Position numbers and translations under genes: made by a program. 64,000 bases of DNA, from IMG/VR virus record IMGVR_UViG_3300037760_000179, positions 29,708-93,707 of that record. The stretch is one strand, 5' to 3'. Source of the stretch: a virus. Of this stretch, positions 1 through 64,000 are shown piece after piece. The notes below the pieces were generated by a model. The model was not told where the DNA came from and ran no database searches. It was given only the letters and a program-made list of their open reading frames with translations. Each line of letters starts with the position of its first letter. The stretch's first letter is position 1.

Positions 1-289
1 GACGGACCTTCCCGACGTACAGGCACAGAGGCGAACCGTCCGGGACATGCTGCAACGCCTGCTCGATGCCGGCGACCAGGTCTCGGCAGGGGATCGCATC
101 ATCCTGGACAACCAGGCCGTGCGACGTGGTCCGGTCTATCGCCTGCCAGGCCCGGCGGCCGGTGTCCCACCGGTCGCCCTTGCGGTCCCACACCACCTCG
201 GCTGGCCGGTCCAGCCAGCCGAGCAGCTCCTCCACCATCGCCGCCCGGCGGGGATCGGCCATCACCACCACGGAAACGGTCGGGGTCAA
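1..289 (-). CDS. Putative glycosyltransferase (GT-A fold), truncated by window edge
   Basis: Read manually: TTG start at 289 overlaps the upstream stop. Translation MTPTVSVVVMADPRR...HGLVVQDDAIPCRDL carries a hydrophobic-xDD motif like actinophage glycosyltransferases. Confidence 0.65.
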   Translation of the reverse strand, partial: MTPTVSVVVMADPRRAAMVEELLGWLDRPAEVVWDRKGDRWDTGRRAWQAIDRTTSHGLVVQDDAIPCRDLVAGIEQALQHVPDGSPLCLYVGKVR

Positions 290-912
290 CGCGGGTCCCA
301 CCGCTGCTGGTGCCAGCGGAACCGGCGTACCCTGCGGTAGCCGAGCGGTTCCAGGAGCTTGCCGGTGGCGTCGCTGTACGTGTCGTCCCAGGCTTCGGCG
401 TAGATCGTCGGCCGGCAGCGTTCGATGGTGGCCAGGCCGCCGCGGATGACCGCCGGTTCCATGCCCTCCACGTCGATCTTCACCAGGGTCACGTCGGTGA
501 GCTGGTAGCTGTCGAGGGTGCGCACCTCCACGGCACCGGCGGCGGCGGGGTTGAGACGGCCCTTCGACAGCTGCTTCGCGGTGCCCGCCGCCGCGCCCAG
601 CGCCACCGGATGCACCCGCACCCGCCCGCCGAACCCGTTCAGCGCGACGTTGGCGCGCATCTTGGCCAGCTGCTCCTCGCGCGGCTCGAACGCCTCCACC
701 CGCAGCCCACACACCGCCGCCAACCACAGCGTGTGGTTGCCGATGTTGGCGCCCACGTCGACCGCCGTACCGGCCAGGTCGAGTGCGGCCATGTCGGCCA
801 GCACGTCCACCTCGTACGGCTGCCCGCCGCGGATCATCTTCGCGATGCGGCCGCCGCCGCCCGGGTCGTGGATGCGGTAACGCGCGCCGACCGGTCCGAG
901 TTCGATCACCAT
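286..912 (-). CDS. FkbM-family SAM-dependent methyltransferase
   Basis: VDVGANIGNHT, AFEP and LVKIDVEGME motifs. Confidence 0.9.
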   Translation of the reverse strand: MVIELGPVGARYRIHDPGGGGRIAKMIRGGQPYEVDVLADMAALDLAGTAVDVGANIGNHTLWLAAVCGLRVEAFEPREEQLAKMRANVALNGFGGRVRVHPVALGAAAGTAKQLSKGRLNPAAAGAVEVRTLDSYQLTDVTLVKIDVEGMEPAVIRGGLATIERCRPTIYAEAWDDTYSDATGKLLEPLGYRRVRRFRWHQQRWDPR

Positions 913-1448
913 CGGCGCCTCCTGCGGTTGTGGCGGATCTCCAGCTCGGCGTGGGCGGCCCGCAGGTCACCCTGGGCGCCGATCCGCTGCCACATGTCGT
1001 CGAATCCCGGCCGCAGGTCCGGCAGCGACGCCTGGACCACCTTGGATTTGCCGCGCAGGAACAGGGCGATGTTGTCCTCGACCGTCTCCACGCACAGCTC
1101 CGCCAGCCCGTGCCAGTCCTGCTGCGGGGGACGTTGCAGGATGCCCCGGTCCATCGCCCGCAGCAGGCTCGCCCCGTCCCGCCAGCGGACCTGCATGGAG
1201 GCGACGACCTGCCCGCGGGGCCTGGTCAGGTGCACGTACAGCGGCTCGTCGCCGTAGAGCCGGTCCAGGGTGCCGAGGAACCAGCTGAGCCGGTTGGCGA
1301 CCTCGATGTGCCCGTCCGGGAACTGGCAGCGGCCTTCGGTGAGGTGGCAGCGGGACTCGTGCGCCGAGGTGTAGTTGGTGATGTGCCCGCAGGCACGGGC
1401 GAAGGTTGTCGAGCCGGTCTTGCCCGTGGTGAGCACGAAAACCCTCAC
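906..1448 (-). CDS. Sulfotransferase-like P-loop protein
   Basis: N-terminal VFVLTTGKTGSTT, HE motif, VHLTR..VVAS; located in a glycan cluster. Confidence 0.6.
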   Translation of the reverse strand: MRVFVLTTGKTGSTTFARACGHITNYTSAHESRCHLTEGRCQFPDGHIEVANRLSWFLGTLDRLYGDEPLYVHLTRPRGQVVASMQVRWRDGASLLRAMDRGILQRPPQQDWHGLAELCVETVEDNIALFLRGKSKVVQASLPDLRPGFDDMWQRIGAQGDLRAAHAELEIRHNRRRRRW

Positions 1449-1864
1449 GGCGTCGGCCCGAGTCTCCGTTTCAGCTCGGTCGTGGAGATCCCCGCCGTGT
1501 ACGGGATGTACACGGCGGCGATGCCGAGGGCGTCCAGGGTGGCCTGACCCACCTCGATGCGGCCCAGCCAGTCACGCCCGGCGGCCCAGTCGGACCCGAC
1601 CGCCAGAACATCCGGCCGGATCTCGCCGACCAGCCCGCACCCCGGTTCCGTGCTTTCCCGCACCTCGTACCCGAGTGCGGCGATCAGCGCCGCCCGCTCC
1701 CGGTAGGCGAACACCGGCGCGTGGCCGCGGAGACGGAGCACCATGGCGTCGGACCGGACCGCCACGACCACCCGGTCGGCGTGGCGTTCGCAGCGACGCA
1801 GAAACGCCGCGTGCCCGGCGTGAGGGCAATCGAAGGTCCCGAAGGTGAGGAGCACGCTGGTCAC
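1445..1864 (-). CDS. Cytidylyltransferase (TagD/glycerol-3-phosphate CT-like)
   Basis: GTG start at 1864 coupled to the upstream stop; TFGTFD..HAGH (HIGH motif), VGSDW, YTAGISTT. Confidence 0.88.
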   Translation of the reverse strand: MTSVLLTFGTFDCPHAGHAAFLRRCERHADRVVVAVRSDAMVLRLRGHAPVFAYRERAALIAALGYEVRESTEPGCGLVGEIRPDVLAVGSDWAAGRDWLGRIEVGQATLDALGIAAVYIPYTAGISTTELKRRLGPTP

Positions 1865-2997
1865 AGCCGGCGCATGTTCCTCGGGCTGCTGTCCCACTTC
1901 CACTCCCGCTGCGGGGTGAGCCAGCCGGGGCCGTACTGGCACTCCAGGTACTCCTCCGGCGGGGAGGGCATCAGGCAGCGGCGCAGGTAGTAGATCGTCG
2001 GCTGGAGGACATCGAACAGCCGTGCCGGGTAGTCCATGCGCAGCGTCTGCGCCTTGCCGTGCAGCTTGTAGACGGTGCTCCCGTCGCGGTAGTGCGTGTG
2101 AATGTCGATCTTCGTGGTGCCGTGGACCGGCCACATCTGCGAATCGTGGTCGCGGCGGAACTGCCACCCGGCCTTCCGGAACGCCGCCCGGACCCGGTCC
2201 ACGTCAGCCGGCCAGATCCCCAGATCCACGTCGAGGTCCCACGGAATCCACGCCCCGTCGCGGATGTGCCCCAGCAGCACCCCCGAGGTGAGCCACCACC
2301 GCACCCGGGCGCCGTCCAGCACGTCGGCGGCGGCCCGAAACGCGGCCACCTGCTCCCGGGCCGTCCGTTGCCGGGCGGTGTTGTCGTAGTGGTGCGCGAC
2401 GTACGCGCGGCTCAGGTCCGGCGGCTTACCGGCGTCACGGTCCCGGATCGACCGGCCGGCGAACATCCACCACGGATGCACCGTCACATCGGCCGGCTTC
2501 AGCCGCTGGTACTCGCGGTCCACAAGCCGGGTCCCAACCATGTCGTGGATGCGGCCGCCTCGGTTAGTCTCCACGCTGGCCGGCATCACGTCGAGCAGGT
2601 GGGCCAGGAACGGGTGGCCGGCGGTCGCCGCGCACACGGCCTGCGTGATGCCATCGGTGCGGTTCGCCGAGAACGGGAACCACGCGTCGGCGTCTAGCAG
2701 CGGGTCCAGCGGGCGCAGGCACTCGGCGTCGGTGTCGACGTACACCCCGCCGTGCGCGTGCAGCACCTCCAGCCGGGCGACGTCGGCGCGGAACCGGAGC
2801 CAGTCCTTCGGGGCCAGCTCCTCCGCCCGGTCGTACAGGTCCCGGTTGACCATGTCGAGCTGGTCCAGCTCGGCCGGGGTCCACAGCCGGTGCTCCCACC
2901 CGGGATGATGCTCCAGCCAGGTGTCGGCGTTGCGGCGGTACCGGTAGGGGATCGGGTCTTCGCCCGGCCAAACCCGGTGGACGACACGGGAGATCAT
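1861..2997 (-). CDS. DXD glycosyltransferase (GT32/Och1-like) fused to LicD-family phosphotransferase
   Basis: N-half: RADVARLEVL..HGGVYVDTD. C-half: GVLLGHIRDG..IPWDLDVDLG and YG.GW.TP (LicD). Confidence 0.85.
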   Translation of the reverse strand: MISRVVHRVWPGEDPIPYRYRRNADTWLEHHPGWEHRLWTPAELDQLDMVNRDLYDRAEELAPKDWLRFRADVARLEVLHAHGGVYVDTDAECLRPLDPLLDADAWFPFSANRTDGITQAVCAATAGHPFLAHLLDVMPASVETNRGGRIHDMVGTRLVDREYQRLKPADVTVHPWWMFAGRSIRDRDAGKPPDLSRAYVAHHYDNTARQRTAREQVAAFRAAADVLDGARVRWWLTSGVLLGHIRDGAWIPWDLDVDLGIWPADVDRVRAAFRKAGWQFRRDHDSQMWPVHGTTKIDIHTHYRDGSTVYKLHGKAQTLRMDYPARLFDVLQPTIYYLRRCLMPSPPEEYLECQYGPGWLTPQREWKWDSSPRNMRRL

Positions 2998-3677
2998 GCC
3001 GCCGCCCGCGACGCCTCGACCACCAGGCCGGCCAGCGGATGGTCCAGCAGCGCCATGCTCGGGATGATGCAGTGCCCGCCGATCGGGCCAGGCATGTGCC
3101 GCAGCACCGGCTGCACGAACTGGGGCAGGCCCATGGCGATGTAGCCGTCGTTGTAGCTGTGGCGGAACGCCGCGTAGACGACGCCGAAGTCCAAGCCGCG
3201 CTCAGCGCAGTAGGCGTGCACGGCCTTCTCGAACGCGATGGCCTGCGCGTAGGCCGCAAGCTCGAACAGCTTCGCAGCCTCTGTGTCGGCCGCCCGCGGG
3301 TGGGTGGCCACGTCACACCCGGCCACCTCGAACGCCTTCGCCGCCTCGTCGGCGCGCTGCCCGCCGAAGTGCTTCACGAACGTGAGCAGCGACTCGGCCA
3401 GGTCCGGGTGCCGTCCCCGCACCGGGGAATGGACCCAGCCTTCCGGGTCGCACGTGCCCACCGGCACGGTCGAGTGCACCACCACCAGCCCGGCGCCGTG
3501 CCACCGCCGGTACGCCCGCACATCGGCCGCGAACCGGTCGGACCACGGGAAGCAGATGTGCAGCACGTCAGCCTGCACGTCCACCGGGGCCACGTCGCGG
3601 GTGTGCACCGGGTGGGCGCGGGCGAGCACCGCGGCGACAGCAGTGCCCACCTCGCCCGCGCCCACCACCAGGTGCAC
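2994..3677 (-). CDS. UDP-glucose/GDP-mannose dehydrogenase family protein (short form)
   Basis: Rossmann motif VVGAGEVG, HSTVPVGT, EAAKL, catalytic-Cys motif GPIGGHCI. Confidence 0.75.
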   Translation of the reverse strand: MHLVVGAGEVGTAVAAVLARAHPVHTRDVAPVDVQADVLHICFPWSDRFAADVRAYRRWHGAGLVVVHSTVPVGTCDPEGWVHSPVRGRHPDLAESLLTFVKHFGGQRADEAAKAFEVAGCDVATHPRAADTEAAKLFELAAYAQAIAFEKAVHAYCAERGLDFGVVYAAFRHSYNDGYIAMGLPQFVQPVLRHMPGPIGGHCIIPSMALLDHPLAGLVVEASRAAA

Positions 3678-3679
3678 GG

Positions 3680-4228
3680 TCAGCTGTCCAGCCCGTCGAC
3701 CAGCTTCAGCAGCTCCGACTTCTCAGCGGAGGCGGTCTGCTCCCGGCTGTAGCCCTTGAGTACCAGCCACTCGGCGATTACCGACTCGCCGTGCCGGCCG
3801 TTGGGCTTGGACCCGGACTCGATGAGCGCCTGCGCCTTGGCGGTAGCCTCGGCCTGCTTGCGCTCGTCGTCCGGGTCCGCCGCCGCTCCGGTCTCGCCGG
3901 GGTCGGCGATGTCGGGCTCGGTGGTGGTGTCGCCGGGGTCGCCCGGCCCAGGCGGGCCGTCGCCGTCCGCGTCGGGGGCGGGGGCCGCGGTTGGCTCCCC
4001 ACCCCCCGACGCGGGCTCGGCGGTGGTGACCGGTTCGGCCGGGGTCGGCTCGGCGGTGGTCTGCCCGACCAGCGGCACGATGGCGTTGATCGACAGATGG
4101 TGTTCGATCTCCGCCGCCGTGGCCGACGGGGGAACCAGCTGCCCCTTGAACAGCATCTGCCTGCCCATCCGCCCGTCCGGAAGTTGGACGGAGAAGTTGG
4201 CGCAGTGGCCGATCACCTGGTACTGCAT
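3680..4228 (-). CDS. Virion-associated hypothetical protein with Pro/Thr/acidic linker
   Basis: ATG at 4228 with GAAGGAG RBS; immediately downstream of the MCP. Confidence 0.65.
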   Translation of the reverse strand: MQYQVIGHCANFSVQLPDGRMGRQMLFKGQLVPPSATAAEIEHHLSINAIVPLVGQTTAEPTPAEPVTTAEPASGGGEPTAAPAPDADGDGPPGPGDPGDTTTEPDIADPGETGAAADPDDERKQAEATAKAQALIESGSKPNGRHGESVIAEWLVLKGYSREQTASAEKSELLKLVDGLDS

Positions 4229-4257
4229 GCGGGTCGTCTCCTTCTCTAGTCCGGCGG

Positions 4258-5199
4258 TCAGCTGCCGACGGTGCCGGTGATACGGACGGCGGCGGACGGC
4301 TCCAGGACCACCGGGACGGTGATGCGCCGGCCCCACAGGTCCCACCCGTCGCGGCGGGCGATCCGCTCCGTCTGCACCTGAGTGCCGTTGTTGGAGGTGG
4401 CGTAGCCCGGGTCCACGTCGGCCTCGTCCGCCATGCCGCCGAGCTGGGTCCGGTCGAAGATCCACACGTCGTCGGTGGGCAGGTTCGCCACCGCCGTCGA
4501 GATGACCAGGTACTTGCCGATCTGCTCGATATCGGCGCCGTACACCGGGTTCCGCATGGTCTCCCGGCGCCGCAGGTTCGCGATCTTCTCATCCGATGCC
4601 ATCAGCGCGTAGTTGTTGGTGGACATGAGGATCGTGTCCGGCATGAACCCTTCGTTGGTGTCCACGATCACCGCAGCCGCCAACTCGATGTCCCGGTAGA
4701 TCTGCGCGTTCGCGACGCTGTCCCACGTGGCGATCGCCGCCGAGGTGGCGGTCACCGCCGACGCGACCGCCGCGGTGGTGAGCCGGTCGACCTTCCGAAC
4801 GACGGTGTTGACGACCTTCCGCAGGGCGATGTCGACCTCGTCGCCCATCCGCACCGACCGCTTGATCTTCTCGTCGGACAGGAACACCGCCTGGCCCCAC
4901 TTGGACACGGCGGCCAGGTTCGCCACCGGCGCCGAGGGGGTGTCGCGGGGGTACTCGGCCCCCGGCGCAACCGCCTCGATGTCACGCTCGTTGTAGACGG
5001 ACTCGCCGGTCTCGTACAGAACCGCACCGCCGGAGGTCCGCAGCCGGCGGGTCAGAATCTGGTCGGCGACGAACCGGGAGTCTGCGATAGTCCGCAGCCG
5101 CCGGGAGATCCGGTTCGGGCTCTTCAAGAACTGGTGGATGGACACCAACTGCGTGTTGGTGTCGATGGTCGGCGCTGCCGGAGGGTACGACCCGGGCAT
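4258..5199 (-). CDS. Major capsid protein (HK97 fold, actinophage type)
   Basis: 313 aa; EAVAPGAEYP, KWGQ, PDTILM and terminal PVVLEPSAAVRITG; position after protease and decoration genes. Confidence 0.85.
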   Translation of the reverse strand: MPGSYPPAAPTIDTNTQLVSIHQFLKSPNRISRRLRTIADSRFVADQILTRRLRTSGGAVLYETGESVYNERDIEAVAPGAEYPRDTPSAPVANLAAVSKWGQAVFLSDEKIKRSVRMGDEVDIALRKVVNTVVRKVDRLTTAAVASAVTATSAAIATWDSVANAQIYRDIELAAAVIVDTNEGFMPDTILMSTNNYALMASDEKIANLRRRETMRNPVYGADIEQIGKYLVISTAVANLPTDDVWIFDRTQLGGMADEADVDPGYATSNNGTQVQTERIARRDGWDLWGRRITVPVVLEPSAAVRITGTVGS

Positions 5200-5248
5200 T
5201 TTCGATCACTTCCTCGGATTGGGTAGGCCCGGGTGCCCGGGCATGGGA

Positions 5249-5281
5249 AGGCCCCCACCAGGTGCGCCCCGGTGGGGGCCT
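5249..5281 (-). terminator. GC-rich hairpin between decoration gene and MCP
   Basis: AGGCCCCCACC...GGTGGGGGCCT 11-bp perfect inverted repeat, followed by a short TCCC tail on the minus strand. Confidence 0.45.
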
Positions 5282-5338
5282 CGAAGCTCGAAGGAACTAT
5301 GTGGACTGTGCGCGGGTCGCTGGACGGCCAGGGGCGGG

Positions 5339-5701
5339 CTAGAACTCCATCCACTCCGCCAGCGCGGCCGCGTCGGCGGAGGTCAGGAACACGCCCAGCA
5401 GCGGGTCCGAACCGGCGTCGTCGTCGACCGTGCCCGCCGCACCGGCGGACACGCCGGCACCTGCCACGACCGCACCAGCGGTGGTGGTGATGTGGACCTT
5501 CCCCCGGGGGAAGTACGACACCAGCGCACCGATGGCGGCGTCCTGGGCAGCCACGCCGATCACGGTCACGTCGGCAGCGTCAGGGGCCGGGCCGACGGTG
5601 CCGTTGCCGGACACGACCAGCACCTGCCCGCCGGTGATCGCGGCCGAGGCGGTACCGGTGACCGTCTCGCCGTAAAGGAACTTCGGGGCGTAGTCGGCCA
5701 T
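5339..5701 (-). CDS. Head decoration/capsid cement protein (DUF2190-like)
   Basis: 120-aa Ala/Gly-rich protein; ASAAITGGQVL..IGVAAQDAA; between scaffold and MCP. Confidence 0.75.
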   Translation of the reverse strand: MADYAPKFLYGETVTGTASAAITGGQVLVVSGNGTVGPAPDAADVTVIGVAAQDAAIGALVSYFPRGKVHITTTAGAVVAGAGVSAGAAGTVDDDAGSDPLLGVFLTSADAAALAEWMEF

Positions 5702-5703
5702 CG

Positions 5704-6201
5704 CTAGTTCTCCTCCGTGTTGGCGCCGGTCAGGGCCGGCAGCTTGCTGAAGATCCGCTCGTCCTCGTCGGCCTCGGCAGCGGCCACGTCCTGCGGCTCA
5801 CCCACCTTGCCCTTCGGCTCGACCGGAACGACCAGACCCGGCTCCAGGCTGGCCAGCACCTCGCGGGCGCCGTCCGGGTCGGCCTCCCACGCCTTGGCCC
5901 AGTGGTCCCGGCGGGCGGGGGCGATACGCCCGTCGCCGACCGCGGCCTCGATGATGCGGTCCCGGTCCTCGACCCGCTGCCGCTCGGCGGCCTGCGCGCC
6001 CAGTTCGGCCTTGGACCGCAGGTCCTCCAGGGTGGCCGCCTCGATGGTGACCACCCCCTCGGGCAGGCTGGCCGCGACATTGGCCGGCTCCGGCGGCTGC
6101 TCGGCCTTGTCCGCCAGGGCGAGCACGGCAGCATTCACCTCGTCCGGGTCCGCGTCTTCGGCCAGGCCGAGCCGCTCCAGCGCCTCATTGCTCAGAGGCA
6201 T
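5704..6201 (-). CDS. Nested in-frame scaffolding protein (internal start)
   Basis: GAGGAGG RBS upstream of the internal ATG at 6201 (MPLSNEALERLGL); IEAAVGDGRIAPA helical scaffold motif, as in the Mu I/Z arrangement. Confidence 0.7.
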   Translation of the reverse strand: MPLSNEALERLGLAEDADPDEVNAAVLALADKAEQPPEPANVAASLPEGVVTIEAATLEDLRSKAELGAQAAERQRVEDRDRIIEAAVGDGRIAPARRDHWAKAWEADPDGAREVLASLEPGLVVPVEPKGKVGEPQDVAAAEADEDERIFSKLPALTGANTEEN

Positions 6202-9200
6202 GTCATCCTCCTCGGTTGATGGGTTTCCCGGCTCGGCGGCCGGCGTCTTGGTGTGCGGGTCTGCTGCGGAAGCCTGGGTCGTCCGGTCGAAGTCGAGCGA
6301 CTCGAACTTCGCCACCGATGCCGCCAGCCGCAGCACCTCGTCGATCGGCCGGTCTACGACCAGCCCGGTGACGGTCATGTCCGGGCGTGCCCCGGATGCG
6401 CGCACCGCGGCGGCACCGGACCACCGGTGGTGCCCGTCGACCACGTACCCGTCGTTGGAAGTAACCAGCAGCCCGCCGGGTAGCCATCCGTCCTTGGCCA
6501 TGAACCCGTACAGCTTCCCGGTCTTCGCGCCGGAGATCTCCGACTGCGACGGCTTGAGCGTCGTCGGGTCGATCGTCTCCTGCCAGACTTCGACACCCTG
6601 CGCACGCAACAGGTCCAGGAACGGCCGCATCTCCTCCTCGTTGGTGCCGAGCTGCGGCATCTTGGACCGGTCGAGGGCGTCGGTCTTGTCGGTTGCGAAC
6701 AGGGTGCCGTACCCGCCGACATCCAGGCGGGCGAGGTTGGCGCGTTTGGCTTCGTCGCCGCCGCCGGTCAGCGTCTTCAGGAGCCCATCCAGCTCGGTGG
6801 CGTCAATGGATGCGCCCTCGCCGCGGGCCAGGGCGTCGTAGGCGCCGCGGATGGCCCTGTCGCCACCGCTGGCCTTGCCGCCTGGGCGCCGCTGGGCGGT
6901 CCGCCGGAGCAGCTTCCCGTCCGGGCCGTACCGGCGGCCGTGGGTCATCTGGTTGTGGCTGGCGTGCGCCTCCACATCCGGCCGGGACTCGGCGGCCGAC
7001 GCGTACACCATCCGGGACGCGGCCACCCGCTCCGCGTCGTCACCCTGTTCCACGTATTCGACCCGCACCGGCACCGGCGGGCTGAACCGGATCGCGCCGT
7101 CGTCGTCGACGTCGAAGTCGACCCGCGCCACGGTGCCGTCGCCGTCGTTGGCGACGATCAGCCGCCTCGGCTGGGTATGGAACTCGCGAATCCACGCCCG
7201 GTCCGGCGCCTGCGCGTAGTAGGCGGTGCGCACATCATCGACCGACACCGCCGCGGCGGCGTGCACCATCGTCGGGTTCGGGTTCGGCAAGGTCATCTCC
7301 CCCTCGGAGGCGTCCACAGTCCGCCCGTCGTCGTCTTCGTCGTCCGGGTCCGGGTCAACGGCCGGGATGCCGGTGGCGGGCCTGTCGAAGCTGACGGTGG
7401 CAAACCAGCCGGCCAGGAGCTGCTTCTCTTCGGCCCGGCCGACCGCAGCGTCCTCGCCTGCAACGGCGGCAGCGGCGACCCACGCCGGGTCACGCACCCA
7501 GCCGGCAAACACCGTCGGATTGATATAGCTCGATAGAGCCAGGGTGGGGGTGTTGCCAAGCGCGGCAGAGACCTTCTCGGCCACCTCGCGGCGGCGCTGC
7601 TGAAACTCCCGCTTCGTCTTCGGCACGCTCCGCCGCTTCGCCACCTCCCGCAACGCGACCATGTTGGCGTGCACCGTGCGGAGATCCTTGAGCAGGAACC
7701 CCGCTGGCACACCGGTGGAGTGCATGTAGTCGCGGGTGTGGGCCTCGGTGGTGTCGAGCAGCCGGTCGTCACCTGTCCGGGTGGACAACCGCCGCGACAA
7801 CGCGGAGACGATCACCGGGTCGGCGGTCTCCAGCTGGATGTGGACACCCTTCTTGCCGATGAAGTCGAACCGGGCGGTGCCGCCCTCGACGGTGACGTGC
7901 CGGGCCAGCAGCGTGGTCGCCCCGTACGCCTGCTGCGACGCGCCGGTGTCGCGGGTCGACCCCGGCCGCATCCCGAGCCGTCGGATCAGCAGCAACGCCG
8001 CAGCGTCGTCGTTCGTCGCCGCGTCGCGTTCCACCGCATGGTCCAGCTTGTCCAGGTGCTCGTTCAGCTCCCGCACCCGCTGAAACTTGGCCGCCGCCTG
8101 CCCCTGCGTGTGCGCGGTCGAGTAGATCGCCTGCCGGCGGCCCTTGCCGTCGCGGCCGGTCACCAGCAGCGGCGCGTTGTCGAGGTCGTCGGCGAGGTGA
8201 ACGTCGGTCCACGCCGGGGGGATGGACTTGCCGAACCGCTCCCGGAAGCTGCCGATCTCATCCGGTGTGGCCGGGTGCATCAGATCGACCCACCGGCCGT
8301 CGCGGGGGTCACGCGGCTGGTCCGGGTCGAACGCGGCTACGTCACCCGCCGCGGACACCTTGCCCACGTTGCGCCGGTCACCGGGATAGACGCCTGTAAA
8401 CTGCTTGTGGTAGACGCTGCACAGACCCTTCGGGTCCCGGACATACTTCCGGAGCTGCCGTACGCACCGCGTCCAGTCCCCGGGAGTGTTCCACCGGATC
8501 TTCAGGCCGCCTTTGCCGGCGGGGCTCCAGTACCGCCGCAGCGGCGCGTCGGAGCGGGTGATCCGGCGGGACTGCTGCGCCTGCACCTCGACGGCCGGGG
8601 CTGGCATATCGTCGTCGGTCAGACCATCCACGTCCAGGTCCGAGCCCTCACCGGAAAGCGGGGTGTCGACGTTCTCGCCAGCGAACGCGACCCTGATCCG
8701 GTCCATCCTGACCGGCCCGGCCCGGTCGGCGAGGTGGGCCACGTTCATCAGGTCGTCGGAGTAGACCAGCGTCAGGTGCGGCCGGTAGGGGGCGTGCTGT
8801 TCCGGCAGGGCCAGCCCGTGCTGCCTGGCGGCCTCGGCAACAGCGGCCTCGGTCATGCCTTGCACGTCTTCGAGCCCGTCGCCGCCCAGCTCCAGCACGA
8901 TCGCCGTGTCCTTGTCGGCCCGGTGCGGGTTGAACGCGGCCAGAGCCATGCCGTCGACCTCGCCCGGTGGGATCACCTCGGCCAGGTCCCGGACGGCCTC
9001 GACGATCGCCTGCCGCGCGTCGGGCGGGTAGGCGTCGGCGTCACCGAGGAACAGCAGCGTCACGTGCAACTGGTCCTGGTCTTCGCCGCCGTCGGTGGCC
9101 AGCCGTTCGGCGTCGGCGGGTGACGGGAGCAGGGCAACCATCGCCCCCGACTTCACGTCGGACGCGGCAGCAACCTGCACCAGCGGGGGTGCCCCGCTGC

Positions 9201-11052
9201 CCGACCCGGCCGCCACCGTGACGCCCCGGGAGGTCGACCGGCGGACGGAGGAGAAGTAGAACAGGTCGGCAGCCTCGGCGACCTCCTCGACGTTGTCGAA
9301 GGCGCGGGGCAGAGGATGGTTCAGCGTGTTCGGCCACGACATTGACCAGCCGCCAACCTCGGCGCGCATCGTCAAGGCCGAGGGCGGTCCACCAGGCTCG
9401 CCGGGTGGGCCGTCGCGGGACACGACCACCGCACCGCCGGGCAGGTCCACCCGCAACGCGGTCAGGTCCGCCTCCGGGTCGGCAGTCTGGCCGAACTCGT
9501 CGAAACCCTCGTCGACGATGTTGATCGCGTAGCCGATGCGCTGCCAGTCGGCGAAGCTGTACCGCAGGTCCACCTGCCCGCCGTCGGGGGTGGGGGCACG
9601 CAGCCCCACCTGGTTGCCGTCGAGGAACACGTCCACCGGTCCGGAGGCGGTGTCGGCGCGGCCAGCGGCCGACAGCAGCACCACCGTGTCGGCGAGCTGC
9701 CGGGCCTCGCCCCGGGTCAGCCGGTGGGTGGTGTCGTCGGCGAGCAGCTCCAGCTGCCAGCCGTCGCCGTCGGGGGTGATCTGCGCGAACCCGGTCGGCG
9801 GGCTGGTGCCGGGGGTGTAGGTGGCGGCGGACACCGTGCCGTCGATTTCTTGCGGTCGCAGGTTCAGCAGCCGGCTCAGCTTCCCCGTCGCCTCCGCGTC
9901 CAGCGCCCCGGACGAGTTGGACCCGTAGGACAGGTGAACACCGTCTGGGCGGGCGTCCACGGTCAACGCCCCGGCGGCGGTTTCCAGGACGGTCGACAGG
10001 ATGCTGCCAGCCGGTCCGTCGGTCCACCGGCCGTCGCGGGGGTCACGCGGCTGGTCCGGGTCGAACGCGGCTACCGCCGTACCGGCCAGGGCGGCGAACA
10101 CCGGGCCGAGTACCTCGTCCACCACCCGCTGCAACGCGTCCCGCACCGGCTCCACGTCGTCCGGGTCCAGCTGGATCTCGGCCTGCTCCTCGTCACCTTC
10201 CCAGCCGATGGTGACCAGCCCGTTGCCGTACAACGCCAGCTCGACTTCGCTCCTCAGGCCCACCGAGTAGATCAGGGTGTTGGATGCGGCGTTGTCGGGG
10301 ATGTCCACGTCGAGCAGGTCGTCCAGCCCGTCGACCAGCTCCTGCGTCTCGTCGGTGGTGAGGGTGGTTCCGACGGTTCCGGCGGCGCCGAAGGTCAGGT
10401 CCACGTCGCCGACGTCGTCGGCGCGCAGGTGCAGGTCTCCGGAGGACGTTTCCAAGGTGACGCGTGGCAGGCCGGGACCGCCGCGGCCGCGGTTGCCGTG
10501 GGTCTGCTGGTTGTGCCCGCCGCGCAGGTGCGCCACCACGGCGGTGCCGGCGTCAGCCTGGACCCCGTACAGGGCACCCACATCCTGCAACGACTTGAGG
10601 GTGCCCACCCCGGGTGGGGTCACGCCGAGCAGCGCCACCGCGGTCAGCACGAACGGGTGGGTGTGGCCGATCTGGCAGCGGTGGTCGTAGGAGCCCTCCA
10701 CGGACCGGTCCGGGTAGGCCGATGCGGCGATGTCACCCAACCAGCCGGGCATGCCCACGAAGTCGCCGACGAGGGTGTGGCCCTGGTTCGTCAGGGCCAG
10801 GTTGTCAACCCAGCCGACGGCGGGGACACCGGTCGGGTTGCCGGCCCACAGCGGCGTCTCACCGCGGGAGTGGCCCAGCTTCAGCACCGGCCGGCGGACG
10901 GCAGGGCACTTCAGCGCGGCGGCTGCGGCTACCAGGTCGTCACGGGAGGCGGTCCACTGCCCGGTGCTGATCTTCCACTGGCCGGTGTGGACCAGCTCGA
11001 CCCGGTTCAGCCGGGCCAGCGGCGGGGCGGTGGGCACGGCGATCTCGACCAC
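5704..11052 (-). CDS. Prohead protease/scaffold polyprotein carrying 2H phosphoesterase, topoisomerase IB, ParB-like and unknown domains
   Basis: N-term Mu-I-like protease (LKLGH, PAVGWV, YPDRSVE, LTAVALLG); HVTL and HLTL 2H motifs; TopIB motifs IPPAW/GMRPG/GKKG/KDLRT/LGNT..SY; DGHHRW; C-term scaffold. Confidence 0.88.
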   Translation of the reverse strand: MVEIAVPTAPPLARLNRVELVHTGQWKISTGQWTASRDDLVAAAAALKCPAVRRPVLKLGHSRGETPLWAGNPTGVPAVGWVDNLALTNQGHTLVGDFVGMPGWLGDIAASAYPDRSVEGSYDHRCQIGHTHPFVLTAVALLGVTPPGVGTLKSLQDVGALYGVQADAGTAVVAHLRGGHNQQTHGNRGRGGPGLPRVTLETSSGDLHLRADDVGDVDLTFGAAGTVGTTLTTDETQELVDGLDDLLDVDIPDNAASNTLIYSVGLRSEVELALYGNGLVTIGWEGDEEQAEIQLDPDDVEPVRDALQRVVDEVLGPVFAALAGTAVAAFDPDQPRDPRDGRWTDGPAGSILSTVLETAAGALTVDARPDGVHLSYGSNSSGALDAEATGKLSRLLNLRPQEIDGTVSAATYTPGTSPPTGFAQITPDGDGWQLELLADDTTHRLTRGEARQLADTVVLLSAAGRADTASGPVDVFLDGNQVGLRAPTPDGGQVDLRYSFADWQRIGYAINIVDEGFDEFGQTADPEADLTALRVDLPGGAVVVSRDGPPGEPGGPPSALTMRAEVGGWSMSWPNTLNHPLPRAFDNVEEVAEAADLFYFSSVRRSTSRGVTVAAGSGSGAPPLVQVAAASDVKSGAMVALLPSPADAERLATDGGEDQDQLHVTLLFLGDADAYPPDARQAIVEAVRDLAEVIPPGEVDGMALAAFNPHRADKDTAIVLELGGDGLEDVQGMTEAAVAEAARQHGLALPEQHAPYRPHLTLVYSDDLMNVAHLADRAGPVRMDRIRVAFAGENVDTPLSGEGSDLDVDGLTDDDMPAPAVEVQAQQSRRITRSDAPLRRYWSPAGKGGLKIRWNTPGDWTRCVRQLRKYVRDPKGLCSVYHKQFTGVYPGDRRNVGKVSAAGDVAAFDPDQPRDPRDGRWVDLMHPATPDEIGSFRERFGKSIPPAWTDVHLADDLDNAPLLVTGRDGKGRRQAIYSTAHTQGQAAAKFQRVRELNEHLDKLDHAVERDAATNDDAAALLLIRRLGMRPGSTRDTGASQQAYGATTLLARHVTVEGGTARFDFIGKKGVHIQLETADPVIVSALSRRLSTRTGDDRLLDTTEAHTRDYMHSTGVPAGFLLKDLRTVHANMVALREVAKRRSVPKTKREFQQRRREVAEKVSAALGNTPTLALSSYINPTVFAGWVRDPAWVAAAAVAGEDAAVGRAEEKQLLAGWFATVSFDRPATGIPAVDPDPDDEDDDGRTVDASEGEMTLPNPNPTMVHAAAAVSVDDVRTAYYAQAPDRAWIREFHTQPRRLIVANDGDGTVARVDFDVDDDGAIRFSPPVPVRVEYVEQGDDAERVAASRMVYASAAESRPDVEAHASHNQMTHGRRYGPDGKLLRRTAQRRPGGKASGGDRAIRGAYDALARGEGASIDATELDGLLKTLTGGGDEAKRANLARLDVGGYGTLFATDKTDALDRSKMPQLGTNEEEMRPFLDLLRAQGVEVWQETIDPTTLKPSQSEISGAKTGKLYGFMAKDGWLPGGLLVTSNDGYVVDGHHRWSGAAAVRASGARPDMTVTGLVVDRPIDEVLRLAASVAKFESLDFDRTTQASAADPHTKTPAAEPGNPSTEEDDMPLSNEALERLGLAEDADPDEVNAAVLALADKAEQPPEPANVAASLPEGVVTIEAATLEDLRSKAELGAQAAERQRVEDRDRIIEAAVGDGRIAPARRDHWAKAWEADPDGAREVLASLEPGLVVPVEPKGKVGEPQDVAAAEADEDERIFSKLPALTGANTEEN
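8290..8340. repeat. 51-bp direct repeat copy 1 (encodes VAAFDPDQPRDPRDGRW)
   Basis: Identical to 10024-10074. Confidence 0.95.
10024..10074. repeat. 51-bp direct repeat copy 2
   Basis: Identical to 8290-8340; spacing 1734 bp keeps the frame. Confidence 0.95.
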
Positions 11053-11124
11053 AAGGCACCTCCAGGGGGGAGAGCGTGCCCGTAGGCGAAACCTACTGTG
11101 GGACGAAACGCAGCGGGCCGACCG

Positions 11125-11301
11125 TCAGCGGGCCGACTCCAGCGGCTCCCGATCCTCCGGGTCGTCCACCACAACCTTCTTCCACCCGACCTCAGGACCG
11201 AACCAGGTCAGTCCCGGCTCCGGCGGCGGCCCCGGAGGGGGCGAGGAGAGGTCAACCTTCTTGGCGTTCGGGTCCCTGCGGAACTCTCGGTTGGTGGCCA
11301 T
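11125..11301 (-). CDS. Small hypothetical protein (58 aa)
   Basis: Strong GAAAGAGGAGG RBS before the ATG at 11301. Confidence 0.65.
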   Translation of the reverse strand: MATNREFRRDPNAKKVDLSSPPPGPPPEPGLTWFGPEVGWKKVVVDDPEDREPLESAR

Positions 11302-11323
11302 CTGACCTCCTCTTTCATCTCCC

Positions 11324-11329
11324 ATTGTA
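11324..11329 (-). promoter_or_regulatory. Putative sigma-70 -10 element (TACAAT) for the small gene
   Basis: TACAAT ~22 nt upstream of the ATG in otherwise GC-rich DNA. Confidence 0.45.
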
Positions 11330-11354
11330 CCCCTGGGAGCGGGTCGGCGCAGGC

Positions 11355-14300
11355 TCAGGTTCCCCTGCTGGCAAAGGCGTCGAGCACATCCGCGAGGCTG
11401 CTGGCGACGTCCGCCGCCTCCCGCGAGCCGTACGGGTTGCGCTGCTTGTCCCGCACCTCGTCAACGATCGCACGCAGTTTCGCCGACGCTGCGGCGAAGT
11501 CACCGGTTGCGTCGCCCTCGGCCAGGATCTGTTCGATCCGGGGCAGGTCAACCGAGTACCGGATCCGGTCGAAGTCTCTCTGGAACCGGCTGCGCACCCC
11601 GTCGAGCGGCTGCGGGACCCGCTGCCGGTAGTCATTCTCCAGCCGCCGGGCGGCGGACAGAGCGAACCGTCGCGCCTCGTAGCCGTTGTCCCTGGCCTCG
11701 GTCAGTCCGTACTCGCGTAGCCGTGCGGCGGTAGCCAGATCACGGTCCGGGTCGCTGCCGGCCCGCAGCATTTCGATGATCTCGTCTCGGTGCTGCGGGT
11801 CCAACCCAACCAGGGACATAGCGCCGAGCCCGTCGCCCCGGTACTGGCCCTGTAGCAGCGGCTCCCGCAGCCTTTCGGGCACACTGCGGTCGACTTTCGC
11901 CTTGACCGCGAGCATGTTCCACGTACCGCTCCGGTCCAGACCGGGAGTCTGCGCACGCAGCATGCCGACCACCTCGCCGACACCAGCCCCATCGGCCCTG
12001 CGCCACTCGGCCAGGTCGATGCCGGTGTTCCACGGGATGCCCGCCCCCTCGACGGCCTCGGCGAACGCTCTGGCTTCCTTCTGGGTGCGGAAACCGCTCA
12101 GAACTGGAGCGTTGCGCATGACACGCGGGACAACGATGTCGTAGCCGCTTCTACCCTTCATCACCAGCAGTTGGCCGCTCGGGGACAGCAAGCCCCACTT
12201 GGCCCCGGCGTCATCCGGAATCCGGTCCGCGAGCGCCTCGTCGGCCTCTAGCCACGCGGTCAACTCGCCGAGCCCCTGGAATCCCTCACCGGAGTCCAGC
12301 CGGGTCTTGATGTCGGCAAGTTCGGCGGCCTTCCTCGCCGCCGCCTTCTCCGCCGGATCCGTGGGCTCCGGCGTCTCGCCCCGCCGGGCCAGTTCCTGTT
12401 TGAGGTTCCGGTCGACCCGCATGAAGCGTTCCTGCGCCTGCTCCAGGGCGTCCTGGTCGCGGAACGGCCGACCCACCCGGGCGCGCAGTGCCTCAATGTC
12501 CTGGCGGGCCTCGCGGGTTCTGGCGACGTGGCGGGTGAGGGTCCTCTCCATGCGGCCGAGGGCGTTCTGAAGATCGCCGATGACGTCGGTCGAGTTGAGG
12601 TCGCCGCGGCGAACACTGACGGACCCGGGTACGCCGACCAGCTCGACGCTGAAGCCGGTTTCTGTCCGGCCGGCCCGCAGCGGGAACCCCCGAAACTCTC
12701 CGATCACGGTGGGCGCGTCGCGTGCTGTCCGGATCTGCTTGCGCAGCTGCTGCTGCGCCTCGGTCCGGTCCCGGTAGTCGGTGCCGCCGAGGGATATCTT
12801 GAACCTCTTGCCATCGACACGCTTGGGAAGCGCTTCGTTGATCTGGGCGATGGCCTGTTCGGACCGGGCGACGTCGGCCTCACCGTCGGTGATCCGCTTA
12901 GCGATGTTGCGCTGGTCAGCCTCGTGGTTACGCCGCGCCCGCTGCAACCGCGTCAGATCGGCGCTGGCGTCGGCGTGCTCGATCAGCCACCGGTTGCCGG
13001 TCCCGAGGGCGGTGACTTCCTGCGCGGTCAGCGCGAACTCGCCGACATCGTCCACCTCGCGCACATCCAGCCGGCCCCGCATGACCTGGTTGATGAACGT
13101 GCTCTTGGTCGTGATCGCCTGCCAGATGTACGCGTCGAACGACTGCTCGGTCACGTACCGGATGACCTCTACTTCGGGGTTCTTGTTGCCCTGCCTGACG
13201 ATGCGGCCGTCGCGCTGCTGCACGTCGACCGGCCGCCACGGCGCGTCCACATGGTGCAGCGCAACCGCCCGGTCCTGCACGTTGGTCCCGACGCCCATCT
13301 TGGCAGTGCTGCCGACCAGAACAGCCACCCGGCCGTCTCGGGCAGCGGCGAACAACTCGGCCTTCTCCTGGTCGGTGTTCGCCTCGTGGATGAACCGGAC
13401 CCTGTTGCGGGGGACGCCCCGCTCGACCAGCTTGTCCCGCAGCGCCTCGTAGGCGACGAAGTCGGCCAGGCCGCTACCAGCCTCGTCCTGGTCGGACCCG
13501 CTGGTCTTCTTCCTCTTGCCGCCGGGGGTGCCGATGTCGCTGAACACCAGTTGCAGCGCACCCGGGACGCCGACGGGGTTGCCGGCTCGGTCGGTGTACA
13601 CCGCATCCTTGTTCTTCTCGTAGATGGCCGCGATCTTGCCGGCGGCGACGTCCAGCTTCGTCGGCTCGGCGGTGTCGCGTCCCACCATCTGAAGGTCCAG
13701 CGCGGCGGCCCGCCCCTCGCCGGTGATCTTCAGCATGTTGTCGCCGCCCTTTTCGGGCGGGTACGGAATCGTCTTGGCGCGGGCGACCAGCTGCTCCATG
13801 AAGTCCAGCAGTTCCTGGCTGGGCGGCACCACCACGGTCTCCGGCGCCCGGGTACGGTTGCCGTCGGCGTCGACCCGCTCCACCAGGTCGGGAGTCTTGA
13901 CGATGTCCTTCAGGTCATCGGCGGTCTTCACGTCGGAGGCGACCAGCCACGGCCGCAGGAACTCCGGCAGGTTCACGAACTTCGCGAACCGGGAGTGCTG
14001 CCGCAGCCCGCCGGTCGGCGCGACCTCCAGCCTGGTGGTCATCTCGCCGAAGTTCGCCGCCCACTCGTCGAATGTCTCGACGCCCATGTCCTCAAGCAGG
14101 TCCGGACGCAGGTAACGCATCATCGTGTACGCCTCGGACACCGAGTTGGCGATCGGTGTCGCGGTGGCCAGCGTCGCCACCCGGTCGTTACGCGAACGCA
14201 GGTGGTGCAGCTTCATGTGCAGATCGGTGGCGATCTGACTGCCGGGAATGCCCAGGCCCTGAATGCCCGACGGGGTACGGAGGTTCTTGTAGGTGTGGGC

Positions 14301-17300
14301 CTCGTCCATGAACAGGTAGTCGATGCCGGTGCTCTCGAACGTCAGCCCCGGGTCCCGGTCGGTGCTGCCGACCTGGTCCTTGATGCGCTGCTCGGCCTTC
14401 TCGACCTGCCCCTCAAGCTCCTTGACGGTCGGGTCGTTGTCCAGCGCCTCCCCTACCAGCTTCCGAAGCGCCTCGTCGCTGGCGCCTTCGTTGTCGGCGC
14501 GGACCCTCTCCACCACCTGGGCGCGGCGCCTGGCGGCCGACCGCCGCAGCGGCTCAACCTCCCCCGCCAGGTAGTCCCGCTCGGTCTCGCTGGACACCGG
14601 AATCCGCTTGAACGCGCCCTGGGTGAGGATCACCGCGTCCCAGTCGCCGGTGGCTGCCTTGGCGACGATCTCGCGCCGCTTCTCGCCGCCCTTGTCGCCC
14701 TTCAGGTCGTCGGACCCGATCGCGAGCACACGCGCCTGCGGGTAGCGCTCCAGGAACTCGCTGGTCATCTGCTCCAGCATGTGGTTGGGCACGACGATGG
14801 CGGGCTTGCGCACCAGACCCAACCGGCGCATCTCCATCGCACCGATGACCATGGTGGTGGTCTTGCCGGACCCGACCTCGTGCCACAGGCCAACCGAGGG
14901 CTCGGCGATGATCCGCCGGACAGCCGCGCTGCGGTGCGGGAAGGCGTAGAAGCCGTCCCGGTTCAACCCTGGCAACTCCAGGTCCGAACCGTCGTACGAA
15001 CGCAGCACCAACGAGTTGAACCGGCGGTTGTACGTGTCCTGAAGGTCCCTCTGCCGGGTGGGGTCTTCCCACAGCCACTCGGCGAAGCGGTCTGCCATCT
15101 CCTGGGCCTTCGCCTGCGCCTGCTCGGTCTTGTCCCGGTTGAGCTTGCCGTCCTCGGTGACCCGGATCGGCTTCTGCCCCAGGATGTCCTCGGCGATGTC
15201 GACGCCGGACATCTCCCGGATGCCCCACTCGGTGGTCGCGGCGGTGCTCCGCTTGCGGTCCGACCTGACCTTCCAGGCGTTCGCGTGCGGACGCTCAACG
15301 GTCAGCGTCGGGTCCCGCAGGATCTCCCGCAGGAACTGCTGCACGTACGCCGGTTCGATCCACCCGGCGCCCATCTTGGCGTTGATGTCAACCGGGGTCA
15401 GGTCCGGCGGCAGGACCCGCTCCAACGCCTCCACGTTCGGCGCGAACGCGTCCGGGTCCTCGGCCGCAGCCAGGCGGGCCACGTCGAGCTTCTGCCGCAC
15501 GTTGCCTGACAGGTACTCGGCCGCCGGTGCGAGCCGGCCGCTACCTGGCTCGTCGAAGACCAACGTACCGAGACGGTCCCGGGCGGTCGGCTCGTCGACG
15601 TCGAGCAGGTCAGCGATGTGGGCCAGGTCGACCTCGCCGAGCTGGTCCACGGTGATCGCCAGCGCGTCTGCGGCGCTTTCCGCGCTGGTCCTGGGGGTGC
15701 GGGGGGCGATCGTGCGACGGTGGAAGATGTCGGTCTTGGTGGCGTTGCCCGTGAGCGGGTCGTAGTTCTCCAGGGCGCGCACCGCGGCCGAGAACGGGTC
15801 GCTGCGGAATCCGCCCTGCGGTGGGCGGGTGCGGGTGACCCGCTGCTCCTCAACGTCGTCCTCGTCCTCGCCGCCCTTCGGGGCGCGCCGCTTCTCCGTG
15901 AAGCGGCTGACCGGCCCCCACTTGGCGACGTAGCCGTCGTAGATCTCGTTGAGGTCTTCGCGGAGCCGCTTCATCTGCTCGGTGTCGTCGCCGCTGGAAG
16001 CCTCGGCGTTGACCAGGTCGATGCTGGTGTCGCGCAGCCGCAACAGCTCCCGCAGCTCCTCCCGCTGTGTCGCGGGAACCTCGTGCGGCTGCTCCACCCC
16101 GCGGGTGACACGGCTGAAGGTGCCGTCCGGGAGGGCACGCAGGAACCCCTCGGGCACACGGTCCGGCCCGGTTTCGGCGAACGCGGGACGCGGGCGCTGC
16201 CCGGGGGTCTGGGTCAGCCCCATCGCCTGAGCCCGTGAGACGACCTTGTCCAGCGCCTCCCTCAGCGCCGGCCCAGCGTCCGCGTCGCCGCGAACACCGA
16301 AGGCATCCTTTGGTCCGCTGCCCATGACCATCGTCCCGAGCACCATGTCGGGGTTGTCGAGGAAGTGCCCGTTGACCGACACTTCCCGGTCGTCGTCGCC
16401 GATGGTGATCTTCCGGGCAGCCTGGAACGGCAGCCCGGCATACGGCGTGTCGGGCTCGCGGCGGCGGAACACCAGCAGGTCGGTCACCACCGCCGTGCCG
16501 GCCGCCTTCTCGTGCGCCCGCGACGGCAGCCGCACCGCCCCGACGAGGTCAGCCAGTTCGGCCATTTCCTCCCGCGCGGCCGGGCTCATCGAGTCCATCG
16601 TGTACCGGGAGGTGATGAACGCCCCGATCCCGCCCGGGCGGGTCATCCGCAGCGACTTGAGGATGAAGTGGTTGTGCATGTTGTGACGGCGGCCCGGGTT
16701 GTACTCCGGGTCAACCAGCTTGGTGTCGGAGAACGGCACGTTGCCGATGGCGGCATCGAAGGCACCGTCGCGCGTCTTGGTGTCAGTGAACGACTCTGCC
16801 CGCACGTCCGCGTTCGGGTACAGGGCGGCCGCGATCGAGGCGGTGATCGGGTCCAGTTCCACCCCGGTCACGTGGGTGTCGGGTGCGACGTCCTCCGGCA
16901 CCATCCCCATGAACGTGCCCGACCCGCTGCCCGGCTCCAGCACCTCGCCGCCGTGGAAACCGAGGCCTCGCACGGCGTCCCAAATCGCGGCGACGTAGTC
17001 CGCGTCGGTGTAGTGCCCGGTGCGGGTCGTTCGCCGCGCCGCCGCGAACTCCTCCGGCGTGAGCAGGTCCTTCAGCTCGGCCTGCGCGTCGGCGAACCTG
17101 CCACGCGGGGGTGGCTCCTTGAACACGTTGGGCAGCGAACCCCACCCGGACCAGCGGGCCAGTTTCGCCTGGTCCTCAGCCGACGCCGGCCGGCCGGATT
17201 CTTGCAGGTCCCGCAGGGTCCGCAGCGCCACAAGGTTGGCGTCCAGCCGCTTGGTCGCCGTGTTCGGCGCGAGGTCGGCCTGACTGCGCGGGCGGAAAAC

Positions 17301-20243
17301 CTGGGTGGCGTCTACTCGCCAGTCTCGCCCTCCGGCGCCTCGTCGTCCTCCGCCCGGGGCAGCATCTCCGCCAGCACTTCCCGCTCCGCGGTCGGCCGGG
17401 CCGCCATCATCCGTTCCCACCGCTCCTGGAACGGCCGGTCCGCCGGGATCGTCTCCTCCAGCGCCTCCGCCCGGTCGAGTACCCGGGTCTCGATCTGTTC
17501 CCCCAGGTTCTGGAAGAACGTCTCCCGGCTGCTCATCTGGGCGTACTCCGCCGGCCGGTACTTCTGCCAGTGCGCCATCGCCATCCGGCCGTACTGATTC
17601 ATCCGAACCCGGCCCCCCTCTGTCGACCTCTGGCAGGACGGATCGTAGCAGCGCCTGGCCGATCTCCTCCCGCGTCGCCGATTTCGACACCTCGACTCCA
17701 CGGCGGACGGCGGTGCGGCGCAGCTGGTCCCCGCTGAACCCTTCCAGCGGGTCACCGGCCTGGTTACCGGCCTTCCAGGTCTCGATGCGGGCGGCCAACC
17801 GCTCGCGGAACTGGCCACCCTTGCCGCCTAGGGTGCCTTTAGGCCAGCGTGGATGGTGGTCAGCATTCCATGCCGCCTCGACGTCGCCATCGCCGTCGAG
17901 TTCGCCAGCCACGCGGGCCAGCGCCCACAGCAAGTCCTCGATGTCATCGTCGGCTGCGCCGTCCGCACTGTCAGCCCGGCGGCGGCGGCTGATCCGCGCC
18001 CGCAACTGGCCTCGGCAGCGGCTGCGCCCCTCGCACTGCCAGTACCGGCCCACCGGGTAGTCAGCCAGCGCCCCGGCCAGCGTCTCGTACACGGTGCCGT
18101 CGATCTCGCGGCACGGACCGCACGTGTTGGTGTCGTTGCGCTCGTCCGCCACCCACACCACCGGCACGCCCAGCGCCTGTAGCCCGCGGAACACCGCCGC
18201 ACGGCCCAGATGCACCGCAGCGTGCACAGCAGCTGCAAGCTCCCCGGCGACAAACCCCCGCGCCGCGCCGCGCTGCTGGGTGGTGGCGGTGGAAGTCAGA
18301 TCCTCGGCCGCCCGGGTGACCGCGGCGGCGGCGTCGTCGGGGTCGGCGTCGGGGCCGGCTGCCAACACGGCCCGGGCAGCGGCGGACGTGTAGCCGCCGA
18401 CGATCAGGTGGGCGGTGGCGTCGGCCAGCTGGTCCAGCCGTGCCGTGTCCACGTCGGGTAGGCCCGGGTCGGCCCCCTGTGCGGCGACCGCGGACCGGGC
18501 GGTGCGGGCCGACGTGGCGGCCACGTCACGTAGCTGCGCCCGCAGCCCACCGGCCACCGCCCCGACCAGGCTGGGGCCGACCGTCAGTGTCGCCAGGGTG
18601 GCGACGGTTCCGGCGGAGGCGGCTTCGGCTGCGGCCTGGGCCAGCGGCGGCACGATGGGCGCGGCCAGCAGCGGCCAGGCGGCCAGCAACGCCAGCAGCG
18701 CGGCGGACGAGTCTTCCTCGACCTGCCGCATCTCGTCCTCGGCCTGCTGCTGCTCGTCCTGTTCGGTCTGGGCGGCGACGAACAGGTCCGGCTGCTCGTA
18801 CCGCACCGGGCCGGGCGGTGCGGCAGCCTGCACCGGGCCGGATGGCGCCGGCTTGGGCTCAGGCCCGGGCGGGGTCGGCCCGGGTGCGGGACTGCCTCCG
18901 GCCGGCGGGTCCTGGCCGGGCACCTGCACCGGCCGACTGCGGTCCGGCGCCGGCAGCCGGTACTCTTTGCGGACCCACTCCTCCAGCCCCGGATCGGCTG
19001 ACAGGGCACCGGAGGCCAGCAGCAGCTGCAACGACTCGGCGGTCACCTCACGGCGTGAGGCGATCCCCGACGCCCACACCTTCGGCACCGGCTCGTCTTC
19101 GTCGTCCCAGTTCCACGCGACCAGCCGGGCGGCGACCTGCCGGGTCACCACGTCGGCGATCTCCTCAGCGATGGACTCCAGGGCCAGCGTCCAAGCGTCG
19201 ATGAACGCGACGCCCAGCGCCCTGTTGCCGGTGGCGGTCTGCCCGAGGTCGAGGTGGCCCATCAGCGCCATGGTGGACATCTGCTGGTCCAGCCACTTCA
19301 CGAAGCCCATCGTGTCCGGGGTGCCACCGGACAGGCCCACCAGCTCCAGCCACGCACCGGGTGGCATCGCCGCGCCGGCGGTGTCCCCGGCCCGGGCGGC
19401 AGAGGCCATCTGCTGCGCCTGGGTCATCTGCGCCGGGGTCGGTGACATCGACTCCGGCCAGCGGACCACCGGCACACCCATGCCGAACCGGCGGGAGGAG
19501 GTGGCGAGGACCCGCATCATCTCCCGCTTGAACAGCCACGGCGCGAACGCCGGCCTAAGCAGCGAGGTGCCGAACCAGGACGCGCCCTCACGTTCGTGGC
19601 AGTACCACGCCAGCCGGTCCGCGCCGATCTCCGGCTTGTCGAACGGCCCGGCTGCCATCTCCTGGGAGATGCCGGCGAACGTGCCCCGCCGGGGCTCCAC
19701 GTGGATCTGGGTGATGGTGTGCTGCGGCCGGTCCCACAGGCCGACCAGGTGCGCCCGCCCGTCGCCGCCGATCTTGGCCTCAAGCTCGAACCCGGCATGC
19801 CCGAACGGGAGCATCGTCAACGCCGAGCGGAGGTGGTCGTGCCACGACAGGCCGTGGGCCGTTCCCACACCCGGGTTGTCGCGGCCGATCACCGGCAGGT
19901 CCAGGTCGTGGGCCACCAGGTCGACCACCTCGCGGCGGCAGCCGGTGGCGTCGATCTGCCAGGTGGCACGCAGCAGCATGTGGCAGTAGCCGGCCAGCAC
20001 CGCCGCCAGCTTCGCATCCCGCCGCATCGCGTTGTAGGTGGTCACGGACTGGGGCCACGCCACGTCCGGTACGGTCTCCAGGGCGTCGACCAGCAGCCCC
20101 TCGTACGCCGAGTCCTCGACGTACCCGCGCAGCGACGTGGGCGGCTTGAACACCTTGGCGCCGTTGGCGTGGGCGGCCATGATGTCCGCCGGGTGCGCCA
20201 TCACCGTGGCGCCGTTGACCGGTCCGTCTGGCAGCGGGTCCAC
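11355..20243 (-). CDS. Portal (DUF935-like) - MuF-like - DarB-like N6-adenine MTase/SNF2 helicase fusion, 2962 aa
   Basis: Portal N-term (GTSLLRPAF.PW, RRFGMGVP); MuF Cys motifs (NDTNTCGPCREIDG, CEGRSRCRG); MTase EPGSGSG and GNVPF; helicase HEVGSGKT, DEAH, TATP, QRDGRIVRQGN; no internal stop. Confidence 0.9.
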   Translation of the reverse strand: MDPLPDGPVNGATVMAHPADIMAAHANGAKVFKPPTSLRGYVEDSAYEGLLVDALETVPDVAWPQSVTTYNAMRRDAKLAAVLAGYCHMLLRATWQIDATGCRREVVDLVAHDLDLPVIGRDNPGVGTAHGLSWHDHLRSALTMLPFGHAGFELEAKIGGDGRAHLVGLWDRPQHTITQIHVEPRRGTFAGISQEMAAGPFDKPEIGADRLAWYCHEREGASWFGTSLLRPAFAPWLFKREMMRVLATSSRRFGMGVPVVRWPESMSPTPAQMTQAQQMASAARAGDTAGAAMPPGAWLELVGLSGGTPDTMGFVKWLDQQMSTMALMGHLDLGQTATGNRALGVAFIDAWTLALESIAEEIADVVTRQVAARLVAWNWDDEDEPVPKVWASGIASRREVTAESLQLLLASGALSADPGLEEWVRKEYRLPAPDRSRPVQVPGQDPPAGGSPAPGPTPPGPEPKPAPSGPVQAAAPPGPVRYEQPDLFVAAQTEQDEQQQAEDEMRQVEEDSSAALLALLAAWPLLAAPIVPPLAQAAAEAASAGTVATLATLTVGPSLVGAVAGGLRAQLRDVAATSARTARSAVAAQGADPGLPDVDTARLDQLADATAHLIVGGYTSAAARAVLAAGPDADPDDAAAAVTRAAEDLTSTATTQQRGAARGFVAGELAAAVHAAVHLGRAAVFRGLQALGVPVVWVADERNDTNTCGPCREIDGTVYETLAGALADYPVGRYWQCEGRSRCRGQLRARISRRRRADSADGAADDDIEDLLWALARVAGELDGDGDVEAAWNADHHPRWPKGTLGGKGGQFRERLAARIETWKAGNQAGDPLEGFSGDQLRRTAVRRGVEVSKSATREEIGQALLRSVLPEVDRGGPGSDESVRPDGDGALAEVPAGGVRPDEQPGDVLPEPGGTDRDPGTRPGGGAGGDDPGGPAVPGAVGTDDGGPADRGAGSAGGDAAPGGGRRGAGGRDWRVDATQVFRPRSQADLAPNTATKRLDANLVALRTLRDLQESGRPASAEDQAKLARWSGWGSLPNVFKEPPPRGRFADAQAELKDLLTPEEFAAARRTTRTGHYTDADYVAAIWDAVRGLGFHGGEVLEPGSGSGTFMGMVPEDVAPDTHVTGVELDPITASIAAALYPNADVRAESFTDTKTRDGAFDAAIGNVPFSDTKLVDPEYNPGRRHNMHNHFILKSLRMTRPGGIGAFITSRYTMDSMSPAAREEMAELADLVGAVRLPSRAHEKAAGTAVVTDLLVFRRREPDTPYAGLPFQAARKITIGDDDREVSVNGHFLDNPDMVLGTMVMGSGPKDAFGVRGDADAGPALREALDKVVSRAQAMGLTQTPGQRPRPAFAETGPDRVPEGFLRALPDGTFSRVTRGVEQPHEVPATQREELRELLRLRDTSIDLVNAEASSGDDTEQMKRLREDLNEIYDGYVAKWGPVSRFTEKRRAPKGGEDEDDVEEQRVTRTRPPQGGFRSDPFSAAVRALENYDPLTGNATKTDIFHRRTIAPRTPRTSAESAADALAITVDQLGEVDLAHIADLLDVDEPTARDRLGTLVFDEPGSGRLAPAAEYLSGNVRQKLDVARLAAAEDPDAFAPNVEALERVLPPDLTPVDINAKMGAGWIEPAYVQQFLREILRDPTLTVERPHANAWKVRSDRKRSTAATTEWGIREMSGVDIAEDILGQKPIRVTEDGKLNRDKTEQAQAKAQEMADRFAEWLWEDPTRQRDLQDTYNRRFNSLVLRSYDGSDLELPGLNRDGFYAFPHRSAAVRRIIAEPSVGLWHEVGSGKTTTMVIGAMEMRRLGLVRKPAIVVPNHMLEQMTSEFLERYPQARVLAIGSDDLKGDKGGEKRREIVAKAATGDWDAVILTQGAFKRIPVSSETERDYLAGEVEPLRRSAARRRAQVVERVRADNEGASDEALRKLVGEALDNDPTVKELEGQVEKAEQRIKDQVGSTDRDPGLTFESTGIDYLFMDEAHTYKNLRTPSGIQGLGIPGSQIATDLHMKLHHLRSRNDRVATLATATPIANSVSEAYTMMRYLRPDLLEDMGVETFDEWAANFGEMTTRLEVAPTGGLRQHSRFAKFVNLPEFLRPWLVASDVKTADDLKDIVKTPDLVERVDADGNRTRAPETVVVPPSQELLDFMEQLVARAKTIPYPPEKGGDNMLKITGEGRAAALDLQMVGRDTAEPTKLDVAAGKIAAIYEKNKDAVYTDRAGNPVGVPGALQLVFSDIGTPGGKRKKTSGSDQDEAGSGLADFVAYEALRDKLVERGVPRNRVRFIHEANTDQEKAELFAAARDGRVAVLVGSTAKMGVGTNVQDRAVALHHVDAPWRPVDVQQRDGRIVRQGNKNPEVEVIRYVTEQSFDAYIWQAITTKSTFINQVMRGRLDVREVDDVGEFALTAQEVTALGTGNRWLIEHADASADLTRLQRARRNHEADQRNIAKRITDGEADVARSEQAIAQINEALPKRVDGKRFKISLGGTDYRDRTEAQQQLRKQIRTARDAPTVIGEFRGFPLRAGRTETGFSVELVGVPGSVSVRRGDLNSTDVIGDLQNALGRMERTLTRHVARTREARQDIEALRARVGRPFRDQDALEQAQERFMRVDRNLKQELARRGETPEPTDPAEKAAARKAAELADIKTRLDSGEGFQGLGELTAWLEADEALADRIPDDAGAKWGLLSPSGQLLVMKGRSGYDIVVPRVMRNAPVLSGFRTQKEARAFAEAVEGAGIPWNTGIDLAEWRRADGAGVGEVVGMLRAQTPGLDRSGTWNMLAVKAKVDRSVPERLREPLLQGQYRGDGLGAMSLVGLDPQHRDEIIEMLRAGSDPDRDLATAARLREYGLTEARDNGYEARRFALSAARRLENDYRQRVPQPLDGVRSRFQRDFDRIRYSVDLPRIEQILAEGDATGDFAAASAKLRAIVDEVRDKQRNPYGSREAADVASSLADVLDAFASRGT
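17312..17602 (-). CDS. Nested out-of-frame gene, TnpV-like helical protein (96 aa)
   Basis: GAGGGGG RBS, ATG at 17602, high GC3 codon usage. MNQYGRMAMAHWQKYRPAEY...FFQNLGEQI...AEREVLAEML resembles TnpV-like proteins. Confidence 0.75.
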   Translation of the reverse strand: MNQYGRMAMAHWQKYRPAEYAQMSSRETFFQNLGEQIETRVLDRAEALEETIPADRPFQERWERMMAARPTAEREVLAEMLPRAEDDEAPEGETGE

Positions 20244-20402
20244 AACCCACCCCCCTCGGTGCCGGGTCGGTCCGGGAGTTCAGCCGGTCGGGTGTCGGAT
20301 ACCGGACGCGGGGGTTGCCCGGGCGCTACCCATGCGAGGACCATGGCCGGGAAGTGGGCGCACCCCCGGCGCCCCTCCAGACCCGCGCAGGAGACGCCGA
20401 TC

Positions 20403-20651
20403 ATGGGCATGTGGCAGAACCATCGAGCCCGGCAGGCCGGGAAGTACCAGAAGGTGGTAGCACAGCAGCAGGCGCAGCTCTTGCGGCAGCAGGTCGCCAT
20501 GTCCCAGCCGGCCCACACGCAGGCCACCTGGCAGGCCGGCTACGAGCAGGCGCGGGCCGACGGCTGGCTTGACGGCTGGCGCGCCGGGCAGGCTGACCTG
20601 ATTAACGCGCTGAAGACCGGCCGGGTCCGATGGGAGGACATCTCCCGGTGA
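20403..20651 (+). CDS. Hypothetical protein, opposite-strand moron between terL and portal
   Basis: CAGGAG RBS, ATG at 20403; fills the intergenic gap. Confidence 0.6.
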   Translation: MGMWQNHRARQAGKYQKVVAQQQAQLLRQQVAMSQPAHTQATWQAGYEQARADGWLDGWRAGQADLINALKTGRVRWEDISR

Positions 20652-20673
20652 TCGCGCTGGGCTGCCTGGACGG

Positions 20674-23223
20674 CTAGAACGACACCGTCTCCAGGTCCAC
20701 CTGGCCGTTGCCGCCGAACGGGTCCGGGTCGGGGTCCGGCGCACCTCCTACGGTGGCGTGCCCGGCCCGGTTCAGCAGCGGCGCCCACTTGGTGATCGAC
20801 ACCCGCGTCGCCAGCGACCCGACGTCCACGGTGTCGTCGTGCGCCGCCGCCGGGAACGCCGCGTGCTCATCGATCCACGTCGGCAGCCAGTGAGCACCGG
20901 CCGGCAGCCACACCCGCCCACCCGAGCACCACGCCGAGTACGGCAACGCCCGGGACAGCTTGTCCTGCTCGGCCTGAACCGGCGAGACCGGCACGCCACT
21001 CTGGGTGGCCTCCTTCACCAACGTGAACCCGTACTGGGACGCCTCCGCAAACAGGGTGTCCAGTTGCCACCGCTCCACCAGCGGCCGGGCCTGCGCGAAG
21101 TGCTGCTCCTCGCCGATCTGCGCCCGGGTCACGTCCAGCAACACCAGGTCCCCGGCCAGCGTCCGCGCCCATGCGGCGATCACCGTGTAGTCGGCCGAAG
21201 TGCGGGTGGACGCGGCAAGGTCGACCGTGCCGAACCGCCACGAGTCCCGCAGGTCCGCAACCCGGCCACCGAGGTAGATCCGGTGCTCTCCGGCGGGGGT
21301 CCAGTACCGCCACCAGAGGCGCTTGAACAGGTTCCCCTCGGCGGGTGCCGGCCGCTGCTGGAACAGAGCCGCCCACACGTACTCGCCGACGTCTTTGCGG
21401 CGTTCTTCCCAGTCCTTCGCGGTCCGGCCGCGGGCGGAGGTCATGTACTCGCCCTCGGCGCGACCGAGCAGGTCCGTTTTCGGGTTCTCGCACTGGGCGG
21501 GGATCGAGACGACCCGCCACTTTCCGCCGGCGGCCTTGTCGCCCTCGGTCTCCAGCAGCTTGCCAGCGAGGTCGGATTCGTGCCAGCGTGTCGTCATCAG
21601 CAGCACTTTGCTGTTCGGGCCGAGCCGGGGAATGGCCACGGCCTGCCAGAACCGCCACGCGCGCTCGCGGTATTTGACCGAATTCGCCTGTTCGAGGTCT
21701 TTGTGAGGATCGTCTATAATGAGCAGATCCACAGCCTTGCCAGATAGACTGCCAGCGATCCCTACGCATGAGACACTCCCATGTGTACCTCTGACCCGCC
21801 AGTAACCTGCGGCTGGGCGCTCATAGAGCCGCAGCCCAAGGTCGATCTGATCCTCGGCCCCACTGAACGTCTCCACGTCCAGCCGCAGCTGCCAGCCCCA
21901 CCGTCGCGCTATGTCATCGGAGTACGACACTATGGCAACGCGAGTCCCGGCGTCCTGCGTGAGGGTCCATAGGGGAAAGAAGCGGGAGCACCGCTCGCTA
22001 TTGTGGGTCGGCAGCATCCCTTCGCCGACCAGGTACAGCCCGTCATCGGTGTCGACCGTGATGCAGCGGCCGACGTTCGGGGCCTCTGCCGCGATGGCGG
22101 TTATCGAGGTGCGCTTCCGGGCGCCTCCCAGCCGTACCGCAGCCTTGCGCTCCAGTCGTGCCGGCCCTTGGTCGTGCGGAGTGAAGGTGACCCGCCACAT
22201 CGCGAGCTTCCCCTGAATCCCCGACGACGAGAGCTTCGGAGGCGTCGGACGGTGCACATGGGCTCGGTAGCCGAGCGTACGGATCAACTCGGCGGTACTG
22301 CGGACCAGGCCCTCGTTGGCGTTGTCGAAACTGACCTGCCCACTCGCGGACACATGCCCGTCCGTGTCGATCAGACCGGCCAGCAGCGCCCTACGCTGCC
22401 GAGTGGAGGCCCGCAGGTACGCCGCCGGGATGTGCTTGTTGCCGAAAACGCCGGCCTCACGCAGGTCACGCTGCATTTGGCCGCTGTAGTACGTGGTGAT
22501 GATCCCGGTGGTTGGATGGACGCAGCGCGCGGTCGCGGTGTAGGCCATCTCGTAGCAGTCGTCCGGGTGGTGCGTGATGGCGGGCTTGGTCGTGCTGCCA
22601 TCGCCGAGCCACACGCCAAGCGTGTACGGCTCGACGGGAAGGTCGACATCCGGGCAGTCAAGGGCCTCACGCAGCGGCAGGAAGAAGCGGTACCAGTGGC
22701 CGCGCTTTCCCGGCGGCCCCGACGATAGAGGGACGGCGGCGAGCTGCCTGGTCTCCATCGTGAGCCAGCGTCCACGCTTACGATCCCAGACCGTCCACTC
22801 ATGCGCAGGGTGGACCAGGATTGATGTGTGGTCGCTGAAGTGGACGCGCAGCGAGGCCATCGCGGGCTCGTGGACCTCCGCCACCTTGACCTGCCGCCCA
22901 CTGGGGTGGAACACGACCGACCCAGGACGCAAGTCACCGTGCCGGACCCACCCATCAGGCGTTGGTACGCGGGTGTCGTCCGCTACCAGCTTGCCTTCCT
23001 GAGGTGGAGCGAAGATCATCAATCTCTTGTCGCGCCCGTCGGCGAGATCCAGCAACGCCTGGTCGACGAGCCGCAGCGCCGGGGTCTGGATCATCCGGTT
23101 GTCAAGCTCAACCGCCATGTCCCCGGGCGCGGCCCAGCGGCGCGGCTTGGACTCGAACGAGCGGGCGGCATACTCCCAAGGTGACAGCTCGGGGCGCCTG
23201 TCCATCATCACCATGCGAACCAC
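20674..23223 (-). CDS. terL: Terminase large subunit containing an intein
   Basis: Walker A PPQEGK/S, Walker B LLIIDDP, TRWH, ALFQQRP, nuclease DLAAS, FP..HDDTVD; exact start uncertain. Confidence 0.95.
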   Translation of the reverse strand: MVRMVMMDRRPELSPWEYAARSFESKPRRWAAPGDMAVELDNRMIQTPALRLVDQALLDLADGRDKRLMIFAPPQEGKLVADDTRVPTPDGWVRHGDLRPGSVVFHPSGRQVKVAEVHEPAMASLRVHFSDHTSILVHPAHEWTVWDRKRGRWLTMETRQLAAVPLSSGPPGKRGHWYRFFLPLREALDCPDVDLPVEPYTLGVWLGDGSTTKPAITHHPDDCYEMAYTATARCVHPTTGIITTYYSGQMQRDLREAGVFGNKHIPAAYLRASTRQRRALLAGLIDTDGHVSASGQVSFDNANEGLVRSTAELIRTLGYRAHVHRPTPPKLSSSGIQGKLAMWRVTFTPHDQGPARLERKAAVRLGGARKRTSITAIAAEAPNVGRCITVDTDDGLYLVGEGMLPTHNSERCSRFFPLWTLTQDAGTRVAIVSYSDDIARRWGWQLRLDVETFSGAEDQIDLGLRLYERPAAGYWRVRGTHGSVSCVGIAGSLSGKAVDLLIIDDPHKDLEQANSVKYRERAWRFWQAVAIPRLGPNSKVLLMTTRWHESDLAGKLLETEGDKAAGGKWRVVSIPAQCENPKTDLLGRAEGEYMTSARGRTAKDWEERRKDVGEYVWAALFQQRPAPAEGNLFKRLWWRYWTPAGEHRIYLGGRVADLRDSWRFGTVDLAASTRTSADYTVIAAWARTLAGDLVLLDVTRAQIGEEQHFAQARPLVERWQLDTLFAEASQYGFTLVKEATQSGVPVSPVQAEQDKLSRALPYSAWCSGGRVWLPAGAHWLPTWIDEHAAFPAAAHDDTVDVGSLATRVSITKWAPLLNRAGHATVGGAPDPDPDPFGGNGQVDLETVSF
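22000..22989 (-). mobile_element. Class 3 intein with LAGLIDADG homing endonuclease (330 aa)
   Basis: Inserted between K and S of Walker A; block B HPAHEW, F-block GRCITVD, terminal THN/S; LGVWLGDG and LLAGLIDTDG. Confidence 0.9.
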
Positions 23224-23357
23224 CGCCGGACGGCAGCACGGGCACGGGTAACCTCAGCCATGTCGACTCCAACCAGTCGGCGACAGCCCGGTGGGTGTTA
23301 GCCGCACCTGCCGGGCCTTACGTTGATGTCATTATCGCACGTCGGTGCGACAGCGGG

Positions 23358-24017
23358 TCAGGCGGCGAGCCCCCCCGCGATCGCCCGCAGATGCCGCACC
23401 ACCACGTCCGGGGCGCGCTGCTGCTGCTCCGGCGTCAACGCCAGATCGGCCAGAATCCGGCGGATCACATCCGACAACAACGCGCCCTGCTCCTCAGCAA
23501 GGCGGACCTTCCGCTCCTCGATGCCGGCCGCGATCGCCGCCTTGACCACGGCGAGCAGGTGTTTCCGCTCCTCCTGCCACAGCCGTATCCAGGCGTGCGC
23601 GGTCGCCGAGTAGGTGGTGTCGGTACCCGGGAACTCGCCAGAGTCGCGGGCCACTTCCTCGGTGCGTCCCCAGATCACCTCGTCGGGGGTCAGCGCCTGG
23701 ACCTGCTTGTGCAGCCAGTCCACGGCCCCGGCGGTGCGGTACACCTCCTCCAGGAGGGCGTCGCGGGGGTCGATCTCACGGGGGAGGCCGAAGGTCTTCA
23801 CCGCCGCGGCGGCCTGCGCCTTGGCGGCATGCTTGTTGTGATTCTCGGTGTTGCCCCCGTGGAGCTTGCAACAGCCGACGCCGCGATGCGCGGTACCCCA
23901 GCCGGCCGGGCGTTCACAGGGCTCGCCGGTGCCGCCACGCTTCTTGTCCCGCTTCGGCGCGCCACAGAACGGACTGTCATGACCTTGACTGGAAGGTGTG
24001 TCTGTCAAGACCTTCAC
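23358..24017 (-). CDS. Probable terminase small subunit (HGGxSTG-like domain)
   Basis: CGA..C..PAGWGT.H.G.GCCKLHGG followed by a helical C-term; directly upstream of terL. Confidence 0.7.
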   Translation of the reverse strand: MKVLTDTPSSQGHDSPFCGAPKRDKKRGGTGEPCERPAGWGTAHRGVGCCKLHGGNTENHNKHAAKAQAAAAVKTFGLPREIDPRDALLEEVYRTAGAVDWLHKQVQALTPDEVIWGRTEEVARDSGEFPGTDTTYSATAHAWIRLWQEERKHLLAVVKAAIAAGIEERKVRLAEEQGALLSDVIRRILADLALTPEQQQRAPDVVVRHLRAIAGGLAA

Positions 24018-24026
24018 CTCCAGCGA

Positions 24027-24434
24027 TCATGGACCGGCAGCCGCCACCTCGGACAACGTTTCGTAGATCTCATGCCAACCCGCTGGTGGCGCCTCCCCGG
24101 CGTGCCGCCACTCCGACTCGGCGATATCCATCACGGACAGCAGCAGCAGGGCACCCTCGGGGCCAACCACTAGCGTCGGCCCGGTGACTACCCGAATGTC
24201 GAGCTCGCCCCCTGCTGGGACGGCGTCCGCCGGGATCGCCCCGGCTGGTTGCTGCTCATCCATCTCCCGTAGTGCACGGGCCCGATGGGTTGGAGTGCAG
24301 CCCCCGTGGAACTTGCAGCGGCCGATGCCTGGGTGGTCGGTCCCGTAGCCAGCGGCCATGCCGCAGTCCTGCTGCGACCCGTCGCGCTTCCTGGCTCCGC
24401 ACTTCTTGGTTGCCGGCTTGGTCGCGGTGGTCAC
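24027..24434 (-). CDS. Second HGGxSTG-like domain protein
   Basis: CGARKRDG..CGMAAGYGTDHPGIGRCKFHGG; GTGA-coupled start. Confidence 0.7.
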   Translation of the reverse strand: MTTATKPATKKCGARKRDGSQQDCGMAAGYGTDHPGIGRCKFHGGCTPTHRARALREMDEQQPAGAIPADAVPAGGELDIRVVTGPTLVVGPEGALLLLSVMDIAESEWRHAGEAPPAGWHEIYETLSEVAAAGP

Positions 24435-24673
24435 GCCGCCAGCTCCTCGTCCAGCCCCACTGCACGCAGCCAACGGGCGGTATTGATCCGAACCGACGTG
24501 CCGATCCGGATGCTCGGCCACTCGCCGCTCTTTGCGGCCGCATAACCGTGGCGCTTCGACACACCTACGACTGCGGCGGCGCGCTCAACAGTGATCATCG
24601 GCTCGGTCGCCGGATCAGGGATGCTGCGCTCGACCGGCAGGTCGTTTTTCGTGACAGAGTTGTCGTGAGTCAC
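24431..24673 (-). CDS. Excisionase-like HTH DNA-binding protein (probably leaderless)
   Basis: ITVERAAAVVGVSKRHGYAAAKSGEWPSIRIG; TAGAAT -10 element 7 nt before the GTG. Confidence 0.75.
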   Translation of the reverse strand: MTHDNSVTKNDLPVERSIPDPATEPMITVERAAAVVGVSKRHGYAAAKSGEWPSIRIGTSVRINTARWLRAVGLDEELAA

Positions 24674-24753
24674 GGAGTTCATTCTACGCGCAGGTGTTGG
24701 CCCGACCCACCCAGCGCGCCGAACGCTTGCGGTGCCAGGTGGAGCCGTCGGCC

Positions 24754-24960
24754 TCATTCGCGGAGCGGGAAGAACACGTCCATCGGCACGCTGGAGTCGC
24801 GCGGGTACGGCTTGTCGAGCGTCTCCAGCCACACCGCGTCGTCCGGATGGTGGCAGGCGTCCACGGCGTTCTCGCGGGTGGAGAACACGCCGCCCAGCTC
24901 CCAGTAGCCGGTCTCGGTGTTCTTGACCTGGGCGACGATCCAGACAGTGTCCACTGCCAC
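24754..24960 (-). CDS. Hypothetical phage protein
   Basis: ORF with WELGGVFSTRENA, typical of small phage proteins. Confidence 0.55.
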   Translation of the reverse strand: MAVDTVWIVAQVKNTETGYWELGGVFSTRENAVDACHHPDDAVWLETLDKPYPRDSSVPMDVFFPLRE

Positions 24961-24972
24961 CCCCCGGGGGCG

Positions 24973-25227
24973 CTACGCCCGGTCGATCGTTCCGCAGTCG
25001 GGGCATGCCCGTAGCCTGCCCAGCTCCATGACCCCGTGCTCGTGCAGGCCGTGGATGGGCAGCTCGACAGCGGACGGGAGCAGGCAGCGGTCGCACCAGT
25101 AGCCGGGTTCCGGGTCGCCGGCGGTGACGTGGACGGTGACCGTGGCGGCGTTGCGTGGCGCGGTGGCGGTCAGCTCGTCGCGGATCTGGCCGGTGACACG
25201 CCGCACGCCGGGCCCGAAGTCGGTCAC
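24973..25227 (-). CDS. Hypothetical Zn-finger protein
   Basis: WCDRC...CPDC. Confidence 0.55.
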   Translation of the reverse strand: MTDFGPGVRRVTGQIRDELTATAPRNAATVTVHVTAGDPEPGYWCDRCLLPSAVELPIHGLHEHGVMELGRLRACPDCGTIDRA

Positions 25228-25258
25228 GACGGTGCCGCCAACTCACCGACGCGCCGGT

Positions 25259-25483
25259 TCAGCCACCACCGGCCGCAGGGGATGCACATCGGCACGTCGG
25301 TACGGCTTCCCGCTCCGGCCAGTACAGGGCCGGGCGGCCGGAGCCGTCGAGGTAGACGATCCAGGACTTGCCGGCGGTGTCCTCGCCCTCGACCCAGCCG
25401 GCCCACGTCTCCGTGAGCGGCCGGTCCCCGGACGGGGTGTGCTCGATGCAGCCGTCGTAGCGGCCGATGGTGATGTTGGACAT
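25259..25483 (-). CDS. Hypothetical protein
   Basis: GAAGGGA RBS, ATG at 25483. Confidence 0.5.
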   Translation of the reverse strand: MSNITIGRYDGCIEHTPSGDRPLTETWAGWVEGEDTAGKSWIVYLDGSGRPALYWPEREAVPTCRCASPAAGGG

Positions 25484-25745
25484 GGGGATGATCCCTTCGT
25501 GGCGAATCGGATGTGACTCGCCGGGCTCATCCCGCCCGGACGTTTGGTGGCGGCCCCACGATCAGCCCCGTAGTGGCGCGCGGGGGCTCGCGGGGGTTGC
25601 AGGGCCACACGGGGCCGCCAGCTCATGGGGAGGGGAGGGTATAACGCTTCGTGCCACCTTTGGCTAGCTGAACGGCTATCGCATATCTGGCGCTTATGCT
25701 GAGTCGTTAGGCTCCGAAACCAACCCGCAACGAAAGAGACGGCCT

Positions 25746-26162
25746 ATGGCAACCGTTCAGGAGGTCCGCTACACCGACGACCTCACCGGCATGCAGCTCG
25801 ACAGCGGCGCCTTCCGGACCGTGCGCCTGGTAGTGGACGACCGGGCCTACGAGCTTCACCTGTCCCCGTCGTCGGCCGCCGAGCTGGAGCAGGCGCTAGC
25901 CCCGTTCATCGGGAACGCGGCCAGCGGGAAAGCGAAGCCGCCGGCCCACACCCATCGGATCGGCCTGCCCACCCAGCGGCGGGCGGCGGTGGACCGTGAG
26001 CGGCGCCGGGCGATACGTGTCTGGCTTGTCGACAACTGGCGGGCCGCCGGGCTCGACCCGCCCTCGAACAAGGGTCGTATCCCACGGGCGTCGGTGAACG
26101 CTTACCACCGCTACGGCGGGGGGAAGGTTCCGCAGCCGGCCCCCAAGGGGCGGTCCAAATAA
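25746..26162 (+). CDS. lsr2: Lsr2-like nucleoid-associated protein
   Basis: N-term TDDLTG..YELHLS..L.PFI; C-term IRVW...KGRIP AT-hook-like motif. Confidence 0.88.
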   Translation: MATVQEVRYTDDLTGMQLDSGAFRTVRLVVDDRAYELHLSPSSAAELEQALAPFIGNAASGKAKPPAHTHRIGLPTQRRAAVDRERRRAIRVWLVDNWRAAGLDPPSNKGRIPRASVNAYHRYGGGKVPQPAPKGRSK

Positions 26163-26239
26163 GGCAGCGGCCCGCCAGTTAGCCGAGTTGTGATTGTGAG
26201 GCTTCGGCCCCCGCCTTTCGGGCGTGGGTACCGGCCGGA

Positions 26240-26287
26240 TCAGCAGCAGAGCAGGATCACCTTCACGCAAAGGCTGATCAGCAGCAT
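26240..26287 (-). CDS. 15-aa hydrophobic peptide MLLISLCVKVILLCC
   Basis: GGGAGG RBS 9 nt upstream; flanked by hairpins. Confidence 0.5.
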   Translation of the reverse strand: MLLISLCVKVILLCC

Positions 26288-26379
26288 GGGGAGCCACCTC
26301 CCTTCGGGGGGAAAGGGTGAAGCCCCGGCCCGCTTTCGAGGCGTACGACCGGGGCTCCATGCAACTTCCAACGGCTGCG

Positions 26380-26453
26380 TGGCGGTGACGGGATTTGAAC
26401 CCGTGTCCTTCGGGTTATGAGCCCGACGAGCTACCGAACTGCTCCACACCGCT
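26380..26453 (-). tRNA. tRNA-Met(CAT), initiator type
   Basis: Full cloverleaf; anticodon stem GGG/CCC; 1:72 mismatch; GGTTCAAATCC T-arm; no encoded CCA. Confidence 0.93.
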
Positions 26454-26535
26454 GCGCTTGTGGGGGCGGGGGCCGTGGCCGGTGCGGAAGCCGGGCATGG
26501 TGCCCGGCCGGCACGACCACCCGCCGGGGTCCAGC

Positions 26536-26781
26536 CTACGACAGGGCGGCGACAGGGGACCGGCGGAACGAGCCAGCGTTGGCCTGCTCGCTGCGACGGG
26601 TTTGCTGCTCCGCCTCGACCGCGTCCACGTAGCGGTACAACGGCCGGCCGTCCGGGGCGCGCACGTACGGGCAGAGTTTGCCGCGTCGCACCCAGTCCGC
26701 GAACAGCTGCCGGGACACACCCAGGCGACGGGCGACCATCGCCGCCGGTAGGGGCTGGTGCGGGTCGTTGACGTCCACCAC
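26536..26781 (-). CDS. MerR-like HTH protein
   Basis: VARRLGVSRQLFADWVRRGKL...GRPLYR; start approximate. Confidence 0.7.
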   Translation of the reverse strand: MVDVNDPHQPLPAAMVARRLGVSRQLFADWVRRGKLCPYVRAPDGRPLYRYVDAVEAEQQTRRSEQANAGSFRRSPVAALS

Positions 26782-26906
26782 GGCGGCCACCACCGCCAAC
26801 CGACATGCGAAAGCCCCGCGCCTCAGGCGGGGGCCGGCTGTTTCTGGGCAGGATTCGCCGTTTCGACCATCGTAAAGGGGACAGGTGATCATGCCAAGTT
26901 GCGGGG

Positions 26907-28226
26907 TCAGGTCAGCGTGTCGGCGGGACGCCGGTAGGTCGGCCGCAGCAGCTCCCGCACCTGTTCGGGGGACCGCAGCGACGCCTCGTAGACACCCTGC
27001 CGTTTCGCCCATTCCGTGTAGTCCCCAGCGGTGAGGATCTTCCCGCACGATTGGCACTCCACATCCCCGGTGCCGTCGTTGCGCCGGTACAGCAGCCGCT
27101 TGTCGCACCGGTTGCACTCCACCCCCACGCACAGCTCCGGCGGCGGGTCGAACTCGTCCAACACGCCCATGAGCGTGCCCCGCAGCCGTTGCAGGGTGAT
27201 GCGGAACTCGTCGATCGGGCCGTAGCGTTCCCTGGCCCAGGGCAGCCGGTTGGTCAGCCACCGGCCCAGCTCCGGCACGGTGGGCACCGGCAGCCGGCCG
27301 GAGCCCGGGGCGCCCGCGTCGGCCCAGGCCCGCACCTCCTGGTCCAGGACCGCGGCAACCGGGACGTGACCCACCTGGTCGTCGGCGGAAACCCACACCA
27401 CCCCGCCCAGCACGGTACGCACGAACGGCGGCTCGAACGGCGGGTTGCGGGGCAGGTGCGCGATCAGGTCGGCCACCTCGGCCGGGGTCGGGGCGCGACC
27501 GGCCGCGGGCACCGGCTGGCGCTGCCGGACCGCGAACGTGCGGACCTGCTCCACCAGCTCCTCGCCGATGATCCAGTTGGTTTCCTGGTCGCGGACCGGC
27601 ACCATCCGCAGCTCCCGCAGGGTGTGCTCCGCTGGTTCGCCAGCGGCAAGCTTCGGCACCTTCTCACCCGACACCGAATCCAACGGCTGCCCGTCCGGGC
27701 CACGTACCACCGGGCCGAGCAGGTCCAGCACGTCCAGCCTGACCGGGGCGGGGGAGCCGGTGCGGCTACGTGACACCCTCGGGTCCTTGCGGCGGCCCGG
27801 CGTAAGGCCGGCGCCGCCGACCGCCGACAGCGGATCCGCCCGGCGCCACTCGCCTTCCGGCGGCAGCCACTCCCGCGTCTGCGGGTCACGGCGGCGGGGG
27901 TGCCAGTGCCAGTACCACCGGTCGTCCGCCTCCCAGTGCTCCGGCAGGATCAGCTCCGGCAGCTCGGCGGTCTTGTCCGGGATCGAGGCGACCAGGATCG
28001 GCAGCCACCGCTCACACGGTCCGCACACCCGGCCGTCGCCCTTGGACGGGTCGGGGTTTCGGCTCCAGCAGCACGGGCAGGAGCCGCGGGTGCGCCGCTG
28101 CCGACCGCAGCCCTCCGAGCCGCAGCCGCCGGGCACGCTACAGGCGACGAAGGGACCCGAGTGGCAATCGCACCGGGCCGGGCAAGCGGTCGCTGAGCTG
28201 GTGGCGGTGGTGGCGGTTGGCGGCAT
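26907..28226 (-). CDS. Zn-binding protein, possible late-gene regulator
   Basis: Multiple CxxC motifs (CGPC, CNRC, CQSC); position just upstream of the packaging module. Confidence 0.55.
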   Translation of the reverse strand: MPPTATTATSSATACPARCDCHSGPFVACSVPGGCGSEGCGRQRRTRGSCPCCWSRNPDPSKGDGRVCGPCERWLPILVASIPDKTAELPELILPEHWEADDRWYWHWHPRRRDPQTREWLPPEGEWRRADPLSAVGGAGLTPGRRKDPRVSRSRTGSPAPVRLDVLDLLGPVVRGPDGQPLDSVSGEKVPKLAAGEPAEHTLRELRMVPVRDQETNWIIGEELVEQVRTFAVRQRQPVPAAGRAPTPAEVADLIAHLPRNPPFEPPFVRTVLGGVVWVSADDQVGHVPVAAVLDQEVRAWADAGAPGSGRLPVPTVPELGRWLTNRLPWARERYGPIDEFRITLQRLRGTLMGVLDEFDPPPELCVGVECNRCDKRLLYRRNDGTGDVECQSCGKILTAGDYTEWAKRQGVYEASLRSPEQVRELLRPTYRRPADTLT

Positions 28227-28296
28227 GGTGTGGTCTCCCCGGCTAGGCTGGCGGTCAGCCGCCGGGGATTCAAGCGCCGTGCGGGGGTGGGTACGC

Positions 28297-28339
28297 GGAC
28301 GGCCCGGACCGCAGCGGGGGAGCCGGGTCCGGGCCGTCC
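28297..28339. repeat. 14-bp perfect inverted repeat in intergenic region
   Basis: GGACGGCCCGGACC...GGTCCGGGCCGTCC. Confidence 0.7.
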
Positions 28340-28545
28340 GGGTATCGTCCGTGCCCTTGCCGGGGAGCCTACCGGCTGGTAGGCGGGCAGGATGCGCAGC
28401 TCAGCCGGTGTGTCGGCCGGTGCCGGTAGGCTCGTGGGATGCCGAGCCGGCTACGGCGGCCCAGCGCCACACCCGGTAGGCCGCAGCCCGGCAGAGCTGA
28501 GGCCACGCCCCGGTAGCCCAACAAGCGCCGGGGCGCCCCAACCGC

Positions 28546-28731
28546 TCAGCTCTCACCTCGCGTCGGCCGGTCCAGCAGCCCCAGCAGCCCCCAGCCGCCG
28601 AACAGCAGCACCACCACAACCAGCATCCACCACCCACCCGCAACTCCGGCAGCAACGAGCGCCACGAACCAGGCCACGAAGCCGACCGCGGCCCAGGTCG
28701 TGACCCGCGCGTCGGAACGGCGGGCGGTCAC
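28546..28731 (-). CDS. Small membrane protein
   Basis: Two hydrophobic segments; GTGA coupling. Confidence 0.55.
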   Translation of the reverse strand: MTARRSDARVTTWAAVGFVAWFVALVAAGVAGGWWMLVVVVLLFGGWGLLGLLDRPTRGES

Positions 28732-28931
28732 TCCGCGCTCCAGTCGGGCGCGGTCACGTCCACGAAGCCCCGCCACTGCCAGCCGCCCTCGACCGGCACC
28801 ATGATGTTCAGATTCCCGACCGGGTTGCGGGTCAGCCGCGCGTCGGGGAACCGCTCGGCAACCTGCCGCAGCACCTCGGCCAGCTCAGCCGGGGACGCGC
28901 TCGGGTCCAGGCGGTCAACGACGTAGCTCAC
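28728..28931 (-). CDS. Hypothetical protein
   Basis: GTGA-coupled ORF. Confidence 0.5.
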   Translation of the reverse strand: MSYVVDRLDPSASPAELAEVLRQVAERFPDARLTRNPVGNLNIMVPVEGGWQWRGFVDVTAPDWSAE

Positions 28932-29413
28932 CGCGGCCTCCAAGCCTCGTCGTACCCGTCCCGGCCGGCATACCCCGCAGCCAGCAGCCTGACCCGCCGG
29001 AGCACCCGAGCGTCCCGGCCGCAGTCGCACGCCTTGCCGCGCTCCTCGTCGTTGCAGGTCTCGCCGCCGTCCCGCTCCTCGGTGGCGGCGCGGCAGGTGT
29101 ACCAGCAGTCGTCTTCCAGGACGAAGTGCTTCTCGGCGAGGATGTCGGCCAGGATCGCCCGGTGGGCTGCTACCAGGCCGAGCGCCGACGCAGGGCTGTA
29201 GCGGGTGAAGTGCCACTCCGCTGCTAGGTCACCCTCGACAACCACCATCCCGTCCTCAGCGGCGTGACGCATCCGACCGTGCGTGAACTGGTCGTCAAGG
29301 CGCTTCCCGCCCATGTCGTAGACGTGGTCGAGCGGTCGGACTGCCTGCGCCACCCGCTCATCCTCGTCGATCTGGGCTCGGGTCCACTCCACGATCTCGT
29401 CAGGTTCCGCCAT
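28928..29413 (-). CDS. DUF6221-like protein
   Basis: W.RAQIDEDERVA...VAAHRAIL...LLAAGYAGRDGYDEAWRP. Confidence 0.7.
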   Translation of the reverse strand: MAEPDEIVEWTRAQIDEDERVAQAVRPLDHVYDMGGKRLDDQFTHGRMRHAAEDGMVVVEGDLAAEWHFTRYSPASALGLVAAHRAILADILAEKHFVLEDDCWYTCRAATEERDGGETCNDEERGKACDCGRDARVLRRVRLLAAGYAGRDGYDEAWRPR

Positions 29414-29751
29414 CGTTGCCCCTCTCCGTCAGCCACCGTTCCACCTGTAGCCCACCCTGCCGTGGGCAGCCGTCCCGGTGTAGGTACGGGTCGGTGCCGT
29501 CGATCCGGGCCGGGCACCCACAGGCGGCTGTCGGCCCGTGCTCGGCGTGGTGCCGGGCGCCGCGCTCCAGGGCATCGGTCATCAGCTCCAGCTCGACCGC
29601 CTCGGCGGCCAGGTCCGGGCGCATCCGCCGGCCGGCGAAGTCCACCACCGAGTTGGCGCCCATAGCGCGGGCGACCTCGGGGGAGTTGGTGCGACCGACC
29701 AGCTCCCAACCTCCGCCGATCGGCTCCCGACGCTCGTACCAGCAGGTCCCG

Positions 29752-30135
29752 TCAGGCTGTCCCACCGGCGCTCACCTTCCCGTCCATCATCTGCCGCACC
29801 AACCACCACCAGCATGCCGCCGCGTACCAGGCCGCGAAGTACAGCCACGCCCCGGCGACGGCTTGCGAGAGCCCGGCCCACGGCGACGGGAGCCAGCCGG
29901 TGGCCCACCCGAGCGGCCACCACACGACCGCTCCCACCACCGCTGCGGCGAGCAGCCCGAAGGCCACCGGGGTCCGGCGGGGCAGCAGCGACCCGTACCA
30001 GCGCCACACCAGGGCGGACAGCAGCGGCCGGTCACCCAGCCACCCGAGAGCACGCAGCGCCAGGTCGTGGACCCGCTCCGGGTCGCCCCGGGCCGCCGCG
30101 TACAACGCCGGACGCACCACCCGCTCGTAGATCAC
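29752..30135 (-). CDS. Membrane protein with PyrD-like N-terminal helices
   Basis: VIYERVVRPALY...DPERVHDLAL followed by Trp-rich TM segments. Confidence 0.55.
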   Translation of the reverse strand: MIYERVVRPALYAAARGDPERVHDLALRALGWLGDRPLLSALVWRWYGSLLPRRTPVAFGLLAAAVVGAVVWWPLGWATGWLPSPWAGLSQAVAGAWLYFAAWYAAACWWWLVRQMMDGKVSAGGTA

Positions 30136-30740
30136 CGGCGGCCTGTCCAGTCCGGCCGGCACCAGCCTAGGAACCGGTCACCCCACCAGCCCGCGGCGGC
30201 CGAGACGGTCAGCGTCGTCGCGGCCAGCAGCGGCAGCGACCCGGGCACCAGCAGCGCCCCGGCGGCCAGCCCGGCGAACGAGGCCACGGCCAGCAGCAGG
30301 TAGCGAGACGACCACGGCGGGCCGGTGAGGGTCCGGTCAGGCTGCACGGCGCACCTCCTCCCGGATCACCTTGACAGCCGCATCGAACCCGTCACGCCAC
30401 GCCCAGCGCAGCCGGTTCCGCTCGGCTTCGTCAGCCACGTCGGCATACTCCGGTGGCTCCAGGCGTGGGTCCACGTCTGTCCGGGCAAGCTGCGCAGCTG
30501 CCCACTGCTCGACAACACCGAACAGCGAGGTCGCCTGCGGGTCAGGCTGCATGGACGTACACCTCCCCAGCCGGCACCGACGGATCGACGGCTATCCGCG
30601 TCGGCCCGCCTAGAACTCGGTGCACGCGCACCCCGCACGGCGGAGTCTGGCCGGCACCAGCCAACGCAGCGTCCAGGATCGCGTCATCCTCCGCCCGGAG
30701 GGCACGCTCGACGTGCTGCTGGATGTCCTCCCGCTGAGTT

Positions 30741-31118
30741 TCAGGCTGCATCGTCGCCGCCCTCGGCCGGTCGAAGGTCCGCCAACGGGCAGCCGAACTG
30801 GCCCCCACCGAGGTCCACCATCGCCCACCCGTCGTCGTCGATCGACACGATCGGACCGGGCTCGGCGTAGAGCCGGACAGCCGACCCGTAGCCAGGATGG
30901 CCCGGCTTGAGTCGGTTCGGCACGAACACCAGCGACCCGACGGCCAGGGTCTCCACGGCCCGGCGGGCGATGCCGTCGGCGGCACGCAGCTCGGTCTCGT
31001 TGGCGCGTCCCTGCCGGCGCAGCTTGTCCGGGTCGGCGGTGCCGTACCGGTCGATCAGGGTCTCGCGGGCAAGCTCGAACGCGTCCTTCTTGCGGGTCTG
31101 TTCAGGCATGGCTCCCAT
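30741..31118 (-). CDS. Hypothetical protein
   Basis: Coupled ORF downstream of the recombinase. Confidence 0.55.
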   Translation of the reverse strand: MGAMPEQTRKKDAFELARETLIDRYGTADPDKLRRQGRANETELRAADGIARRAVETLAVGSLVFVPNRLKPGHPGYGSAVRLYAEPGPIVSIDDDGWAMVDLGGGQFGCPLADLRPAEGGDDAA

Positions 31119-32217
31119 CCTCCCGTACTCGAGCGCCCGCTTCCGCCACCGCAGCGGCTACCAGATAGGCCGGATCGGTATCCAAGGTCAGCTTCGCCCG
31201 GTCGTAGCCCTGCGTGGTGCGTGGGTCCTTGTGACCCAGGGCGTGCTGGCGGGCTTCGAGGGAAGCGCCGGCAACTCGGGCGGTGGTGGCCCAGGCGTGG
31301 CGGAACGAGTGCGGGGTGATCTTCGCCGCTGAGGGTATGCCGGCCGCTCGAGCGGCGCGGCGGACGAACCGGTACACGGCGTGCCGGTCCAGCGGCCGGC
31401 CACTCGAGTCGACGAACAGCGGCGCGGCCGGGTCGTCCCGGCCGGGGCGGGCCTCGAGCATGGCGTCGATCGCGGCCACCGCGGCCGGGGGGAGGGGGCG
31501 GGTGCGTCTCCGGCCGCCCTTCATCCGCTCGAGCCGCAGCACCCGGTGACCGTCGGCGTAGCCCAGGTCCTCGAGGCGGGCCAGGCACAGCTCCGTCACT
31601 CGAGCGCCGAGGGCCACCATGGTCTCGGCCAGGGCGGTCGCGCACAGCGGGCCGAGCGGCTCGTCCGCTCGAGCAGCAGCAACGATCGCGGCGGCTTCGG
31701 CTGCGGAGAACCCGACGGTGGTGGTGTCGTCGCGGTCCACCCTCGGCCGGTCGGCACCGCCGACCGGGTTGGTGGCGACGGCCTCGAGGCGGACCAGGAA
31801 GGTGTACCAGCTCGAGACGGACGACAGCCGCCGGGCCACGGTGCTGGGGGAGAGCCCGGCAGCCTCGATGTTGCGGGCGAACTTGTTGACGTGGGTGAAT
31901 CTTGCTTCGAGCGGACGCAGCCCGGTCGACTCGCACCACGTCAGGTAGCCCTCGAGGTCACGCCGGTACGCGAGGCGGGTCAGTTCCGACAGGCGGCGGT
32001 TCGCCAGCCATCGGTCGGTGAACTCGAGCAGCTCCGGGATGGTTGCCAGGACGCCGGGCGGTGCGATGCGCTCGGGGTCTGCTCCCCCATCCAACCCCGA
32101 GAACGCATATGCGTCATTATGCGCTAGATCATCTTGGGTGGAGGGGAGTACCTCGTCGGGCTCGAGGACGACAGGATACTGACCGTTATCCTGCACTTGA
32201 TCTAGCCGGACGGTCAC
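31102..32217 (-). CDS. Tyrosine recombinase (XerC/D-like)
   Basis: SAM-like N domain (TRLAYRRDL); catalytic R (GARVTEL), KGG, HSFRH, LGH..PRTTQGY; start uncertain. Confidence 0.92.
   Translation of the reverse strand: MTVRLDQVQDNGQYPVVLEPDEVLPSTQDDLAHNDAYAFSGLDGGADPERIAPPGVLATIPELLEFTDRWLANRRLSELTRLAYRRDLEGYLTWCESTGLRPLEARFTHVNKFARNIEAAGLSPSTVARRLSSVSSWYTFLVRLEAVATNPVGGADRPRVDRDDTTTVGFSAAEAAAIVAAARADEPLGPLCATALAETMVALGARVTELCLARLEDLGYADGHRVLRLERMKGGRRRTRPLPPAAVAAIDAMLEARPGRDDPAAPLFVDSSGRPLDRHAVYRFVRRAARAAGIPSAAKITPHSFRHAWATTARVAGASLEARQHALGHKDPRTTQGYDRAKLTLDTDPAYLVAAAVAEAGARVREDGSHA
32100..32127. promoter_or_regulatory. dif-like 11-6-11 site
   Basis: AGAACGCATAT-GCGTCA-TTATGCGCTAG. Confidence 0.55.
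32169..32196. promoter_or_regulatory. Second dif-like 11-6-11 site
   Basis: CGACAGGATAC-TGACCG-TTATCCTGCAC. Confidence 0.5.
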
Positions 32218-32441
32218 GACGGCCTCGCATCCATCCGGTCCGAAGCCTCCACGAACACGTCGCACGGCCACGGCAGATTGCACCGCACACACCACGGCAT
32301 CACGCCGCCCGGCCACTCGGCGATGTCGTCCGTCGGTACCGGCTCGGCTCCGTGCGCGTCCATCACCGCCGAGTCGGCTCGGCCAGCGATCAGGTCGGGC
32401 AGGTCCCGCAGGAACGCCCACAGATCACGCAGCAGGTTCAT
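32214..32441 (-). CDS. Small CxxC/WPC protein (paralog of 34310-34546)
   Basis: PWCVRCNLPWPC. Confidence 0.6.
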   Translation of the reverse strand: MNLLRDLWAFLRDLPDLIAGRADSAVMDAHGAEPVPTDDIAEWPGGVMPWCVRCNLPWPCDVFVEASDRMDARPS

Positions 32442-32981
32442 GCCGTTCCCCTTCCCGCTCCGCAGCCTCCCAGCCAGCCAGGAACCCGCGCTCGAAGCCA
32501 ACCTCGTACGCGGCGCCGGACTGCTCGCGTACCTCGGTCCGGCGCTCGTCAGCGATGGCCCGCCGCAGCGCGCCCACGGCGGCGTCCACCGTCGTCGCTT
32601 CCTTCATGGCCTCAACCTCGCATTCCTGACGAGAACTGTTATTCTCGCGTGTTTCTTTCGTCCCGATTTGCGGCCGACAGTCGCGGCGCTATCGGCTGTC
32701 ACGTCGCGCCTCCCACCAGTCCCGGACCCGCCACCGCAGCCGGCGCGACAGCACAAACCACCACCACGACGGGTCCAGCCACTTCGTGACGTTTGGCAGT
32801 GCCACCGTCTCGCAAGTCGGGCAGCGGTGGAACCGCCACCCGAACCACCGGCCCTCCGCCGACAGCTCCCGGGCGAAGGCGCCACCCCGGCACACATCCC
32901 GCGACGGGCGCGGATACCGCCACCCGCCACCGGCCCAGCCCGGGCAGCGCCACGGCTTGTCGTAGCAGGTCCGGCGCAGCC

Positions 32982-34313
32982 TCATGACTGACCGCCCGCC
33001 ATCATGAGCAGGGCGGTCAACGTGACTTCCTGCCGCTGCGTACCCGTGGCGGCGACATTGCGGGCCGTGCGCAGCAGCGCCGTGCGCGTCTCGGCGGGCA
33101 GCGAGCACCACGCCTCGTACGCGTTCGGCGGAAGCTGGGTGTACTCCGGCACTGGGAACCTACCGGTCGGATCCACGTCATCGTCGGTAAACGGTGCCGC
33201 AGGCACCCAGCCGTGCTCGGTGTACCAGCCAACCGCCACCGCGTCGACCATCGTCCGTACCGACCAGCCGCCCTCACTGGCTGCGGCCAGGGCACGCTCG
33301 TACATCGCCGCGTCGGTGCAGACCGCCCAGAGTGCCACCCGGTCGGACTCCGCCTGCGCCGCAGCAGCGACCGCCCGACGGACCCCCGCCGGCAGTACCC
33401 CGAACGCGGCGACCGCCCCGGCGCCGGCCCTGACGATCTGCTCGCCGACCCTACGGATCGCGGTCACGGTCCCGTCGCGGTCGGCCGGGCCAGTGACCAC
33501 GCCTCCGTCCGGACGGACCTCGGTCACCTCCAGTTCGGTCACCTCCGGCGAGCCGGGCGATGCGCGTACCGTGATCCGGTCGCCCGGCGCCAGCCGGAGC
33601 GAGGGCGGCGGCGCGAACTGCCACGTAGCGGTCGGGTGCGCCACATAAGGCGTCAGGTCAATGCCGCCTGCCAGCTCCGCCAAGGTGGGCGCCTCCGGGT
33701 CGGCTGGCGGGTCCGGCGTCCAGAACACGGTGCCCGCTGCGGCCAGGTGGGCGTACGCCGCCGCCCGCTCCGCCAGGGTCGGCACTGCGGGATCGCGCGA
33801 CGGTATGGGTTGCCTGTCGAGCCGGCGCGGGTTGCCCAGCTCCCGCTCCAACCGCCGCCACAGGTCGTCCCGCTGCTGCTCGGTGGCATCATCCGGCACC
33901 CAGGCGCCGACGAACCGGTGGAAGTCGTCCAGCCGCAGGAACCAGCGTCCGTCGGCGTGCCGGTACCAGCGGCGGGTCCGGCTCTGCAAACGGTCAGCGA
34001 TCTCCTCCACCAACTCCAGTCCCGTGTCGTCGAACGCGGTCACCAGGTCCGGGCGCCAGCGCATCGCCGGCGGGTCGACCTCCCGGGAACCGCGCACCGG
34101 GGCGGAGCCGGGTGACGGCCGGCCGACTTGGACCCGCTGCCACGACTCCTGACAGCCCGGCGAACACCAATACGCGCTGGCCGAGTGCCCGCCCAGCGCC
34201 GTCCCGCAGCCGGGACCGGCACAACGGCCCTCCACCGCAGCGTCCACCGCCGCCAGGATCTCGTCAGCGCTCTGGTCCGGCTTATCCCCGTTCCGGACCT
34301 GGAGCCCGGTCAC
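32982..34313 (-). CDS. Hypothetical multidomain protein
   Basis: N-term Cys cluster (CAGPGC..WCSPGC); GTGA-coupled start at 34313. Confidence 0.6.
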   Translation of the reverse strand: MTGLQVRNGDKPDQSADEILAAVDAAVEGRCAGPGCGTALGGHSASAYWCSPGCQESWQRVQVGRPSPGSAPVRGSREVDPPAMRWRPDLVTAFDDTGLELVEEIADRLQSRTRRWYRHADGRWFLRLDDFHRFVGAWVPDDATEQQRDDLWRRLERELGNPRRLDRQPIPSRDPAVPTLAERAAAYAHLAAAGTVFWTPDPPADPEAPTLAELAGGIDLTPYVAHPTATWQFAPPPSLRLAPGDRITVRASPGSPEVTELEVTEVRPDGGVVTGPADRDGTVTAIRRVGEQIVRAGAGAVAAFGVLPAGVRRAVAAAAQAESDRVALWAVCTDAAMYERALAAASEGGWSVRTMVDAVAVGWYTEHGWVPAAPFTDDDVDPTGRFPVPEYTQLPPNAYEAWCSLPAETRTALLRTARNVAATGTQRQEVTLTALLMMAGGQS

Positions 34314-34546
34314 TGCCGGCTCCGGTCCACCAGAGCCGCCACGCTTGCCGCCGGCTCGCACGGCCACACCACGTCGCAGCGCCGACACCACGGCACCTCA
34401 CCGTTCGGCCACCGCGCCCGGCCACCCGTCGGCGCCGGGGACGGCTCGTGAGCACCCAGCACCACCAGAGCCATCGCGTACGCGAACCGCTCAGGCCAGT
34501 CCCGCAGCCACCCCCAGAAGGTGACCAGAAGTCTCCGCACCACCAT
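34310..34546 (-). CDS. Small CxxC/WPC protein (paralog of 32214-32441)
   Basis: PWCRRCDVVWPC. Confidence 0.6.
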   Translation of the reverse strand: MVVRRLLVTFWGWLRDWPERFAYAMALVVLGAHEPSPAPTGGRARWPNGEVPWCRRCDVVWPCEPAASVAALVDRSRQ

Positions 34547-34962
34547 CACTCCCCTCCCCCACCGTCGTCGATCTTGTCGTCCCGGACCACCGGGATCACC
34601 ACCAGGTGCGGGTAATTCATAGCCAACTCGGTCAGCGGGTTGATCCTCGTGTGATCCTCCGGCGGCAGCGGAGCCACCACCAGGTGCTCCCCGTAGGTGG
34701 CCACCTGCTCGGCCAGCCAAGCGAGCACGTCCGCCTCGCCGTCAAAGCTCTCCGGCAGCGGCACCCCTGCTAGCTGCGGATGCTGGCGGAGCAGGTGCGG
34801 GGCGCACTCGCCTACCGCTCTCGGGAGCTGGTGGGTCATCAGCACGTCGCCGGTCAGGTAGTCCAGCAGTTCGTGGACCGCCGGCATGTGGCCCGGCGCC
34901 ACCAGCCGGCCGGTGGTCACGCTCAGCACGTCGCCCAAGTGGAACTTGCGGGTCTCAGCCAT
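34546..34962 (-). CDS. Conserved phage hypothetical protein
   Basis: FHLGDVLSVTTGRL...THQLPRA. Confidence 0.7.
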   Translation of the reverse strand: MAETRKFHLGDVLSVTTGRLVAPGHMPAVHELLDYLTGDVLMTHQLPRAVGECAPHLLRQHPQLAGVPLPESFDGEADVLAWLAEQVATYGEHLVVAPLPPEDHTRINPLTELAMNYPHLVVIPVVRDDKIDDGGGGE

Positions 34963-36342
34963 GGGTCTCCCTCTCCATCCTCGCCAGGTAGGCGTTGACC
35001 GCCTCCACCACCAGCGCCGCGTCCTCAGGTACGCGCATCATCCCGACCACACTGCTGTCGTCAGACATGCTGGTCCTCCCCGTTGGTGGTGCTGGTGGTG
35101 ACCTGGCGGGCGATCCGGGCGATCTCAAAGAGGGCGACTGCGCGCTCCACCCGTCGCGCCTGACCGGTGGCCGTGGCCCAGGCGTCGAAGAAGGCTGCGA
35201 TGTCTTCGCCGGCCTGCGCCCGGACCCGGGCATCGTGGGCGGGTAGCACCGCCCGGAGCGCGGCGGCAACCGCCCGATCTACCTCGGCCGGGGTCGGATT
35301 CACGGCAGGGATGTGGTTCCACGCTGCGCTGGCACCGGTCTCCAGCTCGGCATCGGTGAACGGCTCAGCCATCGGTACCTCCGGTGAGTGCGCGGCGGAT
35401 GCGGTCAGCGTCTGGGTGCCCGGTGGGGATGCCCAGACAGGTTGGGTCGGTCTCGCCGCCCAGTGCGGTCAGCACCATGGCGAGCGCGTGCCCGGTGGCG
35501 GCCCAGCCATGCTCGGCGGCGGCGTCCCGCCAGTGCTCGGCAACGATGCGCGCCGCGGGCGTGCGTGCCCAGCCGTCGGCGGTGAGCGCGTCCAGCACCG
35601 CCCGGCCGGCGTGCGGCGTCCAGTCGCAGTCCCCGACGTAGCTCCGCAGCACCGAGGCCACCAGCTCCACCGTGGCCGGGTCGTGGTCAGCCATGGTCGC
35701 CATCCTTCGTCACCTCGGCTAGCCGCTGGCCAATCTCCGCCCACTCGGCAGCCTTGGGCCGCAGCCGCACGACCAGTTCGGTCACCTCCCAGTCCCGTTG
35801 CAGCCGGTGAGCAGTGGCAGCGAGATGGGCGTCGCACGCCCACGACACGGCGGCGTCGCCGCGTCGGGTGACCGTCCAGGTGGGGTCGCCGCATCCGCAG
35901 GCGCCGCAGTGGTAGGCAGGGGCCGGGTTGTAGCGGTCAGCCGGCGGCATCGGGCACCTCCGGCTCGGGTGGGACGGCGGACAGCGGACCGTGCTCGGCC
36001 ACCAGCGCCTGCCACGGCAGCACGCAAGGGACGACCGGGTGCCACACCCGACCCTCGCCCGCGTCGGCTGGCTCCACCAGCAGCCAATGTCCAGGTACGT
36101 CCCGCTGCCAGTGGCAGCCGTGCCGGTCCCACAGCCCGGTGACCTCCGGTCCGGGCTCCAGTGGAAGCTCCCACACGGTCGGGACGGTGGCCGGCACCAG
36201 CAGCCAGTCACCGGCCAGCGCGTCCACGACCCGCCCGGCGGTGGCCCACAGCCGGCGGGTGGTGCTGGACGTGTCCGGATCCGGCAGCGGGTCGGACGGC
36301 TCGCTCGGCCGGTACAGCTGCTCGTAGATCAGGTGCCGGGCG

Positions 36343-38481
36343 TCAGGCATGGTCGGGCTCCTCTCCGCCGGCCGGGGCCGGCTGCGGGCTGCCGGGGACG
36401 GGACGCCCGTCTGCGCGGATGATGTCGGCTCGTGCACGCAATCCACGAGCGGTGAACGCCCGGGCGCCCGACTCCAGCAGCACGCTGGCGTCGTTGGCTG
36501 CCTCCTCCAGCGCGTCGGCTGCGGCGTCCAGGCGGGCGCCGCCCCGCTCCGCCAGCAGCCGGTTCCGCTGGAGGTCCAGGCCCTCCCGGTCGGCGCGCAC
36601 GTACTCCAGCTCGGCACGGACATCCCGTAGCTGGCTGTCGCGCATCGCCACCGTGGCCCGCAGGTCCGTCACGTCCCCGGCCATGCGGGCCAGCTCCTCC
36701 CGCACATCGGCCAGCTCGTCGCGGGCGGCGCCGCGCTCGGCTTGGCGGCGGTCGGCGATGTCTCGCTCGTGCTGGGCCCGGCGACCCCGGCGCTCAGCCA
36801 ACTCGGCCAGCCGGTCCCGGTCGGCGAGCAGGGCGAGCACCTGATCCCTCAGCGCCTGCCCCCGCTCCGGGCTGACCAGATCGGCGGCCACCGACTCACC
36901 AGCCAGCCCGGCGGCGAGTGCGCCGACCGTCTCCCGGTCCCACCCGGGTCCGCCGGCCGGCTCCGGGGCGGGCTCGGCGGCGAGCGCGCCCATGATCCGC
37001 TCACCGGCCGCGATGACCTGACCCACCAGCCCCTCACCACGGTCACCCACCGGCGCACGCACAGCCGCATCAACCAGCCACGCCAGCGCCGCCCACGCAG
37101 GGACGCCGGTGGTGGTGTGGCGCTCGTGGCAGTCGTCGGCCAGGTCAGCCACGCTCAGGTGAGCCACCGGAGCCGGGGCGGGCTCGGCGTCCGACGGACC
37201 GTGGGCTCCCACCACGTGGTCGTAGATCGCCCGCTGACCGTCGGCCAGTTCATCCTCCGGGCAGGACCCGGCGTCCACCTCGGCAACGAAATGCTGTACC
37301 GCCACCAGATGCCGGTCGGTCACGTCCGGGTAGAGGTCCCGGATCTGGTCGCCGGACAGCCCGTCAGCCAGCAGCCCTGCGATGGTGTCCACCCGGATCC
37401 GGGTACCGCCCAGGCAGGGCGCACCGGACATCCTGCCCGGGTCGACCCAGATGCAAGACTCCATGTAGCGGCGGTGCTGCGAGATCAGCGCCTCCCGGCG
37501 CTCGGCCATGTCCCGCAGCGATGCGGCCTCGCTGTTGGCCACCCCTGCCGGCTGCGTCCCACCCTCGTCGGTGGAACTCGGCGTCGGCTGCGCGGCCAGG
37601 TAGGCGTCGAACTCGGCGGTCGTCATCGGCGGCCGGGGGTCTCCGGCGATGGAGTGCCGCACCTCGGCCGGTCGGTCGGCGAGCGCCTCCTCGGCCGGGC
37701 CGTCCAGCGGGTCGTTGTGCATGCCCACGGACGCGGAGCCATGGACGGGGCACCCGTTCTCGGTCAGCTCTCCGCCGCTTCTTCCGCACCGCTTGCACAT
37801 GTAGCGCTGTGACGTCGACGCGATGGGGCGGCCGGTGAGCCCGTCGTGGTCCGGGCCGCCGGTGGTCGGGGTGGGCACGGCTAATCCACGGCTAGTGGTG
37901 ACCAAATTGGCCGTGGCGGGCTCGGCCGGGTTCAAGTCAGACGGCGGTTTGCTTGGACCGTCGCCGCCAGGGTTCAAGTTTCGTTGGAGCGACCCGCCGA
38001 GCGCGTCCACGGCGGCGATCAGCGCGAGGTCGGTGCCGTCCGCCCACAGCGCCGGGTCGTCGCCGTCTCGGCACGCCTGCCGCCACGCCCGCGCCGCGTC
38101 CAGCACCCGGGCGGCGCGCGGGTCCACCAGCAGTGGCGCGACCGCTCTAGCGGCTACGTCCGCCAGGATGTCCACGAACCCGTGCTGATGGCCGAGGTCT
38201 GGGTCTGCCGCCAGCCGCGCTCGGATCATCTCTCGCGCCCGTCCCAGGATGGCCGGGCCGGTGGGCGGCGGGTTGGGGACGGCGGCCGGTGGGGCGCCCC
38301 GGGGCGGCTGGTCAGGCTGGTTGGCACCCCAGTGCCCCAACTCAGCGATCAGCTCCGGCACGCCGGTGTCGTGCACTGGGCAGGGACGCTCCCGGCCGCA
38401 CGGCTCCGGCCCACCCTCCCGGCCGTGCACGGTCGCCTCACACAGGGCGGCGGGCTGCGGCGTGGTCGGGTCGGTGGTCAT
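36343..38481 (-). CDS. Large mosaic protein with internal DUF433 domain and coiled coil
   Basis: VDPGRMSGAPCLGGTRIRV..LADGLS..I...YP (DUF433); C-term heptad region. Confidence 0.7.
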   Translation of the reverse strand: MTTDPTTPQPAALCEATVHGREGGPEPCGRERPCPVHDTGVPELIAELGHWGANQPDQPPRGAPPAAVPNPPPTGPAILGRAREMIRARLAADPDLGHQHGFVDILADVAARAVAPLLVDPRAARVLDAARAWRQACRDGDDPALWADGTDLALIAAVDALGGSLQRNLNPGGDGPSKPPSDLNPAEPATANLVTTSRGLAVPTPTTGGPDHDGLTGRPIASTSQRYMCKRCGRSGGELTENGCPVHGSASVGMHNDPLDGPAEEALADRPAEVRHSIAGDPRPPMTTAEFDAYLAAQPTPSSTDEGGTQPAGVANSEAASLRDMAERREALISQHRRYMESCIWVDPGRMSGAPCLGGTRIRVDTIAGLLADGLSGDQIRDLYPDVTDRHLVAVQHFVAEVDAGSCPEDELADGQRAIYDHVVGAHGPSDAEPAPAPVAHLSVADLADDCHERHTTTGVPAWAALAWLVDAAVRAPVGDRGEGLVGQVIAAGERIMGALAAEPAPEPAGGPGWDRETVGALAAGLAGESVAADLVSPERGQALRDQVLALLADRDRLAELAERRGRRAQHERDIADRRQAERGAARDELADVREELARMAGDVTDLRATVAMRDSQLRDVRAELEYVRADREGLDLQRNRLLAERGGARLDAAADALEEAANDASVLLESGARAFTARGLRARADIIRADGRPVPGSPQPAPAGGEEPDHA

Positions 38482-39016
38482 CGGGTCTCCTCATCGGTGG
38501 CGGTGCGGACCAGCCGGCCCACACGTAGTGACGCGCCCCACCGGGTACGGGTGTACCCGGACACCCGCTGCACCGAGTACGGCCGGCGGACCTCCACGTG
38601 CCACGCCCAGTGGGGCAGCCAGCGGGTCCGGCGGGGCACGCGGCGGATGGTGACCGTGCAGACCGGATCGGCAGTCGGGTCGGTGGTGCTCATCGGGCGA
38701 TCTCCTCGGCCAGCGCCGCCTCAAGCCGGACAGCCAGCGCGTCAACGCAGCGCCGAACCAGCCGGATGTCGGCGAACTCAACGAAGTCCTCAGATGCGGC
38801 GGCGTCCAGCAGGTCCGCCATCAGGCACGACTCCTCGACACCTTCGTCGGCGTCGGCCGCGTCGGCACGAACGGCCTCGGCGAGCTGGCGGAGTTGGTCC
38901 GGGGTGCGCATGTCAGGTGTCCTCTCGGGTGATGGTGGTGGTTGCTCCGCACCGGCAGCGGTGACCGTGCGGGTGCAGCGGATGATCGGCGCCTTCGGCA
39001 CGCCAGTCCCGCCGGT

Positions 39017-39337
39017 TCACCGGTCCGCTCCCGACTCCAGCACGGTGCCCTCCAGCGGGTACGGGTCCCCCACGGCGTAGGCGCGCCACTCCTCCGGCAT
39101 CAGGCCCACCTGCATACACACGTCGGTAGGCTCCCCGGTCACGTCCTCCAGGCACACCGTCAGCTCCCACCAGCCCGTCTGCGGCCCCAGCGGGCCACGG
39201 ACCGTCTCGTCCGGGTCGTGGTCTGCGGCGGTCACCTGACCGCGTGGCGGATCGGCCAGGGCAGGCTCCGAGTCGGTGCCGCAGGCGGCGAGGAGGGCCA
39301 AGAGCCCGGCTGCCGCTGCGACACGGCGCGCGGTCAC
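39017..39337 (-). CDS. Putative lipoprotein
   Basis: Signal peptide with lipobox LLAAC. Confidence 0.6.
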   Translation of the reverse strand: MTARRVAAAAGLLALLAACGTDSEPALADPPRGQVTAADHDPDETVRGPLGPQTGWWELTVCLEDVTGEPTDVCMQVGLMPEEWRAYAVGDPYPLEGTVLESGADR

Positions 39338-39639
39338 CGGTTCACCCCCGGACGGGCGTCCGCCTCCGACTCCGTGATCCGCCGCACGGCCCGCAGGATG
39401 CCCTCCATATACGGCCGGTCCAACTCCTGCGTCTCCGACGTGAGCCGGCCGAACGGGACGATGCTGCGGTGCCCCGGGTCGGTGCGGTCCCGCCACACCG
39501 CCCACGCATCGTGCACATCCTCCAGCGACGTGGTGATACCGGTGGTCAGCGCCAGCAGGGCGTACAGCCGCGCCAGCTCCGGGTCCAGGTCGGGCAGCTC
39601 CGCGTTCACCGCGTCGATCGCGTCCTGTACGTACGTCAC
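39334..39639 (-). CDS. Conserved actinophage hypothetical protein
   Basis: LYALLAL..G..T.LEDVHDAW. Confidence 0.7.
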   Translation of the reverse strand: MTYVQDAIDAVNAELPDLDPELARLYALLALTTGITTSLEDVHDAWAVWRDRTDPGHRSIVPFGRLTSETQELDRPYMEGILRAVRRITESEADARPGVNR

Positions 39640-39872
39640 GTCCCCTCGCTCCCTTCGTTGATCTCGTCTGTCTCCATCAACTCCGTGAGCCCGTCCAATA
39701 CGGGCTCACCTCCCCCGCCGGTCCTCACCGGTGACCGCACCCGGGGTTTGGGTGCGAGCACCAGCCCCAGCCGGGAAGCGCACACCCGGCCGAGTCCGAC
39801 GGCACACCAGCGTGGGTCGGACAGCACTCGGCGGCAGCGGTTGCACCGCGGCGGCGGGTCGGTGGCGGTCAT
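39636..39872 (-). CDS. DUF6011-like Zn-binding protein
   Basis: CNRCRRVLSDP...GLGRVC. Confidence 0.7.
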   Translation of the reverse strand: MTATDPPPRCNRCRRVLSDPRWCAVGLGRVCASRLGLVLAPKPRVRSPVRTGGGGEPVLDGLTELMETDEINEGSEGT

Positions 39873-41602
39873 GGCACACCTGCGCCCTCCCCCATTAGCG
39901 TCGGACTCACGGTCAGCTCACCCCGGCCGGACGCCAACTCCAGTGACCGCAGCCGCGACAGGGAGTTGCGGAACCCGCCCGAACCCGCGGAGTAACCGGT
40001 TGCGTCGGCGATCTCCGGCACCGGCACGGCCGCCGGGTACCGATCCACCAGCACGTCGAGGATGGCCCGCTCCGCCTTGCCCAGGTGGTGGGCCTTCCAC
40101 CAGTCGACCAGCGCCCGACCGACCGGCAGCGGGTCGTAAGCGCCCAGCGCGTCCAGCCCGGCTGCGGTGATAACGACGTCGCCACGGCCTTCGATCAGCC
40201 CGGCGGAACGCAGCGCGGACAGGCTGTTGCGGTAGCCGCCGGAGGTGTGGGAGTAGCCGGTCAGCAGCGCAACCTGGGTGACGGTGCGGGTGCCGTGCTG
40301 CGCCAGGGCGGTCAGGATGGCCCGCTGCGCCTTCGGCAGGCTCCGGTCCCCCGGGCCAGCGGTAGGTGCCGGCTGTGGCGCGGGCGCCGGCCGGCAGGGC
40401 GTCGGCGCCGGACGTGGAGCCGGCGGTGGGGTGGGCGACTGGCCGGCTGCGGCGATCGCCTCCACCGTCGGACCCAGCCGCTCCAACGCCGCGGTGATCT
40501 GCTCGTGCATCTCCCGCGCCGCCAGGTCCAGGTGGTCCCGGACCGCGGTCAGCTGGCCGCCGGCCTCCCGCAGCTCGGCCAGGTTCGCGTCGGTGAGCAC
40601 CGGCACCTCGACCCGCTGCGGCTCCGGCTGGTCGGCCTTCGCCGCGGCGAGCTGCCGCTCCAGTTCGGCGATCCGCGCCCGCAACGCCCGCGGGTCCTCC
40701 GCCTTGGCCCGTTCCACGGTGGCGGCGATCTGCTCCCCCAGCGCCGCCAGGTCCACCGCGGCCATCCGCTGCGGCAGCACCCGCCGCTCACCCGGCCGCG
40801 GAGTGGCGTGTGAGTCAAACGTGCGGATCGGGCGGATCTTCGACCGAAGCAGCAGCCGCAGCCAGCCCGGCGACCACACCCACGCCTCACCGGTCTCCAG
40901 ACTCGACAGGGTGGAGATCACCGCTCGGATCTCCTCCGGCTCGCTGGCGTGGTCATCGATCCAGTCGTTGATCGCCTTGCGGGTCTTCGGCCCGGTCACC
41001 CGCAGCACCACCAGCGTCTCCATCAGGTCCAGCACCGTCTTGGACACGTCCGCGGCCCGCTGCGAGATCACCGTCATACCCAGCCCGCGGCCACGGCCCC
41101 GCTTGGCCACGTCCTCCATCGCCCCGAGCAGCCGGGCCACGTCGGCGCTGGCCCGCTGTGGGATCAGCACGTCCGCCTCGTCAACTACCACGTGCAGCGG
41201 GTCACGGTTGAGCCGGTACACCTCCTCGGCGAAGTCTGTGGTGAACGCGCGCGCCTTCGTCTTGCTCATCACCGACAGGTCCAGCACCGCCAGCTGCCGG
41301 GTCTCGACCAGCACCTTGGCGAGCAGCCGCCCGGCGGTCGGCTCCAGCGGCACGTCGGCATGGTCCCCACCGAAGATCACAAACGGCAGGCCATCGCTCT
41401 TGCCGCTGGCCGAGGAACGCAGCCCCCACCAGTCGCCCTTGATGTCCAGCACCACCACCGGCTGACCGGCCGAGGCCAACTCCTCCACGAAAACCCGGGC
41501 TGTGCTCGACTTCCCGGCGCCACGGTTAGCCAGGATCGCCACCGTCTCGGTGACCGCCTCGATCGGCAAGGTCAGACCCGGCCCCAGCTTGATCTCGCTC
41601 AT
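39869..41602 (-). CDS. HerA/FtsK-like (DUF87) ATPase with C-terminal winged helices
   Basis: ANRGAGKS, VVVDEAD, GRGRG, ISQR; two C-term repeats SGG.RNSLS.LRS; ATG at 41602. Confidence 0.8.
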   Translation of the reverse strand: MSEIKLGPGLTLPIEAVTETVAILANRGAGKSSTARVFVEELASAGQPVVVLDIKGDWWGLRSSASGKSDGLPFVIFGGDHADVPLEPTAGRLLAKVLVETRQLAVLDLSVMSKTKARAFTTDFAEEVYRLNRDPLHVVVDEADVLIPQRASADVARLLGAMEDVAKRGRGRGLGMTVISQRAADVSKTVLDLMETLVVLRVTGPKTRKAINDWIDDHASEPEEIRAVISTLSSLETGEAWVWSPGWLRLLLRSKIRPIRTFDSHATPRPGERRVLPQRMAAVDLAALGEQIAATVERAKAEDPRALRARIAELERQLAAAKADQPEPQRVEVPVLTDANLAELREAGGQLTAVRDHLDLAAREMHEQITAALERLGPTVEAIAAAGQSPTPPPAPRPAPTPCRPAPAPQPAPTAGPGDRSLPKAQRAILTALAQHGTRTVTQVALLTGYSHTSGGYRNSLSALRSAGLIEGRGDVVITAAGLDALGAYDPLPVGRALVDWWKAHHLGKAERAILDVLVDRYPAAVPVPEIADATGYSAGSGGFRNSLSRLRSLELASGRGELTVSPTLMGEGAGVP

Positions 41603-42030
41603 GACCCCTCCTGCGGGTTCCAGAACTCGTCGTCGGCGTCCCTCGGGTCGTGCCACACCAGCGACCGGGAAGCGCCGATCAGCCCGGCCAGGGACCGGGT
41701 GTCCTCGGCCGGCAGCCTCAGCACCGCCACCGGCTCGTCCGGGTTCCCCTGCCAGAACACCGACAGCTGCACCCCGTGCCGCTTCACCCCGCCGCCGTAC
41801 GGGTAGATCGACGCCCGCAGCACGTCCCCGGTGTGCGGGTCCTCCACCTCCAGGGCGTCCGGCGGGTACAGCCGCCCCGGTCGGGAGATCGCCACGACAA
41901 CCCGGCCGGTGACGGTCCAGCCGGCCATCAGCGTCCGCCGGCCGTACTCGTCCCCGCCGAGCTGGACCGGCAGCAGCGTCCGCCAGCCGTGCCAGTACCA
42001 CTCCGGCCCGTAGCACCACACCCTGTTCAC
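41599..42030 (-). CDS. Hypothetical protein
   Basis: Coupled ORF. Confidence 0.55.
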   Translation of the reverse strand: MNRVWCYGPEWYWHGWRTLLPVQLGGDEYGRRTLMAGWTVTGRVVVAISRPGRLYPPDALEVEDPHTGDVLRASIYPYGGGVKRHGVQLSVFWQGNPDEPVAVLRLPAEDTRSLAGLIGASRSLVWHDPRDADDEFWNPQEGS

Positions 42031-43025
42031 CGATCGCTCCCCTTGCTTGCCTCGGTCGCTCTTTCCTGGATCGCAGCCCGCGCAGCTGCGGCGCCGCGGG
42101 CGGCGTTGCCGGTCCGGCTCGGGTCGTGGCCGCATGCCCGGCCACTGGGCAGGTAGCCCTCTGGGTCGCACAGGTCGCAGTTCCCGATCTCGACCCGCCG
42201 CAGCTCGGCCCGCTCCCGGGCGGCAGCGGACCGGCGGACAGCGTCGGATCGCGCCTGCCCCGCCTCCCATTGCTGGCGGAGGCGGCGGGCGTCGCCGCAC
42301 GGCCCGCAAGGGCCGTCGGCGGGCGCCATGAGGTGCTGGGGGCAGCGCTCTTGTGGGGGGTCCGAGCCTTCGGCCCTACTAGGGTGAGTTACTTCCCCAC
42401 CTGTACCACTGATTGGGGTGGGGTGGGGTGGGGTGGGGGGATTCGGAGTCGCATCGGACCCATCGTCGGAGGTGCGATCGGAGGTGCGATCGGTATCCGA
42501 CACACGTTTCCGGTGCTCATCGGCAACGGCGCTACTCGCCTGCCGCTCACCCGTGGCACCCCCCTCCGATCCTGCCGGGATCGGAGGTGCGATCGGCCGC
42601 GATCCGTTGCGGCGGCGGGTCCGATCGGTATCCGATGAGCAGAACGCGCACCCTGGATCGGTGACACCGCGGGCGGCGTGCCACCGCCGGTGGTTCCCCA
42701 GGGCGCCCCCGGACGACTTCTTCTCGCGCATCGCAGAGACCTCCGACTTGCTGATGTTCCTGTGGGAACCATCGCCGTCGGCATGCCACTGGTGAAACCG
42801 GTAGCCCGCCTTCGTCCGCCTCCACAGCCCAACGGCCACCAGCTCGTCCGCTAGCTCGGTCGCGCCGCGGGACAGTGACGGGATCATGTGCGCAGGAACA
42901 TCGCCATCGGTGAGATGTTCGTTCGCCCACGACCCCGCCAGCGCCCACAGCCCGATCGCGGCCAGCGACACGGCTGCCGTCTTGGGATGCGAGTGGAATC
43001 GGTCGTCCACCGGAAAGAACGGCAC
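42027..43025 (-). CDS. Phage replication initiator protein
   Basis: FPVDDRFHSHPK..AIGLW..AGSW..TDG..LVAVGLW; internal iterons; C-term Cys motifs; AAGGGAGG RBS. Confidence 0.8.
   Translation of the reverse strand: MPFFPVDDRFHSHPKTAAVSLAAIGLWALAGSWANEHLTDGDVPAHMIPSLSRGATELADELVAVGLWRRTKAGYRFHQWHADGDGSHRNISKSEVSAMREKKSSGGALGNHRRWHAARGVTDPGCAFCSSDTDRTRRRNGSRPIAPPIPAGSEGGATGERQASSAVADEHRKRVSDTDRTSDRTSDDGSDATPNPPTPPHPTPISGTGGEVTHPSRAEGSDPPQERCPQHLMAPADGPCGPCGDARRLRQQWEAGQARSDAVRRSAAARERAELRRVEIGNCDLCDPEGYLPSGRACGHDPSRTGNAARGAAAARAAIQERATEASKGSDR
42466..42635. repeat. Iterons (putative replication origin)
   Basis: TCGGAGGTGCGA at 42466, 42478 and 42581; GATCGGTATCCGA twice. Confidence 0.65.
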
Positions 43026-43066
43026 GAGTAGAAGTCCTCCCTTCAGAGCAGTGATGGGTCGCATTG

Positions 43067-44269
43067 TCAGAACGGCGGTTCTCCCGACCGCCACGGGTCA
43101 TCCCAGTCGGGTTCCAACTCCTCGTGCTTGCTGACGACCATCGGCGAGCCGTCGACCTTCCACGTAAACGGCTCCTTCATCGCCTGCCGGAGGTGCTCCA
43201 GGCACCAGCTGATGTGGCCCTCACAGTCCCGCGTACGGAGCACGCCAAGCTGGACCTCCAGCTCCTCGTACCGCTTCGCCTCCTCGTCGGTCAGGTCACG
43301 ACTCTCCGCGCCGTCAATGATGGTCCGCAGCTGCGCAAGAACCTCCTGGCTCTCGTCCCAGCGTCGGCAGATCCGGCAGTTGTCGAACCACACCCTGGCC
43401 GCCGCCTTGCTGGGACAGGCAACGCTGAAGCGGCCACGCTTACTGCACATCGAAGCTGCTGGGCCGTACCGCCTGCCGCCCTTGCGGTGGCGGGCATAGC
43501 TGGCAGCCTCCGTTGCCACCTGCCACCATCGAGCCTTGGGCTTCTCCATGAAGACTCGTGCGGCCTCGATCCACTCGCCGCGTTCGTCCTCGGGCAACTC
43601 GCCCAGGTACTGCGAGGCGAACTCCGCAGCGACGAACCGGGCCGAACGCTCAAGAAGCTCCAGCTCGGTCCACGTCACGTCGAAGGAGACTTCTTCATCC
43701 TTGGCCCGTTCGCGGCAACGATCGACCTGATCCTGCGGTAGTTGGTTCAGCAGGTGCTCCAGTGCCCGCCGCACGGCAAAGGCGGCGCCGGACAACTCGA
43801 TAGCGGCCACCTCTGTGGCGTAGACCACCTCGTCCGCACCCACCAGCCCATCGTCGGGCTCCGCCGCAGCGATCTCCTGACGCGCCTTGTCCAGCCACTC
43901 CTCGTACTCCTCCGGTCCACTGCACTGAACGTGGAGCAGGTGGTCGGCATAGTCCCGCTTGGAGCCGACGGCCGTGCGGATGAGGTCAGCGCTGCTGGAC
44001 ACAAGCTGGTTGTGCGTTGAGTTGTAGAGCGGCCCCTCCTCCTTGATGGCCCGCTCCTCGGCGGCGAGGGCGGCCGAGCGCGACTCGAACTGCTCAACGC
44101 TGATGTGGTGGACCTCCACCCACCATGGCTTGTCTTTCTGGTGCTGGCCGACGCGTGCTGGCAGGTCCATGGTGATCCCGACGTACAGCAGCACGTCCGT
44201 CCGGTCGAAAAACCGGTACAGGGCGTGCGGCTTGCCGGGCAGCCCCACGAGCGCCTTACTGACCTGCAT
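43067..44269 (-). CDS. GIY-YIG nuclease domain protein
   Basis: ALYRFFD..LLYVGIT...R..QH...AE..AI..E.P.YN. Confidence 0.8.
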   Translation of the reverse strand: MQVSKALVGLPGKPHALYRFFDRTDVLLYVGITMDLPARVGQHQKDKPWWVEVHHISVEQFESRSAALAAEERAIKEEGPLYNSTHNQLVSSSADLIRTAVGSKRDYADHLLHVQCSGPEEYEEWLDKARQEIAAAEPDDGLVGADEVVYATEVAAIELSGAAFAVRRALEHLLNQLPQDQVDRCRERAKDEEVSFDVTWTELELLERSARFVAAEFASQYLGELPEDERGEWIEAARVFMEKPKARWWQVATEAASYARHRKGGRRYGPAASMCSKRGRFSVACPSKAAARVWFDNCRICRRWDESQEVLAQLRTIIDGAESRDLTDEEAKRYEELEVQLGVLRTRDCEGHISWCLEHLRQAMKEPFTWKVDGSPMVVSKHEELEPDWDDPWRSGEPPF

Positions 44270-44478
44270 CCCCTACTCCCTCTCCCCTGTGATCCGCCGG
44301 CTGATCTCCGCCGCGCCCGGGTCCGGCTCGGGCAGCTCGTCGGGGTGGACCGGATGCTGCTCGCCGAGTTGGCAGTGGCGGCACCGCTCCCGGCCGCGGT
44401 GGTCCGGCTGCCCGTCGCCGGCGAAGTGGTGCGGCTGCACGATCCGCACCGCGCCACGCGGCCGGCGCTTCCCCGCGG

Positions 44479-44751
44479 TCATGCCGCCACCGCCTCGGCC
44501 TGGACATCCGGGGCGGCCAGTTCCTCGTTCAGCAGCTGGGCGAAACGGCCGAGGTGCTCGGCGCGGAGTCTGGCCAGCGCACGGTTGTACGCGGCCTGGT
44601 AGTCCCGCCGCTGCTGGCGTGCGGACTCCGGCCCGGCTGCGCGCAGCCGCTGCCGGTAGGCGTTGTACGCCAGCCGGCACGGGTCGCATGGCCGCTCGGC
44701 CCGCCGCCGGTGTGACCGGTAGCCCCGATGGGTGCCGCAGGCCGCCATCAC
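44479..44751 (-). CDS. Small Cys/His actinophage protein
   Basis: CGT..GY..H...PCDPC. Confidence 0.65.
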   Translation of the reverse strand: MMAACGTHRGYRSHRRRAERPCDPCRLAYNAYRQRLRAAGPESARQQRRDYQAAYNRALARLRAEHLGRFAQLLNEELAAPDVQAEAVAA

Positions 44752-45209
44752 GCCACCCCCGCCCGGGCGGTACGGACATCCCCACGGCGCAACCCAGGGG
44801 CCAGGCTCATCCGCTGGCGGCGTTTCGCCACCGCCCCCGCGGTCAACCCAGTCGCCTCGGCGATCTCCTCATCGCTGCGGCGACGGCCGGTCATCGACCG
44901 GACCAGCGCGTCAACCCGGGCCGAATCCATTGCCTCGATCGGCTCCTGCCCCTCGTCCCACACGATCGGCGCGGCCCGCTTGATCGCCTCCCGGTGACGC
45001 ACCCAGCCCCACAGCACGTCCGGGTGCACCGAAGGGTCGACCGCGGCGGCGAGCAGAGCAACCAGGGCGGCCACCTCGTAGCCGTCCAGCGGTGCCACTA
45101 GGTCCCGCCACAGGACCATCGGCGGGTCGGTGCGGACCCTGCGCACCAGTTCGGCAGCCACCGGTGCCATCCGGTCGGCTAGGTCCTGCGGGTCAGGCGA
45201 GTTGAACAT
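44748..45209 (-). CDS. HTH DNA-binding protein
   Basis: SDEEIAEATGLTAGAVAKRRQR. Confidence 0.6.
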   Translation of the reverse strand: MFNSPDPQDLADRMAPVAAELVRRVRTDPPMVLWRDLVAPLDGYEVAALVALLAAAVDPSVHPDVLWGWVRHREAIKRAAPIVWDEGQEPIEAMDSARVDALVRSMTGRRRSDEEIAEATGLTAGAVAKRRQRMSLAPGLRRGDVRTARAGVA

Positions 45210-45548
45210 GGCCGGTTACCTCCTCCACGAGATCGGGGTGGGCGGTGGCGTAGTGGGCGGTGAGGGCGGCCAGCGCAGCGGCACGGTCGTCGGCCGGCCG
45301 GGTGGCCGGGACGGGCTGCCAGCGGGTGTGCGCCTTGCAGCCGGGTTCGCCGCAGCGCCACCGCGGGCAGGCCGGTTCAGCCGCCACCGTCGCCCACCTC
45401 CTCCCGGTCGCCGCTGGCATGGCGCGGTTCGTAGCCCAGCCCGGGCTCCAGCTCCCGGCACGCCTCGCACGGCAACTGACCGTGGGCCAGGTGCCGCTGC
45501 CGTGCCTCGCGGGTGCCATGAGGCTGTAGGTCGTTCGGGCCTGGACGT

Positions 45549-45980
45549 TCAGCCACGGGGGATCACCGCCTCGTACCGGTGCACCGTCGGCTGGAACCCC
45601 GCCCGGCGGGCAGCCTCTAGACAGCCCCGCGTCCCCGGGCTACGGCCACGCAGGAACCCGTGCACCTCGGCCGCGTCCCGCCGGCCGCCTCCAGCAACGT
45701 CAGCGGCGAAACTATGGACCATGCGCACGTTGCGCCGCTGCCCGGCCGCCGGCCACGGCCCGTCCAGCGTCACATCCACCGCGAACGCGGCCAGCGCCAC
45801 CGACGCCCCGGCGGCCTGCCGGTCCAGGTACCAGGCGTGCGAGGCCGCATCCGTCCCGTCCGGGCACATGCCCAGATACAGCACCATCTCGCCGTGCGCG
45901 AGCAGTAGCCCGTCCAGCACCGAGCGGACGTAGGCCGGCCGGTCCCACGCCCGGGACCCGGACACGATCAGCCGCAGCAT
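45549..45980 (-). CDS. SLOG/YspA-like (DUF2493) protein
   Basis: RLIVSGSR, CPDGTD, AGQRRN..MV, SPGT. Confidence 0.8.
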   Translation of the reverse strand: MLRLIVSGSRAWDRPAYVRSVLDGLLLAHGEMVLYLGMCPDGTDAASHAWYLDRQAAGASVALAAFAVDVTLDGPWPAAGQRRNVRMVHSFAADVAGGGRRDAAEVHGFLRGRSPGTRGCLEAARRAGFQPTVHRYEAVIPRG

Positions 45981-46173
45981 CAGCCGTCCACCTCCCCGCG
46001 GTCGGCTGGCACCGGCCGGCCGTCGACCACCGGTGTGCCCTCCGCCGAGCACCGCTCGCGGCGGCCGGGGGCCGGGTTCCGCCAGTGCCAGCCGATCATC
46101 GTCCCGGACAACCCGGTGCCGACCTTCTGCCGGCACACCGGGCACACGACGGTAGGCAGCGGCGGGATGGTGG

Positions 46174-46551
46174 TCACCGGTCCACCGCCGCGAGCTGGGC
46201 GGCCGGCTCCGGTGGCAGGTAGCGCCACTCGATCCGGGTCACCACGTCATCGGGCGTGCAACCCATGTGCGTGCAGAAGAACTCCACGAACTGCATCGGC
46301 GTGAGGTTCCGGAACCCTTCGCGGGCAACCTCGGTCGGGTCGATCGCGCCGAGCAGCACCCGGCGCACGTCGACCACCTCGACCTCGGCCAGCCGCACCA
46401 GCGGCTCACCCGGCCGTCGGCCCTGAACCTTTCGGCACAGGGTCAGCTGGTCGCCCGGGCGCAGGAACTGCCACCCGAGCCGGCGGGTGACGGTCTTCTG
46501 GCGGGCGATGACCTGCGGAGCGGTCAGCGCGACGGACATCAGTCGGGCCAT
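46174..46551 (-). CDS. ASCH-domain protein
   Basis: KTVTRRLGW..LRPGD, EVAREGF, VTRIEW. Confidence 0.75.
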   Translation of the reverse strand: MARLMSVALTAPQVIARQKTVTRRLGWQFLRPGDQLTLCRKVQGRRPGEPLVRLAEVEVVDVRRVLLGAIDPTEVAREGFRNLTPMQFVEFFCTHMGCTPDDVVTRIEWRYLPPEPAAQLAAVDR

Positions 46552-46940
46552 CAGGCACCACCGCCGTGATCCGGCTCACCATCGTGGGGGGTACCGGGCT
46601 CACCGGCACCTACAAGCCCAGCAGCGGCTACAACCGGGCGGCGTGCCTCGAAGTAGATCGCTCGGTCATCGGCGCCAATCACGCCAAGGTTGTGCCGCAT
46701 CGGGTGCTCTACCCAGGCGCACCGTTTCGCCGTGCGGATGCACTCCTCCGCGTCGGGCAGGTCCCAATCGGCACCGATGAAGCCGAGGAGGGTGTGGATG
46801 CGCTTCCGGCCCTCGCCGGGATGGTCGGTGCAGCCGGGGTGACCGCAGGTCGTGGCCTCCTCCGGGGCCGGCTCGGTCCAAGCCGCGCGCCGCAACGCGT
46901 CCAGTGCCTCCTCGTTGCTGATGTAGACCGGCTCGCTCAC
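46551..46940 (-). CDS. Hypothetical protein
   Basis: Coupled ORF, IGADWDL motif. Confidence 0.6.
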   Translation of the reverse strand: MSEPVYISNEEALDALRRAAWTEPAPEEATTCGHPGCTDHPGEGRKRIHTLLGFIGADWDLPDAEECIRTAKRCAWVEHPMRHNLGVIGADDRAIYFEARRPVVAAAGLVGAGEPGTPHDGEPDHGGGA

Positions 46941-47670
46941 TGCGCTGCCTCCTCCGGGACGTAGCGGGCAGCGTCCCGGCTAACCCTCGGGTCGCCGGGC
47001 GAGTAGTCCAGGCACGCCGGCCAGTGTTGGCGGACGTCGGTGCCCGAACCCCGGGTCACCCTCGGCAGCCGCCCCCGGGTCTGGTCGGTGTCGTTTTCCA
47101 CCCCGACCATGCACTTCGGCCAGCGGCGGTTCCCGTTGGTGTAGATCCGCTGCCGGTACCAGCAGGACCCGCAACGCGGCCCTTCGCCGGTGCGGTCGCG
47201 TGGCGCGTCGGGGTGTACCTGGATCGTCGGGTCTCGTAGCGCCAGCGCCAGCGGGTGGACGCCGTTGGCTACCGCCTGAGCCTGCCGGTGCGTCCGCCGT
47301 CGGTCTGGCGACAGCGCCTGCTCTGGCTCCACCGTGTACTGCCCGGTGTCGAACAGCGCATCAGCCACGGTCGGCCCCTGTCTGCTCTGGGGGCGGCGGC
47401 TGGTCTTCCTGGGTGGGGTTCCCGTCCCCACCCCCAGCCGCCGCCCGGTCTGCGCCCTCTCCCGGTGGCTGGCGGAGCACCAGCGCCCGCCCGTACGGGG
47501 TGTCCTCCTCCTGCCGGAGCGGGTTGGTGGCGTCCGGGTCGGTATGGATCACCAGCGGCTCGCCGTAGCAGTCCGCCCACCAGTCCCCGGCGGCACCCAG
47601 GACGGCGGCGGCGAGCCGCACGTCGGCCGGCAGCGGCAGGATGAGCAGCGGCGGGCAGGGCTCGGTCTGG

Positions 47671-48207
47671 TCAGGCACGGGGTTCTCCGATCACGTAGAC
47701 GTAAATGACAGCGCCGGGACGGTCGAGCGCCTGGGCGTGCTCACCCGGGTACGCCTTCGCCTGATCGCCGTCGACGATCTGGGCGTCGTCGCCGAGCACC
47801 CGGCCCATGGCAAGCTCGGGCCGCTTCGACGAGATGGCGTCCTCAACCGCCCGCACGTAGTGCGACAGGTCCGGTCGGGTGGCCGGCCAGGTCCGCTCAC
47901 CCTTCGGCGCGCCCTTCGGCTTGGGCACGGTGAAGTACGCCGACAGCGCCACCGGGCCGGCGACCGGGAACGTGTAGGGCCGGCCGATCCGCCGCGCCTC
48001 CACCATGGCGTTGTGGGCAGCGGCGGCCACCAGATGCCGCCACGGGAGCAGCTGTTCCTGGTTCTGGTGCACCGCCGGCCGGCCCTTGCCTAGGTGCCGT
48101 ACCGCGCCCTGCGGTACCGGCGTGCCGTACACCTGGAACGACACCACCGGGCCGTAGCGGGTGTACCAGCCGACATCGGTGCGGGCGAGCAGGTCCCGGC
48201 CGCTCAT
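47671..48207 (-). CDS. rusA: RusA-like Holliday junction resolvase
   Basis: GTPVPQG, RPDLS...RAVEDA, DDAQIV. Confidence 0.85.
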   Translation of the reverse strand: MSGRDLLARTDVGWYTRYGPVVSFQVYGTPVPQGAVRHLGKGRPAVHQNQEQLLPWRHLVAAAAHNAMVEARRIGRPYTFPVAGPVALSAYFTVPKPKGAPKGERTWPATRPDLSHYVRAVEDAISSKRPELAMGRVLGDDAQIVDGDQAKAYPGEHAQALDRPGAVIYVYVIGEPRA

Positions 48208-48470
48208 GCCGATGCCACCCGCCGCTTGAGCCGGCGGCGTTCGCGCTCGGACAGCCCACCCCAGATTCCGAAACGCTCGTCGTGGTCGAGCGCATACTCA
48301 AGGCATTCGTACCTGACCTCGCAGCGGTTGCAAATCCGCTTCGCCTCCCGGGTCGAGCCCCCCTTCTCCGGGTAAAACGCCTCCGGGTCGGTCTGCGAGC
48401 AGAGCGCCCGCTCCTGCCACTTCGGCGTGTTGTCCAGCAGGTCGACCCCGACCGTACGACCGTCCATCAC
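48204..48470 (-). CDS. whiB: WhiB-family Fe-S transcription factor (WhiB/WhiB2-like)
   Basis: ALCSQTDPEAFYPEKGGSTREAKRIC..C.V..ECL..GIWGGLSERERR. Confidence 0.95.
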   Translation of the reverse strand: MMDGRTVGVDLLDNTPKWQERALCSQTDPEAFYPEKGGSTREAKRICNRCEVRYECLEYALDHDERFGIWGGLSERERRRLKRRVASA

Positions 48471-49183
48471 GGCGTCTCCCCCCTGGTTGGCGTCTCCGCT
48501 GCGGTTTCGGCGGCAAGCCGATCCTCAAGGCGCGCGATCTCCACTGTCGAATGCCGCACGCCGCAGGTGCGGCAGTAGCCGCGGGGCTCGATCAGGTGCT
48601 CACCGACCGGGGTGATCTGCGCCTTGCGACGGGCCAGCGCCACCGCCTCGTCCAGTTCGGCCTGCGCGTAGACCCGCTGGATCACGGACCGGTCGGCGCC
48701 GAGCCACCGGCTGACCGGCTGCGGGCCGGTCAGCTGCCCCCAACTCAGCGGCGGTTCCGACCCGTCGTGTGCCAGGAACCAGTGATGGCCGGGCGGGTTG
48801 CCGCCCTCGTGGGCGGAGTGGTCGTCGCGGATCAACAGCACATACGGGTCGTCACCGACCACCACCCACGCGGCGTCGGGTGGTTCGGGCATCGTCTGCT
48901 CAGCCACGGTCCCCACCGCCTTCCTGAGGCTCGGCCACGGCCGGCCCCCGCCCGGCGGTCCACGCCTCGCCGAAGAAGTGTTCGATCTGCACCGTCAGCA
49001 CTCCTCCGGCGGCGGACAGGGTGACCGCCCCCGGTGGAACCTCGGCATCCGGTGGCTCGGCAGCGATCAGCCGGTAGTCCGACAGCGCCCGGTGCAGCGC
49101 GGCGATCGCGTCTGCGGCGTCAACCACGCTCGGGCCGGTGTCGGTGACGACGTGACGTTCCCGGCGCTCCCACTGCTCAGCCA

Positions 49184-49507
49184 TCAGCGGACCGCCTCTG
49201 CGTACCGGGCCACGGCGGCGTCCAGCTCCTCCACCGGAATGCGACCCGGGCGGTAGTCCTTGGCGTAGCCGCGCGGCGCCTCGGTGATCGTGCCCTCAGC
49301 GTCCAGGTAGAAGTAGTCAAACTTCTCCGTCACGTCACCGAGGTGGTTGCGGGAGTGGCTGACCGCCACCCGGATCGAATAGCCCTCGCCGTCCTTGTAG
49401 GCCACGGCGGGGTGCACCGTGCCGAACAACGCGAGCGGCGCCAGCTTGAACTCCTGCTGGATATAGGCGAACTGGATCACCCGCGCGGGCTTGCTCTTGG
49501 TTGCCAT
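49184..49507 (-). CDS. Hypothetical protein
   Basis: GAGGAG RBS; clean codon usage. Confidence 0.6.
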   Translation of the reverse strand: MATKSKPARVIQFAYIQQEFKLAPLALFGTVHPAVAYKDGEGYSIRVAVSHSRNHLGDVTEKFDYFYLDAEGTITEAPRGYAKDYRPGRIPVEELDAAVARYAEAVR

Positions 49508-49576
49508 GTCAGCTCTCCTCGCTGTTGTCGTTGCTCTGGTTGGGCCGGCGGCTCTGCCACTGGCCGGGACGTGTGA

Positions 49577-50122
49577 TCATGGCCCCGCGTCCCCAAAGTC
49601 GATTACTCGCCCGTCATCGGTCAGGTAGGACAGCTCTCCCCGGTACAGGACCGGCTCAGCCAGCGGGTTCTGCCACTCATCCAGCCGCAGCCCGTCGTCC
49701 TTGGCCTCGGCCGGCTGGTCGTGGGTTTGCTGGTGGCAGTTGCGGCATCCGTGCATGGTGTCGGAGAGCTGGTCGATCTGCTCCTTGGCTTCGCCGAACC
49801 GGCCGCCCATGCCCTGGGTGCGTCGGTGGCACACGTCGGTGGCCCACCAGGTGCAGCCGGGCTGGCCCGGCAGGCTCGGCAGCTGCATCTCGCACACCCC
49901 GCCGGAACGCTTCTCCAGCGCGGCCCGCTTGTCCGCCGGAACCGTCGCGCGGTGGCGGGTGGTCAGGGTGGCCCGTACCGGCTTCCCGGACGCCTCCGCC
50001 TCAGCGGCCCGCCGCCTGCCCACCTGCGCCAGCCCGACGTGCCGCGCCAGGGCCGTGCCGGCCTTGAACGCGGTCGTGGCGCGCAGCGGCTTGGTGCCGC
50101 GCGGCATCGGGCTACGTCGCAT
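49577..50122 (-). CDS. HNH endonuclease-like protein
   Basis: RSGGVCE..C...CHRR...GCRNCH. Confidence 0.7.
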   Translation of the reverse strand: MRRSPMPRGTKPLRATTAFKAGTALARHVGLAQVGRRRAAEAEASGKPVRATLTTRHRATVPADKRAALEKRSGGVCEMQLPSLPGQPGCTWWATDVCHRRTQGMGGRFGEAKEQIDQLSDTMHGCRNCHQQTHDQPAEAKDDGLRLDEWQNPLAEPVLYRGELSYLTDDGRVIDFGDAGP

Positions 50123-50636
50123 CGGGCACCTCGCCCCCAGCCGCCTCGGGTGGCGCCGGCAGGTGCAGCGAGACGGCCACCATGTCCAGCACCCGCCCTG
50201 CCGCCTCCGCCGCCGCCTCCCGGGCCGGCGCCTCCGGGGTGAGCGTCACCGAGCCCGGGTTGCCACCCGGGCGGACCTCCATGCCCGGGATGACCGTGCC
50301 TTCCCGGTCGGTCACCACGTTGCCGTCGACCCGGGCGCCGTCGCGTAGCGCCTTCACATACGCCGGGCGGACCCGCAGCTCCACCTCGGCCGGCCGGGTC
50401 AGGTTGACCCACTTCGCCAGCGTCTCGTGGTCCCGCACCACCGGTGCGGTACGCGACACCGGCAGCACCACCTGGGCCACGTCGGGCAGCCGCCACGACG
50501 GGGCGGTGCCCTGCTCGTCGAACTCGGCGTTCGCGTCGGCCTGGAGCTGCTGGCGGAACGCGGCCGCCCGGGCGGTGGCCTGCTCGGCCACCCGCTCCCA
50601 CAGCAGAATCTGCCGGATCAGGTCAGCCCGGTTCAT
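50112..50636 (-). CDS. Hypothetical protein in recombination module
   Basis: Helical N-term, GTVIPGMEV; adjacent to the Sak4-like gene. Confidence 0.6.
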   Translation of the reverse strand: MNRADLIRQILLWERVAEQATARAAAFRQQLQADANAEFDEQGTAPSWRLPDVAQVVLPVSRTAPVVRDHETLAKWVNLTRPAEVELRVRPAYVKALRDGARVDGNVVTDREGTVIPGMEVRPGGNPGSVTLTPEAPAREAAAEAAGRVLDMVAVSLHLPAPPEAAGGEVPDAT

Positions 50637-51691
50637 GCGCTCGCCCCCACGGTCTCGTCTGGCTGCGTCCGCCCCGCCGCGTCGTGCTCGGCGGAAAACC
50701 GCTCCTTGGCTACGCGGAGCGCATCCTTGATCCGGGTGCCCTCGGCCTCACTGATCTCCCCGTCGCGTACGGCCTTGACCACGTGCGGCCAAATCCGCTC
50801 CAGCGCGAGCAGGTCTTCGGCGGTTTCCACGCCGACCAGGAACGAGGCACACCGTGGCGACTCAGGCGCTTCGTCGCCGGCAACCATGGGAACCATCTCC
50901 CGGGAGCCGCTGGTGGCCGGGTTCCACCCGTACCGCTCGAAGATCAGCCACTCCAGGCTGAAATCACGTACCCGCTCCTCACGGTCCGCGCCGGGCCGGA
51001 TGCCGTTACGGACCGCCCGGAGCTTGATGATCCGGGGGTCCGCGTCGCGGGACAGCCGCACCCAGATGGGTACCGCCTTGGTGAAGTCCTTCTGCCCGGC
51101 GACCTTCCACGTCTTACGCGGGGTCGGCTGGCCGTTCTCGAACAGGGTGACTTCCTGCCCGTTCGACAGCAGCACGACGATGCCCGGGAACGTGAGCAGT
51201 TGAGCCATCAGCCTGTCCCAACGGGCGGTGGCGTCGTTCCAGAAGTTCGACCCGATGGTGTACTCGTAGTTCGGGTTTTCGGCCAGCTTCGCCCGGTTGC
51301 TCTTGGTGCTGCGGGCACGGTTGTCGGCCCACTCGGAAAGCATGTCCCAGACCGCGCCACCCTGGTCGATCGTGAGCACCGTCGGCCGCTCCCCGGCCTC
51401 TGCCGCCCGGCCCGCATCCGCCTTGGCGTCCTTTACCGCGCCGTACAGCGAATGCCAATCCCACGTCTCACTGGCGTTGTCCGGGGTGACGATCTCGTAC
51501 CGCGCGCCGGGGATCGCCCCGTACTGGTCGGCCGTGGTCTCCTTGCCCAGTTCGATCCACAGAGTCCGGCCGACCTTCGGCGACGCGGACAACTCGACCG
51601 CCGCCCAGCTTCGGCCTGATCCGGTCTCGCCTTCCAGTAGGCACAGCGGCGGCGGTACCATGCCGGTCGGCTTCCTCGTCTTGAGCGCCAT
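50633..51691 (-). CDS. Sak4-like AAA recombinase
   Basis: MALKTRKPTG..LLEGETGSGRSW; ATG at 51691. Confidence 0.7.
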   Translation of the reverse strand: MALKTRKPTGMVPPPLCLLEGETGSGRSWAAVELSASPKVGRTLWIELGKETTADQYGAIPGARYEIVTPDNASETWDWHSLYGAVKDAKADAGRAAEAGERPTVLTIDQGGAVWDMLSEWADNRARSTKSNRAKLAENPNYEYTIGSNFWNDATARWDRLMAQLLTFPGIVVLLSNGQEVTLFENGQPTPRKTWKVAGQKDFTKAVPIWVRLSRDADPRIIKLRAVRNGIRPGADREERVRDFSLEWLIFERYGWNPATSGSREMVPMVAGDEAPESPRCASFLVGVETAEDLLALERIWPHVVKAVRDGEISEAEGTRIKDALRVAKERFSAEHDAAGRTQPDETVGASA

Positions 51692-52745
51692 CACACGTCC
51701 TCCCGTCGGCTCATTGCCATGTCGTCGTCGATGTCCGCCCGGATGCACGCCGGGCATTGCCGGGATCCGGGCAGGTACAGCCGGTGGTCGGTCGGCCAGT
51801 CCGACCTCGCCGCCCCGCAGGTCACACACGGCGGGGCCTGCGCCCGCAGGTGGTCCAGCAGCTCCGGCGACCGCTGCACCACCAGGTGTCCCGGGCCATC
51901 CGGGCACACCGGGCACGTCATCGTCGCGCTCACCGCTGCCCACCGCCCTCGTCGTCGGCTAGCCGGGTGACGTGGGCCAGCAGCACCTGCCAGCCGCGCC
52001 ACGGCCCGGCCACCCCGTGGTGCCGCCAACCCCCGTCCTCGGCGATGTGGACGACCAGCGGACTGGCACCGTGTGCGGCGAACCACGCCTGCCAGGTGTG
52101 CACATCCGCCACGGTGGCCAGGGTCAGCCGGACCTGCGCGCGGGTCGAGAACGGGTCCACGACGGCCAGTAGCGGCTCCGGCAGCCCCTCGGCCAGCCCG
52201 GCGGCGAGCATCCGGTGGACGGTGGCGGACGGGACCGGCGCGTCCACGGCGGCGGCGGCGGGGGCGGTTGGGGCGTCGGCGGTCATCGGACGGCCTCCTG
52301 CCGCTCCAGCGCCTGCGCCAGCCTGCGCAGGGCCTTCCGCCGCCGGTCGTGCGCCCGAACCGCCCGCTGGTACGTCGGGCTGTCCACGTCGCCACGGCAT
52401 GCCCGCTCCGTACGGTCGTGTTGCGAGGTGCACATGCGCTCGGCCATCCGCTCGATGTCCAGGGCGCGCACCGGCCGGCCGGCCAGGTGCCGCTCGTACG
52501 ACTCGGTGACGGAGGCGACCAGCCGCTGGGCCGGGTACTCCCCCGGCTCTCCCGGCTCAGGTGGTCCGGAGCACGACGGGTCGATCGGCGTGGCGTAGTG
52601 CGGGCCGACGCCGGCGGGGATCTCGTGGACGTGCACCCAGTAGTGGGTGCCGGCGTGCTCCGCCACCTCGATCGGCTGACCGCATCCGGGGTACTGGCAC
52701 AGGGTGCGGCACCCCACCTGCGGAAGGGCGTGGGTGCTCTCGTAG

Positions 52746-53033
52746 CTACCGGACATCGAAGGTCACCCCCCGGTCGGCCACGCAAGAGCAAGCGGAGGCG
52801 TCGACACCCGCACACGTCGCATGCACTGCCACCGCTCCGCCGGTAGTCCATCCGGCCGGCTTCCGGTCACCCGGCTCGATCCCGACCGGGACCAGCGCCA
52901 CGCACCGGCCGGACAGGGACTCGTCGCACACCGGGCAGTCGAACGCCACATCGGCAAGCGGGTGGTCAGCCGCGACGTGCTTGACGGCCACGTGGGGTGG
53001 CTGAAAGTCGGCTTGTACCCGAACGGGGATCAT
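52746..53033 (-). CDS. Zn-binding hypothetical protein, paralog A
   Basis: DCPVCDE..VH..C. Confidence 0.7.
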   Translation of the reverse strand: MIPVRVQADFQPPHVAVKHVAADHPLADVAFDCPVCDESLSGRCVALVPVGIEPGDRKPAGWTTGGAVAVHATCAGVDASACSCVADRGVTFDVR

Positions 53034-53273
53034 CGTTCAGCCCTCCTGGCTCGCGCGGTCGGCGAGGTGCCGGTACGCGCATCCGTACTTCTCGGCCTGC
53101 GGCTCCAGCTGGCCCAGCCGCCGCTCCACCTCGCGCACAACCGCCGCCCAGTCCTGCTCGCCGATGTCCGGGTAGTCCCCCCACTCAGGTGGGTGGGAGC
53201 GGACTGCGGCGGCGAGGGCGTGCCGGGCAACGTCACGGATCGCCAGCTCGGTCATGCTCGGGTTGGTGGCCAT

Positions 53274-53543
53274 TCAGCGCACCACCCGGCAGGTGCACGT
53301 CTTCGGGTCGGCCCCGGCGCACTCGGCGTGCACACCCACAGCCCCGCCGGTGCACCACCCGGCCGGCTTCCGGCTGTGCGGCTCGATCCCGACCGCGACC
53401 AACGCCACGCACCGGTCGGACAACGTCTCGTCGCAAACCGGACAGTCAAACGGGGACTCCGCGAGCAGGTGGTCCGGCTGGACGTGCTTCACGGCGGCGA
53501 TGTGCGGCCGGGCGTCGGCCGGGATACGGACAGGGATCATCAT
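53274..53543 (-). CDS. Zn-binding hypothetical protein, paralog B
   Basis: Aligns along its whole length with 52746-53033. Confidence 0.7.
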   Translation of the reverse strand: MMIPVRIPADARPHIAAVKHVQPDHLLAESPFDCPVCDETLSDRCVALVAVGIEPHSRKPAGWCTGGAVGVHAECAGADPKTCTCRVVR

Positions 53544-53833
53544 CAGTGCACCTCAAGTTCGGGTTGGACCTGCGGCGGCGCGGTCTTACTGGTACGACCG
53601 CGCTTACGTTGGGCAGCCAGCCGGCTTTGCCGCCGCTGGTCTGCATTGCGCCGGGCAATCGGGGAATGCAGCAGGGCTGAGTTGTAGCAGCGCGGGCAGT
53701 CGTACCAAACCCCGCACCACTGCTGCTCATACGTCTGCCGGCTCAGCGGGCGCAGCTCCATCGGCCCGTGGCCCGAGTCCGAGGGGCACGCCGGGCGGGC
53801 AGCCGGGAGATGCGGCTCGACAGCGGTCAGCAT
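53543..53833 (-). CDS. Zn-finger protein
   Basis: CP..GHGPM...WCG.WYDCPRC. Confidence 0.6.
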   Translation of the reverse strand: MLTAVEPHLPAARPACPSDSGHGPMELRPLSRQTYEQQWCGVWYDCPRCYNSALLHSPIARRNADQRRQSRLAAQRKRGRTSKTAPPQVQPELEVH

Positions 53834-54030
53834 GGGAACACCGCCTCAACGGCCGCCATCTCGCGGTCCCGCTGGACCGCGTTGAACGGGTTGTCGAGAA
53901 GGGCTGCCGGACCGACCCGTGCCGGCCGCTGCCGCTGTTCCCGCTGCTGGCGGAGTGCGGAGACCCGCCGGGCGTGGCGTGCCCGGCGCTGCTCCCGGTC
54001 CGCTTCGGTGCTGGTAGTGGACGGCTTCAT
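53827..54030 (-). CDS. Small basic protein, probably leaderless
   Basis: TGnTACCGT -10 element 7 nt before the ATG at 54030. Confidence 0.55.
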   Translation of the reverse strand: MKPSTTSTEADREQRRARHARRVSALRQQREQRQRPARVGPAALLDNPFNAVQRDREMAAVEAVFPC

Positions 54031-54144
54031 GCTCACTACGGTAGCATGTTCCGTACGGGATTCCCACCCGTCTTTAGGTCGGATGTCCGTTCGGAGGTCT
54101 GTAGGATGTACGGAAGTACTACCCCGGTGCTGTACGGTCTCGAC
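54031..54144. promoter_or_regulatory. Divergent promoter region with palindromic operators
   Basis: TTCCGTACGGGA, TCCGTTCGGA and TGTACGG repeats; -10 boxes on both strands. Confidence 0.55.
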
Positions 54145-54345
54145 ATGACCAAGCGCACCCTCATGGGTGTCGACGACACCCGCAAGTTCTTCTCGCAGCG
54201 CATCGACGCTGCTCTCGCCGAGGGGGACGACGACGAGGAGGATCAAACGATCGTCACCCGCCACGGCAAGCCGGTCGTTGCCATCGTGTCGATGGACTAC
54301 CTGCGGCGCTCCGCGCGCGCCCTCGGCGAGCCCACGGACCTGTAG
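54145..54345 (+). CDS. Phd/YefM-family antitoxin-like protein
   Basis: TRKFFSQRID...TIVTRHGKPVVAIVS. Confidence 0.85.
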   Translation: MTKRTLMGVDDTRKFFSQRIDAALAEGDDDEEDQTIVTRHGKPVVAIVSMDYLRRSARALGEPTDL

Positions 54346-54903
54346 ATGGCGGCGGGGAGCCAGTGTGCTCGGTATCGCTTCTACGACTCGGCCGGCGTCC
54401 CGCTGTACTTTGGCTCGGCAGCCAATCCGAAGCGCCGTTGGCTCGCGCATCACAGCGCGCAGTGGTGGCGCTACGTCGACCAAGCCCGGACCGTGGTGGA
54501 GTGGTTCCCCAACCGTGCGGAGGCGGTCAAGGCTGAGAGATCCGCGATACGCAATGAGCGCCCGCGGTACAACCTTGCCGATCACCCGGACTACATCCGG
54601 CGGACAGCCGGCCCGGTAGACCTGTCCGTGCTGACCGATAGGCCGATTGTCGGGGCTGCTGAACTCCGCAACGCCCTCGGAGTCAGCCGACAACGCATCC
54701 AGCAGATCACCGGCAGACCGGACTTCCCGCCGCCGCGCTGGACGCTCGCCGCTGGCCGGCTTTGGGTGACCGTTCACGTCCTCGTCTGGCTGGCAGAGCA
54801 TCGACCAGACGTGGATTGGGACGCTTGGTTCCGCCTTCACGCCGCTGGGGCTGTCCTGGAACGCCGTAGATGGAACGGCCCCTGCGTGACGCTGCTGCCA
54901 TAG
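54346..54903 (+). CDS. GIY-YIG-like nuclease fused to AlpA/excisionase-like HTH
   Basis: YRFYD..LYFG...R...H, AE..AI..ERPRYN; LGVSRQRIQQI...DFPPP. Confidence 0.75.
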   Translation: MAAGSQCARYRFYDSAGVPLYFGSAANPKRRWLAHHSAQWWRYVDQARTVVEWFPNRAEAVKAERSAIRNERPRYNLADHPDYIRRTAGPVDLSVLTDRPIVGAAELRNALGVSRQRIQQITGRPDFPPPRWTLAAGRLWVTVHVLVWLAEHRPDVDWDAWFRLHAAGAVLERRRWNGPCVTLLP

Positions 54904-54921
54904 CATCAACCCGGTGGCCAT

Positions 54922-55194
54922 CTACCCCACCCCGCTCTCTCGCCAGCACTGGCATCCGGGCTCGTGCCACCGGGCACAGGCACCCCGCCGGCTCCGCTCC
55001 GGGGAGCTGCCCAGCGCCGACGACTCCTGCCACGGGTTACCGGCCGACGGCAGCCGCAGCTCGCTCCGTTTCCGCTGGACCTCGAACGCGGACCGGCCCA
55101 GCGCCCGGCCGATGCGGGAGGCGGTCCAGCCCTGGCCGGCCATCTCCCGCAGCTGGGCCAGCTCCTGCTCGGTCCACAGACGCCGGGGCATCAC
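54922..55194 (-). CDS. GcrA/Myb-like HTH protein
   Basis: WTEQELAQL..G.TASRIGRALGRS. Confidence 0.65.
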   Translation of the reverse strand: MMPRRLWTEQELAQLREMAGQGWTASRIGRALGRSAFEVQRKRSELRLPSAGNPWQESSALGSSPERSRRGACARWHEPGCQCWRESGVG

Positions 55195-56214
55195 GCCACC
55201 CCCGCAAGCCGGGCGGCTATCACCTCAGCGTCAGGAAGCTCCACCGTCACCACACCGCCCGGCGACGGTGCCGGCGCCTGCGCCCGCTCGCCGGCCGTGG
55301 CGATCCCGGCGCGGCACAGCTCGCACCACCGGTAGTTCGGGTTGTCCAGCACGTCCGCCCGCGGCCAGCCGATGCCCGGCTGCTCGACAAGCTCACGCGG
55401 CCATGCCATCCCGTCGTGGCCGTAGAGGGTGCTCGTGTCGTTCCCGTCCCGGTCGCGGGCGCCGCCGGGTATCCAGGTCCACACCCGGCCGAGGGCGTCG
55501 GTGATGTCGGGGTGCTCGGCGACCTCCAGCTCGGCGATGACCGTCCGGAGCGCCTGCCACTCGGTGACGAGTGTGGAGGCGACCCGGCGGCCTTCCGCGA
55601 TCGTCCGGCGGTCCGCCTCGGTGAGTCGGCTAGCCATGGTTCACATCCCGGTGCGGCATCGCCCCGGCATCGCCGTCCACCACCCGCAGCGGGGTCATAG
55701 TTCCGCCGATGCACTCCCCCCGGCCGTCCGGGTCGGGGTGGCGGTTCACCATCCCACCGGCGTTCAGCGACCGGGGTTTCCCGCAGCCACGGCACTCGCC
55801 GCTGCCCGGGGCCGGCGGGTCGGGGCGGCGGTAGCCGGCGTTCAGCAGGTGCGCGGCCAGCTCCTCCGGGGTGGCGTCGGCAGGCGCGTCCCGGATCACC
55901 TCGGCCAGCCCGGCAACGGCGGCCTGGTCCACCTCGTCGCACCCGTCCACTGTGCTGCGCTCCGGCGTGTCAGCCACGGTCGGCTCCTTTCTTCGCCTTG
56001 CCCCTGCTGCGCCATCCGGCGTGTACCGGGTGGCGGCGGCGGCCCGCATAGTTCCGGTCGAGGCGGTCCATGTCGTCGGTGTCGGCCAGCAGCGGCCGGC
56101 TGTCCCGTTCGTCGCCGGCGTGGCGGTGGTGGTCGGCGAGCGCCCAGCAGCCGATCGCGAACAGGGCCGCGCCGAGCAGGACCCCGGCCACGCACAGCAG
56201 CGTCCACACCCCGC

Positions 56215-57468
56215 TCACCGGCCCACCCCCGCCAGCTCAGGCCGGACCGGACCGGAGGGCAGCAGCAGCGACAGGGCGTAGGCGGCCGCCGGGACAGCGA
56301 TGCCGTTGCCGAGACGCGCCAGCGCCGGGTTACGACCCACGTGGTCGGTTACCCACCCGGCCGGCAGCGCCAGCATCCACTCGGTGAAGTCGGCGGCGAG
56401 GCGGACGCCGCCCCGGCTGTTGGGTTCGGTCGGCTCCGGCGCCCGGCGGCCGGTCACGAGCTCGTGGCGGCGGACGGCAGCCTCGTACGGGCCGAACCGT
56501 CCCGGCTGCACAGCGGATTTGAGGGCGAGGGCGCCGTGGTTGCTGCGCTGGTTGGGTCCACCGCTCATGCTGTCCGACGCGCGAGGGGTCGGCAGCAGCG
56601 CGGCCGCCACGTCCCGGAGTCTCGGCCCGTGGTCCGGCCCGCCGTGGGTCCGTACCGGCGGCACGGCCCGGGGACCATCCTCGCTGTCGGTCGCGTTCGG
56701 GGTGGGCAGCATCTGCACCACCCCGGGCAGCAGCGGGCCGGTCCGGGTGGTCTTGCGTCCGTGGGTCGCATCGGGCGTCGGCAGCAGCGTCACGCCGCTG
56801 TCGCCGCACGGCGAGCACGGCTCCGCCCACACGCGGCCGCCGTGCACCGTCGCCGCGGCCGGCCAGTGCGGGGCCGACCCGGCGCCGAACAGGGTGTCCG
56901 CAGCCGTCTCCCATCCCGAGCCCGTGCGCCGCGCCACCGGCCACCCGGCCGGCTCAACCGCGCCGCCGCCCCGGGTGGCGACGATGAACACCCGGTGCCG
57001 GTGGTGGCACAGCCCCACCCGGCAAGCCCCCACCGTGGTCCACCGGACCGTGTACCCGAGCCCGTCCAGGTCGGCCAGCACCCCCCCGAACAGGCGGCCG
57101 CCCTCGATGGTGAGCAGGCCGGGCACGTTCTCGCCGACGAACACCGCCGGGCGGAGCACCCGCACGGCGCGGGCAACGTCGGGCCACAGCCACCGGTCGT
57201 CGCCGGAGCCTCGCCGCTGGCCGGCCGAGGACGCCGGTTGGCACGGCCAGCCCGCCGCAAGCACGTCCACCGGCTCCTGCGCGGAGAACTGTGCGGTGGT
57301 GATGTCCCCGACGTTGGGCGTGCCCGGGTGGTGGGCTTCCATGACCCGGCGGGCGTCCCGGTCCGTCTCGGCGTACCAGGCCAGCTCCACGTCCCACCCG
57401 GCGAGCAGGGCGGCCATCGTCAGCCCGCCAAACCCCGCACACAGCTCCGCCATCCGGACCTCAGCCAC
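56215..57468 (-). CDS. DNA cytosine-C5 methyltransferase
   Basis: LCAGFGG, GWPCQP, ENV, HRHRVF, LGNG. Confidence 0.92.
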   Translation of the reverse strand: MAEVRMAELCAGFGGLTMAALLAGWDVELAWYAETDRDARRVMEAHHPGTPNVGDITTAQFSAQEPVDVLAAGWPCQPASSAGQRRGSGDDRWLWPDVARAVRVLRPAVFVGENVPGLLTIEGGRLFGGVLADLDGLGYTVRWTTVGACRVGLCHHRHRVFIVATRGGGAVEPAGWPVARRTGSGWETAADTLFGAGSAPHWPAAATVHGGRVWAEPCSPCGDSGVTLLPTPDATHGRKTTRTGPLLPGVVQMLPTPNATDSEDGPRAVPPVRTHGGPDHGPRLRDVAAALLPTPRASDSMSGGPNQRSNHGALALKSAVQPGRFGPYEAAVRRHELVTGRRAPEPTEPNSRGGVRLAADFTEWMLALPAGWVTDHVGRNPALARLGNGIAVPAAAYALSLLLPSGPVRPELAGVGR

Positions 57469-57841
57469 CGCCGCCCTCCCGCTCCGCCGCCGGCGGGATG
57501 GCGCGTACGGTGCCGTCGGCCGGGTCGACGCCGCAGCCAGGGCACGCCGGGTCGGTCTCCATCAGCACCTGCCGCGCCTGGGCCGTGGCCTGCTGGGGCA
57601 GCAACGTCGGGTCGTCCAGTACCGCCCAGACCCGCGCCAGGCGGGCCTCGGCCGCGTCCAGCCGTTGCGTCAGGTCCGCCACCCGGGCGTCACGCGCCGC
57701 CACCGTCTCGTCCAGCCGCACGACCGCCCGCCGCTGGTCCGCCAGCTCAGCCCGCACTGCGCCGAGTGCCTGCCGCAGCCGGTGCGCCTCGGTGGCGCGG
57801 TGCCGGGGCCGGGGTAGGCCCCACCGGGCCAGCCAGCTCAT
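57461..57841 (-). CDS. Coiled-coil hypothetical protein
   Basis: Heptad pattern; coupled ORF. Confidence 0.55.
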   Translation of the reverse strand: MSWLARWGLPRPRHRATEAHRLRQALGAVRAELADQRRAVVRLDETVAARDARVADLTQRLDAAEARLARVWAVLDDPTLLPQQATAQARQVLMETDPACPGCGVDPADGTVRAIPPAAEREGGGG

Positions 57842-59079
57842 CGCGCACACCCCAGCCACGGATACGCGGGCACCACCGACCGCTGCGGCGGGCGTAGGGC
57901 GGCGCGCATGAGCCGCAGCTGCTGGGTCCAGGTCGCCCCGGTCCTCTCCGCGACCTGCCAGCGGAGCTGCCTGCCGGCGGCCTGCCGCTCGGCGGCCAGC
58001 CGGCGGGACAGCTCGGACTCGGGGTCCCACCAGGACGGCTCATCCCCGGCCCGGTGGCCACCCGCCCGCCAGCGCGCCCGGTACAACCGGATCCGGCCGC
58101 GCACCGCAGCCGGCAGCGACCGCCCCCACCGCCGCACCGGGGCGAGCAGCCACAGCCCGGACAGCACCGCCAGGGCCAGCAGCGGACGCGGCAACACACC
58201 CACGGCACGGCCGGCCAACGTCCACCACACCACCCGCAGCGTCACCGCCGCACGGCCCAGCCAGCCCCAGCCGTGCCCGTACGGCCCCGGTGGCTGCACC
58301 GGCCGGGGCGGTGGGACGGCACCGGTCAGCGGATCCCAGCCGGTGCGCGTCGCCCACGGGTAGCGGGGCAGCACGGCGGCGGCGAAGGTGCGCGTGTCGA
58401 CCAGGTCGACGGCGGCGGGTGGTGCGCCGGTGTCCGGCGGCTTGGCCCCGGCGGGCGGGTCATCGTCGTCGCCCGGCCCCGGGTCGGCCGGCTCGTCCTC
58501 GTCGGTGCCGAAAACGTCGTACGCATCGGACAGGTCCAGCCCGGCCGGCTCCGGCAGCGACCGGTTGAACGTCTGCGCCAGCGCCTGCTCGGCGTCCTTG
58601 CCCACCTGCTCGATCGCGGCCAGTGCCTCGGCGAACGCCGGGTCGGCGGACCGTTCGAGATCGTCCGGCTCCGGCTCCTGCCCGGCGCCGGCCGGTGGGA
58701 GGCGGTCGGCGGCCAGCGCGGACGCGTCGAACGCGACCGCCGGCAGGGTCGCCGTGGCGGCGAGCCCGGCGCCACGCGCGGGCAGGTCCGACCCGGCGGC
58801 CACCAGCTCCCGGGCGGCGGCGGGCGGCGGCCACAGCGGCCGGGCACGGGCCACCACCGGCGGCCCGTGCGGCGCGGGTGGTCCGGTGCGCAGGCGGGCG
58901 ATCTGCTCCACATGCCCGGCCACGGCGATGCCGATCTCGGCGGCCAGGGTGCGGCGCCCTGCCCGTCCGTAGGCCCAGCCGATCCACGCCACCCCCAGCA
59001 CCGCCACCGCCCACACCGGCAGCGGCACCGTCACCGACCGCGTCCCCACATCCACGACCAACCCCGTCAGCGTGTCCAC
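57838..59079 (-). CDS. Membrane protein with acidic Pro-rich linker
   Basis: N-term and C-term hydrophobic segments. Confidence 0.55.
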   Translation of the reverse strand: MDTLTGLVVDVGTRSVTVPLPVWAVAVLGVAWIGWAYGRAGRRTLAAEIGIAVAGHVEQIARLRTGPPAPHGPPVVARARPLWPPPAAARELVAAGSDLPARGAGLAATATLPAVAFDASALAADRLPPAGAGQEPEPDDLERSADPAFAEALAAIEQVGKDAEQALAQTFNRSLPEPAGLDLSDAYDVFGTDEDEPADPGPGDDDDPPAGAKPPDTGAPPAAVDLVDTRTFAAAVLPRYPWATRTGWDPLTGAVPPPRPVQPPGPYGHGWGWLGRAAVTLRVVWWTLAGRAVGVLPRPLLALAVLSGLWLLAPVRRWGRSLPAAVRGRIRLYRARWRAGGHRAGDEPSWWDPESELSRRLAAERQAAGRQLRWQVAERTGATWTQQLRLMRAALRPPQRSVVPAYPWLGCAR

Positions 59080-59362
59080 GTCCTGCTCCTCCTCGCCAGG
59101 TCGGGCATGGCCGCGCGCAGCCACGCCACTTCCGCCTCTCGCCGCGTGTCGTCCACCTCGGCCACCGCCCGGCCGCCGAGGACCTGCTCCACGTCCCGCC
59201 ACGCCCGGTCCACCGCGTCGTCGTCGGCGATGTTCCGCCGTAGCGTCTCGTCCAAGGTGGTCGGACGTGCCCGCCTCCGCCGCCACCAGCCCACGGCGCC
59301 GATCGCGGCCGGCACACCTGGGATGGCCGCGTAGACCGCGACCGCCCACCACTGCACGGCGG

Positions 59363-59548
59363 TCACGGCCGGTCCCAGCGTCCGGCCCTCACCTCGGCCA
59401 CCGCCGCCCGCCAGTCCGCCGGGGCGAACGTCAGCACCTGCCCGGGCACGTCGGACGCGCGCACCTGCACCACGCCGGCGTCGCCGCACACCTCCACGCA
59501 CAGGTCGTTGTCGCACCGGCTGCTCTTGACCCATCCACCTCGCCGCAT
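59363..59548 (-). CDS. DUF397 (BldB-family) protein
   Basis: WVKSSRC...CVEV...VQVR.S......F....W. Confidence 0.85.
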   Translation of the reverse strand: MRRGGWVKSSRCDNDLCVEVCGDAGVVQVRASDVPGQVLTFAPADWRAAVAEVRAGRWDRP

Positions 59549-59629
59549 GTCCTGCCTCTCTCTGTCCGGGTTGCTCAGTCCCGCCCGCCGACACCCCCGT
59601 AGCCGGCGGGCGAGGCTCAACCCCCCGGC

Positions 59630-60577
59630 TCAGGCTGTGAACGTCACCGGACGGCGGCGGGCCAGCCGGTACAGGACCCAGCCGCCGGCCAGCGCCGCAG
59701 CACCGCTGGCGAGCAGCGGCACCGGACCCACGCCGGTCTCTGGCAGCTGCTCGCCGCCGCCGGTGGACACGCCGCTGATCCCGTCGTCGCCGTCCTTGCC
59801 GTCCTCACCCGGCTCCCCCGGCGGACCGGGCTCCCCCGGTTCCCCGGGCTCTCCCGGCTCACCGGGGCAGCCCGGTACGGCCTCCACGACGAACTCCCAC
59901 TCCCGCACCACCGGCGGGTACCGGGGGAAGGCATACCCCCGCGCCGGGTCAGCCGTGATCGTGTGCGTACCCGGGTTCAACGGCCCCGAGGTGTGGCTGT
60001 AGACCACGCCTTCGACCTCGGGGACGATCAGCTCCGCCAGCGCGTCACACTCCGGCGGCACCAGCGACGGTGGCTCCGGCACCGCGCACCCCTTCACGCG
60101 GAAACTGACCCACTGGCTGGCACCGATGAACGGGTTGCCGTCCAACTCCACCGGCCCGAAGGTGGTCCAGTCGAACACCGTCGTGCCGTGACCGAACGCC
60201 ACGGCGTACGCGTTGATCGCGTCCTTGAATGCGGTGTTGGTCAGCCCGCCGTCGGTGGCCGGGTGTCCTACCCACAGCGGGTAGTCGTTGTCCCGCTCAC
60301 CGCCGCCGAACAACCGCCACTGCACCACCGTCGGCGTGTCGAACGGGCCGATCTGCACCGCCGCGCCCAGCTCCGTGGACACGACAGTCTCGCCACCTGC
60401 CGACGCGACGATGAACGCGTTCGCGTATGTGGCCAGCTCGACCGGGCCGCATGGCCCCGCCGTCCGGTCCACGTGGACGGGCTGCTCGCCCGCCTGCGCC
60501 GGGGCGGCGGCCGGTGCCAGCCCGGCACCCGCCAGAGCCAGCGCCACAGCGGCACCGGCCAGTCTCTTGTGGATCAC
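59630..60577 (-). CDS. Sortase-anchored (LPETG) surface protein with collagen-like repeat
   Basis: Signal peptide (APAQA), (GEP)n, LPETG + TM + RRR. Confidence 0.85.
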   Translation of the reverse strand: MIHKRLAGAAVALALAGAGLAPAAAPAQAGEQPVHVDRTAGPCGPVELATYANAFIVASAGGETVVSTELGAAVQIGPFDTPTVVQWRLFGGGERDNDYPLWVGHPATDGGLTNTAFKDAINAYAVAFGHGTTVFDWTTFGPVELDGNPFIGASQWVSFRVKGCAVPEPPSLVPPECDALAELIVPEVEGVVYSHTSGPLNPGTHTITADPARGYAFPRYPPVVREWEFVVEAVPGCPGEPGEPGEPGEPGPPGEPGEDGKDGDDGISGVSTGGGEQLPETGVGPVPLLASGAAALAGGWVLYRLARRRPVTFTA

Positions 60578-61008
60578 TACCGTTTGTCCTTCCTGGTTGC
60601 CCGCCGGCAGGTCAGCCGGCGGGAGTCTCCTCGGCCGGGGCCGGCCAGCAGCCGACGCGGCAGATGTCTCCGCCCCAAACCGCCACCGCGTCGGCGGTGG
60701 TGGCGAACTCGCTCAGCGCCACGCCGCACACCGCCACCAGCCGCCGGCCCGGCTCCTTGTCGTGCGCCAACTCCCCGTACGCCGGGGATGCGGTCCACAC
60801 CCGCCGCCCGCCCAGGTCGTCCAGGCAGCGCACCGGAACCGGCGGATGCGCCCGCGCCAGCTCGGCCCCGGTCACCTGCGCCACCCCCGCCGCAACATCA
60901 GCGCGGCCATCAGCCGCCGCTGCCGCCTGGACCTGCCCGCAGCGACCCGGCGGGACACCACCAGCAGGTCATGGCGGATCTGCTGGTCCGGGGTCAGACG
61001 CCGGCCGG

Positions 61009-61764
61009 TCACCGGGACACCTCCGTCAGGTCGTCCCGTAGCGCCAGCACCTCCGGCTGGCGCGCCAGAGCCCGCACCGCCCGGAACTGCGCCGTCTTCA
61101 CGACACTCTCGTCGCAACCGATCAGCGCGGCCGTATCCGCTATGGACAGACCAGCGAAGAACCGCAACTCCAGCACCTCACGCTGCTTCGGGGTCAGCCT
61201 GTCTACGGCGGTGGACAGCACCTGCCGCCAGTGGTCGCGGGCCTGCCCGCCGGCCACCCGGTCGCCCACCTGCGCATCCGGCGGCACCCCACGCGGCGCC
61301 TCGTCGGGGACGCTGTCGACCGGCCGCTCCAGCCGGTAGCGGCCGGACTTGTAGTGGTCGGCGACCAGGTTCCGGGCGATCGTGACCAGCCACGCCCCCG
61401 GGTCCCGGCCCTGCCACGTGAACGAGCCGATCCGGTTGAGCGCGCGCAGGAACACCTCCGAGGTGAGGTCTTCGGCCAGCTGCCAGCCACCGACCCGGGA
61501 GTGGACGAACCGGAACACGGTGTCGCGGTACCGCTCGTAGATCGCGGCGAACGCCCCCGGCTGGCCGGCCTGAGCCCGGCCGACCAGTTCCCGCACCACC
61601 TCGGCCGGGGCGTCCGGTCCGTGCACCGGGCACAGGTGCCGGCCACCGGCCACATGCCACCCGGCGTGGCGCATCAGCCCCGCCGCGACCGGCTCAGGGT
61701 CCGGGCCAACCTCAGCGGCGCAGCCGGCCCAGTCACAGGTGAAGATCGCCAGGGTGAGCTTCAT
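61009..61764 (-). CDS. ECF sigma factor, BldN-like, with N-terminal Cys motif
   Basis: AEDLTSEVFLRAL.RIG.FTWQGRD.GAWLVTIARNLVADH.KS; region 4 VKTAQFRAVRAL. Confidence 0.9.
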   Translation of the reverse strand: MKLTLAIFTCDWAGCAAEVGPDPEPVAAGLMRHAGWHVAGGRHLCPVHGPDAPAEVVRELVGRAQAGQPGAFAAIYERYRDTVFRFVHSRVGGWQLAEDLTSEVFLRALNRIGSFTWQGRDPGAWLVTIARNLVADHYKSGRYRLERPVDSVPDEAPRGVPPDAQVGDRVAGGQARDHWRQVLSTAVDRLTPKQREVLELRFFAGLSIADTAALIGCDESVVKTAQFRAVRALARQPEVLALRDDLTEVSR

Positions 61765-62540
61765 GCCGGCACCTCCAGCACACCCTGAGCCAGCCGCCCG
61801 ACGATCTTGGCGCAGGACTGTTCGTCCGCCTCGATCAGCACCGTCCGGCGGCCAATCTGCCTAGCCGCGTCGGCCGTCGACCCGCTGCCGGCAAACGGGT
61901 CCAGGACCAGCCCGCCGGGTGGGCAGGCGTACTCGATCAGCGGACGCAGCAGCTCCACCGGCTTCTCGGTGGGTTGGATCGCCCCGCGCCGCCACATCGT
62001 GGGTGCATCGATGATGCTGCGCATAAGGCGGGTACCGTTGTCGGTCCACGTTGCCGACCCGATCTTTCCGGTGTGCGGTGGCTGACCGCGGCCGGCGTTT
62101 GGCTTCGTCCGGTGGGCGACCGCGACACGCGGTACGTCGTGGTAGATGTCGGACCACCTGCCGCGATACCAGTGCGTCGCGAACTCGTGGACGCGCCGGA
62201 ACCGGTCGGCTGCGAAGCCGGAGCCGTTCGGCTTCTCCCACACCACGTCCTGGGACAGCTTCCACCCCGGCGCGAACCGGCCACGGTCCCGCATCCGGGT
62301 GAACTCGTCCCGGCGGTCCAGGAACATCCGCATCGAGCCGAAGCACCACATGCTCGACGCGAACCCGGCGACCACCGCCGGCCAGCCGTCCGGCCACCGG
62401 TCCCACGCCAGGGAGGTCTCACCGTACGGCGGGTCGGCCACCACCAAGTCCGGTGCGATGTCCAGCGCTGGCAACAGCTCCCGCATATCCCCCAGGTACA
62501 GGCGGGTGGTGTCGTCCTCGTAGTACGGCTGCGGGCTCAC
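61761..62540 (-). CDS. DNA N6-adenine/N4-cytosine methyltransferase (beta class)
   Basis: DPPY, PTEKP, LDPFAGSGST. Confidence 0.92.
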   Translation of the reverse strand: MSPQPYYEDDTTRLYLGDMRELLPALDIAPDLVVADPPYGETSLAWDRWPDGWPAVVAGFASSMWCFGSMRMFLDRRDEFTRMRDRGRFAPGWKLSQDVVWEKPNGSGFAADRFRRVHEFATHWYRGRWSDIYHDVPRVAVAHRTKPNAGRGQPPHTGKIGSATWTDNGTRLMRSIIDAPTMWRRGAIQPTEKPVELLRPLIEYACPPGGLVLDPFAGSGSTADAARQIGRRTVLIEADEQSCAKIVGRLAQGVLEVPA

Positions 62541-62873
62541 CGCCACCACATCCCGGAGTAGGTGGCGACCCCTACGGTCAGCTCCGGTGCGGCGGGTTGG
62601 CGCCACGTGGTTTCGCTGCCATGCCACCTGCGCCGGCAGCCGGCCGCATCCGTGCAGCCGCCGCCGCACGGGCACTCCACCGGCCGGCACCACGGACACC
62701 CCGGCACCGGGGCGGGGTGGACCATGCCGGCGGCGTGGCCGGGTGACTCGGCCGGCAGCGGCAGCCGGTAGCGGCAGGTGTGCGGCCGGGACGCGACCGT
62801 GCCGCACGCGCACAGGCCCGGGACGATCGTCGGGGCGCTCATGCCGCCACCGCCCGGTCCGCCACCGCCGGCA

Positions 62874-63095
62874 TCACAGCGCCTCCTCGGTGTCGGCGGG
62901 AGGTGCACCCCGCTCGCTTGGCCGGTGGTCGCCACGCAGCACACCCCGCACCACCGAGTCGGGGATGCGCACATGCCCGCCCGGGGTACGCACCGCCGGC
63001 AGCCGGCCGGCCGTGACCCACCGCGTGACGGTTTTCGCGTCCACCCTCAGCAGCGCGGCCAGCTCGGCCGGCTTCCACATCCGCTCGCCGGTCAC
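62874..63095 (-). CDS. bldC: BldC-family regulator
   Basis: PAELAALLRVDAKTVTRW..AG.L...RTPGGH.R. Confidence 0.85.
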   Translation of the reverse strand: MTGERMWKPAELAALLRVDAKTVTRWVTAGRLPAVRTPGGHVRIPDSVVRGVLRGDHRPSERGAPPADTEEAL

Positions 63096-63691
63096 CGGGG
63101 GTCCCCCCCTCGTACCGGCTGGGGCCGCAGCGTGTCCAGCAGCGCCAGCCCCTTCAGCACCGTCGGGTGGGTCGCGTCCCCCACCACCGCCGGCGAGTAG
63201 CCCAGGGCGGCGAGCATGGCGGTGGCCAGCACGGCGGCGTCGCGCATCTGCTTCGCCGTGACGACCGGCGCCCCCTGCCGTTCCAGCAGCTCGGCCACAT
63301 GCAGGTACGGGTCCCGCACCGGCCCGGTCACGACACACCGCCGGTGAGCAGGTACGCCACACGCCGGGCAGCCGCCCGGGACTCGGCGAGCGGGTCCGAC
63401 TCGGGCGGTCCCGGGTCGGCGGACAGCTCCCGCCCCCACTCCGCCAAGGCGGTCGCACCGGCCAGCAGCAGCCCGGTGACGGTGTCGAGGTCCGGATGCA
63501 CGGACCGGCCGGCAACGATGGGGCCGGGCTGGGGTGGCAGGCCGGGCGGGTCACCCAGCGGCTCCGGTCGCAACCGGGCGGTCACGACGCGCCGCCGATC
63601 AGCGCGACCGCACCGACCACCCCGATGGTGAGCGCTACGAACACCGCGACCACCAGCAAGGCGCGCCCGACCCGCCGGCCCCCGCCGCCGG

Positions 63692-63874
63692 TCACCGGGC
63701 ACCGCCGTAGCGCCGCACGTACAGGACCGCACCGGCGAGCACCAGCACGCTCAGGCTCGCCACGACCGCCACCGTCACCGGAGCGGATATGATTTGGATG
63801 AGCACCGCGATCAGCTCCCTTCGTCTGTTGATCCCGGTCAGCGGCCCGTCGTCACCTCGGCGGGCCGCTTCCAT
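63692..63874 (-). CDS. Small membrane protein
   Basis: Hydrophobic segment; GGAG RBS. Confidence 0.5.
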   Translation of the reverse strand: MEAARRGDDGPLTGINRRRELIAVLIQIISAPVTVAVVASLSVLVLAGAVLYVRRYGGAR

Positions 63875-64000
63875 GTCTCCGTGTGCTGCTCGGGAATCCG
63901 GGCCAGCACCACGGTCTGGTCCCGCCCGGGCAGGGATAGGTGGCTAACCGGCACCGCCCGGGCGGGAGCGTGTGGTGGGGTGCCGGGCCGCGCCCACCCC

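Follow-up and report, generated by a model that had tools for sequence, protein, structure and literature searches.

A CTCGAG array fills the coding sequence of an Xer-like recombinase gene in a phage genome devoid of this restriction site elsewhere

Clusters of methylation sites are known to gate DNA transactions, such as those of GATC in E. coli oriC (SeqA), in P1 pac, and at the ends of IS10 and Tn5. Clusters of this type extend over approximately 100–250 bp of mostly non-coding or regulatory DNA, and their motif is common elsewhere in the genome; in P1, the recombinase and its lox site are placed near pac. A second kind of array comprises the repressor stoperators of the cluster A mycobacteriophages, clt/TRS, and KOPS (FtsK/TraB), of which the motifs are 8–13 bp in length, asymmetric, and biased in orientation, being either scattered genome-wide or packed into ~100 bp. 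Xer/dif modules operating with a single recombinase are represented by XerS/difSL and XerH/difH, as well as by the Xer-like resolvases of plasmid prophages, and the phages living as plasmids often carry Xer-like recombinases for dimer resolution (PMC8026635). Restriction-site avoidance, on the other hand, is among the oldest signatures left by the arms race between phages and their hosts. Palindromes are avoided in phage genomes (Sharp 1986; Rocha 2001; Rusinov 2018; reviewed in PMC8410138), and the motifs of restriction-modification (R-M) systems, unlike most other motifs, have been reported only as avoided, not as enriched or selected for (PMC8410138). Our search of the literature found no published account of the local enrichment of a purged restriction site, and the array described below is the opposite of the reported pattern.

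The virus record IMGVR_UViG_3300037760_000179 is a single 93,707-bp record with a CheckV completeness of ~99%, and the window analyzed here comprises 64,000 nt of it (positions 29,708–93,707). An exact search detected 13 CTCGAG in the window, all inside a tyrosine recombinase gene (Table 1), and none in the remaining 29.7 kb of the record. Altogether, 13 of the 13 CTCGAG sites in the 93.7-kb genome lie in one 1.1-kb gene and the other ~92 kb contains none (binomial P = 1e-23 for all of the sites landing in this gene). The initial annotation had placed 13 sites here and none in the other 63 kb, with ~0.3 sites per kb anticipated from base composition; all 13 positions were recovered and the latter figure is correct. 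In the 92.4 kb outside the gene, 30 sites were expected from base composition, 23 from a second-order Markov model, and 20 from a fourth-order model, so that the observed count is far below any of the expectations, the opposite of what was found inside the gene. Furthermore, none of the 455 site-capable codon contexts outside the gene is occupied by CTCGAG, and, among the 74 Leu-Glu pairs, CTC-GAG is absent against ~11 expected while the rare CTT-GAG is over-used. Thus, all of the other genes of the phage have been actively cleared of CTCGAG; the suspicion that the rest of the genome avoids the motif was well founded (0 of 455 possible positions used; 0 sites against 20–30 expected), and the density elsewhere is not normal but zero. 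The purge via codon choice (CTT-GAG for CTC-GAG) is a textbook case of restriction-site avoidance (PMC8410138), whereas the near saturation of the avoided site in a single gene sets this genome apart from the known cases. Four other palindromes, CTGCAG, GGGCCC, AGGCCT, and GAGCTC, are avoided by the 92 kb as well, and these are also missing from the recombinase gene. CTCGAG is the sole hexamer that is strongly clustered in the genome. When 108 loci were surveyed for islands of 64 palindromes, islands appeared only in this genome and in a second phage, L001 (see below), excluding a generic statistical artefact.

Table 1. Positions of the features discussed in the text (numbered within the window)
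Feature	Position	Strand	Remarks
Xer-like tyrosine recombinase CDS	31102..32196	-	Stop codon 31102-31104; probable GTG start at 32196
Array of 13 CTCGAG palindromes	31128..32166	no strand	Every CTCGAG of the genome
Start positions of the CTCGAG sites	31128, 31347, 31403, 31453, 31528, 31570, 31599, 31668, 31783, 31811, 31951, 32023, 32161		
dif-like 8-6-8 core, GCGCATAA-TGACGC-ATATGCGT	32103..32124	-	Inside the 5' coding region of the recombinase; encodes A-H-N-D-A-Y-A
Second short inverted repeat, CAGGATA-N8-TATCCTG	32172..32193	-	Start of the gene; read from sequence

Within the recombinase gene, CTCGAG fills 13 of the 18 positions at which the hexamer is synonymously possible, and the limits of the array are those of the gene. 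The spacing is irregular (28–219 bp) and the flanking bases bear no conservation. The motif enriched in the k-mer analysis is precisely the hexamer, and a wider or narrower true motif is therefore excluded. The sites occur in three codon phases, namely seven CTC-GAG (Leu-Glu), four GCT-CGA-Gxx (Ala-Arg, both codons being rare), and two xxC-TCG-AGy (Ser-Ser). Resampling of the protein with the codon usage of the genome (20,000 trials) gave 1.47 sites on average and six at most, and permutation of the gene's own synonymous codons (20,000) gave 3.1 on average and nine at most, never reaching 13. CTC is used for nine of the nine Leu residues preceding Glu but for six of the 29 elsewhere in the gene (P = 3e-5), and the rare CGA is used in five of the six site-capable contexts but in one of the 35 other contexts (P = 5e-5), while the GC3 outside the site codons (0.86) resembles that of the rest of the genome. 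The array is explained neither by chance or composition, which the exact counts, the Markov expectations, and the binomial test exclude, nor by a Leu-Glu-rich protein, which the two synonymous nulls exclude, nor by the codon usage of a donor, since the site-forming codons are context-specific and the CTCGAG-rich contigs that we found carry no homologue of the gene. The initial annotation had proposed that the motif is selected within the gene, pointing to sites built from the rare codons GCT CGA, and had named a codon-shuffled null and donor usage as the tests of this idea; the proposal withstood both, and is further strengthened by a divergent orthologue with the same island.

The gene encodes both of the domains expected for a tyrosine recombinase, the C-terminal catalytic domain (Phage_integrase, PF00589, 2e-24) and the N-terminal SAM-like core-binding domain (Phage_int_SAM_1, PF02899, 2e-12), each matched above the Pfam cut-off. 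The catalytic residues R165, K192, H262, R265, H288, and Y297 (R-K-HxxR-H/W-Y; P0002 numbering) are invariant across 10 relatives, the dN/dS value against the L001 orthologue is 0.30, and the gene is, by its sequence, intact. Altogether, CTCGAG has been driven near saturation in the coding sequence of a functional recombinase, through synonymous and some amino acid changes. The protein is not a bona fide orthologue of XerC or XerD, as its scores against the NCBIfam models (144.7 bits for XerD and 134.8 bits for XerC) fell far under the equivalog cut-offs (329.6 and 335, respectively). The database gene call starts at a TTG near position 32094, and the GC3 of the long open reading frame is low upstream of approximately codon 85, implying that the true start lies downstream of position 32421. 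The genes neighboring the recombinase matched only domains of unknown function or had no match.

L001 is represented by a 30.9-kb record (~33% complete) and is otherwise divergent from the phage studied here, with TerL sequences being ~36% identical. The recombinases of the two phages share 74% amino acid identity (dS of 0.59), whereas their other genes are 36–67% identical; in both phages, the recombinase gene is located upstream of the terminase genes, and the genes in the TerS position are 58% identical. The L001 record contains nine CTCGAG, eight of which are in the recombinase orthologue, a count that was reached by one in 20,000 permutations of its own codons. Thus, the combination of an array in the gene and a purge elsewhere is present in a second, divergent phage. 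Seven site positions are common to the two genes, six are found only in the window, and one is found only in L001. Seven of the 10 positions with unchanged amino acids have been retained, which is not clearly above the ~50% anticipated from neutral decay in this comparison of two DNA sequences. The case for ongoing selection, as opposed to ancient saturation, is made mainly by the lineage-specific sites, some of which could arise only by an amino acid change or by two synonymous changes that introduce rare codons. The closest relatives at the protein level are P0003 (85% identical), P0004, and P0007–P0011, of which P0010 is encoded by the chromosome of Nonomuraea recticatena. The close clade has 7–10 Leu-Glu dipeptides, compared with 2.2 on average and at most five in 107 other homologues. 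P0003, P0004, and P0007 are high in their counts, from which arrays are predicted in the genes of these three and few sites in those of P0006, P0008, and P0009. In the phage, plasmid, and host-genome collections, no relative above 57% identity was found besides L001; the best chromosomal homologues are 48–57% identical. The homologues at or below 57% identity, either viral or chromosomal, contain 0–2 CTCGAG and no island of any other palindrome, so that the array is not a general trait of Xer-like recombinase genes.

Near saturation conserved in divergent phages suggests either that recognition by an R-M system is useful at one locus or that the purged hexamer serves some protein as its private address, and either reading would imply an undescribed layer of control on phage recombination or lysogeny. 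The initial annotation had suggested an epigenetic or restriction sensor, a decoy array, or a binding array controlling recombination at the dif-like sites, each of which is a candidate role on the sequence data. We infer that the element acts at the DNA level and that it is read by a protein that recognizes exactly this 6-bp palindrome regardless of the flanking bases. Such specificity is the signature of a type II R-M enzyme, i.e., an endonuclease or methyltransferase of the XhoI/PaeR7I type. Moreover, a single cut would make the avoidance in the 92 kb pointless, yet the avoidance is maintained, implying that recognition within the gene is tolerated or useful. Thus, we tentatively favor the reading that the array has been selected to be read by a putative CTCGAG-specific enzyme of the R-M type, with the recombination module alone being visible to it. 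The reader would be the same agent that drives the avoidance elsewhere. The array would make a module dispensable for lytic growth, that of recombination and lysogeny, the sole address of the genome visible to R-M, and a CTCGAG-specific activity of the host (or of the phage) would densely methylate or cleave that module alone. The function of the recombinase, be it in integration, in cyclization, or in resolving multimers at the internal dif-like site, would then be coupled to the R-M status of the host in which the phage resides or from which it came, with methyl-marking or breakage as the outcome put to use. A phage free of the sites would seem fitter under restriction, and the benefit of visibility is conjectural. 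If the reading is true, a previously undescribed layer would tie R-M to lysogeny, cyclization, or the maintenance of plasmid prophages. The system is directly testable and suggests a genome-wide screen for the motifs that are absent everywhere yet clustered in one gene.

The phage host, assigned from homologues only, is likely an actinomycete belonging to the family of Micromonospora. In a sample of 301 genomes from the family to which a Micromonospora genome belongs (including G140, unpublished), the likely host family, 23 had a member of the XhoI family (PF04555), against none of the 14 controls. A search of the phage genome for an XhoI-family endonuclease gave no match to PF04555, and a phage-encoded enzyme of this family is an unlikely reader. 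The phage possesses three DNA methyltransferases, one of the C5 class, one of the beta-class N6/N4, and one with an Eco57I/TaqI-like domain. The array resembles the clusters of oriC and P1 pac in that many short palindromic (here putative) methyltransferase targets lie at one locus beside a site-specific DNA reaction, but it differs in spanning an entire 1.1-kb coding sequence and in the absence of the motif elsewhere. We are doubtful whether the proposal extends to actinomycete (and perhaps other) temperate phages at large, which may possibly keep the recombination module as their single R-M-visible address; the array would then serve as a site programmed to be hypersensitive or hyper-methylatable, with the R-M status of the host or a phage methyltransferase deciding through it on the action of the recombinase.

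Alternatively, the sites may be bound by a phage DNA-binding protein unrelated to R-M, for which a hexamer absent from the genome serves as a unique address. The candidate binders are a HerA/FtsK-like ATPase with a winged helix, a wHTH regulator, a ParB/Srx-like virion protein, and the small terminase, and the candidate roles include KOPS/clt-like loading of a translocase by the dif-like site, accessory sites controlling Xer-type recombination, a centromere, a transcriptional roadblock between early and late genes, and a P1-pac-like packaging site gated by methylation. Short motifs are known to form arrays within coding DNA, as in parS, KOPS, clt, and the GATC clusters of oriC and P1 pac. A binding array is consistent with the conserved dif-like core being surrounded by CTCGAG sites, with the gene repertory of the phage (a 758-aa HerA/FtsK-like ATPase with a C-terminal winged helix, wHTH proteins, and the three methyltransferases), and with the position of the recombinase gene relative to the terminase genes in both phages, where the TerS-position gene is conserved. 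Like the stoperator, clt, and KOPS arrays, the array repeats a short motif many times along phage or plasmid DNA, partly inside genes, for one (here putative) reader protein; unlike them, it consists of a 6-bp palindrome confined to one gene. The features by which a protein-binding array is recognized (a motif of at least 8 bp, conserved flanks or a bias in orientation, and a cognate binder) were not found. The binding sites of HTH and winged-helix proteins are 12–16 bp, or 8 bp and polar, and centromeres and pac sites are compact, but the array is unlike all of these, being an exact 6-bp palindrome without conserved flanks and irregularly spaced, without phasing, over 1 kb. In addition, the sites fill the gene exactly rather than being centered on the dif-like core, and this explanation does not account for the choice of a hexamer that belongs to the few restriction sites purged from the rest of the genome. 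We regard it as rather unlikely.

It is improbable that the array has no present function and reflects a recent import from a CTCGAG-rich or once-selected genome with an incomplete purge. Some viral contigs do contain 4–7 CTCGAG per kb throughout, the recombinase gene behaves as a mobile module, better conserved between the two phages than their other genes are, and neutral decay from a saturated ancestor could account for the retention of the sites. Nevertheless, the CTCGAG-rich contigs use CTC as the main Leu codon with phase-0 sites dominant, whereas CTC and CGA in the recombinase gene are almost confined to the contexts that complete a site, the other codon usage being native-like, and permutations of its own codons never yielded 13 sites. 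Furthermore, the two copies of the gene diverged anciently, reside in genomes with 0–1 CTCGAG elsewhere, and each bear lineage-specific sites, and the more distant chromosomal and viral homologues are poor in the motif.

Action at the RNA level, by which the 13 self-complementary CUCGAG would make the recombinase mRNA structured, unstable, or the target of a sequence-specific RNase, with low or transient expression as the result, is very improbable. The predicted minimum free energy (MFE) of the native coding sequence (-542.6 kcal/mol) is lower than those of its synonymous permutations (-521 +/- 7.5; z = -2.9), and 60 of the 78 site bases are paired with another site in the predicted MFE structure, but extra pairing arises automatically whenever a palindrome is repeated. 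If pairing were selected, compensatory variants would be tolerated, whereas the enrichment is limited to the exact hexamer; the sites lie in all three codon phases with rare codons; and the strict avoidance of this classical restriction site throughout the other 92 kb would have to be coincidental. We can hardly entertain a trap or safe harbor that directs a CTCGAG-targeting homing endonuclease or mobile element to cut or insert in a gene that the phage can spare, for although palindromes can be selected as the insertion targets of transposons as well as restriction sites (PMC8410138) and the phage has a GIY-YIG endonuclease-like gene in a low-GC patch, neither phage bears an insertion, footprint, or element at any of the sites, no element preferring CTCGAG as its target was found, and avoidance plus a trap is more complex than avoidance alone.

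As for the site on which the recombinase may act, the initial annotation had described dif-like sites adjacent to the gene. One of them is real and conserved, albeit positioned inside the 5' coding region rather than beside the gene; the inverted repeat at the start of the gene is not conserved in L001. The L001 counterpart of the dif-like core is GCGCATAA-TTCCGC-TTATGCAT, the rare A/T-ending His, Asn, and Tyr codons at the core have been kept by both phages, and the HNxxYA peptide encoded there is conserved in P0003–P0007. With a linked predicted site composed of inverted arms of ~8–11 bp (CATAA...TTATG) and a 6-bp spacer, the locus has the sequence features of an Xer/dif module and resembles XerS/difSL and XerH/difH, in which the gene of an Xer-like tyrosine recombinase is linked to its own dif-like 8-6-8 site. 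It differs from these two in the core lying within the recombinase's own 5' coding region, and from all of the described Xer/dif modules in possessing a restriction-site array. The Micromonospora genome contains a single CATAA-N6-TTATG site, ATGCATAA-GGCATA-TTATGCAT, a candidate dif.

An exact search of the 64-kb window (positions 29708-93707 of one IMG/VR virus record, which is 93,707 bp long with 72% G+C and about 99% complete by CheckV) recovered 13 CTCGAG sites, all inside the recombinase gene, and every coordinate listed in the initial annotation was matched. The remaining 29.7 kb of the record contained no CTCGAG. Outside the gene, 30, 23 and 20 sites were expected from base composition, a second-order Markov model and a fourth-order Markov model, respectively, against none observed, which bears out the earlier suggestion that the rest of the phage avoids the motif. 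CTCGAG was the only strongly clustered hexamer in the genome, with 13/13 copies within 1.3 kb (the next best hexamer had 3/6). Four other palindromes were strongly avoided across the whole phage genome, namely CTGCAG (no site), GGGCCC (three sites vs. 44-200 expected), AGGCCT (one site) and GAGCTC (three sites). As these are absent from the recombinase gene as well, the gene is not simply exempt from avoidance.

The codons used at the sites point to selection on the motif itself. Seven sites are read as CTC-GAG (Leu-Glu), four as GCT-CGA-Gxx (Ala-Arg) and two as xxC-TCG-AGy (Ser-Ser); both codons in the second class are rare, as had been noticed from the sequence. When the protein was held fixed and synonymous codons were redrawn from the genome usage, the mean was 1.47 sites and the maximum 6 (20,000 trials), while shuffles of the synonymous codons already present in the gene averaged 3.1 sites and reached at most 9 (20,000 permutations); the observed 13 exceed the maxima of both nulls. 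Of 18 positions in the recombinase able to encode CTCGAG synonymously, 13 are used, compared with 0 of 455 in the other predicted genes (62.6 kb). The flanking genes also contain such positions, all unused, and the limits of the array are those of the gene. Within the gene, CTC is chosen in 9/9 cases before Glu vs. 6/29 elsewhere (P=3e-5), and the rare CGA is chosen in 5/6 site-capable contexts vs. 1/35 elsewhere (P=5e-5), while GC3 outside the site codons is 0.86, similar to the rest of the phage. Thus, selection for CTCGAG within the recombinase gene, as proposed in the initial annotation, is well supported. In the other phage genes, none of the 74 Leu-Glu dipeptides is written as CTC-GAG, where about 11 would be expected, and the rare CTT-GAG is over-used, so the hexamer is actively selected against everywhere but in this gene.

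We considered whether the array reflects the codon usage of a donor genome. In a pattern scan of viral contigs, some high-GC genomes (L122, L139, L156, L187, L197, L206 and others) carried 4-7 CTCGAG per kb throughout; CTC is their dominant Leu codon, and nearly every Leu-Glu pair is thus a XhoI site. None of these contigs contained a homologue of the recombinase, and CTG remains the main Leu codon of the recombinase except before Glu. We therefore reject this source. Two other loci bore dense clusters, 14 CTCGAG within 0.7 kb at repeated distances of 24 and 56 bp (L130:2547-3226) and seven AGCGCT sites in 72 bp (L204:6865-6937), which look like tandem repeats bearing a palindrome, unlike the irregular array in the recombinase gene.

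Similar clustering was found in one orthologue, which shares 74% amino-acid identity and is encoded in the viral contig IMGVR_UViG_3300009852_000010 (L001). This 30.9-kb record contains nine CTCGAG, eight of them in the recombinase, a count reached once per 20,000 permutations of the gene's own codons. CTGCAG and GAGCTC are avoided in L001 as well, GGGCCC is not (13 sites). In their other genes the two phages are far apart (TerL about 36%, the gene at the TerS position 58% and another gene 67% identical), and their recombinase copies are old (dS 0.59) and constrained (dN/dS 0.30). Seven site positions are common to both, six are found only in the window and one only in L001. Some of the differences comprise two synonymous changes into rare codons (e.g., GCC-CGC vs. 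GCT-CGA), and others are amino-acid changes (e.g., LG to LE, AA to SS). The homologues of at most 57% identity (seven viral contigs, three metagenome contigs, one Micromonospora locus and 14 chromosomal xer genes) had 0-2 CTCGAG each and no island of any other palindrome; several of these viral contigs lacked CTCGAG altogether. Leu-Glu dipeptides numbered 7-10 in the closest clade (P0002-P0005 and P0007) vs. 2.2 on average and at most 5 in 107 other homologues; therefore, the amino-acid sequence itself has moved toward site-capable contexts. Among 108 loci of at least 8 kb, surveyed for all 64 palindromic hexamers, such an island occurred only in this genome and L001. Altogether, the clustering is genuine, far from random and, as judged by the two DNA sequences compared within the clade, evolutionarily conserved.

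The catalytic R, K, HxxR, H and Y residues of the recombinase are invariant among its relatives. The protein resembles XerD/XerC with scores far under their equivalog cut-offs, and is 48-57% identical to chromosomal Xer proteins of Micromonosporaceae-type genomes. GC3 is low over roughly the first 85 codons of the long open reading frame and the orthologues start near a conserved peptide, EPxEIL, so the true start is probably the GTG at 32196. The initial annotation had placed dif-like sites adjacent to the gene; a dif-like core is indeed present and conserved, but it lies inside the 5' coding region. Its counterpart in L001 (about 3480-3500) is GCGCATAA-TTCCGC-TTATGCAT, and rare codons ending in A/T for His, Asn and Tyr are retained there in both phages. 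In a Micromonospora genome, CATAA-N6-TTATG occurs once, as ATGCATAA-GGCATA-TTATGCAT (L231:1498-1525; G002:C33 about 55513-55540). The arms of this site are perfectly inverted, TCATGCATAA-GGCATA-TTATGCATGA, and it is presumably the chromosomal dif. Because of the conserved core and this similar candidate, we regard the phage module as a recombinase of the Xer/dif type accompanied by a putative site of its own. Such modules are common in phages persisting as plasmids, where they serve dimer resolution (PMC8026635). A role in integration or cyclisation is still conceivable; if the core were attP, the recombinase gene would be cut in two upon integration.

Coordinates of the recombination module and other features in the window
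Feature	Position	Strand	Remarks
Tyrosine recombinase ORF	31102-32421	minus	Phage_integrase catalytic domain and SAM-like N-terminal domain; holds all 13 sites
Dif-like 8-6-8 core	32103-32124	minus	GCGCATAA-TGACGC-ATATGCGT; within recombinase 5' coding region
1782-aa ORF	5704-11052	minus	Mu-like prohead protease, eukaryotic-type topoisomerase IB and 2H phosphoesterase domain
ORF with Eco57I/TaqI-like MTase domain	11355-20243	minus	Giant 2962-aa portal-SNF2 fusion; domain at aa about 1100-1220
tRNA-Met (CAT)	26379-26453	minus	Single phage tRNA gene; between recombinase region and terminase genes
HerA/FtsK-like ATPase	39869-42145	minus	758 aa; C-terminal winged-helix domain
GIY-YIG endonuclease-like protein	43067-44269	minus	400 aa; N-terminal nuclease domain; lower-GC patch (0.68)
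WhiB-family regulator	48204-48470	minus	Early region
C5-cytosine MTase	56215-57468	minus	
ECF-type sigma factor	61009-61764	minus	Start of long leftward gene train
Beta-class N6/N4 MTase	61761-62813	minus	

The array consists of an exact 6-bp palindrome with no flanking conservation, irregular spacing and all three codon phases, which points to recognition as double-stranded DNA by a type II restriction-modification (R-M) type enzyme; a transcription factor, a centromere protein or the translation machinery is a less likely reader. A single cut inactivates an unmodified phage genome, so a site-free 92 kb would be pointless given the 13 sites, unless recognition there is prevented, tolerated or useful. 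Both the island and the avoidance elsewhere have been kept in two anciently diverged lineages. We therefore favour, at a little under an even chance, a selected cis-acting array that leaves the recombination module as the one place in the genome visible to R-M. This module is dispensable for lytic growth, and through the array the function of the recombinase would be tied to methylation or cleavage at CTCGAG by an enzyme of the host or the phage.

Classical restriction-site avoidance matches the background pattern of this phage, and the island is its inverse. According to a 2021 review of non-translational selection on codon usage, R-M motifs, unlike most, are reported only as avoided (PMC8410138). 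Full-text literature searches found no precedent for local enrichment of an R-M motif. In oriC, P1 pac and IS10, clusters of methylation sites gate a DNA transaction. These are the nearest functional analogy, but they are short and largely non-coding and their motifs are common elsewhere in the genome, whereas the phage array is coding and CTCGAG is absent elsewhere.

A less probable, though substantial, alternative is that the array binds a phage protein outside R-M, for translocase loading or as Xer accessory sites, a roadblock or a pac-like site; the HerA/FtsK-like ATPase is possibly a DNA translocase cooperating with the recombinase. It is improbable that the array is a functionless relic of transfer, and marginally more so that it acts through RNA structure: the mRNA is predicted to fold into more structure than its synonymous permutations do (z = -2.9), but repeating a palindrome brings this about automatically. 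That the array traps a mobile element or homing endonuclease is very improbable, although the GIY-YIG protein looks like a free-standing homing endonuclease.

No XhoI-family endonuclease was found in the phage genome. Of 301 genomes sampled across the family that includes the Micromonospora genome, 23 carried XhoI-family enzymes (among them the unpublished genome G140, on which no other result rests), as against 0 of 14 controls.
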